Origin: Octopus sinensis
Taxonomy: Eukaryota
NCBI RefSeq assembly: GCF_006345805.1
Contig: NW_021825323.1
Location: 248,001 to 312,000, forward strand
Direction of reading: 5' to 3'
Length of the DNA: 64,000 nucleotides
In this document: in pieces, positions 1 to 64,000 of the stretch
Numbering within the stretch: the first letter of the stretch is position 1
Layout of the letters: each line of letters begins with the position of its first letter
Notes under the pieces: model-generated
What the model was told of the DNA's origin: nothing
What the model saw: the letters and a program-made list of their open reading frames with translations, nothing else
Database searches by the model: none
Program-made: the position numbers and the translations under genes

Positions 1-780
1 AATTGCGTCACAGAAACCAATTTTTTCTATATCTTCATCATTTTTATTCTCTTGATCCTTATCTTCATAGGTTTCAATTGTTCCCAAAAATTCTTCATCA
101 TTGTTGTTGCAAATTTTCTGAGTACAATTTTCATTATCATCTGAAACCGGAGAGTCCTCCTTAATTGTAGGATCATCTGAAGTGTCTTGCTTTGTCCAAT
201 GTTTAATTTTTTCAAAGCAAACCTTTCCCAATGCTCTTACTTCGGATTGTAGTGTCTACGTCTTATGATGCGGTTTCGTCACAATTTAACTTTGAGGTCA
301 TAAGATGACATTTTCGATAAAACTTCTGCATGGCTTCACACAAAAATACAGGATTGATTAATTGCTCATTTCCTGATATACTACGAGATTTTATTCCATA
401 TTTATTCTTAAAAGAAGTAATCCATGTACTTAAAGCTTTAAAATTCGAAAATGAAATTTTTTTTGCAATTTTATTGTCATTTATTGTAGCATTCCATTTG
501 TAATGGTATCGCCGAATAATCCTTTATTCTAAATCCATTCATAAAGTGGCATATGAATTAAGGAAAACTTTGAGGAATTTTGTTAGAATTCTTATTTTCA
601 AAATAGAATTCATGGCTTAGGTTTTTGTTTATTGTTCCTATTGGCATGTTGATACTTTACTCAATTGAGACTGTGTATTATTTAAAAAATTTTTTATAGT
701 TAAAAACTTCAAGATTTCTTTGAAAACTATATGTTTTCAAATATTTTTTGCGTTATTCTTGCGTGCACACATGAGTCAAA
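1..780 (-). mobile_element. Degraded pogo/Tigger-like transposase remnant
   Basis: Minus-strand translation gives NCDETA-like motif (~270-290), CENP-B-type segments and an acidic C-terminal tail, with many stops. Confidence 0.55.
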
Positions 781-1124
781 ATTCAAAAAATTGTTTCCAT
801 TAAATATTGATTTTCTTGGGATTTTATGTAATCTATAGAAAAATTTTCTTTAATCCAAATTAACGAAAATTATAACCAAAGAGAACATCTTCAGCAATAC
901 AGAACTCATCCTTGAATTCTGAGACTATACGCTTGACTTTCTAAGCAACAAACACTTGGGCTCTGCAATACTCAAAATATTATATATACCGCGCTAAATT
1001 ATTTTATTTATATTAATTTATTATCAATTTATGGGTAACATTAAAAAAAATTTTAATGCAATTTAAATCACCATTAAAAAATAAATAGCATTTAAAATAC
1101 AAAATAGCATTTATAGTTGGAATC

Positions 1125-1216
1125 CGTATGTGATGAGATGGCCATGACGGCGTCACTTGTCAAACCCAATCAAAGGTTCTGGCACAGGCAGCCGCATGGA
1201 GTCGAACCCGGGACCA
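1125..1216 (-). mobile_element. tRNA-derived SINE-like remnant
   Basis: B-box GGTTCGACTCC on minus strand; shares core GGTTTGAYRAGTGAYGCCGTCAT with the copy at 6190. Confidence 0.45.
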
Positions 1217-1664
1217 AATAGGTTCTAATATGTTATCAGTTTTTGGAAATTTTTGTAATTGAACATATCTATTTATGTGTTCATAGGATGTCCTCTGCGT
1301 ACATTCCTATTTAAAATCTATTTTACCAAGGAAGAGTCTGCTAAATCAGTTGTATGAAAAATCCAAAATTATTTTGGGTTGTATCGAAAGCGTAAGCATT
1401 GACGCTTCAAGCATTAACGTTTTCCAAAAATCGAAAGAAAAAAATGAAAATTTTGTGGAAAATGATTCGCATCTGTACAAACTGAAAATTTTTATTAAAA
1501 GTAAATTTATTATCTTATACTTAATTTTACTTGGAAACTATTTGTTTAAATAAAGGTGCGAATTTTTTGTTATTCGATGTCTTCTGTTCGTTTTGGTTGC
1601 TATTTATTAGAAAAAATTATTTATAGTTCAAATTGTTTTAATTGACAGCTTTGCGCCAATAACA

Positions 1665-2990
1665 ATGGAAGATATATTTGAAATCAAATTGTCATTAGAG
1701 AATGTTATCATATTACTGAGTCAAGTTGACTTACTTAGCCACACACCTTTTATTGGTTTAATCAGAGTCAGTAGACCGCCTGAGGAAATAATACTTTATC
1801 ATTTATTAGGTGGTAGTTCCGATTCAAGATTTGAGCAACAAGCCCCAAATTATTATGAAACAATTGGAAAATTTCTTTGAAAGTTTTTGGAAGCCTTCTG
1901 AGCGAGTAGAATCAGTGATTTCTGTCTTGTCTGAAAATTTTTCAGAGAGTGTTAATTTGGTCAATAACTTTATGACGCGCTACTCTAAAGTTATATTTAG
2001 GGCAACCAAAAAATTGCACTTTTTAATAAAAAAAATTGCAAAAATGAATTTTAAAAATTGTAAAAAATTGCAAAAATAATTTTTTTTAATTGTAAACATT
2101 ACATTATGCAAAAAATTAACGAAATTATTTATTGTAATAGGAAATCAAATATTCCTGAACATTTTCAGGTTTAAAGTTCCTCTCTTTACTAAGAATTTTC
2201 GTCAAAAGAGATATTGCCCTATTGCCCCTTCGTCAAAAGAGATATACAACAGTTGAGCAATTGGAGCAAAATAAATTCCCTTCACTGTCAATAACAAACT
2301 CGGGGAATTTCTTTGCATAAAATGAAATTTTCTGTGACACTGTCCTTTTACCCATTACAACACAAACAACTAAAACACGTTTTAATAATCTTTTACTTAT
2401 AATTATATTATTTTTAATAAAAAAATTTTTTTTTTAATTTAAAAAATTGCAAAAAATTGTAAAATGACTACAAAAAATTGCAAAAAATTGCAAATTTAAA
2501 TCGAATAAAAATATAATTAAAATTAATGTCTATTCATTACTTTATTATTTATCGAATTTTAATTAAATTATATTAATTGCAAAAAATTGCAATTGGTTGC
2601 CCTAGTTATATTCTTTGGAAATAATCCACAGCTTAACCTTATGGGGAGAATCCTCATAATAACAGCACAGCCGATTATAGCTCATTAAAATCAATCGACC
2701 GGGCCATTTCAAATATAGATAAGTCTCGTTTGAGAGTTAGTATACACTGTTCAGTGAGATAGGATGTGCACGTGGTCTATTTGCGAAATGATTATCACGA
2801 ACAACAGTTTATTATAGAAAATATCGACATTTTGTCATCAATCCATGTCCTTGCAGGTATTTTTAATTTTAGAGAAAACAGAAAAAATGTCATTGAACTG
2901 TTTTTTTTAAAAATTATTTTGAGTCCACGTCCACAACAAAAGACCAAAATAATATCCCGCTAAATAATGTTGTCATCAACTGTGAAATTC
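1665..2990 (+). CDS. Unassigned multi-exon host gene, interrupted by a hAT MITE, possibly disrupted
   Basis: Exon-like ORFs 1665-1766, 1810-1989 and 2762-2856 with GT-AG micro-introns (e.g. gttagt...gatag); reading frame after the MITE not resolved. Confidence 0.35.
1998..2604 (-). mobile_element. hAT non-autonomous element (internally deleted CGGBP1-like hAT)
   Basis: TIR TAGGGCAACC/GGTTGCCCTA; 8-bp TSD GTTATATT at 1990-1997 and 2605-2612; internal remnant LLTKILSKERNFKPENVQEYL resembles the hAT C-terminus of the elements at 41-46 kb. Confidence 0.85.
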
Positions 2991-4697
2991 AAAAAACTTT
3001 GATTCTTAAAGAAAACCCGTTTTCTCCAGAGACCATAAAAACTCTTCACAGAGTTCCAAGGGATTCTGTCTGTGATTCATTACTATTTGGAACAGTAGCC
3101 ACTTTTATTGCATTCTAGCCCGCCATTCTGCAGCCATCGACCGATTGGCATTTCAACATGGAAGAAATATCGGAAAATCAACGAATCTTTTCGATTTATG
3201 CCAAGAACTGATTTACAGAGTAAATGAATGTGTGAGTCAATTCAACAGAAAGAAGTGATAGTTTGCTGTTGCGATGCCTCCACTATTAAGCTATTCTTAC
3301 TGATTCCCTGTGAAGATAGCGAGACAGATTGCGGAAGGTTTCTCTACTTATTCGACAAGTGGCTACCGGAGACTTGATTTTACCATTTAAAATAAAGAAT
3401 TTGCCTCCAAAAACGCGAATGACACATTTGTCATCGATTCGATCGAATCGGTCTATTATACTTTAATAGTTTTAGTTAAAGAAAATGTCTGTTTTTGATC
3501 CTTTCTGCTTCGAGTCTGGTCTCGTAGATTTTGTAAATTCGTCCTCACATAAAATTCCAGCTAAACGACAAAGAATCATTCGATAAATATTACTGTTTTG
3601 ATTTGTTATTCAAATAGTTTAATGTTGGTTATTCAAACATGATCTACTAGTCGACCGGAGTTGAACAGTTATGCTCTTTTCTGCTTATTTTTCTATTCTG
3701 CATCTGCTAAGTAGGGTCGTTCTTACAAGTCTCGAGGCCAAAAGAGAAAACACAATAGAAGTGATTTAGGTCAGATAAAGAGGTTTTCAAAGTTTTTTAA
3801 AAGTGGGAGTTCACAGTCAGAAGTTTTTTTAAAAAGGGAGAGTTGCATTAAAGAAGATCCTGACTTTTTGATTTGAAAAGTTCGTTATTAACAAATTCTA
3901 ATAAATTGGCACGAACTTCAAACTTTCGTAGAGATAAATCGCATATATTCCAAAAATGCTAGTTTGAAAGAGCAGAGCAACGTTTTCTGTCACACTCAGT
4001 AAAAAAGACATATAAAAATGATAAACCAATGTAAACTGGAAGTAAGCGTTTCACATAATAGATTCATTAATTATAATATAATGTTTTTAGAGAACATAAC
4101 TTAACTTTGTCTGGCAATAATCAAGCATTCGTGGATATTACTGAAAAACTGATATCTTTTCCTAATTAATATAAACTACCACATCTAAATTGAAACTTTT
4201 AAACTCGTATTAGTCCACGTAATGCTTATGCATCATTACTGTACAAACTGAAATTCGTTTGTTTTTCCACGATTACAGACGCCTGTACAGTGTTTGTACA
4301 GATTAGCCAAGTTCTCTCAACAAGGTTTTCTGCTTGTCTGACGGAAAGGTGCGCAGTTAATACAGAATAACTTCAATGCGACAATTCTTACGTCCACTTT
4401 TTCATTCATGCTCAAGATATCTTTTTTTTTCATTGGATATTAATCACTTAAATTCCACACAGTTAGAAAGCATCTTAAGTGTTACAATACCTCTTTCTCA
4501 TCGTAAAAATAATTTACAATTTAATGGATCTAGATTTTCATATTAATAATAATTTTATAAAAATACATACTCCAATTATTTTAAATCATTGTTTTTGTGT
4601 ATTCAATTTAATTTGTGTACAGTCCGACTTTTGTTATTTAACAGATAAAATTATTTGAATGATGCTTAAAATTTCTTCATACCTAAAAATTCAAAAA

Positions 4698-5568
4698 ATG
4701 TATCATCACAACATAGCTGGTTCTATCTTTCGGCAAGTAATTGTTTATTTCATCTAAGCTCTTTGACCGAGTAAGCTGCACTTATACTTACATAATTGGA
4801 GAATTAAAATCACGCCAGGCCATAATAATTGATCCGGTGAAAGACCACGTGGATCGAGATGAATCAATTCTCAGACAACTAAACCTCAACCTAAAATATG
4901 CCAGTTATTTATGTACTGCTATTCTAGTCAACACCCATATCCATGCGGACCACATAACTGGAAGTGGAGTTCTCAAAAAACGCTTTGCTAACTGCAAAAG
5001 TGTCATAAGTGCTTCTACTGAATGCACGGTGGCAGATATATTAGTAACTGATCTGGAAATACTCCATTTTGGAAAAGACCAGCTGAACATTATCTACACT
5101 CCTGGACATACTCGAGGTTGGCCCTTCGGTTAGAGAAATCAAGGATGCATAAGCTTGTTGTGGAAACGAGGAAAGAGTGTATTTACCGGAGACTGTTTAT
5201 TTGTCCGAGGCTGTGGCAGAACTGATTTTCAGGATGGTTGTGTCGTTGTGATTCTGATATAACTAAGGTGATTCCTCAACATTGTATCGCTCTGTGCACG
5301 AACGGTTATTCTCCCTTCCTCGTGATTATTTTGTTTATCCAGCACATGATTACAAGGGTACAAAGCGATTTTGCTGAATGCATAGGGTTTAGCGTTTCTA
5401 CTGTCGGAGAGGAAATTGATTATAATCCTCGTCTTACTCGGTCGTTGGACGAGTTCGTACGTATAATGAAGGAACTTCAACTCGGGTTACCTGATAAAAT
5501 TGGTTGAGTTTTAAATTGTCAAGATAGACGTCGCAGTTCCGGCTAACCTTCTCTGTGGTCTTGATTAA
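4698..5568 (+). CDS. ETHE1: Persulfide dioxygenase (metallo-beta-lactamase fold), 7 exons
   Basis: Splicing GT-AG introns 4737-4758, 4904-4927, 5117-5143, 5237-5267, 5358-5385 and 5503-5527 gives a full ORF with [53 protein letters not shown] and AVPANL.CG. Confidence 0.93.
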
Positions 5569-5689
5569 TTTTTCAATATTAATTTTTAATGACTATTTCT
5601 GTAAAATTATTTGTATTATGATATTATTTTTTACGTTTGTTTATTTTGAACGTATTGGATTTTGGAAAAGCTATGTTTATAATTCTCAT

Positions 5690-7290
5690 CTTATTATAGG
5701 ATCTAGCCTCTCCAAAGGATCTCCATCATTTGCGAAATACATCGAGGATCATGGGGATTATAATTAACTGGTTTACCCTGGTACTTTGGTCATTAATGAA
5801 TGTTTATGTAAATGGTCATTCCTCATCTACATCAAAGGGTCAGACAACATATCTCCTTTTAGCATTCATTGGGATGTCTTCCCGGCAAGCCAGATCCACA
5901 AATTTTCCAATAACGAAGGCGTGATTTTCGATAGGTATCTTCATCATGCTTTAGAATCTTTTTAGCAAAACTGATTGTACAGAAAATGGTTTAAACATAT
6001 AATTTTTGTAGCAATTTGAGACAATTCCATTTTAAGCACGACCAGTAAAATAATCGTAGAAAAGCGAAACCTCATCTCCAAGGAAATCATATTTATAACA
6101 CTTTTCAACTTCGACAGCTATAGAAAATCCTGTAAAGTGATTTCCATTTCAATTGGGATAATTTCATTTTTAATCTTATAAAACTAAAAGGTGGTTAGGC
6201 GTCGGAATAGAGTGACATAGGTCGCTGGTTCGAGTCTGGGTGCTTCCCATCCGGTGGAAGGTTCTTTGCATCTACGATGCTTTTAAAAAGGTTTGATGAG
6301 TGATGCCGTCATCACTGGTCCTCCACTGCGGAGCCGGATTGTCTGAGATTGACCCACAAAGAAAAACAATAGAGATCATTTCCCGGCCCTACCTACGATT
6401 AATTAAAAAATTAACTCTACTTAAAATAAAGTATGTGTTTTGCCCGTGCGGAGCTATAAAATACTATGGCTCTGCGAAAAAGGCTATATTTGATTTATAT
6501 TATTAACAAAAATGTCTAGTTTTTTGAATCTTTCTTTCAGTCATAATCGACGTATCAGGTCTGATTTTGACATTTTATGTTAGCAGTGTCAACTTCCTGT
6601 ATATCCACAATGAGTGGCCACTTTGAATCGCCATTCAAAGAAGATAAATCAACTTTCTGTTCATTTACACATTGGAAGAGTACAGAATGTAGCGATTTAC
6701 TCAAATGCTCATGAGAGTTTAACATTTCTCTTCTATTTATCAACAATTGTATATTTAGAGGCAAGAAATTGTAGCCAAGTGGCATTTGTTTGTTTTTATT
6801 ATAGCCGGAATTCTCAACCTCCGAAAAAATATAACCGACTTTGAAAGAGACAAAACAAGCATTCTCTTCAAAGTCTCTTGATTTAAATACAACACCTCTT
6901 TATTTACAGGTTTGAGATGTATTAGTAAGAAGTTGTACGTCAATATCATCAAATTCATAAGGCTTAATATTAATTAGCCAGATATAATTATATAGGAATG
7001 TTTGATGTTATGATTCACAATTTCACTATCACATCCATCATATAATTGAGAGTCATTTTCAGTTCCATCAAATTTTATTTGCATTACATCTGAAATATGA
7101 GTCTCTAAAAGTTCAGATTGAATGTTTTGATTAATTTAGAAATCATTAATTCTTAATTCTGAAAAGTTCAAAAACCAGACGATCGAGTTTCGATGATTGA
7201 TCTGATTCATAGTTTTTGTATAGGACTACGTCAATAATAGGATTTGAATCAAATCCTTGTTTTATTTCCACTTTGATTCTAAAAATTTTA
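5690..7290 (-). CDS. Probable intron-rich host gene of unknown function
   Basis: Several stop-free minus-strand stretches (e.g. 6555-6880, 6975-7135) of coding-like composition; no family recognised and gene model not resolved. Confidence 0.3.
6190..6410 (+). mobile_element. tRNA-derived SINE-like element, 5'-truncated
   Basis: GGTGGTTAG (partial A-box) ... AGGTCGCTGGTTCGAGTC (B-box); no tRNA acceptor stem; core motif shared with 1144-1166. Confidence 0.55.
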
Positions 7291-7869
7291 ATTTATATTT
7301 ATAATTGAAAAATAAAACAAATATTAAATACTACAAAAAATTAACGCTGAAAGGTGGAATGTTATATTCTTATCTTGCCTAAAATTGTCTCGGATATAAT
7401 AACAAAAAATGCTTTTAGCACGCAAAATGGAAAAAAATTGAAGAACGTATTAAAGAAACCATAAAATAAAGAATTTTGAACAAATTATAGATAATGATCT
7501 CAGATTCCGTAAAAGATAAGGACTTTATAGATTTTACGTACTTTGAAAATAAGGAACTTCATGAATTTCCTCAATACAATAATAATGAAAAATAACAATT
7601 TAGACTGCAGAATTACTGGAAATTGGGTGAAAAAAAAATTATCAAAAATCGAGATGCGATAAAAAGTGTTTTCGGCCTCAAAAATATTTTTCAAGTGACG
7701 AAAATTTTGATGTAAATATTGTTCAAAGTTCAATACAAATATTTAAAAAATATGAAGAAACAATCATGAAAAAATCTCGAAATGATCACTTTACTTATAA
7801 TTTTGATTTTAGAAATTTATTTATTAGGACCAAAAACACCGTCATAACCATAATTAATTATTTCAGGTG

Positions 7870-10710
7870 ATTTCAGGCCATTGGCTTCTTTTCGAAGATC
7901 ATTCTGGAAGCAAAAGCAATGGCTATTCCTAAACGTCCACCTCACCACAGGAAATCCGACTCACTCCCCTCCAACAGAAGCCTAAAAAAACGGGCTGAAC
8001 CGCTCCTCCTCTCGGTAAAGGAGGTGGAAGATACCTTGCACTCAACAAAACCTTCTTACTCTCACGGCCCCGACAAAATCCCGGTGATCCTATTAAAAAA
8101 CCTTGGCGTCGAAGGTGTCAGATTCCTAACAGCAATCTTCAACCATTCTATCAACAACAACGTAATTCCTGCATTATGGAAACAGGCCTTAATAAGGCCG
8201 ATACTGAAGCCTGGAAGACCAAGAGGGGACCCGGCATCTTTCAGGCCGATTTCCCTGTTATGCTCGATGTCAAAAATCCTGGAAAGACTGGTTCTTGGCA
8301 GAATAGAAGCTTTCTTACCCGAAAGACATTTAGTCCACGTCTTCGTACCTCCAATCCTTGTCTAACTTCATCTGTACCGGTTTTGCCAGCAAACCGAGGC
8401 ACCAAAAGACAGTGCTCTGCTCCATAAAGCCTTTGACTCCGTCTCGAGGAAGCTCCTCTCAAAGAAGATATTCCAATCCGACTTTTCTCTGAAGCTAAAA
8501 ATATGGATTACCAACTTCCTAAGTGGACGAAGGGGAAGAGTGTGCCTCGGTGGTCTGAAGTCCAAATCTCGTCTTCTACCCAACGGAGTACCTCAGGGAT
8601 CCCCCTTATCCCCGGCCCTCTTCAACCTATTTTTGGAAGACCTCCCTCGACAACAATGACATTGTTCTCTCATACGCGGACGACATTTTACTAGCCTCAC
8701 GGGACCGGGACATCCAGAAGGCCTCTGAAAGGCTCCAAGCTAACTTGGATCGGCTGAACCTATGGCTGACGGACAACCGGCTCGTGGTAAACGCGGCGAA
8801 GTCCGCCACGTCCCTCTTCACCTCGGATAAAAGATTGGGAAAGACATCAGTCGACTTAAAGCTGAATAATACAGTACCGGTCATATGTTTTAGACATTCT
8901 GAAAAAATCCCAGTGTTTGATTTTTCTAAAGAAAAATCTTATTAAAAAATGCTTTTCATTAAGCATTATCCATTTTTTTTAGTTATTTATTTTTTCCCAA
9001 TCTCATCGTCACTGTATTTTCGACATCTTGATCTTTTTATAGATTTGTCGAAACTGGCCCAGTCATATGTTTTAGACATTACGATGCAATCCATCCATCT
9101 GGAATTTTTAAAGTTAAAACGAGTTTTTATTAATTAAAACACAAGTTAGTATTTAGTTACATCTCCTTTTTTCGATATCATCATGTATTCTATTTGGGAT
9201 CGACAAATACAAGTTTTGAATATAATCACTCCCATCTTGTTCATTCATCTTTTGCCATCTCCCATAGTTGCTTAACGTTCTGAGGGTTTCTATTTCTGAT
9301 TTTGCTCTTAAATAATGCCAGCAATTTTCTATTATGTTAAGATCTGGCGATTGTGCAGGCCAATTGTTTAAAATATTCACTCCTTTTTCAAGCAAATAAT
9401 TTTTGTAGACCGTGAAGTATGACATGATGCACCATCTTGTTGGAAAATAAAGTTATCATCATATATCTCAGAAAGCCCTTGTTCCAAGATTCGTTGATAT
9501 TCTACGGAATCTACATTTCCTTCGCACAATATCAAGGCACTTTTTCCATCGTGTCTGATACCGCCCCAAACCATGATTGAAGGTGCGAATTTCTGAGTTT
9601 TCGTTGTGTAGTTCGAATTGAATCTATTTCCAGGAGGTCTCCTTACGAATTCTCGTGCTTTCGAAATTAATTCGATGCGGCACTCGTCAGTAAAAGTGAC
9701 CTTATTCCAATCGAATGAATGTTTCTAGTGCAGAATATTTTTCTCTTCTTGATTTATTAGTTGAAAGTCTAGGTTTTTTGGCTGCTATTCTTACGAAAAG
9801 TTCATTTTTGCGTAAGATTCTTCGTACAGTTTCGACACTGACGGTTTCCGTATTTTAGGTCTTTTCTGATTTCATTCGCTGTTTTTTTGGGAAAACGTCG
9901 AGACTCACGTACAAGATTCCTTTGAGCACGTGCCGAAAGAATACAATTTCTTCCAGATTTTGGTCTGTCGTAAAACCCATTTCCATCCAATACCGTTGGT
10001 AAGTGTGATTTACGGCGCCATCTGGATATTCCAAGTAAAATCGATATTTCCTGTACGGTATGACCATTTTCTCGCATAAAAACAATTCTATGACGCTGTT
10101 CAACAGAAGTCGTGGCATACTGCTTTCAATTAATTTAAAACACGTTTCCGATACGAAAAATAGAAAAAAAGTATAAATTTTATTGAAATATAATGAATTT
10201 AAATAAAATGTCTAAAACATATGACTGGGCCAATTTCGACAAAATCCTTAAACATATGAAGAAGTCGAAGATAAAGCGAAGATAAGATATGAAAATGATA
10301 AATATATAATAATATAGATAATACTTACTAAAAACTTTTATTTATTGGATTTTTCTTTAGAAAAATCAAACTGGGATTTTTTCAGAATGTCTAAAACATA
10401 TGACCGGTACTGTATATCCGTTCCCTTCTGCAGGAGTCAGACGGTCCTAGGGGTAACCCTCGACATGCACCTCTGTTTCTCCCCTCATGTGGACAACCTC
10501 CTTCGTAAATGCGAACAAAAACTGAACATTCTACGAACTCTATCTGGAATTTGGAAAAACGGGTCGCACCCGGTACTGGCGAATATCTACCGCCAGTACT
10601 TCGAACCTTGTGTTGCGTACGCTTGCGGATCATGGGGTCCGCGGCTATCGTGGTCCAACAGGAGGCGAATCGAGGAGGCCCAACAAAGGGCCCTCAGATT
10701 AACCGATCGT
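7870..10710 (+). mobile_element. Non-LTR (I/Jockey-like) RT pseudogene split by a Tc1 insertion
   Basis: GPDKIP, FRPISLL, KAFD, GVPQGS (frameshifted) and YADD before 8871; thumb region VLGVTLD resumes after 10414. Confidence 0.85.
8872..10412 (-). mobile_element. Tc1-like transposon with IR-DR-type ends, frameshifted transposase
   Basis: TIR CAGTACCGGTCATATGTTTTAGACATTCTGAAAAAATCCCAGT at both ends; TA TSD; inner repeat CAGTCATATGTTTTAGACATT; MVWGG, QQDGA and WPAQSPDLNIIE motifs. Confidence 0.92.
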
Positions 10711-11160
10711 TGGTCACTTGATAGCCAACGTTCCGGTCCAGCCTCTCTGGAAGACCTCATCAAGCTGAATATCGACAAATTCCCCAATCTTTTGTTATTT
10801 GTGAAAAAGGTTAACTCAGACTTTTCCGGGCTTGCTTTCAACAGATTGGCATTGAACCATATACACAGGTTATTTATAATTTTCTGTAATCTTCTTGTAG
10901 CTTCGCTGACACATATATCCCTCGATGCAACGATTATATCATCCGCATATGATAGTAAAATGTCATTCTTGTTTTCAGGAAGAGGCATATCGTTCAACAT
11001 TAGGTTGAATAATACGGGGAATAGGGGGAACCTTGTGGCACTCCATTCGGTAGTAGCCTCAATGCAGACTTTCGATTGCCCTTGTAAACTCCAGAAAATT
11101 GGCAAGCCATGGTTTTAAATTTGGTTCCATATTCAACGAGTAAATTTTCTGCATAAGAAT
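10710..11160 (-). mobile_element. Non-LTR RT fragment in opposite orientation
   Basis: WLANFL, NGVPQG (frameshifted), PVLFNL, LSYADD and SPEKS motifs. Confidence 0.8.
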
Positions 11161-11470
11161 TAAATACTTCAAATAGTTATTTAAATTTTCATAGTCATTT
11201 CAATGAATTGTTAAAAATTGTAGAAATTTTTCTTCAATAAAAGATACGATATTGATTATTTCTCTAACTTGCCAAATTCTCCTAGTCGCCAATTTTGGCT
11301 TGGTCCCAAAAATGCTGAACAATGAAGGGAAAACTGTATATTGATATAATTAAAATATAAATAAAATGTTATAATTTTATGGCATACCTACAATAATAGT
11401 ATTTATTTAAAGAGCGAAAATTTTCAAGTTTGTTTTGTTGTTTTGAAATTTGGTTTGTTCTAAAGCGCTG

Positions 11471-14400
11471 ATGAAAAGACTTCCTGTTGAATCAATTAAA
11501 ATCATGCAAGCATCCCAAAAAATAAGATCCTACGCACACTGTGTGGAAGAATTTGTGTTAAATTGCATTAAATCTGATTCGAAAACCGTAAAAGTTGATC
11601 TCGATTACAATGGATGTGTGCTTAAAATTACCAACGACGGTTATGGGCTCTCGAAACAACAGCTGAGCAATCTTTGTAATAGGTTAACAGTGCTTTGAAT
11701 CTCATCTAAAGGTCTATGGAAGACGAAGCCAATTATTTAATTCATTTTGATTTCCTCATTTCCTCTGTGGTGGAAATTTCTAGAACATTAACAATTATTT
11801 CCAAGTCGTCTGAACACAAAGTGGCCTATGCGCGTCAATTTAATCGACGTGGGAACCATTCTTCTGTTAGCGTCTCAGAGAGATCGGCCTTTGGCACAAC
11901 AATAGTTGTTTCTGGATTATTCTCTGCCTGTCCAATTCGCCTAAAGTCAACTAATCAGGTAATTTTGTAAAAAATATTCCCAAATTTTATCTTTCTATTT
12001 AAAAAGGAACGAGAATGTAGTCGGGTTGTCTCAGTTTTGAGAAATATAGCTCTAATAAATCCAAAAGTACAATTTTTCTTTACAAATCGTGGAAAGCCAG
12101 TTTTTTCCGTGGCCAAACGATCTCCTTCCCTAATAAATAGAGCCCAGGACCTTCTTGGACTGGAATATCTGTCAACTCTAAGCAACAGAACGACAGATTT
12201 CAAATTAAAAATACACTTTTTTGTCAAATCTCGACACTCTAATACAATCGCCAAAAATACGGATCAAGTTCAGTATCTCTTTTTAAATGGACTTCGAATT
12301 CATTCCACTTTTTTGATCAAACAAATCTTAAGATCTCTCCGTTCCAAGTTCAGCAAGTCTCAAAGAACTTGTCTAACAGGTTGCAGACACTCCTATTGCT
12401 TTATTTTGATTCTTACATGCTCTGTGGATTGCTATTCTATCTTTTACGGAAGATGTGGGTGGGATGTCGATTTCTTGGACGTTAATTATGTCAGAAAGCT
12501 TGTTGTTGCTACATTTCATAAAAGTCCAAGAGTATTTGACTCTGAAGATCTAGTTGACAAGTCTTCGGATTCTGATATGCTCAATTATGAGTTCAAAGAG
12601 ACCACAAACGCAAAACCGTTTATTGAATCGTCATTTTTTTCTCAGTCTTCAAAAAATGTATTTCTGCCCACAATATCGTTTGACGGATCTCAAACTAGCG
12701 ACTTTGACTCGGATTTGTTATATTGTCTTAAAAAGAAACGTGGACCTTATCGCAAAAAAAATAATCACCATCTTCGATTAAACGATTCGACTTTATTCGA
12801 TACTCCAAGTTTTGGAGAAGAATTTCTTAAATCGAATTTTCCAGCTGTTGACCCTTCAGCGTTTATTTTTGGAGACCACGAAATAGATGATTTTCCTAAT
12901 CACTATGAAGATTTTTTTGATATGTGTCCAGATAATGTGCCTGACTATCGAAAACAGAATATTTTTTCACGATATGGAATAAATAGATTTGAAGACAGCT
13001 CTCCAACTTTTTTAAAGTCCATTTCAATTCATGAAAAACCGCATGATATATATGACGCCAGTCTCCGTGAAACTTGTTCTATTAACCATACCAGAATGGG
13101 TAGAGAAAATCTGTTTAGTGACGATTCCCTAACGGGCTTTTTTCAAACATCTCTAGATAATGAGAATTTGAGAACTGACTACATTCATGATACTATGAAA
13201 TATCCATATGAAAAAAGCATGTCAAAATTCAGTCCTGTCAGTAAACGAAGGCCTAACCTAGTTCAACATGATTGCAACTTTTCTAATTTCCCGCGTCATT
13301 TGTTTGACGAAGAAACTAGATATTTTTCTCCTAAATCCTCCGAGTCATTTTACATTGAAGAAAACAAAAGAAATGCCACTCAAATGAAATATATACAAAA
13401 TTTGGATTCAGAGCTGGATAACACCACAGGTACTTTATTCGGATATTCGTTCTTTGGTTGAAATTCTCGTTTTGGTTCTTGTTGTTTAGTTTTAATACAT
13501 TTTTATGTGCCTAATTCTTTTAAAATAGTCCGCCCGACGACTCCTTTGAAATCTGTTTCTCTTGTTAGAAGAAATGATGTATCTATATTTAAATATAATT
13601 TCATAAAAATAGGCCAAGTCTTTGAAATTGAAAAAACAGTTGTTTTAGATATTTTACATTAATTAGAAATCCCTCAACAGTTCGCCTAGACAAAATTTCA
13701 CTAGTAAAATCTCGAGTCTGTGAAAAAATTTATAATTTCAAAGGTTGTTGGCCTTTTCGAATCAAGCGTAATTATTTGCCTTTTGAAAGACACAAAAAAT
13801 AGTTAGTAAAAAAGCGATAATTTGACTAGTCGAGCACCTCGTTGCAATAGATCAGCATGCTGCAGATGAACGTATTAAACTGGAAGAATTATACAATGGT
13901 TTAATTTTTTTCATAAAATGATTAAGAAAACTTTAAAAACGGGAAATGTATTAAAACCTTTTATTTGAATAATACAAAAATCAATGTCTCTTGTCTTGTA
14001 TCGGAGTTTATTTCTAAGAAGAAAAAATATTTTGAAAATTTGGGTTGTTATTTTCACGATATTTGTATTATAGGTTTTCAGTTTCGTGTTGCTGAAACTC
14101 AATTCGGTACATTTCGAACTGTTAGTGTTTTACGCGCCCCAAAAGCTTTGAAAAAAAGAAAAGGTTCTATAAACTTCTCGTCTTCAATAGAGGTAATTCC
14201 AATAACATCGGTTATTTAGAGAAGAGTGTAATTATGGACGTATTTAATGTATAATTATTACTAATTCGAAAGCATTCTGACGGTGTCGACTTTTCATCTA
14301 CTTATTTCCCCCGTGCATTGGAAGATTTATTTGCATCATTGGCTTGTCATTGTTAGAAAAATTATTTTGTTAATATTTTTTGGTAGCTGCGGTCCGTTTT

Positions 14401-14526
14401 GGCGACAAAATAACCTTTGATGACGCTAATGTGCTTATTTGCAAATTAAAAGACACTTTATTGCCATTTCAATGTGCTCATGGCAGGCCGAATGTGATTC
14501 CGTTGATTGACATCTCAGAGTTTTAA
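11471..14526 (+). CDS. MLH3: MutL-family protein MLH3, multi-exon
   Basis: N-terminal MutL-like segments (CVEEFVLN, GTTIVVSGLF..P.R); C-terminal DQHAADERIKLE (~13850) and FQCAHGRP; short introns 11683-11711 and 11959-12006; internal exons only partly resolved. Confidence 0.88.
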
Positions 14527-14629
14527 TTCCTGTGACGCTTTCTATCAATTTCGCTGTTTTTGTTTGAATCGTTTTGACTTTATTAATTGATTTTGAGATA
14601 AAACTACTTAATCAAAGTTAGTTAGTTAA

Positions 14630-15410
14630 AAGCTCTTTCGCGTCTCCCTAGAAGAGTTTCGCCTGAGCCATCCTTAGAGCTATCCTCCTCGCATCTTCGC
14701 CTACGCTCTCTTGTTTCTGGCCCTCATTTGAATATCGTCCTGATCGCTCCCCGTCACCAGTTTATTGTCGATTGTTGCGTAGTCTTCTTTTAACCATGTT
14801 GCAAGCGTTTTCTTTGGTCGTCCTCGATACCCATGACTTCCGAAGTGGAAGTATTCATCCATTATTTTGTGTCCACATGGCATAGTAGGGTCCAGTCTAA
14901 GGATATCTCCAAATATTTGCCATCTCGATAAAATAACGTCCATGCTGATTGGTCTAATTTTATATAGACTGTATAATTTTTCATTTGAGATTTTCCTTGG
15001 CTGAAGATTCCGATCAATACACGGAGTTGGTTCCTATGAAATGCATCTAGCGTCTCTAAATCGTTTTTGACGGTCCCCATTTTCCACAATTATAGAGCAA
15101 TATTGGCTTCACAAAATTATCTATATTCTGATGCGGATTTTAACCGAAACATGCAAAAAACTAAATTTCTTAGAGCTTAGTTTGACGACACCCACAGAAA
15201 AATTGGCGTAATTCTTAATCCAAATCTTTTATTAGGATAAACACTCGACATAAAAGGAATATACCCTCTTTTTGAAGACGAAGATTTGGACATTTATAAT
15301 CCATTTTGCCATCGACATTCTTCGAAGAAGTTTAGTTTGCCCTCAACAACAACAAGCGCACCTCAAAACCAGAGGCCCGTAGGTTACTGAGGTTTCACTT
15401 GCGCCAGACG
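14630..15410 (-). mobile_element. RTE-like non-LTR 3' fragment
   Basis: DAFHRNQLR, RWQIFGDILR and RGRPKKT motifs; (TAAC)n tail; homologous pieces at 34700-34930 and 36290-36700. Confidence 0.75.
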
Positions 15411-16582
15411 CAAAAAGAGAACTTGGAATAGTTCACCAAATGCATATTCTGTCACCGCAACAATCTAATTATTATAAAAATAAAAGACATCAGAATCAGT
15501 TTCAAAATTATCAAGTACAGTAAAGTCTCTCGAATCCGCCGACTCTCGAATCCGCCATACCCTCGAATCCGCCAATTATAATTAATAAATTCTCTTATCC
15601 GCCATTTTTCCTAGAAAAAATTCTCGAATCCGCCAAATTCTCGAATCCGCCATGTGTCCTAATTTTAAATAATTTTTTTAATTAAATTTACTGATATATA
15701 ATCAATTTATTAACACGTTACATCTGTCTTTGTTGTTGTATTAATGAAACGTAACTGTACAAGACTAAAAAACAATCAAAAAATTGAGATTTTGAAGTTT
15801 ATTCAAACAAATAATGAATTATCTTCACTAAAAATTTCTGAGATTTTTTCAAAAAAATACAACTTGCCTGTTTCTCGCCGATCTATTGATGATCTGAAAA
15901 GTAAAAGAGGATCTAACATTATGTTTCATAACCTAAGATCTGACATTTCCCGCAAACAATATTTAAAGTTTGCTGAAATCGATGATAATACTATTGCTTG
16001 GGTCAATTCAATGGATCTTAAAGGAGCCATTTTAAATAATAGGATTATTACTGAGAAAGCAAAAGCCTTTGCATTGAATCTCGGGATTACTGAATTCAAA
16101 GGAAGCAAAGGGTGGTTAGTTAAATTTAAAAAAAGGAATGGTTTGAAATTACGTAATATGCATGGAGAATCTGCAACTCCAAATTTTGACCCTAATTTAG
16201 TATCAGATTTCATTGAATTAATCAAAAATAAAATCAGTCTTTACGGAGCTCAAAATGTTATAATGCCGATGAAACTGGCTTATTTTACAAAATGATACCG
16301 TCTAAGAGTGTTTGTAAAACCATTAAATCTGGCTATAAAGTCCTGAAAGACAGAGTTTCTGTTATGTTATGTACAAATGTTGACGGTACAGATAAGCGAA
16401 CACCCTTACTAATTGGGTTGTTTAAAAATCCAAGATGTTTCAAGAATTTCGATATCAAAAAATATGTTATATATTCAAATTCAAAGAGAGCATGGATGGA
16501 TAGCAGAATTTTTAATTAATTTCTATTAAAATGGGAAATGGAATTGCGAAAACAAGATAGAAAAATTTTGCTTGTTGTAGAT

Positions 16583-18498
16583 CAGGGGTGCGCAAGTGCG
16601 GCGTGGGCACAATTAGGTCATCGAGCAACTAATCTTAAATATAATGCTCATAGTGTTAATTAATCAAGAAAAACCCTAAATAATAATTAAAAATATTCAT
16701 ATTAAATAAAATTCTATTTTTATATAATGGTTAACCTTTATTAAAAGTAATTATCATAAACGGCCTAATTTATTTTCATTATGTAGCGCTGTTGTCTTTA
16801 TTTGGTTTACCTTTATTTATATATTTAATTGGATTCAAAGGAATATTTCGGGATGTAGTTTCTTTTAATGGTTAAATTATTTGAAATTTCATCATTTTTG
16901 TGATATTTTCCGATTTTATTTCTTTAATCGTTTTTTTTACTTATTTTGAATTTTTTAAAACACAATTTTTTTCTTTTTCATTTCACCAACAAGCACTTTA
17001 TTCACAATGAAGTAAAACAAATTATTATATATATCCGAAACAATGCATTGAGACATAGACAGTTTCGTACAATTCTTTCCGGTAGTGAAATATCTGCTGA
17101 AGACATTTTATATCATGCACCATGCAGAAAATTTAATATCAACTGGGAAAATGAATACTTCGTAGTCGAAACAGACAACAATAGCATGCAATGGTTATTG
17201 TGGCATGAGATTGTGAAAACTATAAAACGGGACAATGCTAAACAACATTTTCAAAGACATTTAGACCACCTAGTTGTCAGGTCCAAGTGTTCAAGAGAAG
17301 ATTCCGTCGAAAATTTGAAATACAAATTAAGACAACAAAAAAATGTTTAAAAACTTTTTTAAATGTGGCAAATGCAAGAGTTGAAGCATCCTTTCGAGTT
17401 GCTCATATCCTTGGATCTGCTGGAAAACCTTTTTCAGACGGCGAACTTGTGAAAAGATGTATCATGGAATCAGTTAAATGCATTGATCCCGACAAGGAGC
17501 ATAACTTTGAAGCAATTCCACTTTCACGTGACACAATTCAGCGCCGAAAGTTTCATATTGCCGAGCATCTAATCTATCACTCCTACAAAAATTAAATTCT
17601 CAAACTACGTTATTTTCACTTGCCATTGATGAGTCGAATGATATATGTGATTCTGCTCGGCTGATCATATTTATTCGTACTCTATCCTTCGATTTTGAAA
17701 TACATGAGGATTTTCTATCCATAGAGTCACTACCTGGAAATGTACGGGGTCAAGATATATTTGAAATAGTTAAACAATGTTGTTGGAATTCAAATTGGAC
17801 ATGACATGTCTCATCATTGATTGATCTCATTGATGACAAAATAATTAATTATGACGATCCTACATCAAATACATTTAATACTATATTCGATTATATTTTG
17901 AAACAATTTGAAGAGTGATTTAACGAATTTAAAAAAATTGAACTCAAACTTCAATTAACTGCAGCACCATATAGTGTTTTGACTGAGAATGCGCCATTGG
18001 AATTTCAAATTGAATTACATTGGAATTTCAAATTGAATGTGCCATTCGGAAGCACATATTTATGTGAGTCTACATTTTTCAAAATGAAATATTTAAAAAG
18101 TCAATATAAATCTCGGATAACGGATGCAAACTTAGAGTCATGTTTGCGCATAATGATATCTACCCTACCAGTGGATTTCAATAAGCTCGCAAAAATACCA
18201 AAGATCCTGGCCGTCATTAGAATAACTTGTATAATACATTTCTTTTAATTAACTTTCCTTCTTTCTTATCTTTTGTCCATGAAATAATTATTTATTTTAA
18301 TAATATGATGTCCCTGATGAACGAGAGCATTTCCTGTCCAAAAACTCATTCGGTCTTGATGACAAAGGGCAACTTATGCGGTCACTTTTAATAATTAAAA
18401 AAAATTACTATATTAATATGCAGAAAATGTGCGGCCGTGGAAGAGAAGGAAAAATAAATGCTATGCGGCCGCAAACCCAAAAAGCTTGCGCACCCCTG
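16583..18498 (+). mobile_element. hAT (Spin/GTF2IRD2-like) transposon, decayed
   Basis: TIR CAGGGGTGCGCAAG; 8-bp TSD TTGTAGAT; GKPFSDGELVKRC and FGSTYLCESTF motifs. Confidence 0.92.
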
Positions 18499-18689
18499 TT
18501 GTAGATCAATCTCCTGCACATAAGGTGAATTTCATGAAATTTACATTAGGTATTGATTGAATAAAAACAAATTGAGATGTTATTTCTACCACCTAATACA
18601 ACATCTTTTTTACAGCCCATGGATCAGGGCATAATTAAATCGTATAAATGTAAATTCAATTCTCTAAAATTTTCTAATATAATTCTCTA

Positions 18690-19290
18690 ATGAAGGTTGT
18701 CCTGGAGCAGACTAGAACCGTACTTGGAGGAACTTGAAATCTGGTGCAATGGTAAAGGCTTGAATCTCGCTATGGACAAAAGTACCATTTTTTGGATTTC
18801 AATGGGTCGTGACAAAAAACCGACTTTCGAGGATTATGGGAACCTGATTATATCGAAGAACCTACGTTACCTGGGAGTAACTATAGACCCCACCGGGTCA
18901 TACAAACCCCATGTGCATGCAAAGCGGAAACAAGGAGCGAAAATCCTAAAAGGACTGAGGCGTTTTTGTCTAAGCACAGAAACATTTCTACACATCTACC
19001 AGACTTGTGTTCAGCCACTAATAATCTATGGCTCGGAGGGTGGTACCAAACTGATGAAAGGGACCTTCTAATCGCCAAACTCGAAAAAACCAGACGATTT
19101 GCCATCAAACTGGCATTCGGCCTGGAGCTCAGCAGTCCGCTGGAAGACCTGCATGAGCGGAGTGTTGACACGATTGACGCGATCCTGGCAAAAACTCGAA
19201 TTCGCTGAGGGAGATAAGACAGTCTCCTGGGGCAAAACCGAAGTTGAGACCTTCGTGGCTCTCGTTATCACGCCCCCTAAGCTCTAATTC
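18690..19290 (+). mobile_element. Non-LTR RT 3' fragment inside the pogo element
   Basis: LRYLGVTID, VQPLIIYG.EGW and KLEKTRRFAIKLAFG; same family as 48556-49530. Confidence 0.8.
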
Positions 19291-19505
19291 CTCGGCCACT
19301 TTTTTTGGACCTATTGTATTAAATAAACCATATTCTTCTTCTAATATAATTCAAAAAATGAAGCTGGGACAAACCCCTATGTGCACACAAACAACTAAGC
19401 ATAAAAGATTCAATATTATTTACATATTATGCTTGGAACAAAATAGAAAGTTCCTTAATTTTAAATTGTTTCATTCATGCAAAATGGACTCAAAACAATG
19501 AAAAT

Positions 19506-21316
19506 ACAGTCGGACCTCGTTATGAGCCAGACCTCGGGTATGATCCATACTCGCTTTATGATACAAACTCTATTTTTGAGCCACGTTTTTTGAAACTGCT
19601 TTTTTCCTAAGGGTTTGTAAAAATCAATTAAAAATAGACCTCGTTATGAGCCATCTAAAAATTGCTATAAACTAAATATTTTGTAATATAATTATTTTTA
19701 TTTTATATATTTTATCGTTTATTTTAAAGAATTTTTTCCTTGTCACGTTGTTATCTTTGTTGAAGTATTTTCAACTGTTCTATGTTTTCTAGATGCCTAA
19801 AATGAAAATTGATCACGAAAAAAAACTCGAAATAGCCCAATATATTAAACGGAACCAGCTTTCAGAGTGCAGAATTGCGGAAATCTTCAAAGTTAGCAGG
19901 GCTACAATTTCACGTATAAAAAATATTTCCCTTTTCTTGATAATGGAACTATTTATTCTGATTTATCCGAGCAAACTAGTGATTCTGAGAAGCTTAAAAA
20001 TCTCGATCTTAAAGTTTTCGAAATTTTTCACAAATTGCGACTTGAAAAAGTTCCCTTATCTGGACCGACCATTACGAAAATTGGCTCGATGGTCGCTTCA
20101 AAATTATCATTGAATAATTTCAAATCGTCTAATGGTTGGCTTCAAAGATTCAAGAAACGACATAATTTACAATACAAAACATTGTGTGGTGAAAAGGGTT
20201 CCGCAGATACATCCATGCTCCCTCATTTTTTCCAAGAATTAGATACAAAAGTTGTTTATTATGGTAAAGAAAATGTATTTAATTGCGACGAAACTGCACT
20301 TTATTTCAAAAATACACCAACTAAGTCATTTGTACAATGTGGTGAAAATTCGTTTGGTTTTAAGCAGCACAAGGAAAGGGTTAGCCTGCTTCTATGCTGC
20401 AGTTATCTTGGAGAGAAACTAGAGCCTTTAATTATCGGCAAATATCGAAAACCTCAGCTTAAAACAATTCAATCCTGATGTTTTTAACGTCATGTACTCT
20501 TCTTCTAAAAATTCGTGGATGACAACTGAAATTTTTAAAAGCTGGGTTTTTTAATTAAATACCAGAATGCTTTCTGAAAACCGAAAAATATTAATGTTGT
20601 TGGATAATGCTAGTTCTCATAGACTATCTGATTATTCAAACATTGATTTTTTATATTTACCTAAAAACACTACATCGTTAGTTCAGCCATTGGATATGGG
20701 CATAATTAAAGCACTGAAGACAAATTACAGTAATTTACTTATCGAATTCGTATGCATTTGTGAAAATAGAAGCAATTTTTTGGAAGCAATCAAAAGTCTC
20801 AATTTACGGATTGTGATGCAACAATTTCTGAAGCCTGGGCCAATGTAACTTCAAATCAAATTCAAAATTGTTGGAAAAAAATTTTTGAGTGTAGATGGGA
20901 GGAAACAATAAATATCAATTCGAAGATTCATACGGACGTGACAGAAATGGTGAACGAAGTCTTTGTCGAAGAATTGCTTGAAAGCGAAATAAATTTTTAT
21001 AATGGGCCTGAATCAACAGACATCATAGATCCACTGACTCTTATTAATAATATGGAGGAAAATATATGCAAACTTTCTCCAGAATTATTAAATGATTTCT
21101 ACGCGCTAAGGAAAAAAATAATGATTAATTTACGGGATAAAAATCGTTTTGGAGAAAAGATTACGCATTATTTCAAAAAAGTATAACTTATGAACTGTTC
21201 TATCTGTTTCTTGTGAACTATTTTTTAAAGTACTGTTAATTAGGTATTAGCGAACCTCGGTTATGATACAACCTCGGTTTATGAGCCACCAAGTGGCTCA
21301 AACCGAGGTCCGACTG
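19506..21316 (+). mobile_element. Second pogo/Tigger transposon nested in the first
   Basis: TIR CAGTCGGACCTCG; TA TSD; NCDETAL, DNASSH and QPLDMG motifs over frameshifted ORFs 19793-21186. Confidence 0.92.
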
Positions 21317-22234
21317 TATTAATTATGAAAATCCCTTAATTGAAAATTATGATAATATCTGGAAAAAATGAATATTATTGATCCGTTAGAAGAAAGTCTT
21401 TATATTGAGATTGAATATAATGAAAGTGAAGAACTTGAATTAAATAATTCAGAAAAAATAGAACAAGAAATTAGCGAAGAACCGTGTGAACAAAGTCAGA
21501 AAGTTGTTACCATTAACGAGGCTTTTATCGCTTTAAACAAATTAAAAGAGTTCTATAATCAAGAAGAATTCTTTAATATAGAAAATCTTGAGTATATTGA
21601 AAACATTGGATCTTCAATGATCCAAACTCTAAGAAGAAACAAGTCGAAACTTACTGATTTTTTTGTTTTTAATTAATTATTTTGACTTAATAATTTAAAT
21701 TATTAATGGATTAAAAAATCGATAAGTCTCTCGAATCCGCCAATTTCGGGGATCGGCAAAATCTGGCGGATTCGAGAGACTTTACTGTATTTTTATGACG
21801 TTTGGGTGCTGTAATTTTTGCATTATCTCGATTTCTCTTTTAATGTTTTGTAGTTCTTTGTAGGAACGATTGAGTTTGGGGATGAATTTTATAGCGACAA
21901 TTTTAAAAATGAATTTAAGATTTAAAACTTTTCCAAAATGTTTTGTTAAACCTTTGTAAACTTTGCCAAATGATCCTTCGCCAATCAATTGTGAAATATG
22001 ATAATTTTCCATTCATAGTTGTTTCATATCTTTAGAATAGCCAAAATTCATAATTTATCACTTTCTAGGTTAATTAAATTTAAGTTAATTATTTTAAATA
22101 TGGTATTCCAAGCGAATAATTAACATAATTCATAAGGATAATGTGAAGATCGTATCAAGATTTCTTATAATTTGTTTCACATTTTTCGGATAATATATGC
22201 TTTTCATTTTATAATTTTTAATTAAAGAAAAACA

Positions 22235-22312
22235 ATAGCTAATTAAGTGTCACCAGTGGCTGCACCTCGGATTGCAAGCGAGTTACCTCGCAAGATTGCG
22301 ATCGCTATGGTT
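22235..22312 (-). mobile_element. CRE-like retrotransposon 3' stub
   Basis: IAIAILRGNSLAIRGAATGDT*; near-identical to the end of the copy at 39098. Confidence 0.75.
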
Positions 22313-22454
22313 TTCACATTTATGCCTTCTTCATAAACAAGTTTGTCACAGGTAAGAAATGGAATCGCACTGGAGGCAGAACCAATTTTTTTAGTTAAAA
22401 TTGCAGACTAAATATTTATTAAAACATTCTAATACTTATTGTGCTTATTGCAGA

Positions 22455-22830
22455 TGGCGATTTATTTTGACCCGTGCAGTATTGTACTTTTGGTTTGCGT
22501 TGGAGTGAGTGTGGGTTACATTTAGCCAATAAAATAAGCCTGAACGCGTATACGAGATGGACAGGTTTTTCTTACAGTCAGAGTTGCCACTGGTTATTTT
22601 TATTGTACCTATTGAAGATGGTAATTTATTTTGGCCTATGCAGTATTGAGCTTTATGGGTTGTGTTGGAGTAAGTATAGATTACAGGTAGCTAATAAAAT
22701 AAGCCTGACGAGTATACGAGATGGTCAGTTTTGTTTACGGTGCTACTTGGCGCTGGTTTTTCTTATTGTCCTATGCAAACTGGCGATTTATTTTGGTCCT
22801 TACAGTATTGCGCTAGTGTTGGAGTGAGTG
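22455..22830 (+). repeat. About 162-bp diverged tandem subrepeats (rDNA spacer/ETS-like), about 2.3 copies
   Basis: GG(C/T)(G/A)ATTTATTTTG..CAGTATTG..GTTGGAGT recurs at ~22456, 22618 and 22781, just upstream of the 18S start. Confidence 0.7.
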
Positions 22831-22926
22831 GCTATGTTCTGCATATGGACTCGAACCGCTAAAGGCTGGTTTTTATTGAATTCCCTTGAACATCCTTTGT
22901 TTGGCGTTCTAGTCGAAGTAATAGAT

Positions 22927-23500
22927 ACCTGGTTGATCCTGCCAGTAGTCATATGCTTATCTTACAGATTAAGTCATGCAAGTGAGAGTTCATGCTTTCC
23001 AATAAACTGCTTATTAAATCGAACATAACTAACTTGATAATTTCACACGACGGTGAATAACTGCTGTAAAGCTAGAGCTAATACATACGTACAGCTTCTT
23101 GCAGCGCAATTATTAGAATTAGTTGACTCTGTGTAAACTTGCTGATCACAAGAAGTGCCTCCGACGTATCAATTAGATGTGCGCTCGTCAATTTTTGACG
23201 GTGAGATAGTGGCCTACCGTGGTTATAACGGGTAACGGGAAATCAGGGTTCGATTCTGGAAAGGGAGTATGAGAAATGACTGCCAGATTTATGGATTGTA
23301 ACAGGTGCATAAATTATCCACTTTTGTCATAAAGACATAACGGATCCGGGCATTTACCAGGAGATCGTAATGAAATAACTGTAAAAGCTTTAATAAATGT
23401 TATTGGAGGGCAAGTCTGGTGCCAGCTGCCGCGGCAATTCCAGTTCCAGTGTATACTAAAGTTACTGCAGTTGGAAAGCTCGTCGTTAATATCGGTGTGC
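22927..23500 (+). pseudogene. 18S rRNA pseudogene, 5' third only
   Basis: TACCTGGTTGATCCTGCCAGTAGTCATATGC start; CAGGGTTCGATT; GGGCAAGTCTGGTGCCAGC.GCCGCGG; many substitutions in invariant positions. Confidence 0.92.
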
Positions 23501-23599
23501 TAGTGCGTAGGCCTTTGCTATAGTTAGACTATGCCTTCTAGCAGCTTGTTGGTGAGTACAGAGGATTAGCTTTTGGATGATTAACATGCATAAGGGTTC

Positions 23600-26570
23600 T
23601 GTTGGACCCGTCTTAAAACACAGACTAAGGAGATTACCGTACTAGCAGGTCTAGTAGAGTTATTCCATGCGGCTTAATAAAAGTAACCAGACTTAAAAGC
23701 GTTAAACCTACGATATACACCACTAGTTGTAACTACGGTTTACTAGGAAGTGTTAGCTAATGCGTTAAGACCCAAAAGATGGCAAACCATACCTAGTTAA
23801 GACGAAGCCAGTGGAAACAATGGTCAATCGCAGTTATGATGTGCAAATCGATTGTCGATACGGGGTATAAAGGCGAAATACTAATCGAGCCATCTAGTAG
23901 CTGGTTCTCTCCGAAATTTCTCTCAGGATATACAGTGGGTCAAATTAGTCTTGGGACACTTGTTTATTTTTAATAAAATTTTATTTTCGTTAATATAGCT
24001 GTTTTTATTTAATTTTTTCCAATAGTATAATAGTGCTCCTAGTTTTCTTTACATCCTAGATCATAAAAAAATTACAAAATTCGTTTTATTTATAGAAAAA
24101 TTTCACATTTATTTTCAACAGATAGAATATCATGTTCCAATTAGTCTTGGGACAGTTAGTTAGTCTTGGGACAGTTAGTTAGCTATCTTTAATTTCTTTC
24201 TTGCAAATATTTATATTTGACTTAAAAAAAAAAGTTAGTTATTTATTTACTTTTTGATAAAATAATTGAATTGATCTACATATCGATCAACGAAATTATA
24301 CTAATTCCGGATTAATTCGTATATTTAAATGATTATTAGCATTATTTGCGATTAATATTTTGTACATGCTTAAGCGAAAGGAACATTCATGAAGAAATAA
24401 AAAAACTTATAATTCTTGAATATAATGCAGGAAACTCAATCCGAAAAATTTCCGAAAGTGTTCATATTCCGAAGAGTACAGTATGGAACATTATCAATAA
24501 ATGGAAATTATTTAAAACTACCAAAAATAAGTCAAGATCAGGACAACCAAAAAAAATATCATCTCGATCAATTTCCATAATTAGACGAAAAGTGCTTGAT
24601 AATCCGAGATTATCTCGTAAACAACTCTCTACTTACTTGGGTGAGATAGGAACACCAGTATGCTCACAGACTGTTACAAATGCCCTAAGAAAAGAAGGGT
24701 TCCATAAATGTCGTCCACGTAAAGTTCCGCTGCTTACTAAGAAACACGTCCATGCACGGCTAAAATATGCCAGGTATGTTTAAGAAAAGAAAATTTTATT
24801 AAAAATATACAAGTGTCCCAAGACTAATTTGACCCACTGTAGCTGGTATTCGTAAAAAAGTTTCATATGTTAAAGCGAATAATTAGAGATCTGTTGTCAG
24901 ATTAGGTGCATGCTATTCTCAAACTTTAAACACGTGAGATATGTTGCTCACTTGATTGGAGACACATGTAAAATTAAAGTACTATGTGGATTAATTATGG
25001 TAATCATGACTGGCGCTGTGGGATTAACCAAACGCCTAGTTAAGGAACCAGACTTGACGCACACATGATACCATGAAAAGTGTCAGTTGATTATGACAAC
25101 TGGAAGGTGACCATAAAAGTCGGAATCCTCTAAAGAGTTTGTAATAACTCACTTGCTGAATTAACTGGCTTTTAAAATGGATAGCGTTGTAGCGTTTAAC
25201 CTATACTAGAGCGTTGTACCAGTTTTACCGCATTGGCTAATGAAGAAAGGTAGCTACGACGAGTAGGAGAAACGTGGCGGTAGCATGGGAGCCAAGCGTG
25301 TGAATGCTGGTAGAACTGTTCCCTAGTGCAAATCTTGGTGTTAGTAGCAATTACTCAAATGAAAACTTTGAGGGTCTATGTTGAGAAGGTTTTCATGTGA
25401 ACAGGAGTTGTACATAAGTTATTCAGTCAAAAGCACGTTTTAAGTCATTTGAAATAATTAGTGTAGCCTGTGTGCGAAAGGGAATGGAGTTAGTATTCCC
25501 GAAGCTAAGAAGGCTATTTATGCGGTCTATGGCGGCAAGTGTTCTGGGAAGAGTTATCTTTTCTTCTAAAGGGTCGGTTTCTCTTGAAATGGTTTAGCTA
25601 GCAAAAAAAAGTTGTTGATAATTACGATCCTTTCCCCAGAACATTTCAGTTTTTGCCGTGTTCAGTGTACACCTGATGTTTCATAAAACGCCTTTACAGT
25701 TTAACAGTCACTTGGCCCGTATCAATAACCGCAGCAGGTCTCCAAGGTTAGCAGCCTCTGGTCAATAAATAAACGCTGGTAAGGAAAGTCGGCAAACTAG
25801 ATATGCACCTTTAATAGAAGGATTGGCTTTATGGGTTGAGTCTTTACTATTGTTTGTTTTATTGTTGCGTAGGTGGTAGTTGAGCATTGTGTGTTAGGAC
25901 AGTGATCAACCAAAGTAGAACTGGGATGGAGAAAACCAATCTGACTGTATAATAACAATAAATCACTGCGATAGTCGTAAACGCTTTTGATACAGTGTGA
26001 TTTCTGTCCAGTACCCTTAATGTAAGCGTGAAGAGAAGCCTGACCTATCGATCCTTTTGCTTTTATTAGCTTTAAGTTAAAGGTGACAGAAAATTACCAC
26101 AGGGATCATTAGCTTGTGGTACCCAAGCGTACATAGCGACGGTGCTTTTTGATCCCTCGATGTTGGCTCTTCCGCGAAGCATAAATCGCAAAATGTAGGA
26201 TTTGTCACCCACTAACAAGAAACGTGAATCAGTTCAAACAATCGTGAGATAGGATAGTTTTACCCTACTGGTTGAGTGTCGTTGCAACAACAATTCTGCA
26301 AATTACGTAAAGAATTGCAGAATCAGACATTTGGTTCATGCACTTGACTGAAAAGTCAGTGGTGCGAAGCTATCGTCTGAAATAGAATAACTGAACGCCT
26401 CTAAGTTGGAATCTTGACTGGTTGCAACAATATTTTTCAAAGCTCTTGTATAGTAAATTTATGCTTTTATGCTGATACTGGCTTGGTGCCGTTAATAACA
26501 CTAGAAACTGTTGTTACACCAGGTTGACTTGCATTCTCACTGAGCTTTGTGTTAAATTATATGAAAACGA
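23600..26570 (+). pseudogene. 28S rRNA pseudogene with internal deletion and Tc1 insertion
   Basis: GACCCGTCTT(A)AAACAC, CCATCTAGTAGCTGGTTC, CCGCAGCAGGTCTCCAAGGT and TACCACAGGGAT; jump near 26035 skips a large conserved block. Confidence 0.92.
23933..24839 (+). mobile_element. Internally deleted Tc1 element in the 28S
   Basis: 30-bp TIR CAGTGGGTCAAATTAGTCTTGGGACACTTG; TA flanks splitting CAGGATAGCTGG; HTH-only ORF 24346-24783. Confidence 0.92.
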
Positions 26571-26574
26571 CATA

Positions 26575-27270
26575 CAGTAAACCAAAATAAAAAACGAACA
26601 CTACATTTTTCCTAAAATTTCCAAGAAACGAATCAAAAAAAATATCTAAATAGAATTTTAACAATATATAAACAATGACCAATATTTTTATTTTTGCAAA
26701 AAAATATATTTACTGACTTTTTACGGCAAAAGTATAATCTGAACCAAAATAAAAAACGAACAAAATTTTATTTACAAATTAAAATTTAGTATGCCCACCA
26801 CGTGTCGCAATTACAGACAATATTCGTTCACTCATAGTTCCTACCAATGATTTTGCATAATCCGCTCCTATCTCATTCCAAATTTCTTGTAATTCTTCAA
26901 AAAGTTCCTCTTTTTTGGAATACGATTTCCCCTTTATTTTTGCCTTCATATAGCTCCATATGTGTTCAATGGGGTTAAGATCCGGGCTTTGCGCTGGCCA
27001 AGGTAGCAATTCGATATTATTAGTCTCAAAGAATATTTTTGCAAGCACACATGTGTGTTTTGGGTCGTTGTCCTGTTGAAAAATTGGATCAATAATCCTA
27101 TTTTTTTCCAGAAATGGCAACAAATTGTTTGCCAAAATGATCCATTCATTATTTTTTTTATCCAAACCAGATTGCTAAAATATTCAGACGTAAATGCACC
27201 CCATATCATCACACTTCCTTTTCCAAATTTTACGGTTTCAGTAATATTACGTGAGAACTGTACATAAGAA
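26575..27270 (-). mobile_element. Tc1 (DD34E) 3' half
   Basis: QQDNDPKH...WPAQSPDLNPIE with 34 residues between D and E; terminal repeat AACCAAAATAAAAAACGAAC at ~26579 and ~26742. Confidence 0.85.
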
Positions 27271-27439
27271 AGCCACGTATAGTGGCGATCTACTTAGATC
27301 CATCTCTTTGTCTAAAATTTGTCCGGTTGTCGGACGTTTCTAGCATTATTTATGACGGGCCAGAGAGTGTAGTCTACACCTTTTTGGTATCAAATATCCG
27401 AACTGATATTTGACATCCTAGTTCGGATTTTCACAATTT

Positions 27440-27510
27440 ATCTGTATTTTGTTAATTTTAAGTTGGTGCGCGCACACACATACACACACCATACCATTTT
27501 ATTATTGAGA
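27440..27510 (-). mobile_element. Helitron 5'-end stub
   Basis: TCTCAATAATAAAATGGTATGGTGTGTG...GCACCAACTT matches the 5' ends at 42238, 56645 and 60914. Confidence 0.7.
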
Positions 27511-27589
27511 TAAGATCAATAAATCTGACGAGTTCTTTTAAGAATTAAGTTTTCTTTTCAAATGGAAGATAACTTAAGCTACCCAAGTT

Positions 27590-30500
27590 AAACGTTTCGA
27601 AAACACACTACAACCTCGTCAAAAACGTCCGCCAAAAGTATTTAGGACTAATCGCCTGTGTTACGATATTACCCTATATATTCGGGGCAGACTGTTTCCA
27701 CAGCAACAATTCCGTCAATATGCACTAGAACTTTGGGGATCTGATCGTCGAAACTTGCTGCAGGTTTCTTTAGTAGTTGCTTTTTTCGTCGGTGATGTCA
27801 CTTTTTCAGGCAATTTGCTTAAAAATCAAGAAAGCTTATTTACTTTACGTAATTTGAAAAATTAATTGATGTTTTTAAGACTCTAATTAGATCCACATAT
27901 GAGGTGTTAGTCGCCAACTTGAATTTATGTTTCAGTCCACAGTCTTAATAAAATAACTTAAAGTTTTAGTCATTGAGTAGAAGCTCTATTAACACCGAGC
28001 AAAATTTTGATGATATCAAAAAACATAGTTGTTGCTAAATACCCTTCAACATGCTTGATCGATATTTGTTAAAATTAGGCAGTTAGGACTCTACAAAGCA
28101 ATTCTAATCAGAGAAAAACGGCATTTAAGACTTCTGTCATTTTATGATTCCCCCAATAGCTTAATCCGACTTTATGGCATTTGATGTATTGTATATTAAT
28201 AACAATCCGCGGCAACTGCTTCGCAATCCGTGAGGCTGGGAGGGCGCCCTAACCTGCGTAGTTTTAAACAATCTTTCTCCCTTTTCTAACTGTCTATTTG
28301 TATTAAAAAAATTGTCAATTACACTTAAAAACAACTTGTTAAGAGAAGATAGGTTTATTTTCACAGAAATACCGGAAATAAAATTAAGAGCTAGTAGTAG
28401 GCCTTACACACTAAGTCTTCCATGGCTATTTCCTTCTCTTGGCTAGAAACTCGACAAGGTCACCAATCATTGGAGAAGTTTCGTGAGAGTTCGGTATTTT
28501 CTGTCTCAGATTTACGCCAAAGGCCACCTTGAGCGCTAATCTTCTTGTTTTTTCCAGTAGTTTTATAATTCTTCGATTAGAAGGGAACGAGATTCACCCT
28601 TTCACCCCATACATCAGCAAAGGAAGAATAGCTACCCGGAAATGAATAGCAAAGTCTCCTGGGGTAGGCGAAATTTTTTGGAAAGTCTGCCATACGTAAA
28701 ACAATAATGGGCTGAGGACTGAGCAGTGAGATACTTCCCTTTTTTGAAGAATGAATTTCGAATCCTTGCTAAGATACTTAACAAAAGAGTTTATCCCATT
28801 CAAAAAACTCGTTAGCCATCCAGAGGTTTCTGCATCAATGTCGCTATTTTCAAGATTTTCCAGCAAGACGGAGTGACAGACACTGTCGAAAGCCTTTGAT
28901 ACATCCAAACAGACAATACTGGTCGATAAACCAGAATCTCGTGCCTTAGATATTATCGAATTCAGTCGACAGATGCAGTCAGCACAGGACCGGACGAAAA
29001 CCCCACTGATCGTGAGAGACCCAATGATTCTTTTCTATATGCAGTACTAGTTTTCTATATGCAGTACTAGGTGATTTTCTCCATTATCTTTGATGTAGAA
29101 CAAATTAGGTTTATAGGCCTATAGCTCGAAGCATCTTTAGGCTTCTTAGGTTTTCGAACCATTCAAACTTCAGTTTTTTTCCATGATTTTGGAGGCTGGA
29201 ATCAAAAAGGTTTGTGAGCAGAGACACCAAAAAATTTGTTGTATGGTTGAAACAGGCCATTGGAATCTTGTTATACCCTGGGACCGCATTTTGACTGCCC
29301 TTATTGCTTCTCGAGTCTTAGATTCTGTAATCGGGTAACGTTTCAATCTGCTTGCGTAATCTGCTTTGGTGAGGAGGCAGATGGATCTGCTTCCAAAACA
29401 ACTACGAGATATTGCGGAGGAGTTCGGTAGTCTCCTCTTGGCTCAACAGGCATCCTCCCGGAAGTCGCGGACAAATTACTTTACCCTTCGTTTGGGTTCC
29501 AGTTATTTTACTGTAAGCTGTCCAAAATTTAGGGTGTTTTGGATGGAGCATTTTTGATTGGCGTAACTAAGCACGTTCCTTTTCAATTTGAGCTGTATGA
29601 CAGAGTGATTTTTCAATGGCACTTATTCTTTATTTTAAGTAGAGTTTTGTCCTAGGGATCCTAGCATCTTTTAAGCTTTGACATAAGTATTATTTTTTAA
29701 AGACAATGTATTTTCATAGACCTCGGAACTATTTAGGATTTTCTGCTTTGAGTAGATTTTTTCAGAGTAGTTCTCCACGAAGCTGCTCAACAGGCTTCTA
29801 ACATAGTCATCTGTTCTTTCTATTGCATCTTCATTCTCCTAAACTGTCAAACAGGAGTTTCCAAGTTCAGAAGAAATGAATAGTTTATAGAAGGCCCAGT
29901 CCGTGTTTGCAGTTCTATAGTGCAAAAAGATATCCTCCATTAATGTCGGATACAGCATTATAGTCATCATCTGGGGGCATAATCACTGCCTATGTCTTCA
30001 ATTTTCCTCAGGAGTTCACATAAGAGCTTCAATGAGGGTGAAATTAGGCGTGAAAAATGATTTGGCTTCTCTGATATTGAAACATCAAAACCAACTTGAT
30101 CGGATATAGCCCGCAAGATTTTTCCATCTCAATTTTCTTTTCGACAGCCAAAAGATAGGCATTTAGAATTTAGATCTCCAGCAATTAGTGCAAATTGGTT
30201 GCGTTTGAAGAAATCAACAATTGAGTTTTTGTTTTCAGCTAATTTCTTAATTTTGACTTGAGTTTTGTTTTCAGCTAATTTCTTAGAGTACATTCGCCCA
30301 ACCAGGGCTTCTTAGCCATCCAACAGGACCACCTGCCAAAAGACCAAGACCTTAACAACCAGAAGCACATCACCCCGATTCAATTCCTCAGAAAAACTGC
30401 TCCCCGCCCGTCCCGCACTTGCGTTGGGTCCCGATTCCAACATCGGGAAAACTGAGAAAGATCTTGAGGATTGTTGGAATCACATAATTAATTACCCTAA

Positions 30501-31310
30501 TTAACTGTTGGTGATTCTTGGGTTAAATAAAAAAAATTTGACTCGTTTACTACTAAGATATCCGGCTGGTGGAAATCCACGAGCCAGATCAGCCCGAAAC
30601 GCCATTGATATGGCGTTCACGAGGGTGACCAGAGGAGAGTCTTTTACACGGGTTGGTTGCAGCCCTTGCGTGGGAGCTCCACCATCTCCTGTAAGTATTG
30701 CTCTTTTTCGTTAGAGATCTTTCAATCTCAATTTAATGATTTCCACCTCAATTAAGCGACTTGTCTATCGCATATTGACTTTCTTTTTAAAGGGAACTTT
30801 TTTTGAGACACCTGTAATTCGTTGGTTTTTGCTCCGGAGTTGATTTTGAAACTTCTGGTACTTCCAGACCTATAGTCTCAGTATAGCTGTCATTATATTT
30901 TGAGTCCATAGGCTCATCTGATTCGGTTCCAATAGATAAATTGCTTTCAAAGACTTCTGTTAGCAGAAGGTTCTTTCAAACTGGAGTCACAATTTGCTGT
31001 TTCTTCCAAACTGGATTCACAATTGGGGCTTTTTTAGAGACCGTGTACAGTCCGGAATCTGAAGGTTGATTGGCTTCTGTAGTTTTATCATTTTTCACTG
31101 ATGGGCAGCCTCGATATGTAGCCCAGTGTTCTGATGATCCACAATTGATCCAGAGTTAGTAAAACCCATGTAAAACCGAGATCCGAGGTTTTCAACCAGC
31201 GTCTTCAGAGCCAAACCATGAGCGTTGATTACTCTGAAAACAAGCTCTTGGTTCTTGGCATTCAGGTCCCCAACAACCATCGCGTTTGGATGCTTTCCAA
31301 AGAACTCCCG
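27590..31310 (-). mobile_element. Highly degraded LINE(s): RT plus APE endonuclease remnants
   Basis: DVSKAFDSV, LLMYG, LEKTRRLALKVAFG and VVGDLNAK motifs with many stops. Confidence 0.65.
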
Positions 31311-32024
31311 TCATGCCAGGAACTTTTAATATTTAAACCTCGACAATAATTTTTAATATTAAAATCTCGACAAAAATTTCAATAAATAAAACTATATACG
31401 TTGCGTTGTGTGTGCTTTGCTGTATGCACATCAGTGGCGGTCTGTGATATCCAACTATTATTTTTAGGACGAGTTACAAACTCCCGTAGATTTGATCCAC
31501 TGGGAATTATTTCCGGAATATACACCTTTCTATCTGAATTGTATTTCCTTATATATTACATTATTTAGCATCACAACTCTCTTCGAAGTAAATTAATTAA
31601 ATAATTAATTAGCCTTTAATTACCTCTCTATCGACTGGAAATCCTAACAGGAATAATAGACAGTATAATTCATATTTATTGCTTTTAGAAGAGGGAGGAC
31701 AATTGGGCAAATATCCAGTGATCGTGGGCCTCCTCCTCCACCATGTGGTGGTGGTGGATGAGGTTAAGCTCGTCTTCACGTGCCACGATGTTGTTGTCCT
31801 TGTGACATTGCACTGGCAAACTTCTCCGAAGACCGTGTGATTGACGGACGATTACATTTGGCATTTTAATTAATTTTATTGTTAAAGATTTATTTTATTA
31901 ATTTTAATGTTTTATTTATTTAAAAATTTTGTTTTTAATAGAATTTGATCAACATATAGATATTGTTTTGGTTGGTATATATTGCTATATTTTTATTAAT
32001 TTTTGGTTTAAATTTTGTTTTTAG

Positions 32025-32366
32025 ATAATGACAAATTCCGACAATATAAGTAATGAGTTGTATATTCATTATAATTATACATTTGATGAAAATATTTCTA
32101 GATTATTAATCGAAGGTATTATACTGTTAACTAATATAGATTTACCCCAATATGATAAGGAAGGAAACATAATTTACATGGGTTTTACTTATCAAAATTA
32201 TTCGCAAATATTTCCCTATCTGATTGTTTCTTTCTTTTTCATTATCGCACTTATTTGTATTTTCATTTTCTATATAAAAAAAAATCAGTTAGTTATTCAA
32301 CATAAACTTTTAGCTGTTTCAGAAAAGGGGCTATTTCAAATGAACACTTCAGTTAATCACTATTGA
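32025..32366 (+). CDS. Terminal exon of a putative single-pass membrane glycoprotein
   Basis: 112-aa ORF after a T-rich AG acceptor; N-x-S/T sites (NIS, NYT, NIS, NYS); hydrophobic segment IFPYLIVSFFFIIALICIFIFYI followed by KK. Confidence 0.45.
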   Translation: MMTNSDNISNELYIHYNYTFDENISRLLIEGIILLTNIDLPQYDKEGNIIYMGFTYQNYSQIFPYLIVSFFFIIALICIFIFYIKKNQLVIQHKLLAVSEKGLFQMNTSVNHY

Positions 32367-32489
32367 TCTTTTATTTTTTATGTCAATAAATTCAATAAAT
32401 AAATCAATTTACTCCTTTCTATAAGGATGACATTTTTATAGAAAAATAAATTTAATTTAAATATATTTTATATTAAATATATTCTGCAA

Positions 32490-34110
32490 AAGACAAACGG
32501 TACCGGAGGGCCGAAAAGTTCGCCAGAGGATTAATTGTGGAGGTCCCACTAACAAAAGTATGGGCTTCCCTAAGAAGATTCACAAACCCCGAGAGATTTG
32601 AATCGGGTGAGAATAATGCGGTTCCCTTCACCAACAAACTGATAAAGTTCTACGCTGGGATCAGCAACATCCCCTACAGGAAATACGATGGACAATGCCT
32701 GAAGTCGTTGAAACCTCGAAGATGTCGGGACAGGATTATCCTCACTCAAGAGGAGGTGTCCCAGACCATCAGAAATTTAAGAAGCACTGGCTCTTGTGGA
32801 CCTGACGGAATTCCTACTATTCTGGTGAAAAACCTAGGACCGGTGGCAATATCAGCTCTTTGTCAAATTTACAACTTTTCTATAAACAACAACGCAATAC
32901 CCACACTATGGAAAATGGCACACATTCGTTCTATTCTGAAACCAGGGAGACCAAAAGACAACCCGGCGTCCTACAGGCCAATATCTCTCCTCTGCGTCCT
33001 TTCCAAAGCTCTGGAAAAACTTATACTCAACCACATCAAACAATATCTCCCGGACTTGGACTTTCAGCATGGATTTTAATGTGGTAAATCAACCACCTCG
33101 CACCTTGTCACTTTGACGAATTTCATCTCAGATGGACTATCTACCAAACCGTATAACCAAAAAACGGTTATGTGCTCAGTGGATATCCATAAGGCTTTTG
33201 ACTCCGTACCCAGAAAAATACTGACAAGGAAAATATACCTTAGTGGAATTCACCCAAGACTGAAAATGTGGTTAGCTAACTTCCTCAGCGGCCGAAGAGC
33301 CAAAATCCAACAAAACAATACAAGATCGATTTCTCGATATTTTCCAAACGGGGTCCCTTAAGGCTCTCCCCTTTCCCCAGCCCTGTTCAACTTATTCTAA
33401 TCGGATCTCCCGCTACCAAACGACAAAGATTCAATCATATTATCGTACGCTGACGATATTGTAATTGCTACCCGGAGCCGCGAGGTGAACACGGCGAGTA
33501 CAAAACTGCAGAACCACCTTAACAATCTCGAAAGTTGGCTCTCGCTAAATCGACTATCAACGAGTCCGGAAAAATCGGTCACCACGCTTATGACCTCAGC
33601 AAGGAACCTTGGGAAAACGGTGGTGAACCTGTATCTAAATAACATGGAAATCCCGTTTCAAAAATCCCAGAAAATCCTCGGGGTGACTCACGACAGTCAT
33701 ATGTGTTTCTCTCAACAAGTCGATAATATTACTACGAGGTGCATTAAGAAACTGAACATCTTGAAAGTATTTCTTCGAAAATGCGGACAGTGAATCAGCT
33801 TCCCCGCTCGACAAGCACTATACCGGCAATTCATCGAACCCTCCCTTAGCTATGCTTGTGAGGCGTGGAGAGGGTTTATCAGTGGAACGAACCGCGTTAA
33901 AATCGAGAAAACTCAAGATCGCTTCCGAAAAGCACTACAAGGACCGAACGAACATCTACTCATCGCCCCATTTAATGAAATCTTGAGAAGAAACCTCGGG
34001 GCTACAGGGCCTAAAACACCACCACCGCGCCCTCACAGAAATTGTGCCGGGACAAGGGAGGAGCACCGGGCAAAGTTGAGGACCCTCCTCAGAGAAGCCG
34101 GGATCACCTG
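32490..34110 (+). mobile_element. Non-LTR RT pseudogene, same family as 7870
   Basis: GPDGIP, YRPISLL, DIHKAFD, GVP, SYADD and LGVTHD motifs; stops and frameshifts. Confidence 0.88.
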
Positions 34111-34269
34111 ATTAATTAGTTTTATGTTTTGGACGGTGATCTTGGTTCTAATAATAATAATTTTATATAAATCACGAAGTATGCTTCCCTTTAAATCACT
34201 TTCTGACGGAGTTGATTATATTTATCAATTAAACTGACAGGATGATATACAGAGATACTGAACACGAAT

Positions 34270-34560
34270 TTAATTAGTAGCAGAGAATAAGATGGAATGG
34301 CAATTCCCACGCAAGATGGCTATTGATATGCATTGGAAAAGCCATGTCCATTCCTGATCAATATTTCCCTATCTGATGCGGAGCCCGGCTCTGCGGCTGA
34401 CGTAAAGATGTTTCCGGCAGAGAAGGTGTCCGTGCAAATTGCGTCCCAGATGAGCGACTTGCCATTTTCGAAGGGGAAAGTCGTTAGGCCGTCAGGACGT
34501 TTACCATCCTCCCGAAAGTTGATTCTATTTGTAATTAAACTTGGCATTCTGTTCATCCAA
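34270..34560 (-). mobile_element. CRE-like REL endonuclease fragment, internally deleted
   Basis: DGKRPDG, LIWDAICTDTF and AILRGNCHSILSSATN*. Confidence 0.8.
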
Positions 34561-34699
34561 ACATTTGAAGAGTCAAATGTAGCGATTTAAAATTAATATT
34601 ATTCAGGAGATAATTTCCTTTAATGTTCATGAAAGATTAAATAGTCATGTTCTCTTTGTTAACAATTGAATACAGTGGCCCTGAATATACTGGATCTCT

Positions 34700-36700
34700 C
34701 CCAATATCAGCCGTTTTCTTCTGTTCCATTTTTTTCATGAGTCATAGCGTTCAACTCATTATCAGTCTTGTTGTTACAAGCGTGTTCCTTGGTCGCTCTA
34801 GATACCCATGACTTCCGGTGTGGAACTATTCACCCAATATTTTATTACATGGCGTAGTATTATCCAGTTTAAAGATATGTCCAAATAGTTGCCATCTTGA
34901 TAAAATAACGTTCATGCTGATTGGTCTAGATCAGGCGTAACCAAACTACGCCCCGCGACAACATTTTATCCGACCCGCGCACTATTTCGAGATATTCAAT
35001 TAATACCTCAATAATTAGCTCAAATAAAACTTTAGTTAAAAAATTAAACTATTTTTCAAGATTCAATTCGAAAAAACTTATCAGGATTAACATTAGATTT
35101 TTGTTTGTTGCTGTGCCTAATATGAAAAAGTTTTTTTGCGAAAGATGAATTAAAGCAGAAAGCTTATTGTTTAATATGCCACGAACATCTCTCTGTTATG
35201 AAGGAGTATAACATTCGATGTCACTATGAAACGAATCATGCTTCGATATATTCCAGGTACACTGGAAAGCTACGTGAGGATAAAGTTGAATCGCTGAAGC
35301 GTACTTTACAAATTCAACAAGGCCTTATAAAAAAATTTGAAAATAATGAAAATGTAACTAGATACAAGATAACGAAAATTATTTCACAACACGGGAAACC
35401 CTTAAGTGATGGGATGTATATCAAAAATTGCATTATTGAAGCAGTTAATTGTTTGTGCCCACTAAATTCTTCCTTATTTAATGGAATAAGTTTGTCGGCG
35501 AATTCTGTATCACAAAGAACTGAAGAGCTTGGAAAAAATATATATTTACAAATTTGTGAAAAGACAAGTAATATGTAGTGGTATTCTGTTGCATTCGATG
35601 AGTCAGTTGACATTTCGGGAACATCGCAACTTCTTATTTTTATTCGTGGAGTTGCTGAGAGTATTTCCATGACTGAAGAACTGGCATCTGTTTTTTCTAT
35701 TCATGGAACAACCACTGGAAAAGATATTTTTGATGAATTGGAACAAACTATAAGTGATTATTACCTTGAATGGGAGAAACTAAGTTGTGTTACGATTGAC
35801 GCGGCAAAGAATATGGCTGGTTCTAAAAAGGGTCTAGTTGGGCAAATAACTAATAAATTGGAGGAATTAAATATTTTAAACACTTTGTTCATTCATTGCA
35901 TCCTTCATCAGCACGCACTATGTGCGAAGGAGCTCACTTAATTACCGTCAGTTTAAATATCTCATGTGTGTTGAATCGAGTTATTCGCATTATAAACTTT
36001 GTTAGAGGGAGCTCACTTAATTACCGTCAGTTTAAAGTTTTACTTGACGATTTTGGATCAGAATATTTTGAATTACCATATTACACTGCAGTTAGATCGC
36101 TTAGCTGTGGTAATGTATTAAATAGATTTTATAAACTTCAAAGTGAGATTGATAATTTTCTAACCAGTAAAAATAACTATTATCCCAAATTATCAGATCT
36201 TGCTTGGCTATCAAAATTATCATTTTTGGTTGATGTTACAACTCACATGAATGAGCTAAATCTAAAATTATAAGGAAAGGAAATCCAGACTTTAGATTTA
36301 CATATATTGTATAATTTTTCATTTGAGATTTTTGTTGTTAAAAAGATTCTGATCAATATACGGAGTTGGTTCCTATAGAATGCATCTAGCTTTTCTAAAT
36401 CGTTTTTTGAAGGTCCCCCATTTTCCAGAATTAGAGAGCAATATTAGTTTCACAAAAGTATCTAGAATCTGATGCGAATTTTCAGTGAAACATGATTTTT
36501 TTATTATCCAGATACTGTGCATTTTTTAAAGAAGGTGGTGAAGATCATCCTTTTGCGGTAAATATTTTTATCCCCAATTAGTGAGCCAAGTTTTTTATAC
36601 CTTTAGTGCTCGTCGTTACTTGATTTTTTTCGTTCGATTCGTGTAAAGTCACTCTTAAATAACAATTATTCAAGTAAATTTTTGGCCTAGAGTAATACTT
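34700..36700 (-). mobile_element. RTE-like 3' fragment split by a hAT
   Basis: Matches 14700-15130 on both sides of the hAT; the sequence resumes at ~36293. Confidence 0.75.
34932..36290 (+). mobile_element. hAT (GTF2IRD2-like), 3'-truncated
   Basis: 5' TIR CAGGCGTAACCAAACTACG; GKPLSDG, HCILHQHALC and YYTAVRSLS motifs; no 3' TIR. Confidence 0.85.
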
Positions 36701-37229
36701 AGTCAAGTATTTCCTGCTCACATGATCGGACTGAGACGACGATGTCCCAGGGCCAGAGTTCTAGAAGTCCTTTTTCGGTAGGTGCCAGAAGTACTCATTG
36801 CCTCGCGGGCAGGGGAACAATAACGAGAATTGACCCCAGGATGAAACTAGCCTCCTTCGGAATCGAACCCACCACTGTCCAGATCCATTATCCATAGCTT
36901 AAACTTCAAGGGGCTTTAGAAGAATCGGATTATTTGTTTAATATTAAAAATTATTTCCTTTTAAAATTGAATATTAGCGCAAAATTTAAATTTTGCTGGA
37001 CATAGTAAATTTTTTTTTTGCATCCTTCATAGTAAATTAGATTCTTTTATTTTAACAAAAAATAAAAATTTAATAGGTTGATATCCCTCTACGTGCTTCA
37101 CAAACTTCCAAACTTCTTTTTTAATTTTTAATATTAAACTAATAATTCGAATCTTGTCAAGAATTGTTTTAAAATTTTAATTTATAATTTTTTAAAGAAA
37201 AAAGTCAATTTATTGCAAATCCATTTTTT

Positions 37230-37960
37230 GCCGGGCACTATAGTAATTCGATAATGTCGTTATATTTGAACCCCCATGTTGTCTTTCCGCTCTTTAAGGA
37301 CTGCCTCGATGAATATAATAAATAGAATAGAAGATAGTGCTAAATCTCTCGTTTCCTTGTGGAGTGCCCATATTAGTCCTAATTCTCTCAACTGCTTGTT
37401 CCAATTTTCACAGATAGATTGGTTTCAGAAAATAATAGACTTATTAGTCTTAGACGATCTTCGTCAAGCGTTCTTTAGAACATTCATGAGTTTTTCTCTG
37501 TTAATACTGTCAAAAGCGTTCGTAGGGTTAATTCATAGGACGTATATGATTTTTGAGTATTTTTGGCATATTGATGTAGGCCATCTATCGCTCCACTTCT
37601 AAACCCACCTTGATTTTGTGAATTGTATTTTTCCACAGGTTCTTATATACAGTTTTCCTGATGGTTGAATAGGTTTTCCTGAAGGTTGACAGTAGAATAA
37701 TTGGCCTTGGTTCATCTTTTTTCCCAGGTTTGTGTATTGGGATTAAAACTCAATGTCCTAATAGAAGGGAACAGTGAATTTCCGTTGACTCTAATATTTT
37801 CTTGATTATATTATCAACAATAGTCGGGGAGTTTTTTAATAACTCACCCGCTATACCATCATAGCCCGTTGGCCGATTGCCCTTAAGCTAAATAAATGCA
37901 TTGGTTGCTTCTCGTGTTTAATTTTGTTTATAAGAGGTCTCGGATGTTTAATAAATTTAG
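37230..37960 (-). mobile_element. Degraded RTE-like RT
   Basis: TGYDGIAGELLK, QGGFRSG and NAFDSINREKL motifs with stops. Confidence 0.7.
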
Positions 37961-37993
37961 GTATATTCACCCTAGTTAATTATACTGCGTCTT

Positions 37994-38051
37994 GAAGTGT
38001 TTGGAAATAGTACTTAGCTGAGTGACCGCCTGGGAACAGACAGTGTCGTAC
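37994..38051 (+). pseudogene. 5S rRNA 3'-half-like fragment
   Basis: TAGTACTTAGCTGAGTGACCGCCTGGGAACAGACAGTGTCGTA resembles the 5S box C region and 3' end. Confidence 0.6.
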
Positions 38052-38478
38052 TATTATTGTGCCCCCGTGGTAAACTTTTAGTTTGTATTTTTTAATATAA
38101 ATAAATTTTATTTTTAATTAAAAATTGTTTAATTAGATGAATTTTTAATAAAAGCATAGTAAACTCGCACACGTGTTATTTTTATTTAGTTGTACTTGTT
38201 TTTATTCTACTTTGTATTATTTTTTTTGTTTAATCGGATTCAGAAGGAATATTTCGTGATGCAGTTTCTTTTAATGATTAAGTTATCTGAAATTTCATCA
38301 TTTTTGAGATATTTTTTGATTTTATTCCTCTAATCTGGTTCTTTCACTTTTTTTGAAATTTTTTGATTTCATTTTTTTAATCTGCCCTTTTTAAATCCTT
38401 TTTAAATTTAATTTGGTTGATTCATTATCCCATGGAGAGATATTGTATGAAATAAAGTATTATATATGCAGATATAAT

Positions 38479-38593
38479 ATGGGAAAATCCTCCCGTAAAT
38501 CGCTCATCTGTGCTGTTTCTTTAATCGCATTGTGGGCTAATCCAATAGCCTCACTCTGGGTTGTAAGTATTAGAGAGTAATTGGAAATCATTA
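38479..38593 (+). pseudogene. Exon 1 of a signal-peptide gene, truncated in intron 1
   Basis: MGKSSRKSLICAVSLIALWANPIASLWV then GTAAGT donor; paralog of 62030; cut at a TA by a pogo-like end. Confidence 0.55.
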
Positions 38594-38900
38594 CAGTCCG
38601 ACCTTGAATTGGAACACTAAGTGTTCCAAAAACTGAGGTTTTGTCAAAAAATTAATATCAATATAAATTTAATAATTTAATTAATGCAAAAAAGTCTTAA
38701 ATATTATTATTTATTGAAAAATAGTCATCGATTCTTTTTTAAAAACCATAATTTTTCTTCAAACTACTGAACAAATTTTGTCTGAAACAGTAAAAATCAT
38801 CATCCGTCAGATTATCAGAAACAACAAATATTTCATTGCCGAAAGTATTATCCCAACAATTTGTAATTATTTCTGAGAATTCATTTTGCCACGATTTTGA
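38594..38900 (-). mobile_element. pogo 3' end remnant
   Basis: TA followed by CAGTCCGACC TIR-like end; minus-strand ITNCWDN...RIDDYF. Confidence 0.55.
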
Positions 38901-38908
38901 TACTATTA

Positions 38909-40280
38909 TGTGACATAATTTGCGTGATGCCTATGGGCCGCGTGATACCTGACGTGACCTTGAAGCTTAACTTAATGTCAATATTGTAATTAATATGATA
39001 AAGTGTTTGAAAATGATAATTCCAGTGAATATGCAAACATATTTTTAAAATTACGAAAATCCCAGAAATGATCAGAATAGACACTCAAAATAGCTAATTA
39101 AGTGTCAGCAGTGGCTGCACCTCGGATTGCACGCGAGTTACCTCGCAAGATTGCGATCGATATCCTCTGGTACAGCCAGCCGATTTGGCGGTGGTCCTTC
39201 GTGCACTTGTGGATGCACTTCCCGATTTCGGTCAGAAGCGACACTCCGGCCGTCCCTATCACTGCACTTGTCTCCACAGCAATCGGGACAAAGTGGTAAT
39301 TTGGTGGGAGAGAGGCGTATTTCTTCCGCTTCGTCTCCTCAGACCGACGGGAAGCGAAGTCGGGGGAGGACGCAGACTGAGCAACGGTCCCGGGGGCAAA
39401 GGTGTCCGCGCAGGTAACATCCCAAACGAGACACTTCCCCTCCGAGAATGGAAAGACCGTCATTCCGTCTGGACGCTTGCCGTCGCCACGGTCGAGGCCG
39501 GCAGGCTCCAGAACAGAAGGGAAGCCTGCGGCATTGAGGGCCTGTTTAACGACGTGGTTCAGGCCAGCGTGTCTCGGGATACGCCCGGTGCTTAAGCGGC
39601 ACGAAAGGGGGTGGAGACCATCGGGGTCAATTATGTGGCCGCACTTGCACCGGTGAGGGTGGCAAAGGGGAATTTCCAGACGAAGACAGGTTCCGATTCG
39701 AGTCGATTCATCATCCAAGAGGAGGCCAGTAATTAATATTAAACTTCACAGAATAATAACTTGTTAATTATTTTTCAAGTCTGGACATTGGGACAATCGA
39801 AATTTCGCTCATCGAATTTTTTATCTATTAAATTTAAATGTTTAAACTACCTCAACGCGATTGTTTGATACAATTGTTCCAAAGTCTTTTTTAACTCGAA
39901 CCTAAACATTAATTTTTATGCATACTTTATCACCAACACTAAATTCATACTTACTATTGTGAACATTCATTTTTCTGTTCATCGCTTTGTAATAATTAGA
40001 ATTAGGATCAATGGGGTTGATTTCGAACTGAAATCTTTTCGGACTTGATAGAAATTCAAATTACATGAATTTTCAATTTGATTCGGACAATTGTTTGCAT
40101 CATCGACTTGATCAGGGCTCAACAAATCATTACTTGAATTATCTAAGGAATAATTTTATAATTACAACCATAAAATATTGTATTTATTCCACTTATTCCC
40201 CGGTATTTTTCAAAAGGGCTCTCATTAGAAGATGAGTGGACAGAAATGTTATAAGTAGAGCAACATTTTTATCTAAGTAG
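38909..40280 (-). mobile_element. Ginger2-like integrase element remnant
   Basis: Terminus TGTGACA...GGGCCGCGTGATACCTGACGTGACCTTGA shared with 56644; YNISVHSSSNESPFE and FSVGDK(intron)VRVKKDF. Confidence 0.7.
39090..39730 (-). mobile_element. CRE-like retrotransposon 3' portion (Zn knuckle plus REL), 5'-truncated
   Basis: HRCKCG, HPLSC, PRHAGLN, GKRPDG, WDVTCADT, AVETS and AILRGNS in an intact 206-aa ORF. Confidence 0.9.
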
Positions 40281-40287
40281 AGCAACT

Positions 40288-40628
40288 CCGGACGATCTTT
40301 GGTCTGGGACGCAACTTGCGTCGATACTTACTCAAGCACGAATCTCCTTAAATCGGTTCAGACACCTGGAGCAGCTGCCTCAATCGCGGAAAACCTTAAA
40401 ACCAAAAAATATTCCTTCCTCGGGGACCGCTACAGATTCACCCCTGTTGCGGCTGAGTCATCAGGAGCTGTTGGCCCAGCGACTGCCGAGTTCTTGCGCG
40501 AACTCGGAAGAATGCTCGCCACAAAGAAAAATGATCCTCGTGAAGGAGTATGGCTAAGACAAAGGATCGGAATAGCCATACTCCGAGGGAACTCGCTTTC
40601 CATACAGGCAGCGGGCTTCCTCAATTGA
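40288..40628 (+). mobile_element. CRE-like REL 3' fragment
   Basis: WDATCVDT, AAESSG and AILRGNSLSIQAAGFLN*. Confidence 0.85.
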
Positions 40629-42237
40629 TTTCTCAAATCAATCTCTTCTCTGAATTTATTAACTGACATTATTAATAATGAAAATTACATTTTTATTGAC
40701 TTAAAAAAATAAAAATTGTCCTTAAAAAGTCAATGTAATTGACCTTAAAATTTTAAAAATTGACCAAATAATTGGCCAAATAATTGACCGTAAAAATACT
40801 ACTTTATTTTCATATATAAACTACGTTTATGAAAATTTAAAGTAATTTTATTCATCGTTTATCGAGTTATTTACAATTAAGTAATATTTTACATTATCCA
40901 CTTTAAAATTCCTATTTTTGGTTAAGATTTTGTTAAGAATCGAAAATGATCGTTCTACTGCGCACGATGTTGCCTGACATTCAATCAACAAAGAATAATC
41001 TAAAGGTGAAATGGAATGATCATCGAAATTCATAATTTTTGTGATATCATTGGAATTCATCCTTTTGATAATATAATTTTTTTATTCCACACACGTCTTC
41101 TTTAAAATCCAATGTTTTCAAATAATTGAATGCTTTTTTATAGTAAAATTGGTCGATTCTAAATCATCAAGCAAATGTAATAAAGGTGAATATTGTGATA
41201 TTATCGTCGTTAGATCTTCATGAAGTTGTTCATTAAATAAACATTCTTTCGCTCTTTTAATGAGCAAAGAATTTCCTTCTAAGGAAGTGCATACTTGAAT
41301 AACATTTGGCAGGTTTGTAGCATAGTAAGAACAGCTTTAAGCCAGCTTCCCCATCTCGTAACTATTGGTTCTGGTGGGTACCCAATTTCCTTAAACATTG
41401 TCTTCGATAATTGTTCTTTACAACAAGTGCTTTGATACAAACAATCAATTTATCAACTTCGGGATAATATACTTTTATTTTAAGTGCACAATTATGCACT
41501 AAATGAGCAAAACATGTGATATGGTATAGAGTGGAATATAATAGCTTGAGAGTATTTCCTGCAGAAACCATATATGGAGCAGCATCGGTAATAAGGAGAG
41601 AAAAATTGTTTCTTTCAACATTCATTTTCCGAATAGTGTCATCAATTATTTGACTGATGATAGAAGAATTCGGAGAGGAATCAATTTTTATACAATCTAT
41701 TAGGTAAGATCTTTGCGGATTTTCCAACGTTCCAACTAGACAATTCACAAATTTGTTTCTCCCAACATCAGTTTCGTCCACAATCAAAAAAACCTTAACA
41801 ATTATTTGAAATTAAATTAATTATTTTGGATATCTTTTGTTGTGCTAAAATTTCTACCATATTGCGGCAAGTAAACTCTGAAGGAAGTGGATGCCCGATA
41901 CTTCCAAATAAGTTGATAATTGCTCGATTTCTCAATTTATAGAGCGGAATGTTTGCGAATACAAATGCTTCTGTTACGTCTGTTGCAAAATTTCTGAAGA
42001 CATAATTTGGAGGAACAATATTCAATTGTTTTTTATTTGTGGATATATTATTTGTTCAGGAAGAGTGTTTCTGTGTTTCCCTGTGTTTGTTCACAAAAAT
42101 TGTTTCTTGCATGTCACATGTAACTCACATAATTTACAAAAAAGCATTCCATTTGGTGTAATTGTAAACTCTTTAGGATATTTTTCACAAATATTTTTAG
42201 CTTTTTTAAAATCCGAAGGTTTATTTTTAGGCATAAG

Positions 42238-42263
42238 TCTTAATAATAAAATGGTATGGTGTG

Positions 42264-42294
<31 letters not shown>

Positions 42295-45114
42295 GTGTCT
42301 GTCTGTCTGTCTGTCTGTGTGTGCACACCAACTTCAAATTGGCAATACGATGTCCTCGACTTACATGATGAGGTCCTTAAAACCTTCCCCCCAAAAAAAT
42401 TAAAAAAAATTTTTCTGCGTTTTGGTCAAAATGAACAACTACGATGTCCTCGACTTACATGATGAGGTCCTTAAAACCTTCCCCCCCAAAAAAAATTAAA
42501 AAAAAATTTTCTGCATTTTGGTTAAAATGAACAACTACAATGTCCTCGACTTAAATGATGAAGTCCTTAAAACCTTCCCCCCAAAAAAATTAAAAAAAAA
42601 TTTTCTGCATTTTGGTTAAAATGAACAACTACAATGTCCTCGACTTACATGATGAAGTCCTTAAAACTTCCCCCCAAAAAAAATTAAAAAAAAATTTTCT
42701 GCATTTTGGTTAAAATGAACAACTACAATGTCCTCGACTTACATGATGAAGTTCTTAAAACCTTCCCCCCAAAAAAATTAAAAAAAATTTTCTGCATTTT
42801 GGTTAAAATGAACAACTACAATGTCCTCGACTTACATGATGAAGTCCTTAAAACCTTCCCCCCAAAAAAAATTAAAAAAATTTTCTGCATTTTGGTTAAA
42901 ATGAACAACTACAATGTCCTCGACTTACATGATGAAGTCCTTAAAACCTTCCCCCCAAAAAAATTAAAAAAAATTTTCTGCATTTTGGTTAAAATGAACA
43001 ACTACGATGTCCTCGACTTACATGATGAAGTCCTTAAAACCTTCCCCCCAAAAAAATTAAAAAAAAATTTTCTGCATTTTGGTTAAAATGAACAACTACG
43101 ATGTCCTCGACTTACATGATGAAGTCCTTAAAACCTTCCCCCCAAAAAAAATTAAAAAAAATTTTCTGCATTTTGGTTAAAATGAACAACTACAATGTCC
43201 TCGACTTACATGATGAAGTCCTTAAAACCTTCCCCCCAAAAAAATTAAAAAAAAATTTTCTGCATTTTGGTTAAAATGAACAACTACAATGTCCTCGACT
43301 ACATGATGAAGTCCTTAAAACCTTCCCCCCAAAAAAATTAAAAAAAAATTTTCTGCATTTTGGTTAAAATGAACAACTACAATGTCCTCGACTTACATGA
43401 TGAGGTCCTTAAAACCTTCCCCCCAAAAAAAATTAAAAAAAATTTTTCTGCGTTTTGGTCAAAATGAACAACTACGATGTCCTCGACTTACATGATGAGG
43501 TCCTTAAAACCTTCCCCCCCAAAAAAATTAAAAAAAAATTTTCTGCATTTTGGTTAAAATGAACAACTACAATGTCCTCGACTTACATGATGAGGTCCTT
43601 AAAACCTTCCCCCCAAAAAAATTAAAAAAAAATTTTTCTGCGTTTTGGTCAAAATGAACAACTACGATGTCCTCGACTTACATGATGAGGTCCTTAAAAC
43701 CTTCCCCCCCAAAAAAAATTAAAAAAAAATTTTCTGCATTTTGGTTAAAATGAACAACTACAATGTCCTCGACTTACATGATGAAGTCCTTAAAACCTTC
43801 CCCCCCAAAAAAATTAAAAAAAATTTTCTGCATTTTGGTTAAAATGAACAACTACAATGTCCTCGACTTACATGATGAAGTCCTTAAAACCTTCCCCCCA
43901 AAAAAATTAAAAAAAAATTTTCTGCATTTTGGTTAAAATGAACAACTACAATGTCCTCGACTTACATGATGAAGTCCTTAAAACCTTCCCCACAAAAAAA
44001 ATTAAAAAAAAATTTTCTGCATTTTGGTTAAAATGAACAACTACAATGTCCTCGACTTACATGATGAAGTCCTTAAAACCTTCCCCCCAAAAAATCAAAA
44101 ATTATTTTCTGCATTTTGATTAAAATGAACAACGCGAATGTCCTCGACATTCATGATGAGGTCCATTAAAACCTTCAAGGCAAAAATCTCACGTATTAAG
44201 AATATCCTTGATGAAAACGACAGCGAGAATATTAACAATGATGAACTCCCAATTATTCGCGATAAAGAAATTCAATTCATCCTATGTTTTTCTCTTTAAA
44301 ATTAATTGCATATATCATTATCGACCATGAATCAAAATTAGAGCTATTATCATATTTGACTTTGACAGAATGTGCAATTAACAGATTTTTAAAAACACTT
44401 TGATAGTTGAAACCACATTAGCACAATCATTAACACAATTTACCACCAATTGACAGCGCAATCAGAAGAATTTGCGTAAAAATATTAACTATTTATTTGA
44501 GTTTTTCGTAAAGATAGAATTTATTTTCGGTATGCCTCTTTTCCTAAACTTTTTTATTATTCAAAAATAATTTTTTAAATAGATAACCGAAGGAGGAAAA
44601 ACGAAGCTGAAGAAAAAACGGTCAGCTTAATAAGGTAATTAATTAAATCTTTTTTGTGTGTCGCTTTTTTGTGTGTCGCTTTCTTGCCTGCCGCATCTCC
44701 CCCTGCCCCATTTCCGCCAGTAAAAAATAAAAAAAGAAAAAAAAGGAAATTACAAAGGAAAAATGAAAAAATTAAATATAAAAAAAAATAAACCACAAAA
44801 AATGAAAAAAAAAAGTTTGCAATGACAATAAACAAGGCCCAGGGACAGTCATTAAAGGTAGTTGGGTTATTTTTAGAGTGAGTGCTTTTCACATGGACAG
44901 CTGTATGTGGGATGCTCGAGGGTAGGCAGAAGAGAAAATTTATTCATATATGCCAAGGAAGGACGGACGACAAACATCGTTTATCAACAGGCGATAGAAT
45001 AGGGTTACATTAAACCAGGTAGTTTTATACATCTACATAAACTTATAGTTGTTTGATGAAACAGGCCCTCCGCAGGAGCTAGGTCGCGGTGAGCGAAGCG
45101 AGCTGCCGAGCTAG
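42238..45114 (+). mobile_element. Non-autonomous Helitron, copy 1
   Basis: 5' TCTTAATAATAAAATGG; (CTGT)n; 93-bp array; helicase C-terminal remnant; 3' GC-rich hairpin plus CTAG. Confidence 0.92.
42345..44170 (+). repeat. About 93-bp minisatellite, roughly 19-20 units
   Basis: Unit AAAATGAACAACTACAATGTCCTCGACTTACATGATGAAGTCCTTAAAACCTTCCCCCCAAAAAAATTAAAAAAAATTTTCTGCATTTTGGTT. Confidence 0.97.
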
Positions 45115-45409
45115 TACACTATAATTTAATTTAAAATTTGTTACAATAAGAGACAATGTCACTGCGACTATTTTAAATTTATTTGATGCTTTAAATAATA
45201 TTATTTAAATTTTATTTAAAAATTGACCTAATTAAAAAATTGACCTGTAAATCTAAAAAGTTGACCAAATTGACCTAAAGAACTTTTTATATAAACTTTT
45301 TTTTGACTTTATTTTAATTTAATCATTATTTTTAGACTTAAGTCTAACTCTGGATTGAAGTTGACTTTATTGACTTATGTTGCCCTAGTTATAAGTTATA
45401 ATACTTTAG

Positions 45410-46875
45410 AGACTATTTATTGAAAATGGGCATAACATAATTTTCCAAATTTTGTGTAACAAAGTTTCTGTTTGACCTCATAAAACTCCTAAATTGTGAA
45501 AAGCATCGTTCGATAGATGCCGAGGATGGTTGACAGTTTTGAAGTAACGAATAATCTTCCGGAGAGATATTTTTATTATCCATATTAATAATTTTAGTCA
45601 TATCGCTCTCTAAAATTATCTTCTCTAAATATTTTTTGATCCCTGCTTCATCCTTCCCGAAGTCAAGTGTACTTAACGTCGAATATGCAAATTCTATTGT
45701 ACATTCGTTACTTTCAAGTTGTAATATTTTCTCTATGAGATTAATTACTATATGAAAAACCTGGAATATGTGAATAGTTATGCGAAATTGCACATAAGCT
45801 TTTTACTAGTTTTTCACTTTTCAATGCATTTTTGGTGGCAGTCACTAGTATTCCTTCGTCCTCAATCAAATCAAAAATGTTAATCACTGAGATTAAATTT
45901 CTTGAATAAAAAGATGCAGCCTTTAACCAGGTGCCCCATCTCGTCAACACAACTTTCGGAGGAATTCCAATTTCGCAAAACAACAATTTTCGATTGTGGT
46001 TCTTCCTGACAGAAGCTTGCACGCTAGCTATCACATCATCAACTTCTGGATAAGATTTTCTGACCTCCATTGAACAATTATGCAAAATATGGGTGACGCA
46101 ATTAACATGAAAAAGACTGGGATATAAATTTTTTAAAATTTTCCCCGCTAAATCATCAATTAATTAAAACAATACCGGATGTCATATACCGTGCAGCATC
46201 GGAAATGAGAAGCATAAAATTATCCCGTTCAACCATAAGGTTTCGAATGGAATCATCAACGATCTGTGCTGATATTTTTTGTTGGCGCGGATTCGATTGG
46301 CTTGAATGAGACCAAATAAGTAATTGTAGGGAGTTTTCCCATCAAAACGGCGACATAACGTTTGTTTCGAATTTGAGTTTCATCGGTTATTGTAAAAATT
46401 TTTTGTTCTCTAGAAAATAAACTTTGATGGAATACTTGAATTTGTCCCTAAAAGATCCTATGTATTCATTTGCAATATATTTTCCACAATTCCTTGCTTG
46501 TGATTGCGAAGGAAGGGAAATTTTGTTGCTTTCGAAGAGATCAACAAATAAAGGCATTGATAATTTATTTAGCGGAATGTCACATTTCAGAAAAGCCTTA
46601 GTCACCCTCAAATTCCAGTTTCCAATTTCAGATTCATCTAATTTTTGTTGGCTAAATGTAGTCAAACGATCTATATATTATCGAAAAATCCTTACCAACG
46701 AAAGTCTTATGTTTCTTTGATATCCTATGGAGGTTAACAAAATGCTTTTTCGAGCACTTTACTGTCGTTAAGCATAGTTTACAAAACAATTCATCGTTGT
46801 TATTTAACTGAAATTCCTTTGGGAATTCGTTGACAATTAATTTTGCTTTAGTTAGACTTAGAAGTACGCGGCATA
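45410..46875 (-). mobile_element. Second CGGBP1-like hAT transposase, decayed
   Basis: LFCKLC, KAFLKCDIPLNKL, VVLTRWGTWL and SIERCFS motifs. Confidence 0.82.
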
Positions 46876-48520
46876 CAACAAAAACTTGTAATTTACACGC
46901 TGTTTAATATTTATTGTCACAGGCTGGATAATGCCCTGGGTTGGATAATACCCCCTTAAAAATTTTATTAAAATCAAACGAAAATAACCTGATAATTAAA
47001 AATAACTTGATAATGGAATTAAGTCGATTTATTCAATTTTTTATCAATTTTTTGATTGAATGAATTTTTCCAAGAGTCGACAAAAACAGGCATTACCAAT
47101 TTTTCCGAATCAATAACGTATTTTATCATAATTATACAATTTTTTAGGTCTACCATTTAAAAACAAATATTAAAAATTCATGAATTTTTATTATATAAAA
47201 ATTTTTTATAAGAGTCATTTTTTATACGACTTTTGTGTACATGTTTGGATGATTCGTCATTCAGATCGAGATAATCGGATCCAATTATCTCCGATTGACT
47301 TGATTCAACCGCTTCATTTCCATCGAATGACAATAACGCCGATCTTATTTCCTCCGGGATTAAATTATTTCCTCGCATAAAAATTTCGAAAGGTGTCCTC
47401 TTGGTCGTTTCATGCTTCGCCATGTTATATTTATAAACGATTTCTTGATAGAAGTCTTTATAGCTTGCGAAAGACCCATTTGAGGCACTAGTTGAGCTAA
47501 TCCACCTCTTGATCGATTGATTGAATCTAAAGATAAATTTACAAATAACTTGCCTTTCTACTTGACCCTGAATCCATGGTGCTTTAGGCGTCCACTTATG
47601 TGTATGATTTTCAGATCATTACACATTGTTTCCATACATTTGTTCTTAAATTTTTTTTTAAAACAGAGATTAATATGATAACTAGACAATGCAGTTATTT
47701 TGAACTGCCGGCGCATAAGATGGCCTGGCAGTTCCCTCGGACGATCGCCAACGAGACTCTTTGGAAAAGATGACGAGTCTCGTTGGGATCCTTGTTTCGT
47801 CTGGCAATCTTCGACCCCAGCCGACGAAGGAAAGAAAGCGATTCTGGGCCGATGACCCCGGATGTCTCTACGGCTACTGGCGCAAAAATGTGGTTTCTGG
47901 CCAGGTACGAGTATTTTCTTGTTTTTGTGACCTCCGCATGTCTTGCCGCTGAGCCGGGCTCAGCAGCTGATGAAATCAGGTTATGCGGGGAGAATGTGTC
48001 GGAGCATGTCGCGTCCCAGATGAGGCATTTCCGGTGATCGAAGGGAAATGTTGTCATGCCATCTGGGCGCTTTCCATCTCCGCGATCCAACCCGACTGGT
48101 TCCCCAGCACATTAGGGAATCCCGCAGATGCCAGGGCGCGGCTCACCACCTCCATTAAGCCCAGAGTGTCGAGGGAAACGTCCAGCGCTACGCCGGCAGG
48201 ATAGCGGGTGCAGTCCTAGGGTGTTCAATCATCTGGCCGCAGCGGCATTGATGTTCACGGCAGATGTTTGTCTCTATTTACTATGTCACATGCCTCAGGG
48301 ATTACTATGCCCACTCGTTACCTCCGAATTATTTCTGAGAAATAATGGATTAATGATTTTTCAATTTTTTAGAAAATTAATAATAATCACAACGAATAGG
48401 AATAGGAAGTTTTATTGGAAACAGAGAAGGGTTAAAGGTTAGGGGGGAGTTTGTATAATGAAACAATAGGACTACCCTATCGACTTCTTCCCAGAAAAAA
48501 AAAAAAAAGAGACCCCCTCA

Positions 48521-50490
48521 AGTAAATTTTTTTTTTTTTTTTTTTTTTTTCTTTTCTACCTCTGCAGGTACGTCCCAGTGACAATTGAGTTGGATTTATA
48601 ACCACTTATAGCTTTTTCGACAGTTTCACCGACCATGGAGGATTTACTTTCAAGCCACAGGGGGATTGGGTCTTCAACTTTTTGGTGGTAAGCAAGCTTC
48701 AAAGCGAGCCTGCGAGACTTTTCAAATTTAGTTAAGATGGTGTCCTTCTTTTTAGAGAAGTACCATCCCTCTTTTCCGTATAGTAGTCCCGGTAGGATCA
48801 CCGTATTGAAAACGTAGAGGAAAGTATCAGGCTCCAAATTTAACTTCCTCAGGCAGAACAGAGCATTAGTTGCTTTCCTTTTACTTAATTTTGCGTTTTC
48901 GAGATAGTTTCCCTTTTCATCGATGAACAAGCCAAGATATTTAATTGAGTTTTGTCGAGGTATGTTCTTGATCAGGCACGGTAAATTTATTAAATTTCTG
49001 CTTTCTGTGATTCTCAGTAATGCGGACTTCTCACGCGCAATAATGAACATATTTTCATCGCACCATTGCTCCACTGTATTCATATATGATATAATCCTTT
49101 GTTCGGATAAGGCAGGTTTCGATGAAATGTCAAGGATTACAACATCATCGGCGTATATCAAAATTTCCGTCCGTGTGTTGACAGGAGACGGCAGATTGCT
49201 CATCACAATGTTGAATAATAGAGGACTGAGGACTGATCCTTGAGGGACGCCTCTTTTAAGTTTCAGTTCATCCGAGTCATAGTTCAGAAAGCTTATCACA
49301 GAGCGCCTGTCGCGGAGGAAGTCTTTTAGCCATAGGAATAGTCCTTTGTCTATGTGACACTTCGCCAGATGTCTAAGGAGACCGAGGTGCCAAACCATAT
49401 CAAAGGCTTTTGAGATGTCTAGAGACACAATTGTCAGACACTCTTTGAAATCCAGAGCCTTTACAATCGACGAATTGAGTGTATAAAGACAGTCAGCACA
49501 GGAACGACCCCTCCGAAAGCCCCACTGCACGTCTTTGAGATAACCATTTCTCTCGACGTGTTCAGAGAGTCGTTCAACATTACCCTTTCCATTATTCGAC
49601 TGATGGTAGGAATTAGGCTTATAGGCCTATAACTTGTCGCCAAGTAACCAGGTTTTCCAGGCTTCCGTATCATCCTTACCTCCGTCAGTTTCCATGAAGA
49701 AGGGACGTATCCCAAGCTCACACTGCGGGAGAAGAGACATCCCAAATATTCGTAAAGTTGCTTGGGAGCTTCTTTGAACATGCGCATGGTTATCTTGTCC
49801 TTTCCCGGAGCGTTATTTTTGGATTCTAACTGCATTTTCCACGTCTTTGCACGTTATAGATTCCGAGCACATTGGTAATGAGCTAAGATTGTCTTCCAAC
49901 TCTTTTTCCATATCAAAAAAGCTGAATCAGATAGATTTGTATCCGGATTGACTTCTTGTATTCTTTTGAGACTATCAGCAAATATGTTCGGGATTTCTTC
50001 ATGAGATGCAGGGGATCCATCTTGTTTTAGCAGTTTAGGTATAGTTTTCTCAGACGTCGAGGTTAATTTCGAGTAGACCTTCCAAAATTTGGACTTCCTT
50101 TATGTAGCTTTTTGCACTCAGTATTCCATTTTTTATCCTTCGCCACCTTCGCCGATTTTCTTATTTCTTCCGTAATGGTGAAGATTTCACTTTCCAAAAC
50201 GGACCGGTCACGAAAATCTGCGCAGCGCCGGAGTTTGTTCCTTAGACATTGTTTTTTCCTTAGTAGGATTTCAACATTCATGTTTGGCATGTGAGTTTTC
50301 CTATTGTTTGAGACGATTTTTGTAGAATATGTTTCCAGATAAGACTTTATGTATCCAATAAGGGAATTGCTAGACTTCTCGAGGTCCTCAGATGAAGAAT
50401 TTTCGTCAAGTTTAGGAGCGAAATTGCTCAGATAAAGTGTAAAACATTTTCGGTAGTGTTCCCAGTTTATAGTCGACAACGACATAAAAA
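48521..50490 (-). mobile_element. 5'-truncated LINE with poly(A) tail, inside the MITE
   Basis: APGKDKI, YRPISL, DISKAFD, GVPQGS, IYADD and KYLG over 3 frameshifted ORFs; stop at 48556 followed almost directly by a long A-tract. Confidence 0.92.
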
Positions 50491-50909
50491 TTCAACCTAT
50501 ATATTAGGTTAATTAGAGTACAATTTAATGATATACTAAAAGATGCTTTAAACAAATAAATTAAAATATATTTTTATACAACAACCATTTTGACTGATAA
50601 GCACATTAAAACATATTTTAAAAATGTGAATTGTGTGAAACGCTTTAAAGGCACATAATTTGATAGTTTTATAATTAACTCTAACCAGTTTTTAGTTTTA
50701 TTTAAAACATTTTTTGAAATGTAAAAAGATAAAGGTTTAAAATCATCTGTAGATCTCTTATAAAAACTCAAACTTTATCCAGTTTTTTAGTTTAAAATCA
50801 TATATAGATCTGAAGTTTAAAACGAAAAATTAAATTTGTCCTTTTTTGATTCTTTTCATGTGAACAATCTTTGTATCTCCATTCGAAAATTCTACTTTAA
50901 ATTTTTTCA

Positions 50910-51227
50910 AACCCTAAACCCAACCCCAATTCCCTAACCTTCACCCTAACCTTCACCCAAACCCTAACCTCACACCAAACCTCACCCAAACCCTAACCTT
51001 CACCCTAACCCTAACCTTCACCCTAACCCTAACCTTCACCCTAACCCTAACCTTCACCCTAACCCTAACCTTCACCCTAACCCTAACCTTCACCCAAACC
51101 CTAACCTTCACCCAAACCCTAACCTTCACCCAAACCCTAACCTTCACCCTAACCCTAACCTTCACCCTAACCCTAACCTATACCCTAACCCTAACCTATA
51201 CCCTAACCTATACCCTAACCATAACCA
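50910..51227 (+). repeat. Interstitial telomere-like array of CCCTAA with CCTTCA, CCCAAA and CCTATA variants
   Basis: About 50 hexamers organised largely as 18-mers CCTTCA-CCC(T/A)AA-CCCTAA. Confidence 0.95.
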
Positions 51228-51468
51228 TGAGATAAAACAGCATGCTTAATTTATTGTTTTTTAATGATAATGGTTAAGCATTGAAAAAATAAAAATCCAT
51301 AATATTATTAATTTTTAAATTAATAAGTAAATATATTTCAATCATTAAAATATTTAAATTGAAATTTTAAAAATTAGAGCAATGGTAACGAGAGGGGCAT
51401 GGTAACGAACAGGGCATGTGACATACTATATCCATCTTTTTTACATTGCCTCAATTTAGCATATCCAC

Positions 51469-53496
51469 ATGGTACTACCTTTCTCTAAAAAGTCTCTCCT
51501 ATGCTCTTCGTGCAACTTAAGCAACCTGAGGAAGAACGGCTGCCTGTGTTCCTCCTGCAAAAGCTTCTTTCATCTTTCCTGTGCTGGAATCTCTAAATTG
51601 GCCGCTTCAACCTTGTCCAAATGGACCTGCCCCTCATGCCACCCTCTTGCCCGCGGTTCGCGGCCGGTGTCTTCCAAAATTCTTTCCGATTCCAATAATT
51701 CCCAACCAATTACACCCATCCTATCAGTGAAAGATTTCCTCTTGTCGGTTTCCCGAGCCAAAAGGGTCCGTACTATCCCAGTCAAAATACCTAAGGCTGC
51801 GCGCATTCTCTCGGCCGAGTCTTTATCATCCGTTATCAACAAAGCGCTTTCTTTTAACGACCCATCCAGCTGGAACCATCTTTTCTGTTTTGGCATAATG
51901 GCTCTCGGTCTCCCTAAAGAAGGCACCCATAAACAGTCCAGAGGCCATAACATCCATCCCATTTCTATTTCGTCGCGATTTAAGGCTAACATATTGGCCT
52001 ACATGCCTTGTCCCTCGGATTTCTCTAGTTGGCTAGGTGCCACAGAGAAGGCCCAACGGAAGAACCAGACGCACCAGCCCCGCGTCCTACAAAACGACGA
52101 GGCTATTAACCGTGACGCCATACGTCTACGTGAACGTGTAAACGGCCAACTACTGGAAGGAAACGTTGCCGGCGCTGTGCGAGTACTGGCATCTGATTCC
52201 AAGGCCCTCGAAATAACTCCCCAAATCCTTACAGAACTAAAAGCGAAGCACCCCAATCCTCCAGACGACCAACGGTCCCTTATCACCCATTCTGACCTTC
52301 CAATCTCACATGCCTCAGATGAGGAAGTCCTCAATGCCATTAATTCTCTTTCAACTGGTAGCTGTGGGGGCATAGACGGCCTCCGGCCCGGACACGTCAA
52401 AGACATGCTCTCTCCCCAAACCTGTGAAGCCGGTCAGCGCCTCCTATCGTCCCTAACGGCTCTTACGAACCGAATTTTGAACGGAGAAATCTCCGAGTAT
52501 GCCCGCGATCTATTTTTTGCCGCTAATCTCACTGCCCTGAGGAAAAAGGAAGGCGGTGTCCGTCCCATCGCCGTGGGTTGCCTCTTCCGCCGACTGGCGT
52601 CGAAGGTAGCTTGCAGACAAGCCATCAAATTGCTGGGGTCCGAATTACGCCCAATACAACTCGGCGTAGGAGTTCGGGGTGGCTGCGAAGCAGCAGTCCA
52701 CGCCACGAGGAAGTTTGTGATTGCCTCCCAAGATCGGCAAGACAAGCCTTGTCTTCTCATCAAGATAGACTTGGCTAATGCTTTCAACTGTGTGCGTCGT
52801 GACACTTTTTTCGAATCCGCTACCCGTCGCTGTCCAGCAATCTCCCGTCTCGTCGCGTTGGCCTACGGCCAGCCCAGCCTCCTTGTCGCTGGTAATCAGA
52901 CAATCCCGTCCAGTAATGGAGTACAGCAAGGTGACCCTTTGGGCCCTCTCCTTTTCGCTCTGGCTGTGGATAACGTTGCCAGGAATGTATCATCCAAATT
53001 CAACGTTTGGTACTTGGACGACGCCACCATATGTGGTACATCTGAATCCGTTCTTGATGACCTGAGAATCATAATCCCTTCATTGCACGCCATTGGTCTC
53101 GAAGTCAATTCCAATAAATCTGAAATCATAAACATCAGTTACGACCCGCACCATTTTTCCGATATTCTTCGTTCCTTCAACTCGCTTTTATCGAACATTC
53201 AAGTCACCACGCCATCGAATCTCAAGATTTTGGGCTCCCCCATATTCAACACTGGAGTGGATCAAACTCTGTCCGAAAAAACCTCGAATCTCATATCTAT
53301 GTCCAGTAAGCTCACGACAATTGATTCCCATGCGGCTTTATTTCTATTGAAGAATTGCTTCGCGATCCCCAAGCTAATGTTCACCCTCCGAAGTGCCCCC
53401 TGTTTTACAAATCACGTGGGCCTCTTCAGCTTCGACCGTGCCCTCAGGGCATGCCTCGAAGCAATTTGTAATGCCCCGTTTGATGACCTCGGCTAG
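51469..53496 (+). CDS. CRE-like ORF: PHD finger plus reverse transcriptase, premature stop
   Basis: C4HC3 CSSC...CSSC...H..C...W.CPSC; GGIDGLRP, RPIAVG, DLANAFN, QQGDPLGP and WYLDD; the frame continues past the TAG to ~53650. Confidence 0.92.
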   Translation: MVLPFSKKSLLCSSCNLSNLRKNGCLCSSCKSFFHLSCAGISKLAASTLSKWTCPSCHPLARGSRPVSSKILSDSNNSQPITPILSVKDFLLSVSRAKRVRTIPVKIPKAARILSAESLSSVINKALSFNDPSSWNHLFCFGIMALGLPKEGTHKQSRGHNIHPISISSRFKANILAYMPCPSDFSSWLGATEKAQRKNQTHQPRVLQNDEAINRDAIRLRERVNGQLLEGNVAGAVRVLASDSKALEITPQILTELKAKHPNPPDDQRSLITHSDLPISHASDEEVLNAINSLSTGSCGGIDGLRPGHVKDMLSPQTCEAGQRLLSSLTALTNRILNGEISEYARDLFFAANLTALRKKEGGVRPIAVGCLFRRLASKVACRQAIKLLGSELRPIQLGVGVRGGCEAAVHATRKFVIASQDRQDKPCLLIKIDLANAFNCVRRDTFFESATRRCPAISRLVALAYGQPSLLVAGNQTIPSSNGVQQGDPLGPLLFALAVDNVARNVSSKFNVWYLDDATICGTSESVLDDLRIIIPSLHAIGLEVNSNKSEIINISYDPHHFSDILRSFNSLLSNIQVTTPSNLKILGSPIFNTGVDQTLSEKTSNLISMSSKLTTIDSHAALFLLKNCFAIPKLMFTLRSAPCFTNHVGLFSFDRALRACLEAICNAPFDDLG

Positions 53497-54664
53497 GAGC
53501 AGGCAATCCTCCCGGTTAGCCACGGTGTCATCGGTGTGAGCTCTGCCGCCGATCTTTCCCTGCCAGCATTTCTTTCCTCTGTTCACGCCACCAGCTCTCT
53601 GGTCCACGAGATTCTCCAATCCACTATTGAATCCCCCGTGGACACTGATGCTGTTCTTAAATTCTTTCCCATTATCCGTCTTTAGAATAAATGGGGGACC
53701 AATCATGTAAAAAATATTCTTTAATTTTCTAGTAATTTCCTCCGCTGATTTCCGCCTGGCAAGTTTTACAACTGCGAATTTAGAAAATGAGTCTATAACC
53801 ACAACCAACTACAATTTATACAAAAAGAAATACCCATCCATTATCGCTATTAAGGCTAGCATAACTTTTAAATCTATCCCTTCCTCCTCGAAAATTAACT
53901 GTTCTGCTAATTTTCTGTATCTTTTTTTTCAGATTTCTGAAATCGGTCAATATAAAAAACATCTATTTGAATATTTTTGATTATTTCAAGTTCATCTTTG
54001 GTAAGGTTGAGTAAAACCATTTTTGAAATATAGATTTGATCGATTATACTTATTATTTTTTCAAATTGGAAAACTTAGATAACCAAAACAAATTTACCAC
54101 TTTTTATTATCATTGTCGATCATTTTTGCCATTTTTCTTGTAATTGACTGGTTGAAGCGTTCGACAATCCCTTGTGAGCGGAGATTGTTTGGCCTTCCGT
54201 GAATTCGTTTGATATTGAATTCCTCACATAGATTGGTCATTTCACGATTCTTGAATTCAGTCCCATTATCGGACTGAAGAAATTGACACGGACCATTTAA
54301 GAAAAATAATGATATGAGGTTTTCACAAACTTCATTTGAGGACTTAGTGTAGAGCGGCCTCGCAAATGCAAATCTATAAAAATTGTTAAAAAACTAACTT
54401 GCTATATACGTCAATGACCGTTAAAATCCATTTAAAATTTTTATTTATAGTAGAAAAACTTTTCAGATCTATAAGATCTATCTGAAATCTTTCATTTGGG
54501 CAAGATGCAAAGACATGGTTATTTATATCTCCAATCTAGGATTTAAAAAAGTTAAAACTTTTAAGGGTCGCGCAAATTCACAAATTTCACAGTTTCGAAT
54601 GACTTTTCGAATAATCTAATTTTTTTTCCTGAAATCACAATCTCTGAAAATTAATCATTTAGTA

Positions 54665-54720
54665 TTTAATTAGCAGCAGAGGATAGAATGGAATGGCAAT
54701 TCCCACGCAAGATGGCTTTT
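54665..54720 (-). mobile_element. CRE-like 3' stub
   Basis: AILRGNCHSILSSAAN*; matches the copy at 34270. Confidence 0.7.
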
Positions 54721-55002
54721 ATCTCATTTTTAACTGTGAAATATCGTTTTCGACATTCATATTCAATTTTGTTAACTCCTCCATGCGAGAAGTCATGCAA
54801 ACTTTTAGCAACGATCTCCATTTCGGGTTCATTGTCTAGACAAATCACTAGCTTGTGATCTGAATTCGCACATTTAAGATACAATCTATACATTTACAAT
54901 TTGTATGATACCTTTCATTAATTACAGTAAAATTTTCAATTTTCTTAACTAGTCTATATTTTTTTTGCTTTGTAAGATGTTCAGGAAATTTATCCTGTAA
55001 AG

Positions 55003-56534
55003 CAGCGGTTCTCAACCTTTTTTAGACTGGGGACCACTTTTGCACTATAAAATTTTGTGGGGACCACCTTAAATAAAATAAACATTTTTTGGTATTAGCG
55101 CACAATTTTTGGCCTCGTCAGGGCCGGGTTTAGACATGTTCGAATATTTATTATAAAAATAACATGAACATTATGAAAATAACAGAAAATTTAATAGTAA
55201 TTTAGTGAGATTTCTGATCTTGTTTGCTCAGAATAATTTTACTTATATCAGGCTCTATGTTCGACAAAGCTACTCGCATATCATCTTGTACCCGTAGTCT
55301 ATTTCTATATTTTGTTTTTAGAAAAGTCAGACACGACTTCGCCATTTCACAGTGATAAGTAGTGGGGAATGCAAGTATTGATTCCAATGCAGTTTTACTC
55401 AAAATGGGGAATTCTTTCGCCATCTGACACCTAACAATAAAAAGTAATTATTAATGAGAATACCAAAAATCTAATAATGAAGTACATTTAAAAATAATCT
55501 GAGCAGACTGATTACATTGAAGTTCAATCAAGCTCTGCTGAAAATTGAGTTCCTGATATTCTTTAAATGAGGTCAGGTTATTCTGCATTTACTTTTATTG
55601 ATTCTTTTAATTAATTGCTTCAGGATATCAGATGACAATTCTGAAATTCTACGGGAAATTGAATCGTTGAATAATGGTATGTCCTTAAGTTTGGTAACTG
55701 CATCCGGACCAAACAAAATTCGAGCCATTTCAAGAGCCGCTGGTTTGATTAACTTTTCACCAGAATTATGTGCAGCTTTTTTTTGCGATAATCATTGAGA
55801 CCTATTTGTTTTAGATATAAATTAAAATTACAGCATATGATGCTTCTAATCTCGGTTTATCTTGAGATTTATTAAACCACTCAAGCTTTGGCTGTGAATC
55901 AAACTTCGTTCTTTTGACTTTAAAATATTCATGTGAGGAAGAATTTTCTGGGTGTACAGACTCTTTGTGGCGCCTAAGTTGAGAAGGTTTCAGTGAATTG
56001 TTTCCCAAAATTTTATGGCAAATCATGCATTTTGCCTTTATTTCATTATTTGGGGCAATGAATTTAGTGAATCCAAATTGTACGTAAGAATCCGACCAAA
56101 GACGACGATTCTTGTTAACCATAACTAGAATGATAACCACGCTAATCAAATCAGATTAATTTCAATGTTTTTGATTTATACTTAATTGTACAATTAGTTT
56201 TAAATTTAATATATTGTTATTTTTCGAAAATTCCTGGGGACCACTAAAAATTTTCTGGGGACCACGATTGAGAACCGCTTGATTAATTTCAATGTTTTTG
56301 ATTTATACTTAATTGTACAATTAGTTTTAACTTTAATATATTTTTATTTTTCGAAAATTCCTGGGGACCACTAAAAATTTTCTGGGGACCACGATTGAGA
56401 ACCGCTTGATTAATTTCAATGTTTTTGATTTATACTTAATTGTACAATTAGTTTTAACTTTAATATATTTTTATTTTTCGAAAATTCATGGGGACCACTA
56501 AAAATTTTCTGGGGACCACGGTTGAGAACCGCTG
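55003..56534 (-). mobile_element. hAT Buster-like element, internally deleted
   Basis: TIR CAGCGGTTCTCAACC; 8-bp TSD CTGTAAAG; CMIC..LKPSQLRRH, GEKLIKPAA and FPTTYHCE motifs. Confidence 0.93.
56155..56534. repeat. Tandem triplication (about 127 bp) of the hAT terminal region
   Basis: TTAATTTCAATG...GGGACCACG.TTGAGAACCGCT repeated three times. Confidence 0.9.
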
Positions 56535-56747
56535 CTGTAAAGCATCTTTTATTTATAATTTAATCCCATCAATGTCATAATTGCACATTTCAAGGTCACG
56601 TCAGGTATCACGCGGCCCATAGGTATCGCGCAGCCCATGTCACATCTTAATAATAAAATGGTATGGTGTGTGTCTGTCTGTGTGTCTGTCTGTCTTGTGT
56701 CTGTCTGTCTGTCTGTCTGTGTGTGCACACCAACTTCAAATTGGCAA

Positions 56748-58195
56748 TACGATGTCCTCGACTTACATGATGAGGTCCTTAAAACCTTCCCCCCCAAAAA
56801 AATTAAAAAAAAATTTCTGCATTTTGGTTAAAATGAACAACTACAATGTCCTCGACTTACATGATGAAGTCCTTAAAAACTTCCCCCCCAAAAAATTAAA
56901 AAAAAATTTTCTGCATTTTGGTTAAAATGAACAACTACAATGTCCTCGACTTACATGATGAAGTCCTTAAAACCTTCCCCCCAAAAAAAATTAAAAAAAA
57001 TTTTCTGCATTTTGGTTAAAATGAACAACTACAATGTCCTCGACTTACATGATGAGGTCCTTAAAACCTTCCCCCCCAAAAAAATTAAAAAAAAATTTTC
57101 TGCATTTTGGTTAAAATGAACAACTACAATGTCCTCGACTTACATGATGAAGTCCTTAAAACCTTCCCCCCCAAAAAAATTAAAAAAAAATTTTCTGCAT
57201 TTTGGTTAAAATGAACAACTACAATGTCCTCGACTTACATGATGAAGTCCTTAAAACCTTCCCCCCAAAAAAAATTAAAAAAAAATTTTCTGCATTTTGG
57301 TTAAAATGAACAACTACAATGTCCTCGACTTACATGATGAAGTCCTTAAAACCTTCCCCCCCAAAAAAATTAAAAAAAAATTTTCTGCATTTTGGTTAAA
57401 ATGAACAACTACAAGTCCTCGACTTACATGATGAAGTCCTTAAAACCTTCCCCCCCAAAAAAATTAAAAAAATTTTCTGCATTTTGGTTAAAATGAACAA
57501 CTACAATGTCCTCAACTTACATGATGAAGTCCTTAAAACCTTCCCCCCCAAAAAATTAAAAAAAAATTTTCTGCATTTTGGTTAAAATGAACAACTACAA
57601 TGTCCTCGACTTACATGATGAAGTCCTTAAAACCTTCCCCCCCAAAAAAATTAAAAAAAATTTTCTGCATTTTGGTTAAAATGAACAACTACAATGTCCT
57701 CGACTTACATGATGAAGTCCTTAAAACCTTCCCCCCAAAAAAATTAAAAAAAAAATTCTGCATTTTGGTTAAAATGAACAACTACAATGTCCTCGACTTA
57801 CATGATGAAGTCCTTAAAACCTTCCCCCCAAAAAAATTAAAAAAAATTTTCTGCATTTTGGTTAAAATGAACAACTACAATGTCCTCAACTTACATGATG
57901 AAGTCCTTAAAACCTTCCCCCCAAAAAAATTAAAAAAAAATTTCTGCATTTTGGTTAAAATGAACAACTACAATGTCCTCAACTTACATGATGAAGTCCT
58001 TAAAACCTTCCCCCCCAAAAAAAATTAAAAAAAAATTTTCTGCATTTTGGTTAAAATGAACAACTACAATGTCCTCGACTTACATGATGAAGTCCTTAAA
58101 ACCTTCCCCCCAAAAAATCAAAAAATTATTTTCTGCATTTTGATTAAAATGAACAACGCGAATGTCCTCGACATTCATGATGAGGTCCATTAAAA
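56748..58195 (+). repeat. 93-bp minisatellite, roughly 15-16 units
   Basis: Same unit as the array at 42345. Confidence 0.97.
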
Positions 58196-58226
58196 CCTTC
58201 AAGGCAAAAATCTCACGTATTAAGAA

Positions 58227-60914
58227 CTAGCTCGGCAGCTCGCTTCGCTCACCGCGACCTAGCTCCTGCGGAGGGCCTGTTTCATCAAACAACTATAAGT
58301 TTATGTAGATGTATAAAACTACCTGGTTTAATGTAACCCTATTCTATCGCCTGTTGATAAACGATGTTTGTCGTCCGTCCTTCCTGGCATATATGAATAA
58401 ATTTTCTCTTCTGCCTACCCTCGAGCATCCCACATACAGCTGTCCATGTGAAAAGCACTCACTCTCTAAAAATAACCCAACTACCTTTAATGACTGTCCC
58501 TGGGCCTTGTTTATTGTCATTGCAAAACTCATCCTCAAAGGAAATTGCAGCCTTTTAAATCTAAATGGTAATTCATCAGAAATTATCGGAATTCGTGGAA
58601 TATAAACATCCTCACCTCAATACTTACCTGTTAATATCGTCGCCTCTATTACGTTAGCCATCTTTCTTCAGCTTCATTTTTCCTCCTTCGGTTATCTATT
58701 TAAAAAATTATTTTTGAATAATAAAAAATATTAGGAAAAAAGAGGCATACAGAAAATAAATTCTATCTTTACGAAAAACTTCTTTTCTTAAGTCGTCTTC
58801 CCTCTTTCGGTTATCTATTGAAAAAATTATTTTTGAATAATAAAAAAATTTAGGAAAAGAGGCATACCGAAATAAATTCTATCTTCACGAAAAACTTAAC
58901 TAAATAGCTAATATTTTTACGCAAATTCTTCTGATTGCGCTGTCAATTGGTGGTAAATTGTGTTAATGATTGTGCTAATGTGGTTTCAACTATCAAAGTG
59001 TTTTTCAAAATCAGTTAATTGCACACTCTATTCAAGGTCGTGCGTCAATTGGTGGTAAATTGTGTTAATGATTGTGCTAATCTGGTTTCAACTATCAAAG
59101 TGGTTTTTCAAAATCTGTTAATTGCACACTCTATTCAAAGTCGTGCAATCTGTGATTGCACATTCTGTCAAAGTCAAATATGATAATAGCTTTAATTTTG
59201 ATTCATGGTCGATAATGATATATGCATTTAATTTTAAAGAGAAAAACATAGGATGAATTGAATTTCTTTATCGCGAATAATGGGAGTTCATCATTGTTAA
59301 TATTCTCGCTGTCGTTTTCATCAAGGATATTCTTAATACGTGAGATTTTTGCCTTGAAGGTTTTAATGGACCTCATCATGAATGTCGAGGACATTCGCGT
59401 TGTTCATTTTAATCAAAATGCAGAAAATAATTTTTTGATTTTTTGGGGGGAAGGTTTTAAGGACTTCATCATGTAAGTCGAGGACATTGTAGTTGTTCAT
59501 TTTAACCAAAATGCAGAAAATTTTTTTTTAATTTTTTTTGGGGGGGAAGGTTTTAAGGACTTCATCATGTAAGTTGAGGACATTGTAGTTGTTCATTTTA
59601 ACCAAAATGCAGAAAATTTTTTTTAATTTTTTTGGGGGGAAGGTTTTAAGGACTTCATCATGTAAGTCGAGGACATTGTAGTTGTTCATTTTAACCAAAA
59701 TGCAGAAAATTTTTTTTTAATTTTTTTGGGGGGAAGGTTTTAAGGACTTCATCATGTAAGTCGAGGACATTGTAGTTGTTCATTTTAACCAAAATGCAGA
59801 AATTTTTTTTTAATTTTTTTTGGGGGGAAGGTTTTAAGGACTTCATCATGTAAGTCGAGGACATTGTAGTTGTTCATTTTAACCAAAATGCAGAAAATTT
59901 TTTTTAATTTTTTTTGGGGGGAAGGTTTTAAGGACTTCATCATGTAAGTCGAGGACATTGTAGTTGTTCATTTTAACCAAAATGCAGAAAATTTTTTTTA
60001 ATTTTTTTTGGGGGGAAGGTTTTAAGGACTTCATCATGTAAGTTGAGGACATTGTAGTTGTTCATTTTAACCAAAATGCAGAAAATTTTTTTTAATTTTT
60101 TTGGGGGGAAGGTTTTAAGGACTTCATCATGTAAGTCGAGGACATTGTAGTTGTTCATTTTAACCAAAATGCAGAAATTTTTTTTTAATTTTTTTTGGGG
60201 GGAAGGTTTTAAGGACTTCATCATGTAAGTCGAGGACATTGTAGTTGTTCATTTTAACCAAAATGCAGAAAATTTTTTTTTAATTTTTTTTGGGGGGGAA
60301 GGTTTTAAGGACTTCATCATGTAAGTCGAGGACATTGTAGTTGTTCATTTTAACCAAAATGCAGAAAATTTTTTTTTAATTTTTTTGGGGGGAAGGTTTT
60401 AAGGACTTCATCATGTAAGTCGAGGACATTGTAGTTGTTCATTTTAACCAAAATGCAGAAAATTTTTTTTTAATTTTTTTTGGGGGGAAGGTTTTAAGGA
60501 CCTCATCATGTAAGTCGAGGACATTGTAGTTGTTCATTTTAACCAAAATGCAGAAAATTTTTTTTAATTTTTTTTGGGGGGAGGTTTTAAGGACTTCATC
60601 ATGTAAGTCGAGGACATTGTAGTTGTTCATTTTAACCAAAATGCAGAAAATTTTTTTTTAATTTTTTTGGGGGGGAAGGTTTTAAGGACTTCATCATGTA
60701 AGTCGAGGACATTGTAGTTGTTCATTTTAACCAAAATGCAGAAAATTTTTTTTAATTTTTTTGGGGGGGAAGGTTTTAAGGACCTCATCATGTAAGTCGA
60801 GGACATCGTATTGCCAATTTGAAGTTGGTGTGCACACACAGACAGACAGACAGACAGACAGACACACAGAGACACACACAGACAGACACACACCATACCA
60901 TTTTATTATTAAGA
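58227..60914 (-). mobile_element. Non-autonomous Helitron, copy 3, nested and inverted
   Basis: Minus strand A|TCTT...CTAG|T with no TSD; splits the host sequence AAGAA^TATCC. Confidence 0.93.
59355..60810 (-). repeat. 93-bp minisatellite, roughly 15-16 units, inverted
   Basis: Reverse complement of the same unit. Confidence 0.97.
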
Positions 60915-62029
60915 TATCCTTGATGAAAACGACAGCGAGAATATTAACAATGATGAACTCCCAATTATTCGCGATAAAGAAATTCAATTCATCCTATGTT
61001 TTTCTCTTTAAAATTAAATGCATATATCATTATCGACCATGAATCAAAATTAAAGCTATTATCATATTTGACTTTGACAGAATGTGCAATCACAGATTGC
61101 ACGACTTTGAATAGAGTGTGCAATTAACAGATTTTGAAAAACCACTTTGATAGTTGAAACCAGATTAGCACAATCATTAACACAATTTACCACCAATTGA
61201 CGCACGACCTTGAATAGAGTGTGCAATTAACTGATTTTGAAAAACACTTTGATAGTTGAAACCACATTAGCACAATCATTAACAAATTTACCACCAATTG
61301 ACAGCGCAATCAGAAGAATTTGCGTAAAAATATTAGCTATTTAGTTAAGTTTTTCGTGAAGATAGAATTATTTTCGGTATGCCTCTTTTCCTAAATTTTT
61401 TTATTATTCAAAAATAATTTTTTCATAGATAACCGAAAGAGGGAAGACGACCTTAAGAAAAGAAGTTTTTCGTAAAGATGAATTTTTTTCTGTATGCCTC
61501 TTTTTTCCTAATATTTTTTATTATTCAAAAATAATTTTTAAATAGATAACCGAAGGAGGAAAAATGAAGCTGAAGAAAGATGGCTAACGTAATAGAGGCG
61601 ACGATATTAACAGGTAAGTATTGAGGTGAGGATGTTTATATTCCACGAATTCCGATAATTTCTGATGAATTACCATTTAGATTTAAAAGGCTGCAATTTC
61701 CTTTGAGGATGAGTTTTGCAATGACAATAAACAAGGCCCAGGGACAGTCATTAAAGGTAGTTGGGTTATTTTTAGAGAGTGAGTGCTTTTCACATGGACA
61801 GCTGTATGTGGGATGCTCGAGGGTAGGCAGAAGAGAAAATTTATTCATATATGCCAAGGAAGGACGGACGACAAACATCGTTTATCAACAGGCGATAGAA
61901 TAGGGTTACATTAAACCAGGTAGTTTTATACATCTACATAAACTTATAGTTGTTTGATGAAACAGGCCCTCCGCAGGAGCTAGGTCGCGGTGAGCGAAGC
62001 GAGCTGCCGAGCTAGTATGCAGATATAAT

Positions 62030-63951
62030 ATGGGAAAATCCTTCCGTAAATCGGTCATCTTTGCTGTTTCTTTAATTGCATTGTGGGCTAATTCAATTGC
62101 TTCACTCCGGGTTGTAAGTATTAGAGAGTAATTGGAAATCATTATAAAAGAAAATACTGCATGTTTATCCAATTTTAGTGCCGTGCTTTTCTGGACCCAA
62201 TTGTCGCAACTTAACTTGTATAGTTTACAATACAGTACCGCTCAAATGTTTCGGACCACCCTATTTTTCTCAATTTCCAAGTCAATCCTAAATTATTTTT
62301 ATACGGTTCTTTAGAGAAACTTATTAGATAAGCTTAAATACATTTATTCTATTCTAAATTTTTCTTTAAATATTTTTGTTTGGCGCCAATTGAATATAAT
62401 TGATTTTTGACTCGATCATATGTTCCGGACCAGTTGCAATCATATGTTTCGAACCAGTTAAATCTCTTTAAATTTAAATAATTTTTGATTCAATTAAAAA
62501 CAAAAGACTAATAAATAACAAATGCCGCGTGTTTCACTGGTTGATCGGGTCGCTATCATCACTTTTTTTAAAGATGGAGCTTCACAAAGAGAAATTGCCG
62601 AAAAATTAAAAATATCCAAAACTGCTGTTCAAAGAACAATTTCCAGATATTCATCCGTTGGACTATATTCCGACAGACCCAAATCTGGTCGACCGAGATT
62701 GTTATCCCCAAGATCTGAACGCAAATTAGTGAGAATTTCGAAAGCAGACCCCACAAAAACGGCAAATTAAATTTGATATGAAATTAAATTCTATTGTAAG
62801 CACAAATACAATTAAAAGATGCCTACAAAGAAATAATTTGAATGGGCGAAAGCAATGCCCAAAACCAAGTCTTTCCATATGCCATAAAAAGGCTAGAAAA
62901 AATTGGTGCATTGAGAAATTAACTTGGAGCCAAAATGATTGGGGTAAAATTATTTTTAGTGATGAATGCAAAATAAATTTGCATTCAAACACAAAAAATT
63001 ATGTTAGAAGGCCACCAAACTCTAGATTTGACTCAAAATATTGTTTAAAAACACGAAAATTTTCTCCTAGCATTATGGTCTGGGGAGCTATTGCTGCAAA
63101 TGGATGGAGAAACATTGTCTTATGCATTAAAAATGTTGATTCCGCAGAGTATCAGAGAATTATAAATGTTGGACTCGAAAATTTTTATGATGAGACCATG
63201 TATCTCCAGCAAGACGGCGCTCCTTCCCATCGGTCCATGTCGACAATGAATTTTTTTCAAAGGAAACAAATAAAAATCTTAGAAACTTGGCCGAGCCAGT
63301 CACCCGAACTGAATATTATTGAAAATATGTGGTCGGTACTAAAACAAAAACTTTATGATCTGGAACCAAAAGATCTTCCAGAGCTCTGGAATTTGACCAA
63401 AAAAATTTGGTACGAGATTGATAATTCGTACATTGAAAAATTATACAATTCACTTCCAGAGCGAATAAATGCTGTTATAACGAACAACGGAGGAAATATT
63501 AATTATTAACTTTTTATAAGTTTAATAAATTTTCGGTTTTTTTTAAACTGGTCCGGAACATATGATCGAGTATAAAATCGATAATTTTAAAATTGCGCCA
63601 AACATGAATATCTGTCCAAGTTTTTAAAATAGAATAAATGTGTTTAAGCTTATCTAATAAGTTTCTCTAAAGAACCGTATAAAAATAATTTAGGATTGAC
63701 TTGGAAATTGAGAAAAATAGGGTGGTCCGAAACATTTGAGCGGTACTGTAGTGTAGAAATCTATTTCAAACATAAAGATTCCTCCATTGTATACACATAC
63801 AAGAATTACGGTCAAAAAATATAACAAGAAATCAAATATACCGATAATTGTTCTGGGAGTATAAAATTTGATAATATTCCGTTTATGAAATTATTCAACA
63901 TCACTGGGTTTACATTACAAGACAGTCTAGAAAACAAATAAATTCAAAAAA
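62030..63951 (+). pseudogene. Secreted/surface protein gene disrupted by Tc1 and a premature stop
   Basis: MGKSFRKSVIFAVSLIALWANSIASLRV, a 37-nt GT-AG intron (62114-62150), then KILHVYPILVPCFSGPNCRNLTCIVY; the frame is restored across the Tc1 TA: NSVEIYFKH...KI*QEIKYTDNCSG...NITG. Confidence 0.55.
62233..63748 (+). mobile_element. Tc1-like transposon with long (about 200 bp) inverted ends, one frameshift
   Basis: TIR CAGTACCGCTCAAATGTTTCGGACCACCC; TA TSD; ORFs 62522-62770 (HTH) and 62778-63509 (FSDEC, QQDGAPSH, SPELNIIE). Confidence 0.95.
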
Positions 63952-64000
63952 TACGAAAAATAACGAGAAATTTCTTGTTCCGGGAAATAAAAAAACATTT

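What the first reader, a model, noticed from the sequence alone, without database searches (positions are those of the whole stretch)
47641..53663. Near-full-length CRE-clade retrotransposon with a twin-priming-type 5' inversion
The minus-strand REL/A-tail arm (47653-48278) and the plus-strand PHD-RT arm (51429-53651) are one insertion. A 12-bp TSD TGTTCTTAAATT brackets both, and removing them restores the Ginger frame DNGKEFKN-KCMETMC. The geometry (inverted arm's 3'-most point at the outer flank, 5' ends joined inside, short coding gap) matches twin priming. This is well known for APE-type L1, but I do not know it as documented for REL-type CRE elements. It implies a staggered cut and second-strand-primed reverse transcription.
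Basis: partly seen in the sequence, partly recalled or inferred. Interest (0 to 1): 0.75.

Follow-up and report, generated by a model that had tools for sequence, protein, structure and literature searches.

The report
Head-to-head retrotransposon insertion, mismatched arms
One insertion event in an octopus-like genome placed two oppositely oriented pieces of R2-like (restriction-endonuclease-type) retrotransposons between a 12-bp target duplication, as twin priming would, but the two pieces appear to come from different element lineages, so this is not one inverted near-full-length copy.

Summary
TGTTCTTAAATT occurs only twice in the window, at 47641-52 and 53652-63. Joining the flanks restores an rve-integrase frame. 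The left arm (48278->47653, minus strand) carries the endonuclease domain, a 35-nt 3' UTR and an A9 tail. The right arm (51429-53651, plus strand) carries a PHD finger and a reverse transcriptase from the start codon on. The antisense of the plus arm is joined directly to the top-strand nick, which is the twin-priming geometry.

"One near-full-length element" is not supported.
- The plus arm is sister to an Octopus sinensis copy (75% aa, 200/200 bootstraps). The endonuclease arm is only 61% identical to that copy, no closer than to distant relatives. Intact element pairs at 72-78% RT identity keep 71-91% endonuclease identity.
- The endonuclease arm has three frameshifts in 0.57 kb. The plus arm has none in 2.2 kb.
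- The 3146 bp between the arms is a TA-flanked unit with terminal inverted repeats, and it contains another dead LINE.

Best reading (about 0.42): a twin-priming-type event that used heterologous templates, followed by a nested transposon insertion at the junction. Rivals are same-element twin priming, a retrocopy of a composite transcript, and an assembly artefact. Interest is moderate, and this is a single case.

The parts
47641..47652 (.). Left copy of the 12-bp target-site duplication TGTTCTTAAATT
   Evidence: Exact 12-mer. There are only two copies in the window.
47653..47661 (-). A9 tail of the minus-strand arm (T9 on the plus strand), directly next to the duplication
   Evidence: Sequence read.
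47662..47697 (-). 35-nt 3' UTR and the stop codon (47695-47697) of the endonuclease arm
   Evidence: ORF 47695..48090. The L001 copy also has a 35-nt UTR.
47698..48278 (-). Endonuclease (REL/RLE) arm: a CCHC motif and a PD-(D/E)xK-type domain. It is 5'-truncated, with frameshifts at 48229, 48153 and 48103-4. Homology to relatives runs to about 48274-6.
   Evidence: tblastn to P0002 and P0006. Frame reconstruction. Fold of an intact homologue (P0124; the arm's own 131-aa ORF was one row of the alignment) matches R2 endonuclease domains. Extent of homology.
48279..48280 (.). TA, left copy of the putative 2-bp duplication of the nested inverted-repeat unit
   Evidence: TA|CTATGTCACATGCC ... GGCATGTGACATAC|TA.
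48281..51426 (.). 3146-bp non-autonomous unit bounded by imperfect terminal inverted repeats. The core is about 48 bp (48281-48328 and 51380-51426), with weaker AT-rich pairing to about 150 bp. It sits at the junction of the two arms.
   Evidence: Collinear inverted repeats I8, I1, I2 and I4. Alignment. Score 28.5 against shuffles 16.4 +/- 2.5, with 0 of 500 shuffles reaching it. The motif occurs only at these two places in the window.
48523..50485 (-). A different, 5'-truncated non-LTR retrotransposon nested inside the unit, with RVT_1 and an A25 tail (T-run 48523-48552). It has 2 frameshifts and 1 stop.
   Evidence: Pfam RVT_1 at 1.8e-30. Three-frame read. T-run.
50943..51208 (.). 18-bp tandem array ACCCTAACCTTCACCCTA (15 copies, telomere-like CCCTAA) inside the unit. 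A short inverted remnant lies at 48430-48452.
51427..51428 (.). TA, right copy of the putative 2-bp duplication of the nested unit
51429..51468 (+). 40-nt AT-rich leader before the start codon of the plus arm. It is either a 5' UTR remnant or junction filler.
   Evidence: Sequence. No similarity to the element sequence upstream of the endonuclease arm.
51469..53651 (+). PHD-RT arm. The ORF starts at its native N-terminus, has a PHD finger at aa 12-57 and RVT_1 at aa 358-589, and runs on to ...ESPVDTDA. It has one in-frame TAG (53494-6) and no frameshift. It ends at an internal point of the element, directly against the duplication.
   Evidence: It is 76% nt and 75% aa identical to O. sinensis L001/P0006.
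53652..53663 (.). Right copy of the 12-bp target-site duplication
53664..53808 (-). Upstream part of the interrupted host ORF (rve integrase core). It continues at 47652 and below on the minus strand.

Best explanation
This is one target-primed reverse-transcription event at a 12-bp staggered break in an integrase ORF, and it produced two cDNAs head to head. That is the twin-priming mechanism, but with heterologous templates.

Proposed steps:
1. The nick on the window's plus strand (...AAATT|CTTT) primed on the A-tail of an RNA that ended in the 3' part of one REL-type LINE lineage. This gave the 626-nt endonuclease arm.
2. The nick 12 bp away on the other strand (...AAGAACA|AATG) primed internally on the RNA of a second, younger lineage. 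Synthesis ran about 2.2 kb to, or nearly to, that RNA's 5' end, giving the PHD-RT arm.
3. The two cDNA ends were joined in the middle.
4. Later, a TA-targeting non-autonomous DNA transposon, already carrying a dead LINE, inserted into the AT-rich junction.

The two templates were either two separate RNAs or one chimeric read-through RNA in which an old fragment of the first lineage lay downstream of a full-length copy of the second lineage.

Shown: the duplication, the A-tail, the orientations, the end points, the restored host frame, the lineage and decay discordance of the arms, and the TA-flanked inverted-repeat unit.

Inferred: the priming events, the order of events, and the number of RNAs.
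For: Single event: the 12-bp duplication occurs only twice and the host frame is restored. An A9 tail lies next to one copy of the duplication. The antisense strand of the PHD-RT arm is joined directly to the 3' end of the other copy, at an internal element position with no tail. That requires priming from the second nick, or an RNA that already contained that antisense sequence.

Stagger: a 12-13-bp stagger is normal for these elements. The L001 copy is an ordinary 5'-truncated insertion with a 13-bp duplication.

Enzyme type: the endonuclease domain, modelled on an intact homologue, folds like the R2 endonuclease. The top six PDB matches are R2 proteins at probability 1.0.

Heterologous arms:
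- The RT part is 74.7-74.9% identical to L001 and sister to it in 200/200 bootstraps. The endonuclease arm is 60.8% identical to L001, against 59-63% to distant relatives, and is sister to L001 in only 50/200 bootstraps.
- Ten pairs of intact elements with 72-78% RT identity keep 70.7-91.4% endonuclease identity.
- dN to L001 is 0.333 for the endonuclease arm and 0.158 for the RT arm, and dS is saturated for both. The extra distance is lineage divergence under selection, not decay.
- Identity of the plus arm to L001 is still 80% in its last full 60-codon bin (codons 300-359 of 364), so the switch coincides with the switch of arm.
- There are three frameshifts in 0.57 kb against none in 2.18 kb.

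Nested unit: it has TA on both sides and an inverted repeat above chance. Tc1/mariner-type transposase ORFs occur in the same window.

Precedent: L1 chimeras with a second RNA in antisense orientation have been attributed to twin priming (PMC13174262).
Against: - Only one close reference lineage (L001/L002) was available. If that lineage, or the source of this copy, is a recombinant, the discordance would not mean two templates.
- The frameshift contrast rests on small counts (p about 0.01-0.03 by my own binomial estimate).
- The inverted-repeat unit lies within about 4 nt of the 5' end of the endonuclease arm. A random TA insertion would land in the 52-nt junction region only about 6% of the time (6 of 106 TA). 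The junction is, however, the only AT-rich stretch.
- The nested LINE looks at least as decayed as the PHD-RT arm (3 defects against 1). A late insertion therefore requires the unit to have moved with its passenger already inside.
- No second example was found in the few copies examined.
- The window is an assembly and no reads were checked.
Confidence: 0.42

Rival explanations
1. A single RNA of one near-full-length element underwent classical twin priming with a loss of about 240 nt, and the inverted-repeat unit inserted later.
For: The geometry, the duplication and the A-tail are as above. The arms do not overlap and are consecutive on L001, with a gap of about 240 nt. Both arms have similar G+C, 0.53 and 0.50. 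One of about 42 calibration pairs with at least 65% RT identity (P0086/P0073) is also discordant, so recombinant or mosaic elements may exist.
Against: The endonuclease arm is no closer to L001 than to distant relatives, whereas the RT arm is its sister in 200/200 bootstraps. dN is twice as high in the domain that is normally the more conserved. A recombinant master would need its breakpoint inside the 240-nt gap. The frameshift counts are three against none.
Confidence: 0.13
2. The whole 6 kb is an ordinary 5'-truncated retrocopy of one long read-through or antisense transcript. That transcript came from another locus where an old endonuclease-arm fragment, with or without the inverted-repeat unit, and an inverted full-length copy of the other lineage already lay head to head. 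The transcript ended at the fragment's A-tail site.
For: It explains the different lineages and ages of the arms, and the decay of the nested LINE, with no special priming. Copies of these elements do lie head to head within a few hundred bp elsewhere: window 39107-39730 and 40287-40613, and L001 2505-5025 and 5242-7980.
Against: It only moves the problem of the abutting 5' ends to an unseen source locus. It also needs antisense transcription through 2.2 kb of one element, possibly through an A25 tract, and mobilisation in trans of a 3-6-kb RNA. No paralogous composite is present in the window or in the fetched loci.
Confidence: 0.2
3. The arrangement results from rearrangement after insertion, such as an inversion or recombination using the inverted repeats, or from an assembly mis-join between repeated elements.
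For: There is an inverted repeat at the inner ends of both arms. The region is dense in repeats.
Against: Recombination between the two inverted repeats would flip only the segment between them, not the arms. Any inversion that turns the PHD-RT arm needs a breakpoint exactly at the boundary between the element and the duplication. The outer junctions restore a host ORF precisely.
Confidence: 0.1
4. Snap-back synthesis, as reported for R2 proteins in human cells. The cDNA 3' end folded back and copied the cDNA itself before the 5' junction formed.
For: This is a documented route to antisense-oriented 5' junctions for REL-type enzymes (PMC11371274).
Against: Snap-back makes an inverted duplicate of sequence already present in the direct arm. 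Here the inverted arm carries upstream sequence (PHD-RT) that is absent from the direct arm, and the self-comparison of the region against the window listed no match between the arms.
Confidence: 0.02

Closest known systems
L1 twin priming (Ostertag & Kazazian 2001, Genome Res 11:2059; cited through PMC6895275 and PMC13174262)
   Same: A target duplication flanks a direct, tailed 3' arm and an inverted upstream arm. The inverted arm's 3'-most point lies at the outer flank, and the 5' ends are joined inside with a gap.
   Different: The enzyme here is REL/RLE-type, not APE-type. The arms do not behave as one template. The internal junction now holds a 3.1-kb transposon.
Chimeric L1 insertions with a second RNA in antisense orientation, attributed to twin priming (PMC13174262)
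   Same: Two different templates lie in opposite orientation within one TPRT event.
   Different: In the published cases the second RNA is a tRNA, 5S rRNA or mRNA fragment, and the enzyme is L1 ORF2p. Here the second template is a full-length RNA of a related LINE, copied for 2.2 kb.
R2 'snap-back' 5' junctions in PRINT assays (PMC11371274)
   Same: A REL-type enzyme, with antisense-oriented element sequence joined to the upstream target.
   Different: Snap-back duplicates the cDNA itself. Here the inverted arm is non-overlapping upstream sequence. The published cases are engineered insertions in human cells, not natural copies.
R2 and the other early-branching REL-type LINE clades (CRE, NeSL, R4, Hero)
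   Same: There is a single ORF with an N-terminal zinc-binding domain, an RT, and a C-terminal CCHC motif plus PD-(D/E)xK endonuclease. The best sequence and fold matches in the PDB are R2 proteins.
   Different: The elements are not site-specific: the target sites and 5' flanks differ between copies. The N-terminal domain is a PHD finger. They make 12-13-bp duplications.
Tc1/mariner-type non-autonomous elements (for the nested unit)
   Same: Terminal inverted repeats, TA on both sides, and no transposase of its own.
   Different: No other copy was found, so the family is undefined. The repeats are imperfect, and the unit carries a telomere-like tandem array and a dead LINE.

Membership tests
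REL/RLE-type non-LTR retrotransposon (R2-like architecture) | Reverse transcriptase domain of the non-LTR type | tested here: met
   Pfam RVT_1 at 1.4e-20 on the plus arm. The best PDB sequence matches of the full-length relative P0002 are R2 proteins.
REL/RLE-type non-LTR retrotransposon (R2-like architecture) | C-terminal CCHC motif followed by a PD-(D/E)xK restriction-like endonuclease fold | tested here: met
   C-x-C...H-x3-C and RPD...WDAT...K are conserved across 42 homologues. The AlphaFold model (pLDDT 85, first sequence P0124, an intact homologue) matches R2 proteins 8gh6, 9dou, 8iby, 8ibz, 9nl3 and 9nl2 at probability 1.0. In the window's arm this domain is broken by three frameshifts.
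REL/RLE-type non-LTR retrotransposon (R2-like architecture) | No APE endonuclease, and a single ORF | tested here: met
   The full-length relatives of 968-985 aa carry only RVT_1, some also PHD, in the precomputed Pfam domains, and are single ORFs.
CRE clade (CRE1/CRE2/SLACS/CZAR and relatives) | RT phylogeny that groups the element with reference CRE elements | not testable with these tools
CRE clade (CRE1/CRE2/SLACS/CZAR and relatives) | Site-specific insertion (spliced-leader genes in the founding members; from my own knowledge) | tested here: not met
   This copy sits in an integrase ORF. L001 sits at an unrelated site with a different duplication. Other copies in the window have unrelated 5' flanks. 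Rfam found no RNA gene in 47000-54500.
Twin-priming 5' inversion | One target duplication brackets both arms, and the tailed arm is next to one copy | tested here: met
Twin-priming 5' inversion | The inverted arm is joined at its 3'-most point to the other copy of the duplication, and the 5' ends face inward | tested here: met
   Position 53651 corresponds to about aa 728 of a protein of about 975 aa. The ATG at 51469 faces inward.
Twin-priming 5' inversion | The two arms are consecutive parts of one template RNA | tested here: not met
   The positions are consecutive, with a gap of about 240 nt. The lineage affinities are discordant: RT 75% identity and sister in 200/200 bootstraps, endonuclease 61% and sister in 50/200, against a calibration range of 71-91%. 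This rests on a single close reference lineage.
Twin-priming 5' inversion | Microhomology between the second-nick primer and the internal priming site | tested here: inconclusive
   L001 and L002 read ...GAGTCAGTCGCC where the window reads ...GATGC|TGTTCTT. At most 2-4 nt could be shared, and at 75% identity this cannot be decided.
Twin-priming 5' inversion | The arms are joined directly at the inversion junction | tested here: inconclusive
   A 3146-bp TA-flanked inverted-repeat unit lies there. If it is removed together with one TA, the arms are at most about 45 nt apart.
Tc1/mariner-type non-autonomous transposon (nested unit) | Terminal inverted repeats and a TA duplication | tested here: met
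   TA|CTATGTCACATGCC ... GGCATGTGACATAC|TA. The repeat is above chance, with 0 of 500 shuffles reaching its score.
Tc1/mariner-type non-autonomous transposon (nested unit) | Other copies of the family with the same termini | tested here: not met
   None were found in the window or in 28 kb of O. sinensis loci. The source genome was not available.

The most novel reading that the evidence does not exclude
This would be a natural example of twin priming by a restriction-endonuclease-type (R2-like) LINE in which the second nick primed reverse transcription of a different element's RNA over 2.2 kb to its 5' end. It would show that the second-strand 3' end of REL-type integration complexes can engage a second RNA in vivo and so build chimeric, head-to-head insertions.
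Probability: 0.3. Interest if true: 0.6.

Novelty: new variant of a known kind. Interest (0 to 1): 0.4.

Why it matters
How REL-type LINEs finish integration (second-strand cleavage, priming and 5' joining) is still poorly understood, and it now matters for R2-based gene insertion tools. If natural copies show that the second nick can prime on RNA, and even on a second RNA, that would explain antisense and chimeric 5' junctions and would extend twin priming beyond APE-type L1. This is one decayed copy with unresolved templates, so it is a lead for a genome-wide survey and not a demonstration.

Tried and rejected
- Site-specific insertion of both arms into the two copies of an inverted target. 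This was rejected because the A-tail is followed by integrase sequence rather than the other half of a target, and other copies have unrelated flanks.
- The inverted repeat as a shared 5' UTR, with the endonuclease arm as a deletion derivative. Nothing supports this. The motif is absent upstream of the ATG in three distant full-length relatives, and L001 and L002 are 5'-truncated. It is not strictly excluded.
- A ribozyme or RNA gene at the junction. Rfam found nothing at E <= 1.
- Continuation of the endonuclease-arm element on the far side of the inverted-repeat unit. The 40 nt at 51429-68 show no similarity.
- Snap-back. The arms do not overlap.
- Finding the source genome, or closer relatives with both domains. 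The window's ORF is not on record. The best endonuclease-arm relative is 65% identical. The metagenome scan gave only 35-41% relatives.
- A recurrent head-to-head arrangement as a family property. The other two pairs are independent elements, each with its own 3' end.
Full report
**1. What is there**

The 12-mer TGTTCTTAAATT occurs at 47641-47652 and 53652-53663 and nowhere else in the window on either strand. Identity stops exactly at 12 bp. Deleting 47653-53663 restores, on the minus strand, an uninterrupted ...FILKTDNGKEFKNKCMETMCNDLKIIHISG... This scores as a Pfam rve integrase core. Everything between the two copies therefore entered in one event or as a nest founded by one event. Whether the host element is a "Ginger" transposon was not tested.

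**2. The arms**

Plus arm:
- It has an ATG at 51469, a PHD finger at aa 12-57 and RVT_1 at aa 358-589.
- The frame continues to 53651 with a single TAG (53494-6) and no frameshift.
- Its N-terminus aligns with the N-termini of intact relatives of 968-985 aa, so the ORF is 5'-complete. Only 40 nt precede the ATG.

Minus arm:
- Read from about 48276 down to 47653, it encodes the C-terminal CCHC motif and the RPD...WDAT...K nuclease, a stop at 47695-7, a 35-nt UTR and A9 next to the duplication.
- It needs three frame corrections, at 48229, 48153 and 48103-4.

An AlphaFold model of this domain was built on 42 homologues, with the intact homologue P0124 as the modelled sequence (pLDDT 85). Its six best PDB matches are all R2 retrotransposon proteins at probability 1.0. 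The RT of a full-length relative also matches R2 proteins best by sequence. The elements are therefore REL/RLE-type LINEs. The closest relatives are Octopus sinensis genes (P0001 77%, P0006 75%), so the window probably comes from an octopus or a close relative.

**3. Geometry**

In the orientation of the tailed arm (window minus strand) the structure is as follows:
- one copy of the duplication;
- the antisense of the PHD-RT arm, starting at an internal point (about aa 728 of about 975);
- the inner junction;
- the sense endonuclease arm;
- the A9 tail;
- the other copy of the duplication.

The plus-strand 3' end ...AAATT is followed by the T-run. The minus-strand 3' end ...AAGAACA is followed directly by antisense element sequence. 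This is the product expected from twin priming.

A later inversion cannot easily produce it, because one breakpoint would have to coincide with the boundary between the element and the duplication. Recombination between the internal inverted repeats would turn only the middle segment.

The O. sinensis copy L001 is an ordinary 5'-truncated insertion with a 13-bp duplication (AAGAAACTGTTAT) and a 35-nt UTR. A 12-13-bp stagger is therefore the family's normal cut. On L001 the arms map to 5242-7172 and 7413-7846, which leaves a gap of about 240 nt.

**4. Are the arms one element?**

- From the RT core to its end, the plus arm is 74.7% identical to L001 but about 50% to three distant full-length relatives. 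L001 is 52-53% identical to those same relatives.
- The frame-corrected endonuclease arm is 60.8% identical to L001 and 59-63% to the distant relatives. L001 is also 59-63% to them. The pattern is a star.
- Among 73 intact relatives, the ten pairs with 72-78% RT identity have 70.7-91.4% endonuclease identity (mean 79.8). The window's value is typical of pairs with only 50-58% RT identity.
- By neighbour-joining, window + L001 are sisters in 200/200 bootstraps for the RT part (distance 0.31, against at least 0.73 to the others). For the endonuclease part they are sisters in only 50/200, at distance 0.55, against 0.50 to P0002.
- dN to L001 is 0.333 for the endonuclease arm and 0.158 for the RT arm, with dS saturated in both. 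The extra divergence therefore accumulated under selection in a different lineage and is not decay.
- The plus arm is still 80% identical to L001 in its last full 60-codon bin, so the change of affinity coincides with the change of arm.
- The endonuclease arm carries three frameshifts in 0.57 kb. The plus arm carries none in 2.18 kb and has one stop. By my own binomial estimate this has p of about 0.01-0.03.

Caveats: only one close reference lineage was available, and one of about 42 calibration pairs is also discordant, so mosaic elements may exist.

**5. The middle**

- 48281-51426 is bounded by TA|CTATGTCACATGCC ... GGCATGTGACATAC|TA.
- The inverted repeat has a core of about 48 bp and weaker AT-rich pairing to about 150 bp. 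Its alignment score is 28.5, against 16.4 +/- 2.5 in shuffles, and 0 of 500 shuffles reach it.
- Inside are an 18-bp telomere-like array (50943-51208, with a short inverted remnant at 48430-52) and a different, 5'-truncated LINE on the minus strand with an A25 tail, two frameshifts and one stop.
- It looks like a non-autonomous TA-targeting transposon. Tc1/mariner-type transposase ORFs are present in the window, but no second copy of this unit was found.
- Homology of the endonuclease arm reaches to within about 4 nt of the TA, so the unit sits at the junction of the arms.
- Six of the 106 TA dinucleotides in the arms lie in the 52-nt junction region. That region is the only AT-rich stretch of an otherwise 50-53% G+C insertion.

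**6. Explanations**

Best (about 0.42): a twin-priming-type event with heterologous templates. These were either two RNAs or one read-through RNA in which an old fragment of one lineage lay downstream of a full-length copy of the other. The nested transposon inserted later. Antisense-oriented chimeras of L1 with other RNAs have been attributed to exactly this mechanism (PMC13174262).

Rivals:
- Same-element twin priming (0.13). It needs a mosaic master with its breakpoint inside the 240-nt gap, plus a chance clustering of frameshifts.
- A retrocopy of a composite transcript from an unseen locus (0.2). It explains the discordances, but it moves the abutting 5' ends elsewhere and needs several extra steps.
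- Rearrangement or assembly error (0.1).
- Snap-back, as seen with R2 proteins in human cells (PMC11371274). This is excluded because the inverted arm carries upstream sequence, not duplicated sequence.

**7. Known or new**

In the searchable literature, twin priming is almost entirely a mammalian L1 topic: 106 papers, and the 40 best-ranked were listed. Papers on REL-type elements mention it only as a possible relative of second-strand synthesis (PMC6895275) or cite it for snap-back junctions. A natural REL-type example would be a modest extension of a known mechanism. A two-template version over 2.2 kb would be more notable. The CRE-clade label could not be tested, and the founding members' site specificity is not met here.

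**8. Verdict**

It is a new variant of a known kind. Interest is 0.4.

Noticed in passing
window 34374-34514 (minus strand): A short endonuclease-domain fragment. It is 90% aa identical to O. sinensis P0006 and 72% nt identical to the endonuclease arm. The L001-type lineage is therefore present in this genome as well.
   Followed up: partly
window 39107-39730 (-) and 40287-40613 (+): Two further 5'-truncated REL-type copies of different lineages lie head to head 556 bp apart. The first keeps an intact 206-aa ORF. L001 shows the same arrangement (2505-5025 minus, 5242-7980 plus). This makes three head-to-head pairs in the little sequence examined, which may be chance or a clustering tendency.
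   Followed up: partly
L002 about 7790-7800: The O. sinensis copy L002 breaks off at ...GGCATA|CAGTGCTGGTAG..., which looks like another TA-flanked transposon end. The break lies only about 10-15 nt upstream of the position where the window's endonuclease arm begins. This could be a coincidence or a preferred TA site in these elements.
   Followed up: no
window 48103-48229: All three frameshifts of the endonuclease arm lie within the first 165 nt or so next to the inner junction. The remaining 131 codons form an intact ORF.
   Followed up: no
window 50943-51208 and 48430-48452: An 18-bp tandem array ACCCTAACCTTCACCCTA (15 copies, built from CCCTAA-like units) lies inside the inverted-repeat unit, with a short inverted remnant in the other arm of the unit.
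   Followed up: partly
window 48494-48552: A14 and T25 runs face each other across 14 bp. The T25 is the tail of the nested LINE. The A14 may be the tail of a short plus-strand retroposon that ends at 48508.
   Followed up: no
window 54097-54300 (minus strand): A second rve-core fragment (...LQSDNGTEFKNREMTNLCEEF...) lies upstream of the interrupted integrase ORF, so two integrase cores sit in tandem on the minus strand.
   Followed up: partly
window 62778-63509 (+), 15744-16295 (+): There is a Tc1/mariner-type transposase ORF (DDE_3 and HTH_Tnp_Tc3_2) and a Tc5/pogo-type HTH ORF. TA-targeting transposons are therefore present in the region.
   Followed up: partly
window 12037-13461 (+), 10345-11118 (+): ORFs of 474 aa and 257 aa with no Pfam match.
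   Followed up: no
L001 7996-8044: The O. sinensis copy ends in ...AATAATATTT, directly followed by its 13-bp duplication and with no A-tail. The window's endonuclease arm ends in ...GTTTT plus A9. The two lineages may differ in how their 3' ends are primed.
   Followed up: no

What the first reader, a model, noticed from the sequence alone, without database searches (positions are those of the whole stretch)
48284..51423. Mobile DNA element that carries telomere-type repeat arrays
The CCCTAA-variant array lies inside a TGT...ACA element delimited by TIRs and a TACTA TSD. The opposite end has a short mirror remnant (GGGTTAAAGGTTAGGGG, ~48429-48446), so the G-rich strand runs inward from both termini. 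Such an element would spread interstitial telomeric seeds that could bind telomere proteins, form G-quadruplexes, or act as breakage and healing sites. This is especially relevant if the host undergoes programmed DNA elimination, as reported for dicyemids (host identity is inference).
Basis: partly seen in the sequence, partly recalled or inferred. Interest (0 to 1): 0.7.

Follow-up and report, generated by a model that had tools for sequence, protein, structure and literature searches.

The report
Octopus transposon carrying a telomere-like minisatellite
A 3.1-kb piece of mobile DNA with matching inverted ends really does sit here and really does contain a telomere-like repeat. The host is an octopus rather than a dicyemid, the repeat is an ordinary expanded minisatellite, and only this one copy could be found, so nothing shows that it spreads working telomere seeds.

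Summary
Window 48284-51423 is a discrete 3,140-bp insert. It has perfect 11-bp inverted termini (TGTCACATGCC...GGCATGTGACA), extending imperfectly to about 40 bp as two tandem 17-bp units at each end, and a perfect 5-bp duplication, TACTA.

Its ends coincide with boundaries defined independently. It sits in the roughly 55-bp junction of a 5'-inverted ("twin-primed") PHD-RT LINE, which has its own 12-bp duplication inside an integrase pseudogene. Chance TIR plus TSD at those boundaries is about 1e-6 to 1e-5.

About 62% of the insert is a dead, 5'-truncated second LINE with a poly(A) tail. The CCCTAA array (50903-51224) is an 18-bp higher-order minisatellite, (CCCTAA CCCTAA CCTTCA)n. It never has more than two pure hexamers in a row, so it was not made by telomerase. 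A 17-nt mirror motif does exist in the left arm.

The window shares repeats at 80-97% identity with Octopus sinensis. It is octopus, not dicyemid.

TGT...ACA ends with a 5-bp duplication point to an integrase-type element. I favour a non-autonomous Ginger2/TDD-like transposon, with a solo LTR as the main rival.

No second copy was found in any accessible data, so family-wide carriage of the array and any telomere-related role remain untested.

The parts
47178..47640 (-). C-terminal half of the integrase (rve) pseudogene that hosts the whole nest
   Evidence: Translation. When joined to 53664-53810, the rve core scores 33.7 bits against a 32.6-bit cut-off.
47641..47652 (.). Left copy of the 12-bp target duplication TGTTCTTAAATT of the flanking LINE
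   Evidence: Removing 47653-53663 restores the in-frame integrase sequence DNGKEFKNKCME.
47653..48278 (-). LINE arm B: a short A tail (seen as a T-run on the + strand), the 3'UTR, and the C-terminal domain corresponding to residues 805-985 of the 985-aa relative P0002
   Evidence: tblastn 48228->47683, E = 7e-56. DNA homology to O. sinensis L009 reaches 48268. Two stop codons and one frameshift are present.
48279..48283 (.). Left copy of the 5-bp target duplication TACTA of element X
48284..48322 (+). Left inverted terminus: TGTCAC followed by two tandem 17-bp units
48429..48445 (+). Left-arm telomere-like motif GGGTTAAAGGTTAGGGG, with the G strand running inward
   Evidence: Inverted pair I4 and the 8-mer census.
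48527..48555 (-). Poly(A) tail of the nested LINE-2, seen as a T-run on the + strand
   Evidence: TRF and the sequence itself.
48556..50485 (-). Nested LINE-2: a 5'-truncated non-LTR reverse transcriptase broken into three reading frames
   Evidence: RVT_1, E = 1.8e-30. ORFs listed. Best solved relatives are R2 and LINE-1 reverse transcriptases. No relative above 39% identity.
50486..50902 (.). AT-rich, non-coding body of X containing short local duplications
50903..51224 (-). Telomere-like minisatellite with 18-bp unit CCCTAA CCCTAA CCTTCA. The G-rich strand is the minus strand, running inward from the right end
   Evidence: TRF, tiling, pattern scan.
51384..51423 (-). Right inverted terminus: two tandem 17-bp units followed by GTGACA
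   Evidence: (17-bp period at 51382-51418).
51424..51428 (.). Right copy of the TACTA duplication
51429..53651 (+). LINE arm A: about 40 bp of leader and an intact 675-aa ORF (PHD finger plus reverse transcriptase), corresponding to residues 1-701 of the family
   Evidence: ORF 51469-53496. PHD and RVT_1 domains. tblastn 51502->53643, E = 2e-177. Homology ends at 53648.
53652..53663 (.). Right copy of the 12-bp LINE duplication TGTTCTTAAATT
53664..53810 (-). N-terminal part of the interrupted integrase core

Best explanation
Window 48284-51423 (element X) is one intact insertion of a non-autonomous mobile element of the integrase (rve/DDE) type, in an octopus genome.

Mechanism (inferred). An rve-family enzyme supplied in trans binds the paired 17-bp units in the two roughly 40-bp inverted ends. 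It exposes the terminal CA-3' ends and joins them to the target with a 5-bp stagger. Gap repair then produces the TACTA duplication. I favour a Ginger2/TDD-like cut-and-paste transposon over a solo LTR because tandem binding-site-like units occur in inverted orientation at both ends.

Where it landed (shown). X sits in the roughly 55-bp junction of a 5'-inverted (twin-primed) PHD-RT LINE, about 45 bp upstream of that LINE's intact ORF. The LINE had earlier inserted, with a 12-bp duplication, into an integrase pseudogene.

Passengers. X carries two.
- A dead, 5'-truncated LINE with a poly(A) tail. It probably entered an ancestral copy of X, because it is more decayed than the LINE arm A that X interrupts.
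- A 322-bp minisatellite. It most likely grew by slippage or unequal exchange on an 18-bp unit, (CCCTAA)2 CCTTCA, seeded from a short telomere-like motif that both arms contain.

The array is a by-product, not a functional telomere module.
For: - Ends and duplication: 11/11 inverted repeat plus 5/5 duplication; 33 of 42 identical over the extended ends, with two 17-bp units at each.
- A TA-only duplication (Tc1/mariner style) would need five extra base coincidences to mimic TACTA on both sides. This follows from reading the sequence.
- Independent boundaries: LINE arm B ends at 48268-48278 and arm A's ORF starts at 51469. Chance TIR plus TSD at those spots is about 1e-6 to 1e-5.
- Nesting order: a 12-bp duplication flanks arm B + X + arm A, and removing all of it restores an in-frame rve core. 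The arms cover residues 805-985 on the minus strand and 12-701 on the plus strand, placed head to head.
- Nested LINE-2: RVT_1 domain, poly(A) tail, three broken reading frames.
- Array structure: 18-bp higher-order repeat, runs of identical units, and blocks of the variants CCCAAA (x3) and CCTATA (x3); the longest pure run is 12 bp.
- Mirror motif.
- Family features: TGTNR termini with 4-5-bp duplications and AT-rich targets characterise Ginger2/TDD and LTR elements (PMC2836005).
- Octopus host. TTAGGG is the cephalopod telomere motif (PMC13218726).
Against: - Only one copy is known, so mobility as a family, the identity of the transposase and the original content of the element are all inferred.
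- The inverted ends (about 40 bp) are shorter than the 50-180 bp reported for Ginger2, and metazoan Ginger2 elements make 4-bp, not 5-bp, duplications.
- Inverted similarity beyond the termini is not significant.
- No rve gene lies inside X. Nearby integrase fragments do not share its termini.
- No convincing duplication flanks the nested LINE-2. The best candidate is 9/10 in AT-rich sequence.
- Landing exactly at the LINE inversion junction is an unexplained coincidence.
Confidence: 0.6

Rival explanations
1. X is a solo LTR. An LTR retrotransposon (Gypsy or BEL type) inserted here, and recombination between its two LTRs left a single LTR of about 1.2 kb, which also acquired the LINE-2 insertion. 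The minisatellite would be a U3-type internal tandem repeat.
For: TGT...ACA termini, a 5-bp duplication and short inverted ends are the textbook LTR signature (PMC2836005; PMC6839031 notes that most LTR elements make 5-bp duplications). LTR-type integrase fragments are present in the window. Solo LTRs are generally far commoner than Ginger-type elements (general knowledge).
Against: Two tandem 17-bp units in inverted orientation at both ends, giving about 40 bp of inverted similarity, are more than LTR ends usually show. No matching LTR or internal region occurs elsewhere in the window. LINE-2 looks older than the LINE arm A that X interrupts, which fits carriage inside a moving DNA element better than a later hit on a resident LTR. 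That last point is a weak inference.
Confidence: 0.3
2. X is not an insertion at all. It is filler made during the twin-priming event, either by the reverse transcriptase switching templates to other RNAs or by 5' transduction of upstream sequence, and the inverted ends and TACTA repeats are chance.
For: X sits exactly at the inversion junction. The T-run followed by antisense LINE-2 has the orientation expected if the arm-B cDNA jumped onto a polyadenylated LINE-2 RNA.
Against: The probability of an inverted repeat of at least 11 bp with an adjoining 5-bp direct repeat falling on the two arm boundaries is about 1e-6 to 1e-5. The extended 17-bp units at both ends are also unexplained. If the 5' transduction carried a real X copy, X would still be a mobile element.
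Confidence: 0.04
3. The array is a relic of telomerase action: a healed break, or repair-associated insertion of telomeric repeats, inside pre-existing DNA.
For: Interstitial telomeric repeats inserted at repaired breaks are documented in vertebrates (PMC7215372 and PMC2246262, listed). The hexamer matches the cephalopod telomere motif.
Against: There are never more than two pure hexamers in a row. The period is a strict 18 bp with every third hexamer CCTTCA, and variant units occur in blocks. Those are marks of unequal exchange or slippage, not of templated hexamer addition. A matching motif lies in the opposite arm in mirror orientation.
Confidence: 0.04
4. One reading: X belongs to an active family that disperses functional telomere-like seeds (sites for telomere proteins, G-quadruplexes, breakage or healing sites) through the genome.
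For: The array offers 8 TTAGGGTTA sites and 14 TAGGGTT sites. It holds 7 of the 8 long-loop G4 motifs on the window's minus strand; the plus strand has none. The perfect duplication and perfect 11-bp ends suggest a fairly recent insertion.
Against: No second copy was found in the window, in 113 kb of O. sinensis, or in any searchable collection. Only one canonical G4 motif (loops of 7 nt or less) is present. The host is an octopus, for which I know of no programmed DNA elimination.
Confidence: 0.08

Closest known systems
Ginger2/TDD DNA transposons (integrase-related cut-and-paste elements; Bao, Kapitonov and Jurka 2010, PMC2836005)
   Same: Termini follow TGTNR...YNACA (here TGTCA...TGACA). 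The target is short and AT-rich. TDD-4 and TDD-5 make a 5-bp duplication. The ends are inverted rather than direct.
   Different: Reported inverted ends are 50-180 bp, against about 40 bp here. Metazoan Ginger2 elements make 4-bp duplications in RTATAY targets. No transposase gene lies inside X, and no autonomous partner was identified.
Solo LTRs of Gypsy/BEL retrotransposons
   Same: TG...CA ends, a 5-bp duplication, short inverted termini, and frequent internal tandem repeats.
   Different: Both ends carry two tandem 17-bp units in inverted orientation. No partner LTR or internal region was found.
Tandem-repeat-containing MITE-like elements of molluscs (e.g. elements linked to the BIV160 and oyster HindIII satellites; table in PMC6947457)
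   Same: A non-autonomous element from a mollusc whose body holds an expandable tandem array.
   Different: Here the unit derives from the telomere hexamer. The ends are integrase-type, and the element is 3.1 kb because of a nested LINE.
Telomere-bearing elements (TBE) of Oxytricha, and telomere-attached retroelements (Athena and other endonuclease-deficient Penelope-like elements)
   Same: Mobile DNA physically associated with telomere-type repeats.
   Different: In those elements the repeats lie at the very termini with the G strand pointing outward, and they serve as or attach to real ends (my own knowledge). Here the array starts 200 bp inside the right end and the G strand points inward.
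L1 twin priming (5' inversion of LINE insertions; Ostertag and Kazazian 2001, from my own knowledge)
   Same: This applies to the flanks. Two segments of one LINE lie head to head, about 100 codons are lost between them, one poly(A) end is present, and a single duplication flanks the whole.
   Different: Twin priming was described for endonuclease-type L1. Here the LINE has a PHD finger and an R2-like reverse transcriptase, with a C-terminal domain that I read as a restriction-like nuclease by motif only.

Membership tests
Ginger2/TDD DNA transposon (non-autonomous member) | Termini 5'-TGTNR ... YNACA-3' | tested here: met
   TGTCA...TGACA; criterion taken from PMC2836005.
Ginger2/TDD DNA transposon (non-autonomous member) | Target duplication of 4 bp (metazoan Ginger2) or 5 bp (TDD-4/5) in AT-rich sequence | tested here: inconclusive
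   The duplication is the 5-bp TACTA in the AT-rich context TTTACTATAT. That matches TDD-4/5 but not the 4-bp duplication or the RTATAY target of metazoan Ginger2.
Ginger2/TDD DNA transposon (non-autonomous member) | Terminal inverted repeats of about 50-180 bp | tested here: not met
   Only about 40 bp are significantly inverted. Beyond that the similarity is not significant.
Ginger2/TDD DNA transposon (non-autonomous member) | Mobilised by an rve-type transposase that has no reverse transcriptase or RNase H, carried by an autonomous relative with the same ends | not testable with these tools
   No octopus genome could be searched at the DNA level. Integrase fragments in the window do not share the termini.
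Solo LTR | TG...CA ends with a 4-6-bp duplication | tested here: met
Solo LTR | Sequence matches the LTRs of a full-length element, as direct repeats flanking gag-pol | not testable with these tools
   No match in the window or in 113 kb of O. sinensis. The whole genome was not searchable.
Telomerase-added interstitial telomeric sequence | Head-to-tail run of exact telomere hexamers | tested here: not met
   The longest pure run is two hexamers, and the period is a strict 18 bp.
Telomere-bearing or telomere-attached mobile elements | Telomere repeats at the extreme termini with the G strand running outward | tested here: not met
   The array lies 200-520 bp inside the right end and the left motif 146-162 bp inside the left end. 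In both, the G strand runs inward.
Twin-primed (5'-inverted) LINE insertion (applies to the flanks) | Two non-overlapping segments of one LINE head to head, one poly(A) end, and one duplication flanking both | tested here: met
   Residues 805-985 on the minus strand and 12-701 on the plus strand. The 12-bp TGTTCTTAAATT occurs at 47641-47652 and 53652-53663. The host reading frame is restored on removal.
   Several repeat families are shared with Octopus sinensis GCA_006345805.1 at 80-97% identity. The best protein hits are O. sinensis. No dicyemid sequence was available for direct comparison.

The most novel reading that the evidence does not exclude
X represents a so far undescribed octopus family of integrase-type (Ginger-like) non-autonomous DNA transposons whose two arms intrinsically carry telomere-derived repeats. 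Transposition would then scatter expandable arrays with TTAGGGTTAGGG sites, which are potential binding sites for telomere proteins, across the chromosomes.
Probability: 0.15. Interest if true: 0.55.

Novelty: new member of a known kind. Interest (0 to 1): 0.3.

Why it matters
If the family exists in many copies and all carry the array, it would be a concrete, sequence-defined case of an old proposal: that transposable elements seed interstitial telomeric sequences (see PMC9693754). It would be in a cephalopod, a group whose repeat biology is poorly charted.

As it stands, the value is mostly in annotation. The nest is cleanly resolved: an integrase pseudogene, then a twin-primed LINE, then the element with inverted ends carrying a dead LINE and a minisatellite. 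The host assignment is corrected to octopus. The locus also shows that a telomere-like tract can be an ordinary minisatellite.

Tried and rejected
- Second copy inside the window. I searched the 11-mer terminus, the 17-bp unit and the whole non-LINE body. Only chance or AT-rich matches appeared.
- Public collections. The terminus pattern gave 6 hits in JGI metagenomes, all unrelated by blastn, and none in the bacterial and archaeal genomes. The 36-bp double unit of the array gave no hit in viral or prokaryotic genome contigs.
- Spurious-ORF trick. Stop-free translations of X's non-coding parts, searched against 5.8 billion proteins, gave no hit even at E = 10.
- LINE-2 ORF used to pull out sister copies of the composite. 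Nothing exceeded 39% identity.
- Sampling O. sinensis DNA around relatives of the flanking LINE. Five loci totalling 113 kb held no X, no LINE-2 and no telomere-like array. One further locus (L008) came from an unrelated organism.
- Long degenerate inverted arms (about 170 bp): rejected as not significant.
- A Tc1/mariner-type TA duplication: rejected, because a 5/5 TACTA on both sides would need five extra base coincidences.
- A two-LTR element: rejected, because the ends share no direct repeat.
- A duplication flanking LINE-2: only a weak 9/10 candidate in AT-rich sequence, 68 bp beyond the coding homology.
- Microhomology at the arm A end that might confirm internal priming: not informative.
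- Restriction-like nuclease domain of the flanking LINE. The sequence search of solved structures aligned only the reverse-transcriptase region to R2 proteins, so that domain call rests on motif reading alone.
Full report
**What is at the coordinates.**
The sequence reads ...ATT TACTA|TGTCACATGCC... at 48279-48294 and ...GGCATGTGACA|TACTA TATCC... at 51413-51428. The repeat finder returns this pair as I7, and the 11-mer occurs nowhere else in the window without a mismatch.

Aligning the left end with the reverse complement of the right end gives 33 identical positions in 42 columns, starting at the first base of both. Each end is TGTCAC followed by two tandem 17-bp units: ATGCCCTGTTCGTTACC and ATGCCCCTCTCGTTACC on the right, and ATGCCTCAGGGATTACT and ATGCCCACTCGTTACC on the left.

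Beyond about 42 bp the inverted similarity is no better than shuffled sequence. In one search, 44 of 2000 shuffles reach the observed score, and the direct-orientation control scores nearly the same. I therefore do not accept long degenerate inverted arms.

The duplication is 5 bp. TACTA is nearly palindromic, but its central C matches in direct orientation, not in inverted orientation. A TA-only duplication of the Tc1/mariner kind would need five further base coincidences to produce TACTA on both sides.

**The array.**
TRF reports period 18, 15.2 copies and 92% matches at 50943-51208. Tiling shows the unit CCCTAA CCCTAA CCTTCA.
- Five identical units come first.
- Three units follow with CCCAAA as the first hexamer.
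- One standard unit follows.
- Three units carry CCTATA as the last hexamer; the last of the three has lost a hexamer and is out of register.
- The inner (left) side of the array, 50903-51002, is degenerate.

There are 26 perfect CCCTAA hexamers but never more than two in a row. This is the pattern left by slippage or unequal exchange on an 18-bp unit, not by telomerase.

TTAGGG is the experimentally determined cephalopod telomere motif (PMC13218726), so "telomere-derived" is a fair description.

On the G strand there are 8 TTAGGGTTA sites. Only one canonical G4 motif (loops of 7 nt or less) is present. G4 motifs are numerous only if loops of 9-12 nt are allowed.

The mirror motif GGGTTAAAGGTTAGGGG is real (pair I4). 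GGTTAGGG occurs outside the array only at 48437 (+) and 28247 (-) in the whole window.

**What fills the element.**
The stretch 48556-50485 on the minus strand encodes a non-LTR reverse transcriptase (RVT_1, E = 1.8e-30). It is split into three reading frames of 140, 124 and 324 aa. It lacks an endonuclease and the 5' part, and it ends in a poly(A) tail, seen as a T-run at 48527-48555.

This nested, dead, 5'-truncated LINE (LINE-2) makes up 62% of the 3,140 bp. Its closest solved relatives are R2 and LINE-1 reverse transcriptases. Nothing in the 5.8-billion-protein collection exceeds 39% identity. I found no convincing duplication around it.

The remaining roughly 1.2 kb is non-coding and AT-rich, apart from the ends and the array.

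**The flanks give independent boundaries.**
The right flank opens at 51469 with an uninterrupted 675-aa ORF carrying a PHD finger and a reverse transcriptase. The left flank, on the opposite strand, encodes the C-terminal domain of the same LINE family.

A tblastn search with a 985-aa relative (P0002) places residues 12-701 at 51502->53643 (+) and residues 805-985 at 48228->47683 (-).

The minus-strand piece ends in a short 3'UTR and an A tail at 47653-47659. Next to that tail lies TGTTCTTAAATT (47641-47652), and the same 12-mer lies at 53652-53663, three bases after the end of the plus-strand piece.

Deleting 47653-53663 joins the two halves of an integrase core in frame (...TDNGKEFKNKCMETMC...). 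The joined sequence passes Pfam's rve threshold, 33.7 against 32.6 bits.

So arm B + X + arm A occupy one target site with one duplication. This is the signature of a LINE insertion with a 5' inversion ("twin priming", known from L1 by my own knowledge), here with about 100 codons lost between the arms.

DNA alignment to an uninverted O. sinensis copy (L009) shows arm B homology up to 48268, and possibly to 48278. X therefore lies within the roughly 55 unassigned bases between the two arm ends.

**Is the TIR plus TSD chance?**
A scan for any inverted repeat of at least 9 bp with an adjoining 5-bp direct repeat, at spacings of 300-8000 bp, finds X. It also finds a dozen AT-only pairs and the large satellite inverted repeats.

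Block-shuffled windows give about 6 such pairs at 9 bp or more, and about 0.6 at 11 bp or more. That is about 1e-9 per position pair. For the 1,000-6,000 position pairs compatible with the two LINE-arm boundaries, the chance is about 1e-6 to 1e-5.

I conclude that X is a genuine, discrete insert with inverted ends and a target duplication, and that it arrived after the LINE. There is one variant I cannot exclude. The LINE transcript may have started just upstream of an X copy at the source locus and carried it along by 5' transduction. Even then, X is a real element.

**What kind of element.**
TGT...ACA ends with a 5-bp duplication are the hallmark of integrase (rve) chemistry. LTR retrotransposons show it, and so do the Ginger/TDD DNA transposons, whose ends follow TGTNR. 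TDD-4/5 make 5-bp duplications, and metazoan Ginger2 elements make 4-bp duplications in AT-rich RTATAY targets with 50-180-bp inverted ends (PMC2836005; see also PMC6839031).

X has no direct repeats at its ends, so it is not a two-LTR element. The choice is between a non-autonomous Ginger2/TDD-like transposon and a solo LTR.

I lean to the transposon, roughly 2:1, because both ends carry two tandem 17-bp units in inverted orientation. That looks like repeated binding sites for a transposase and is more than LTR ends usually show. It fails the TIR-length criterion of Ginger2, and the duplication length fits only the TDD branch. I therefore do not file it as a member, only as working like one.

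The mechanism (binding, cleavage at CA-3', 5-bp staggered strand transfer, gap repair) is inferred from those families, not shown here.

**Order of events.**
Shown by nesting:
1. The integrase gene was present and decayed.
2. The PHD-RT LINE inserted by twin priming.
3. X inserted at the junction.

Inferred: LINE-2 has at least two disabling breaks in 1.9 kb, whereas arm A, which X interrupts, has none in 2.0 kb. LINE-2 therefore probably entered X before X came here and travelled as a passenger. This is weak evidence, because LINE copies can be defective from birth.

**Host.**
- The flanking LINE's best hits are Octopus sinensis proteins, at 77% and 75% identity.
- A 22-kb O. sinensis locus (L007) shares a 1.4-kb repeat at 96.6% identity, the 94-bp satellite at about 80%, and several other repeat families with the window.
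- A second O. sinensis locus (L009) behaves likewise.

The window is octopod DNA. The exact species is not determined, and it is probably not the annotated O. sinensis assembly itself, because the intact 675-aa ORF has no near-identical protein there. The dicyemid and DNA-elimination angle is therefore not supported.

**Copy number could not be tested.**
No tool here searches octopus genomes at the DNA level. Every indirect route was negative:
- the window itself;
- 113 kb of O. sinensis;
- metagenome, viral and prokaryote contigs;
- translated pseudo-ORFs of X;
- the LINE-2 protein.

The 113-kb sample only bounds the family at roughly below ten thousand copies per genome.

What the single copy shows:
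- The array has been expanding locally on an 18-bp unit.
- A telomere-like motif exists in both arms in mirror orientation (probability about 0.005). This mildly favours an intrinsic seed over a one-off acquisition.

**Unexplained.**
X sits at the inversion joint and about 45 bp upstream of arm A's intact ORF. Possible reasons are chance, a preference of integrase-type elements for promoter-proximal open chromatin (a LINE leader is its promoter), or capture of an excised element during junction repair. One copy cannot decide between them.

**Verdict.**
The feature is an ordinary kind of thing: a non-autonomous element (or solo LTR) with an internal minisatellite, in a dense octopus transposon nest. 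Its unusual detail is that the minisatellite is built from the telomere hexamer. Interest is modest unless a genome-wide search shows a family that carries the array.

Noticed in passing
window 47653-53651 (duplications at 47641-47652 and 53652-53663): A PHD-finger/R2-like-RT LINE inserted with a 5' inversion (twin priming), flanked by the 12-bp duplication TGTTCTTAAATT, inside an integrase pseudogene. Arm A keeps an intact 675-aa ORF, while arm B has two stop codons and a frameshift in about 600 nt.
   Followed up: yes
window 22929-26620 (+): A rearranged rDNA-like pseudogene. Small-subunit rRNA model positions 4-605 are followed within 170 bp by large-subunit positions 665-1888 and then 1890-3399, the latter compressed into 856 bp. 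There is no 5.8S or ITS. A 164-bp tandem repeat lies just upstream (22435-22814). Part of it matches O. sinensis L007 at 86% identity.
   Followed up: no
window 42346-44176 (+), 56748-58200 (+), 59356-60810 (inverted): Three arrays of a 94-bp satellite (15-19 units, about 95% internal identity). Each lies next to a (TGTC)n microsatellite; the arrays at 56748-58200 and 59356-60810 also lie near a two-copy repeat of about 117 bp. The last two arrays form a large inverted repeat. The same satellite occurs at about 80% identity in O. sinensis L007 1-1512, so it belongs to a dispersed repeat family.
   Followed up: partly
window 54100-54600 (-), 55100-56150 (-), 45300-46700 (-): A second integrase core (rve, 46 bits) lies directly upstream of the interrupted one, on the same strand. 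Pieces resembling zf-BED/hAT-type transposases lie on either side. Whether the integrases belong to LTR elements or to Ginger-like transposons was not resolved.
   Followed up: partly
window 39107-39730 (-), 40287-40613 (+), 34374-34514 (-): Three further 3'-terminal fragments of the same PHD-RT LINE family (50-70% amino-acid identity to P0002). This shows the family is abundant locally.
   Followed up: no
window 62778-63509 (+) and 15744-16295 (+): ORFs for a Tc1-type transposase (DDE_3 plus HTH_Tnp_Tc3_2) and for a pogo-type DNA-binding domain (HTH_Tnp_Tc5).
   Followed up: no
window 48494-48555: An A15 run, 18 bases (GAGACCCCCTCAAGTAAA), then a T-run of about 29 form a perfect 14-16-bp hairpin-capable inverted repeat at the 3' junction of the nested LINE-2. 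The origin of the A-run is unclear; it could be a second short retroposed fragment or target sequence.
   Followed up: no
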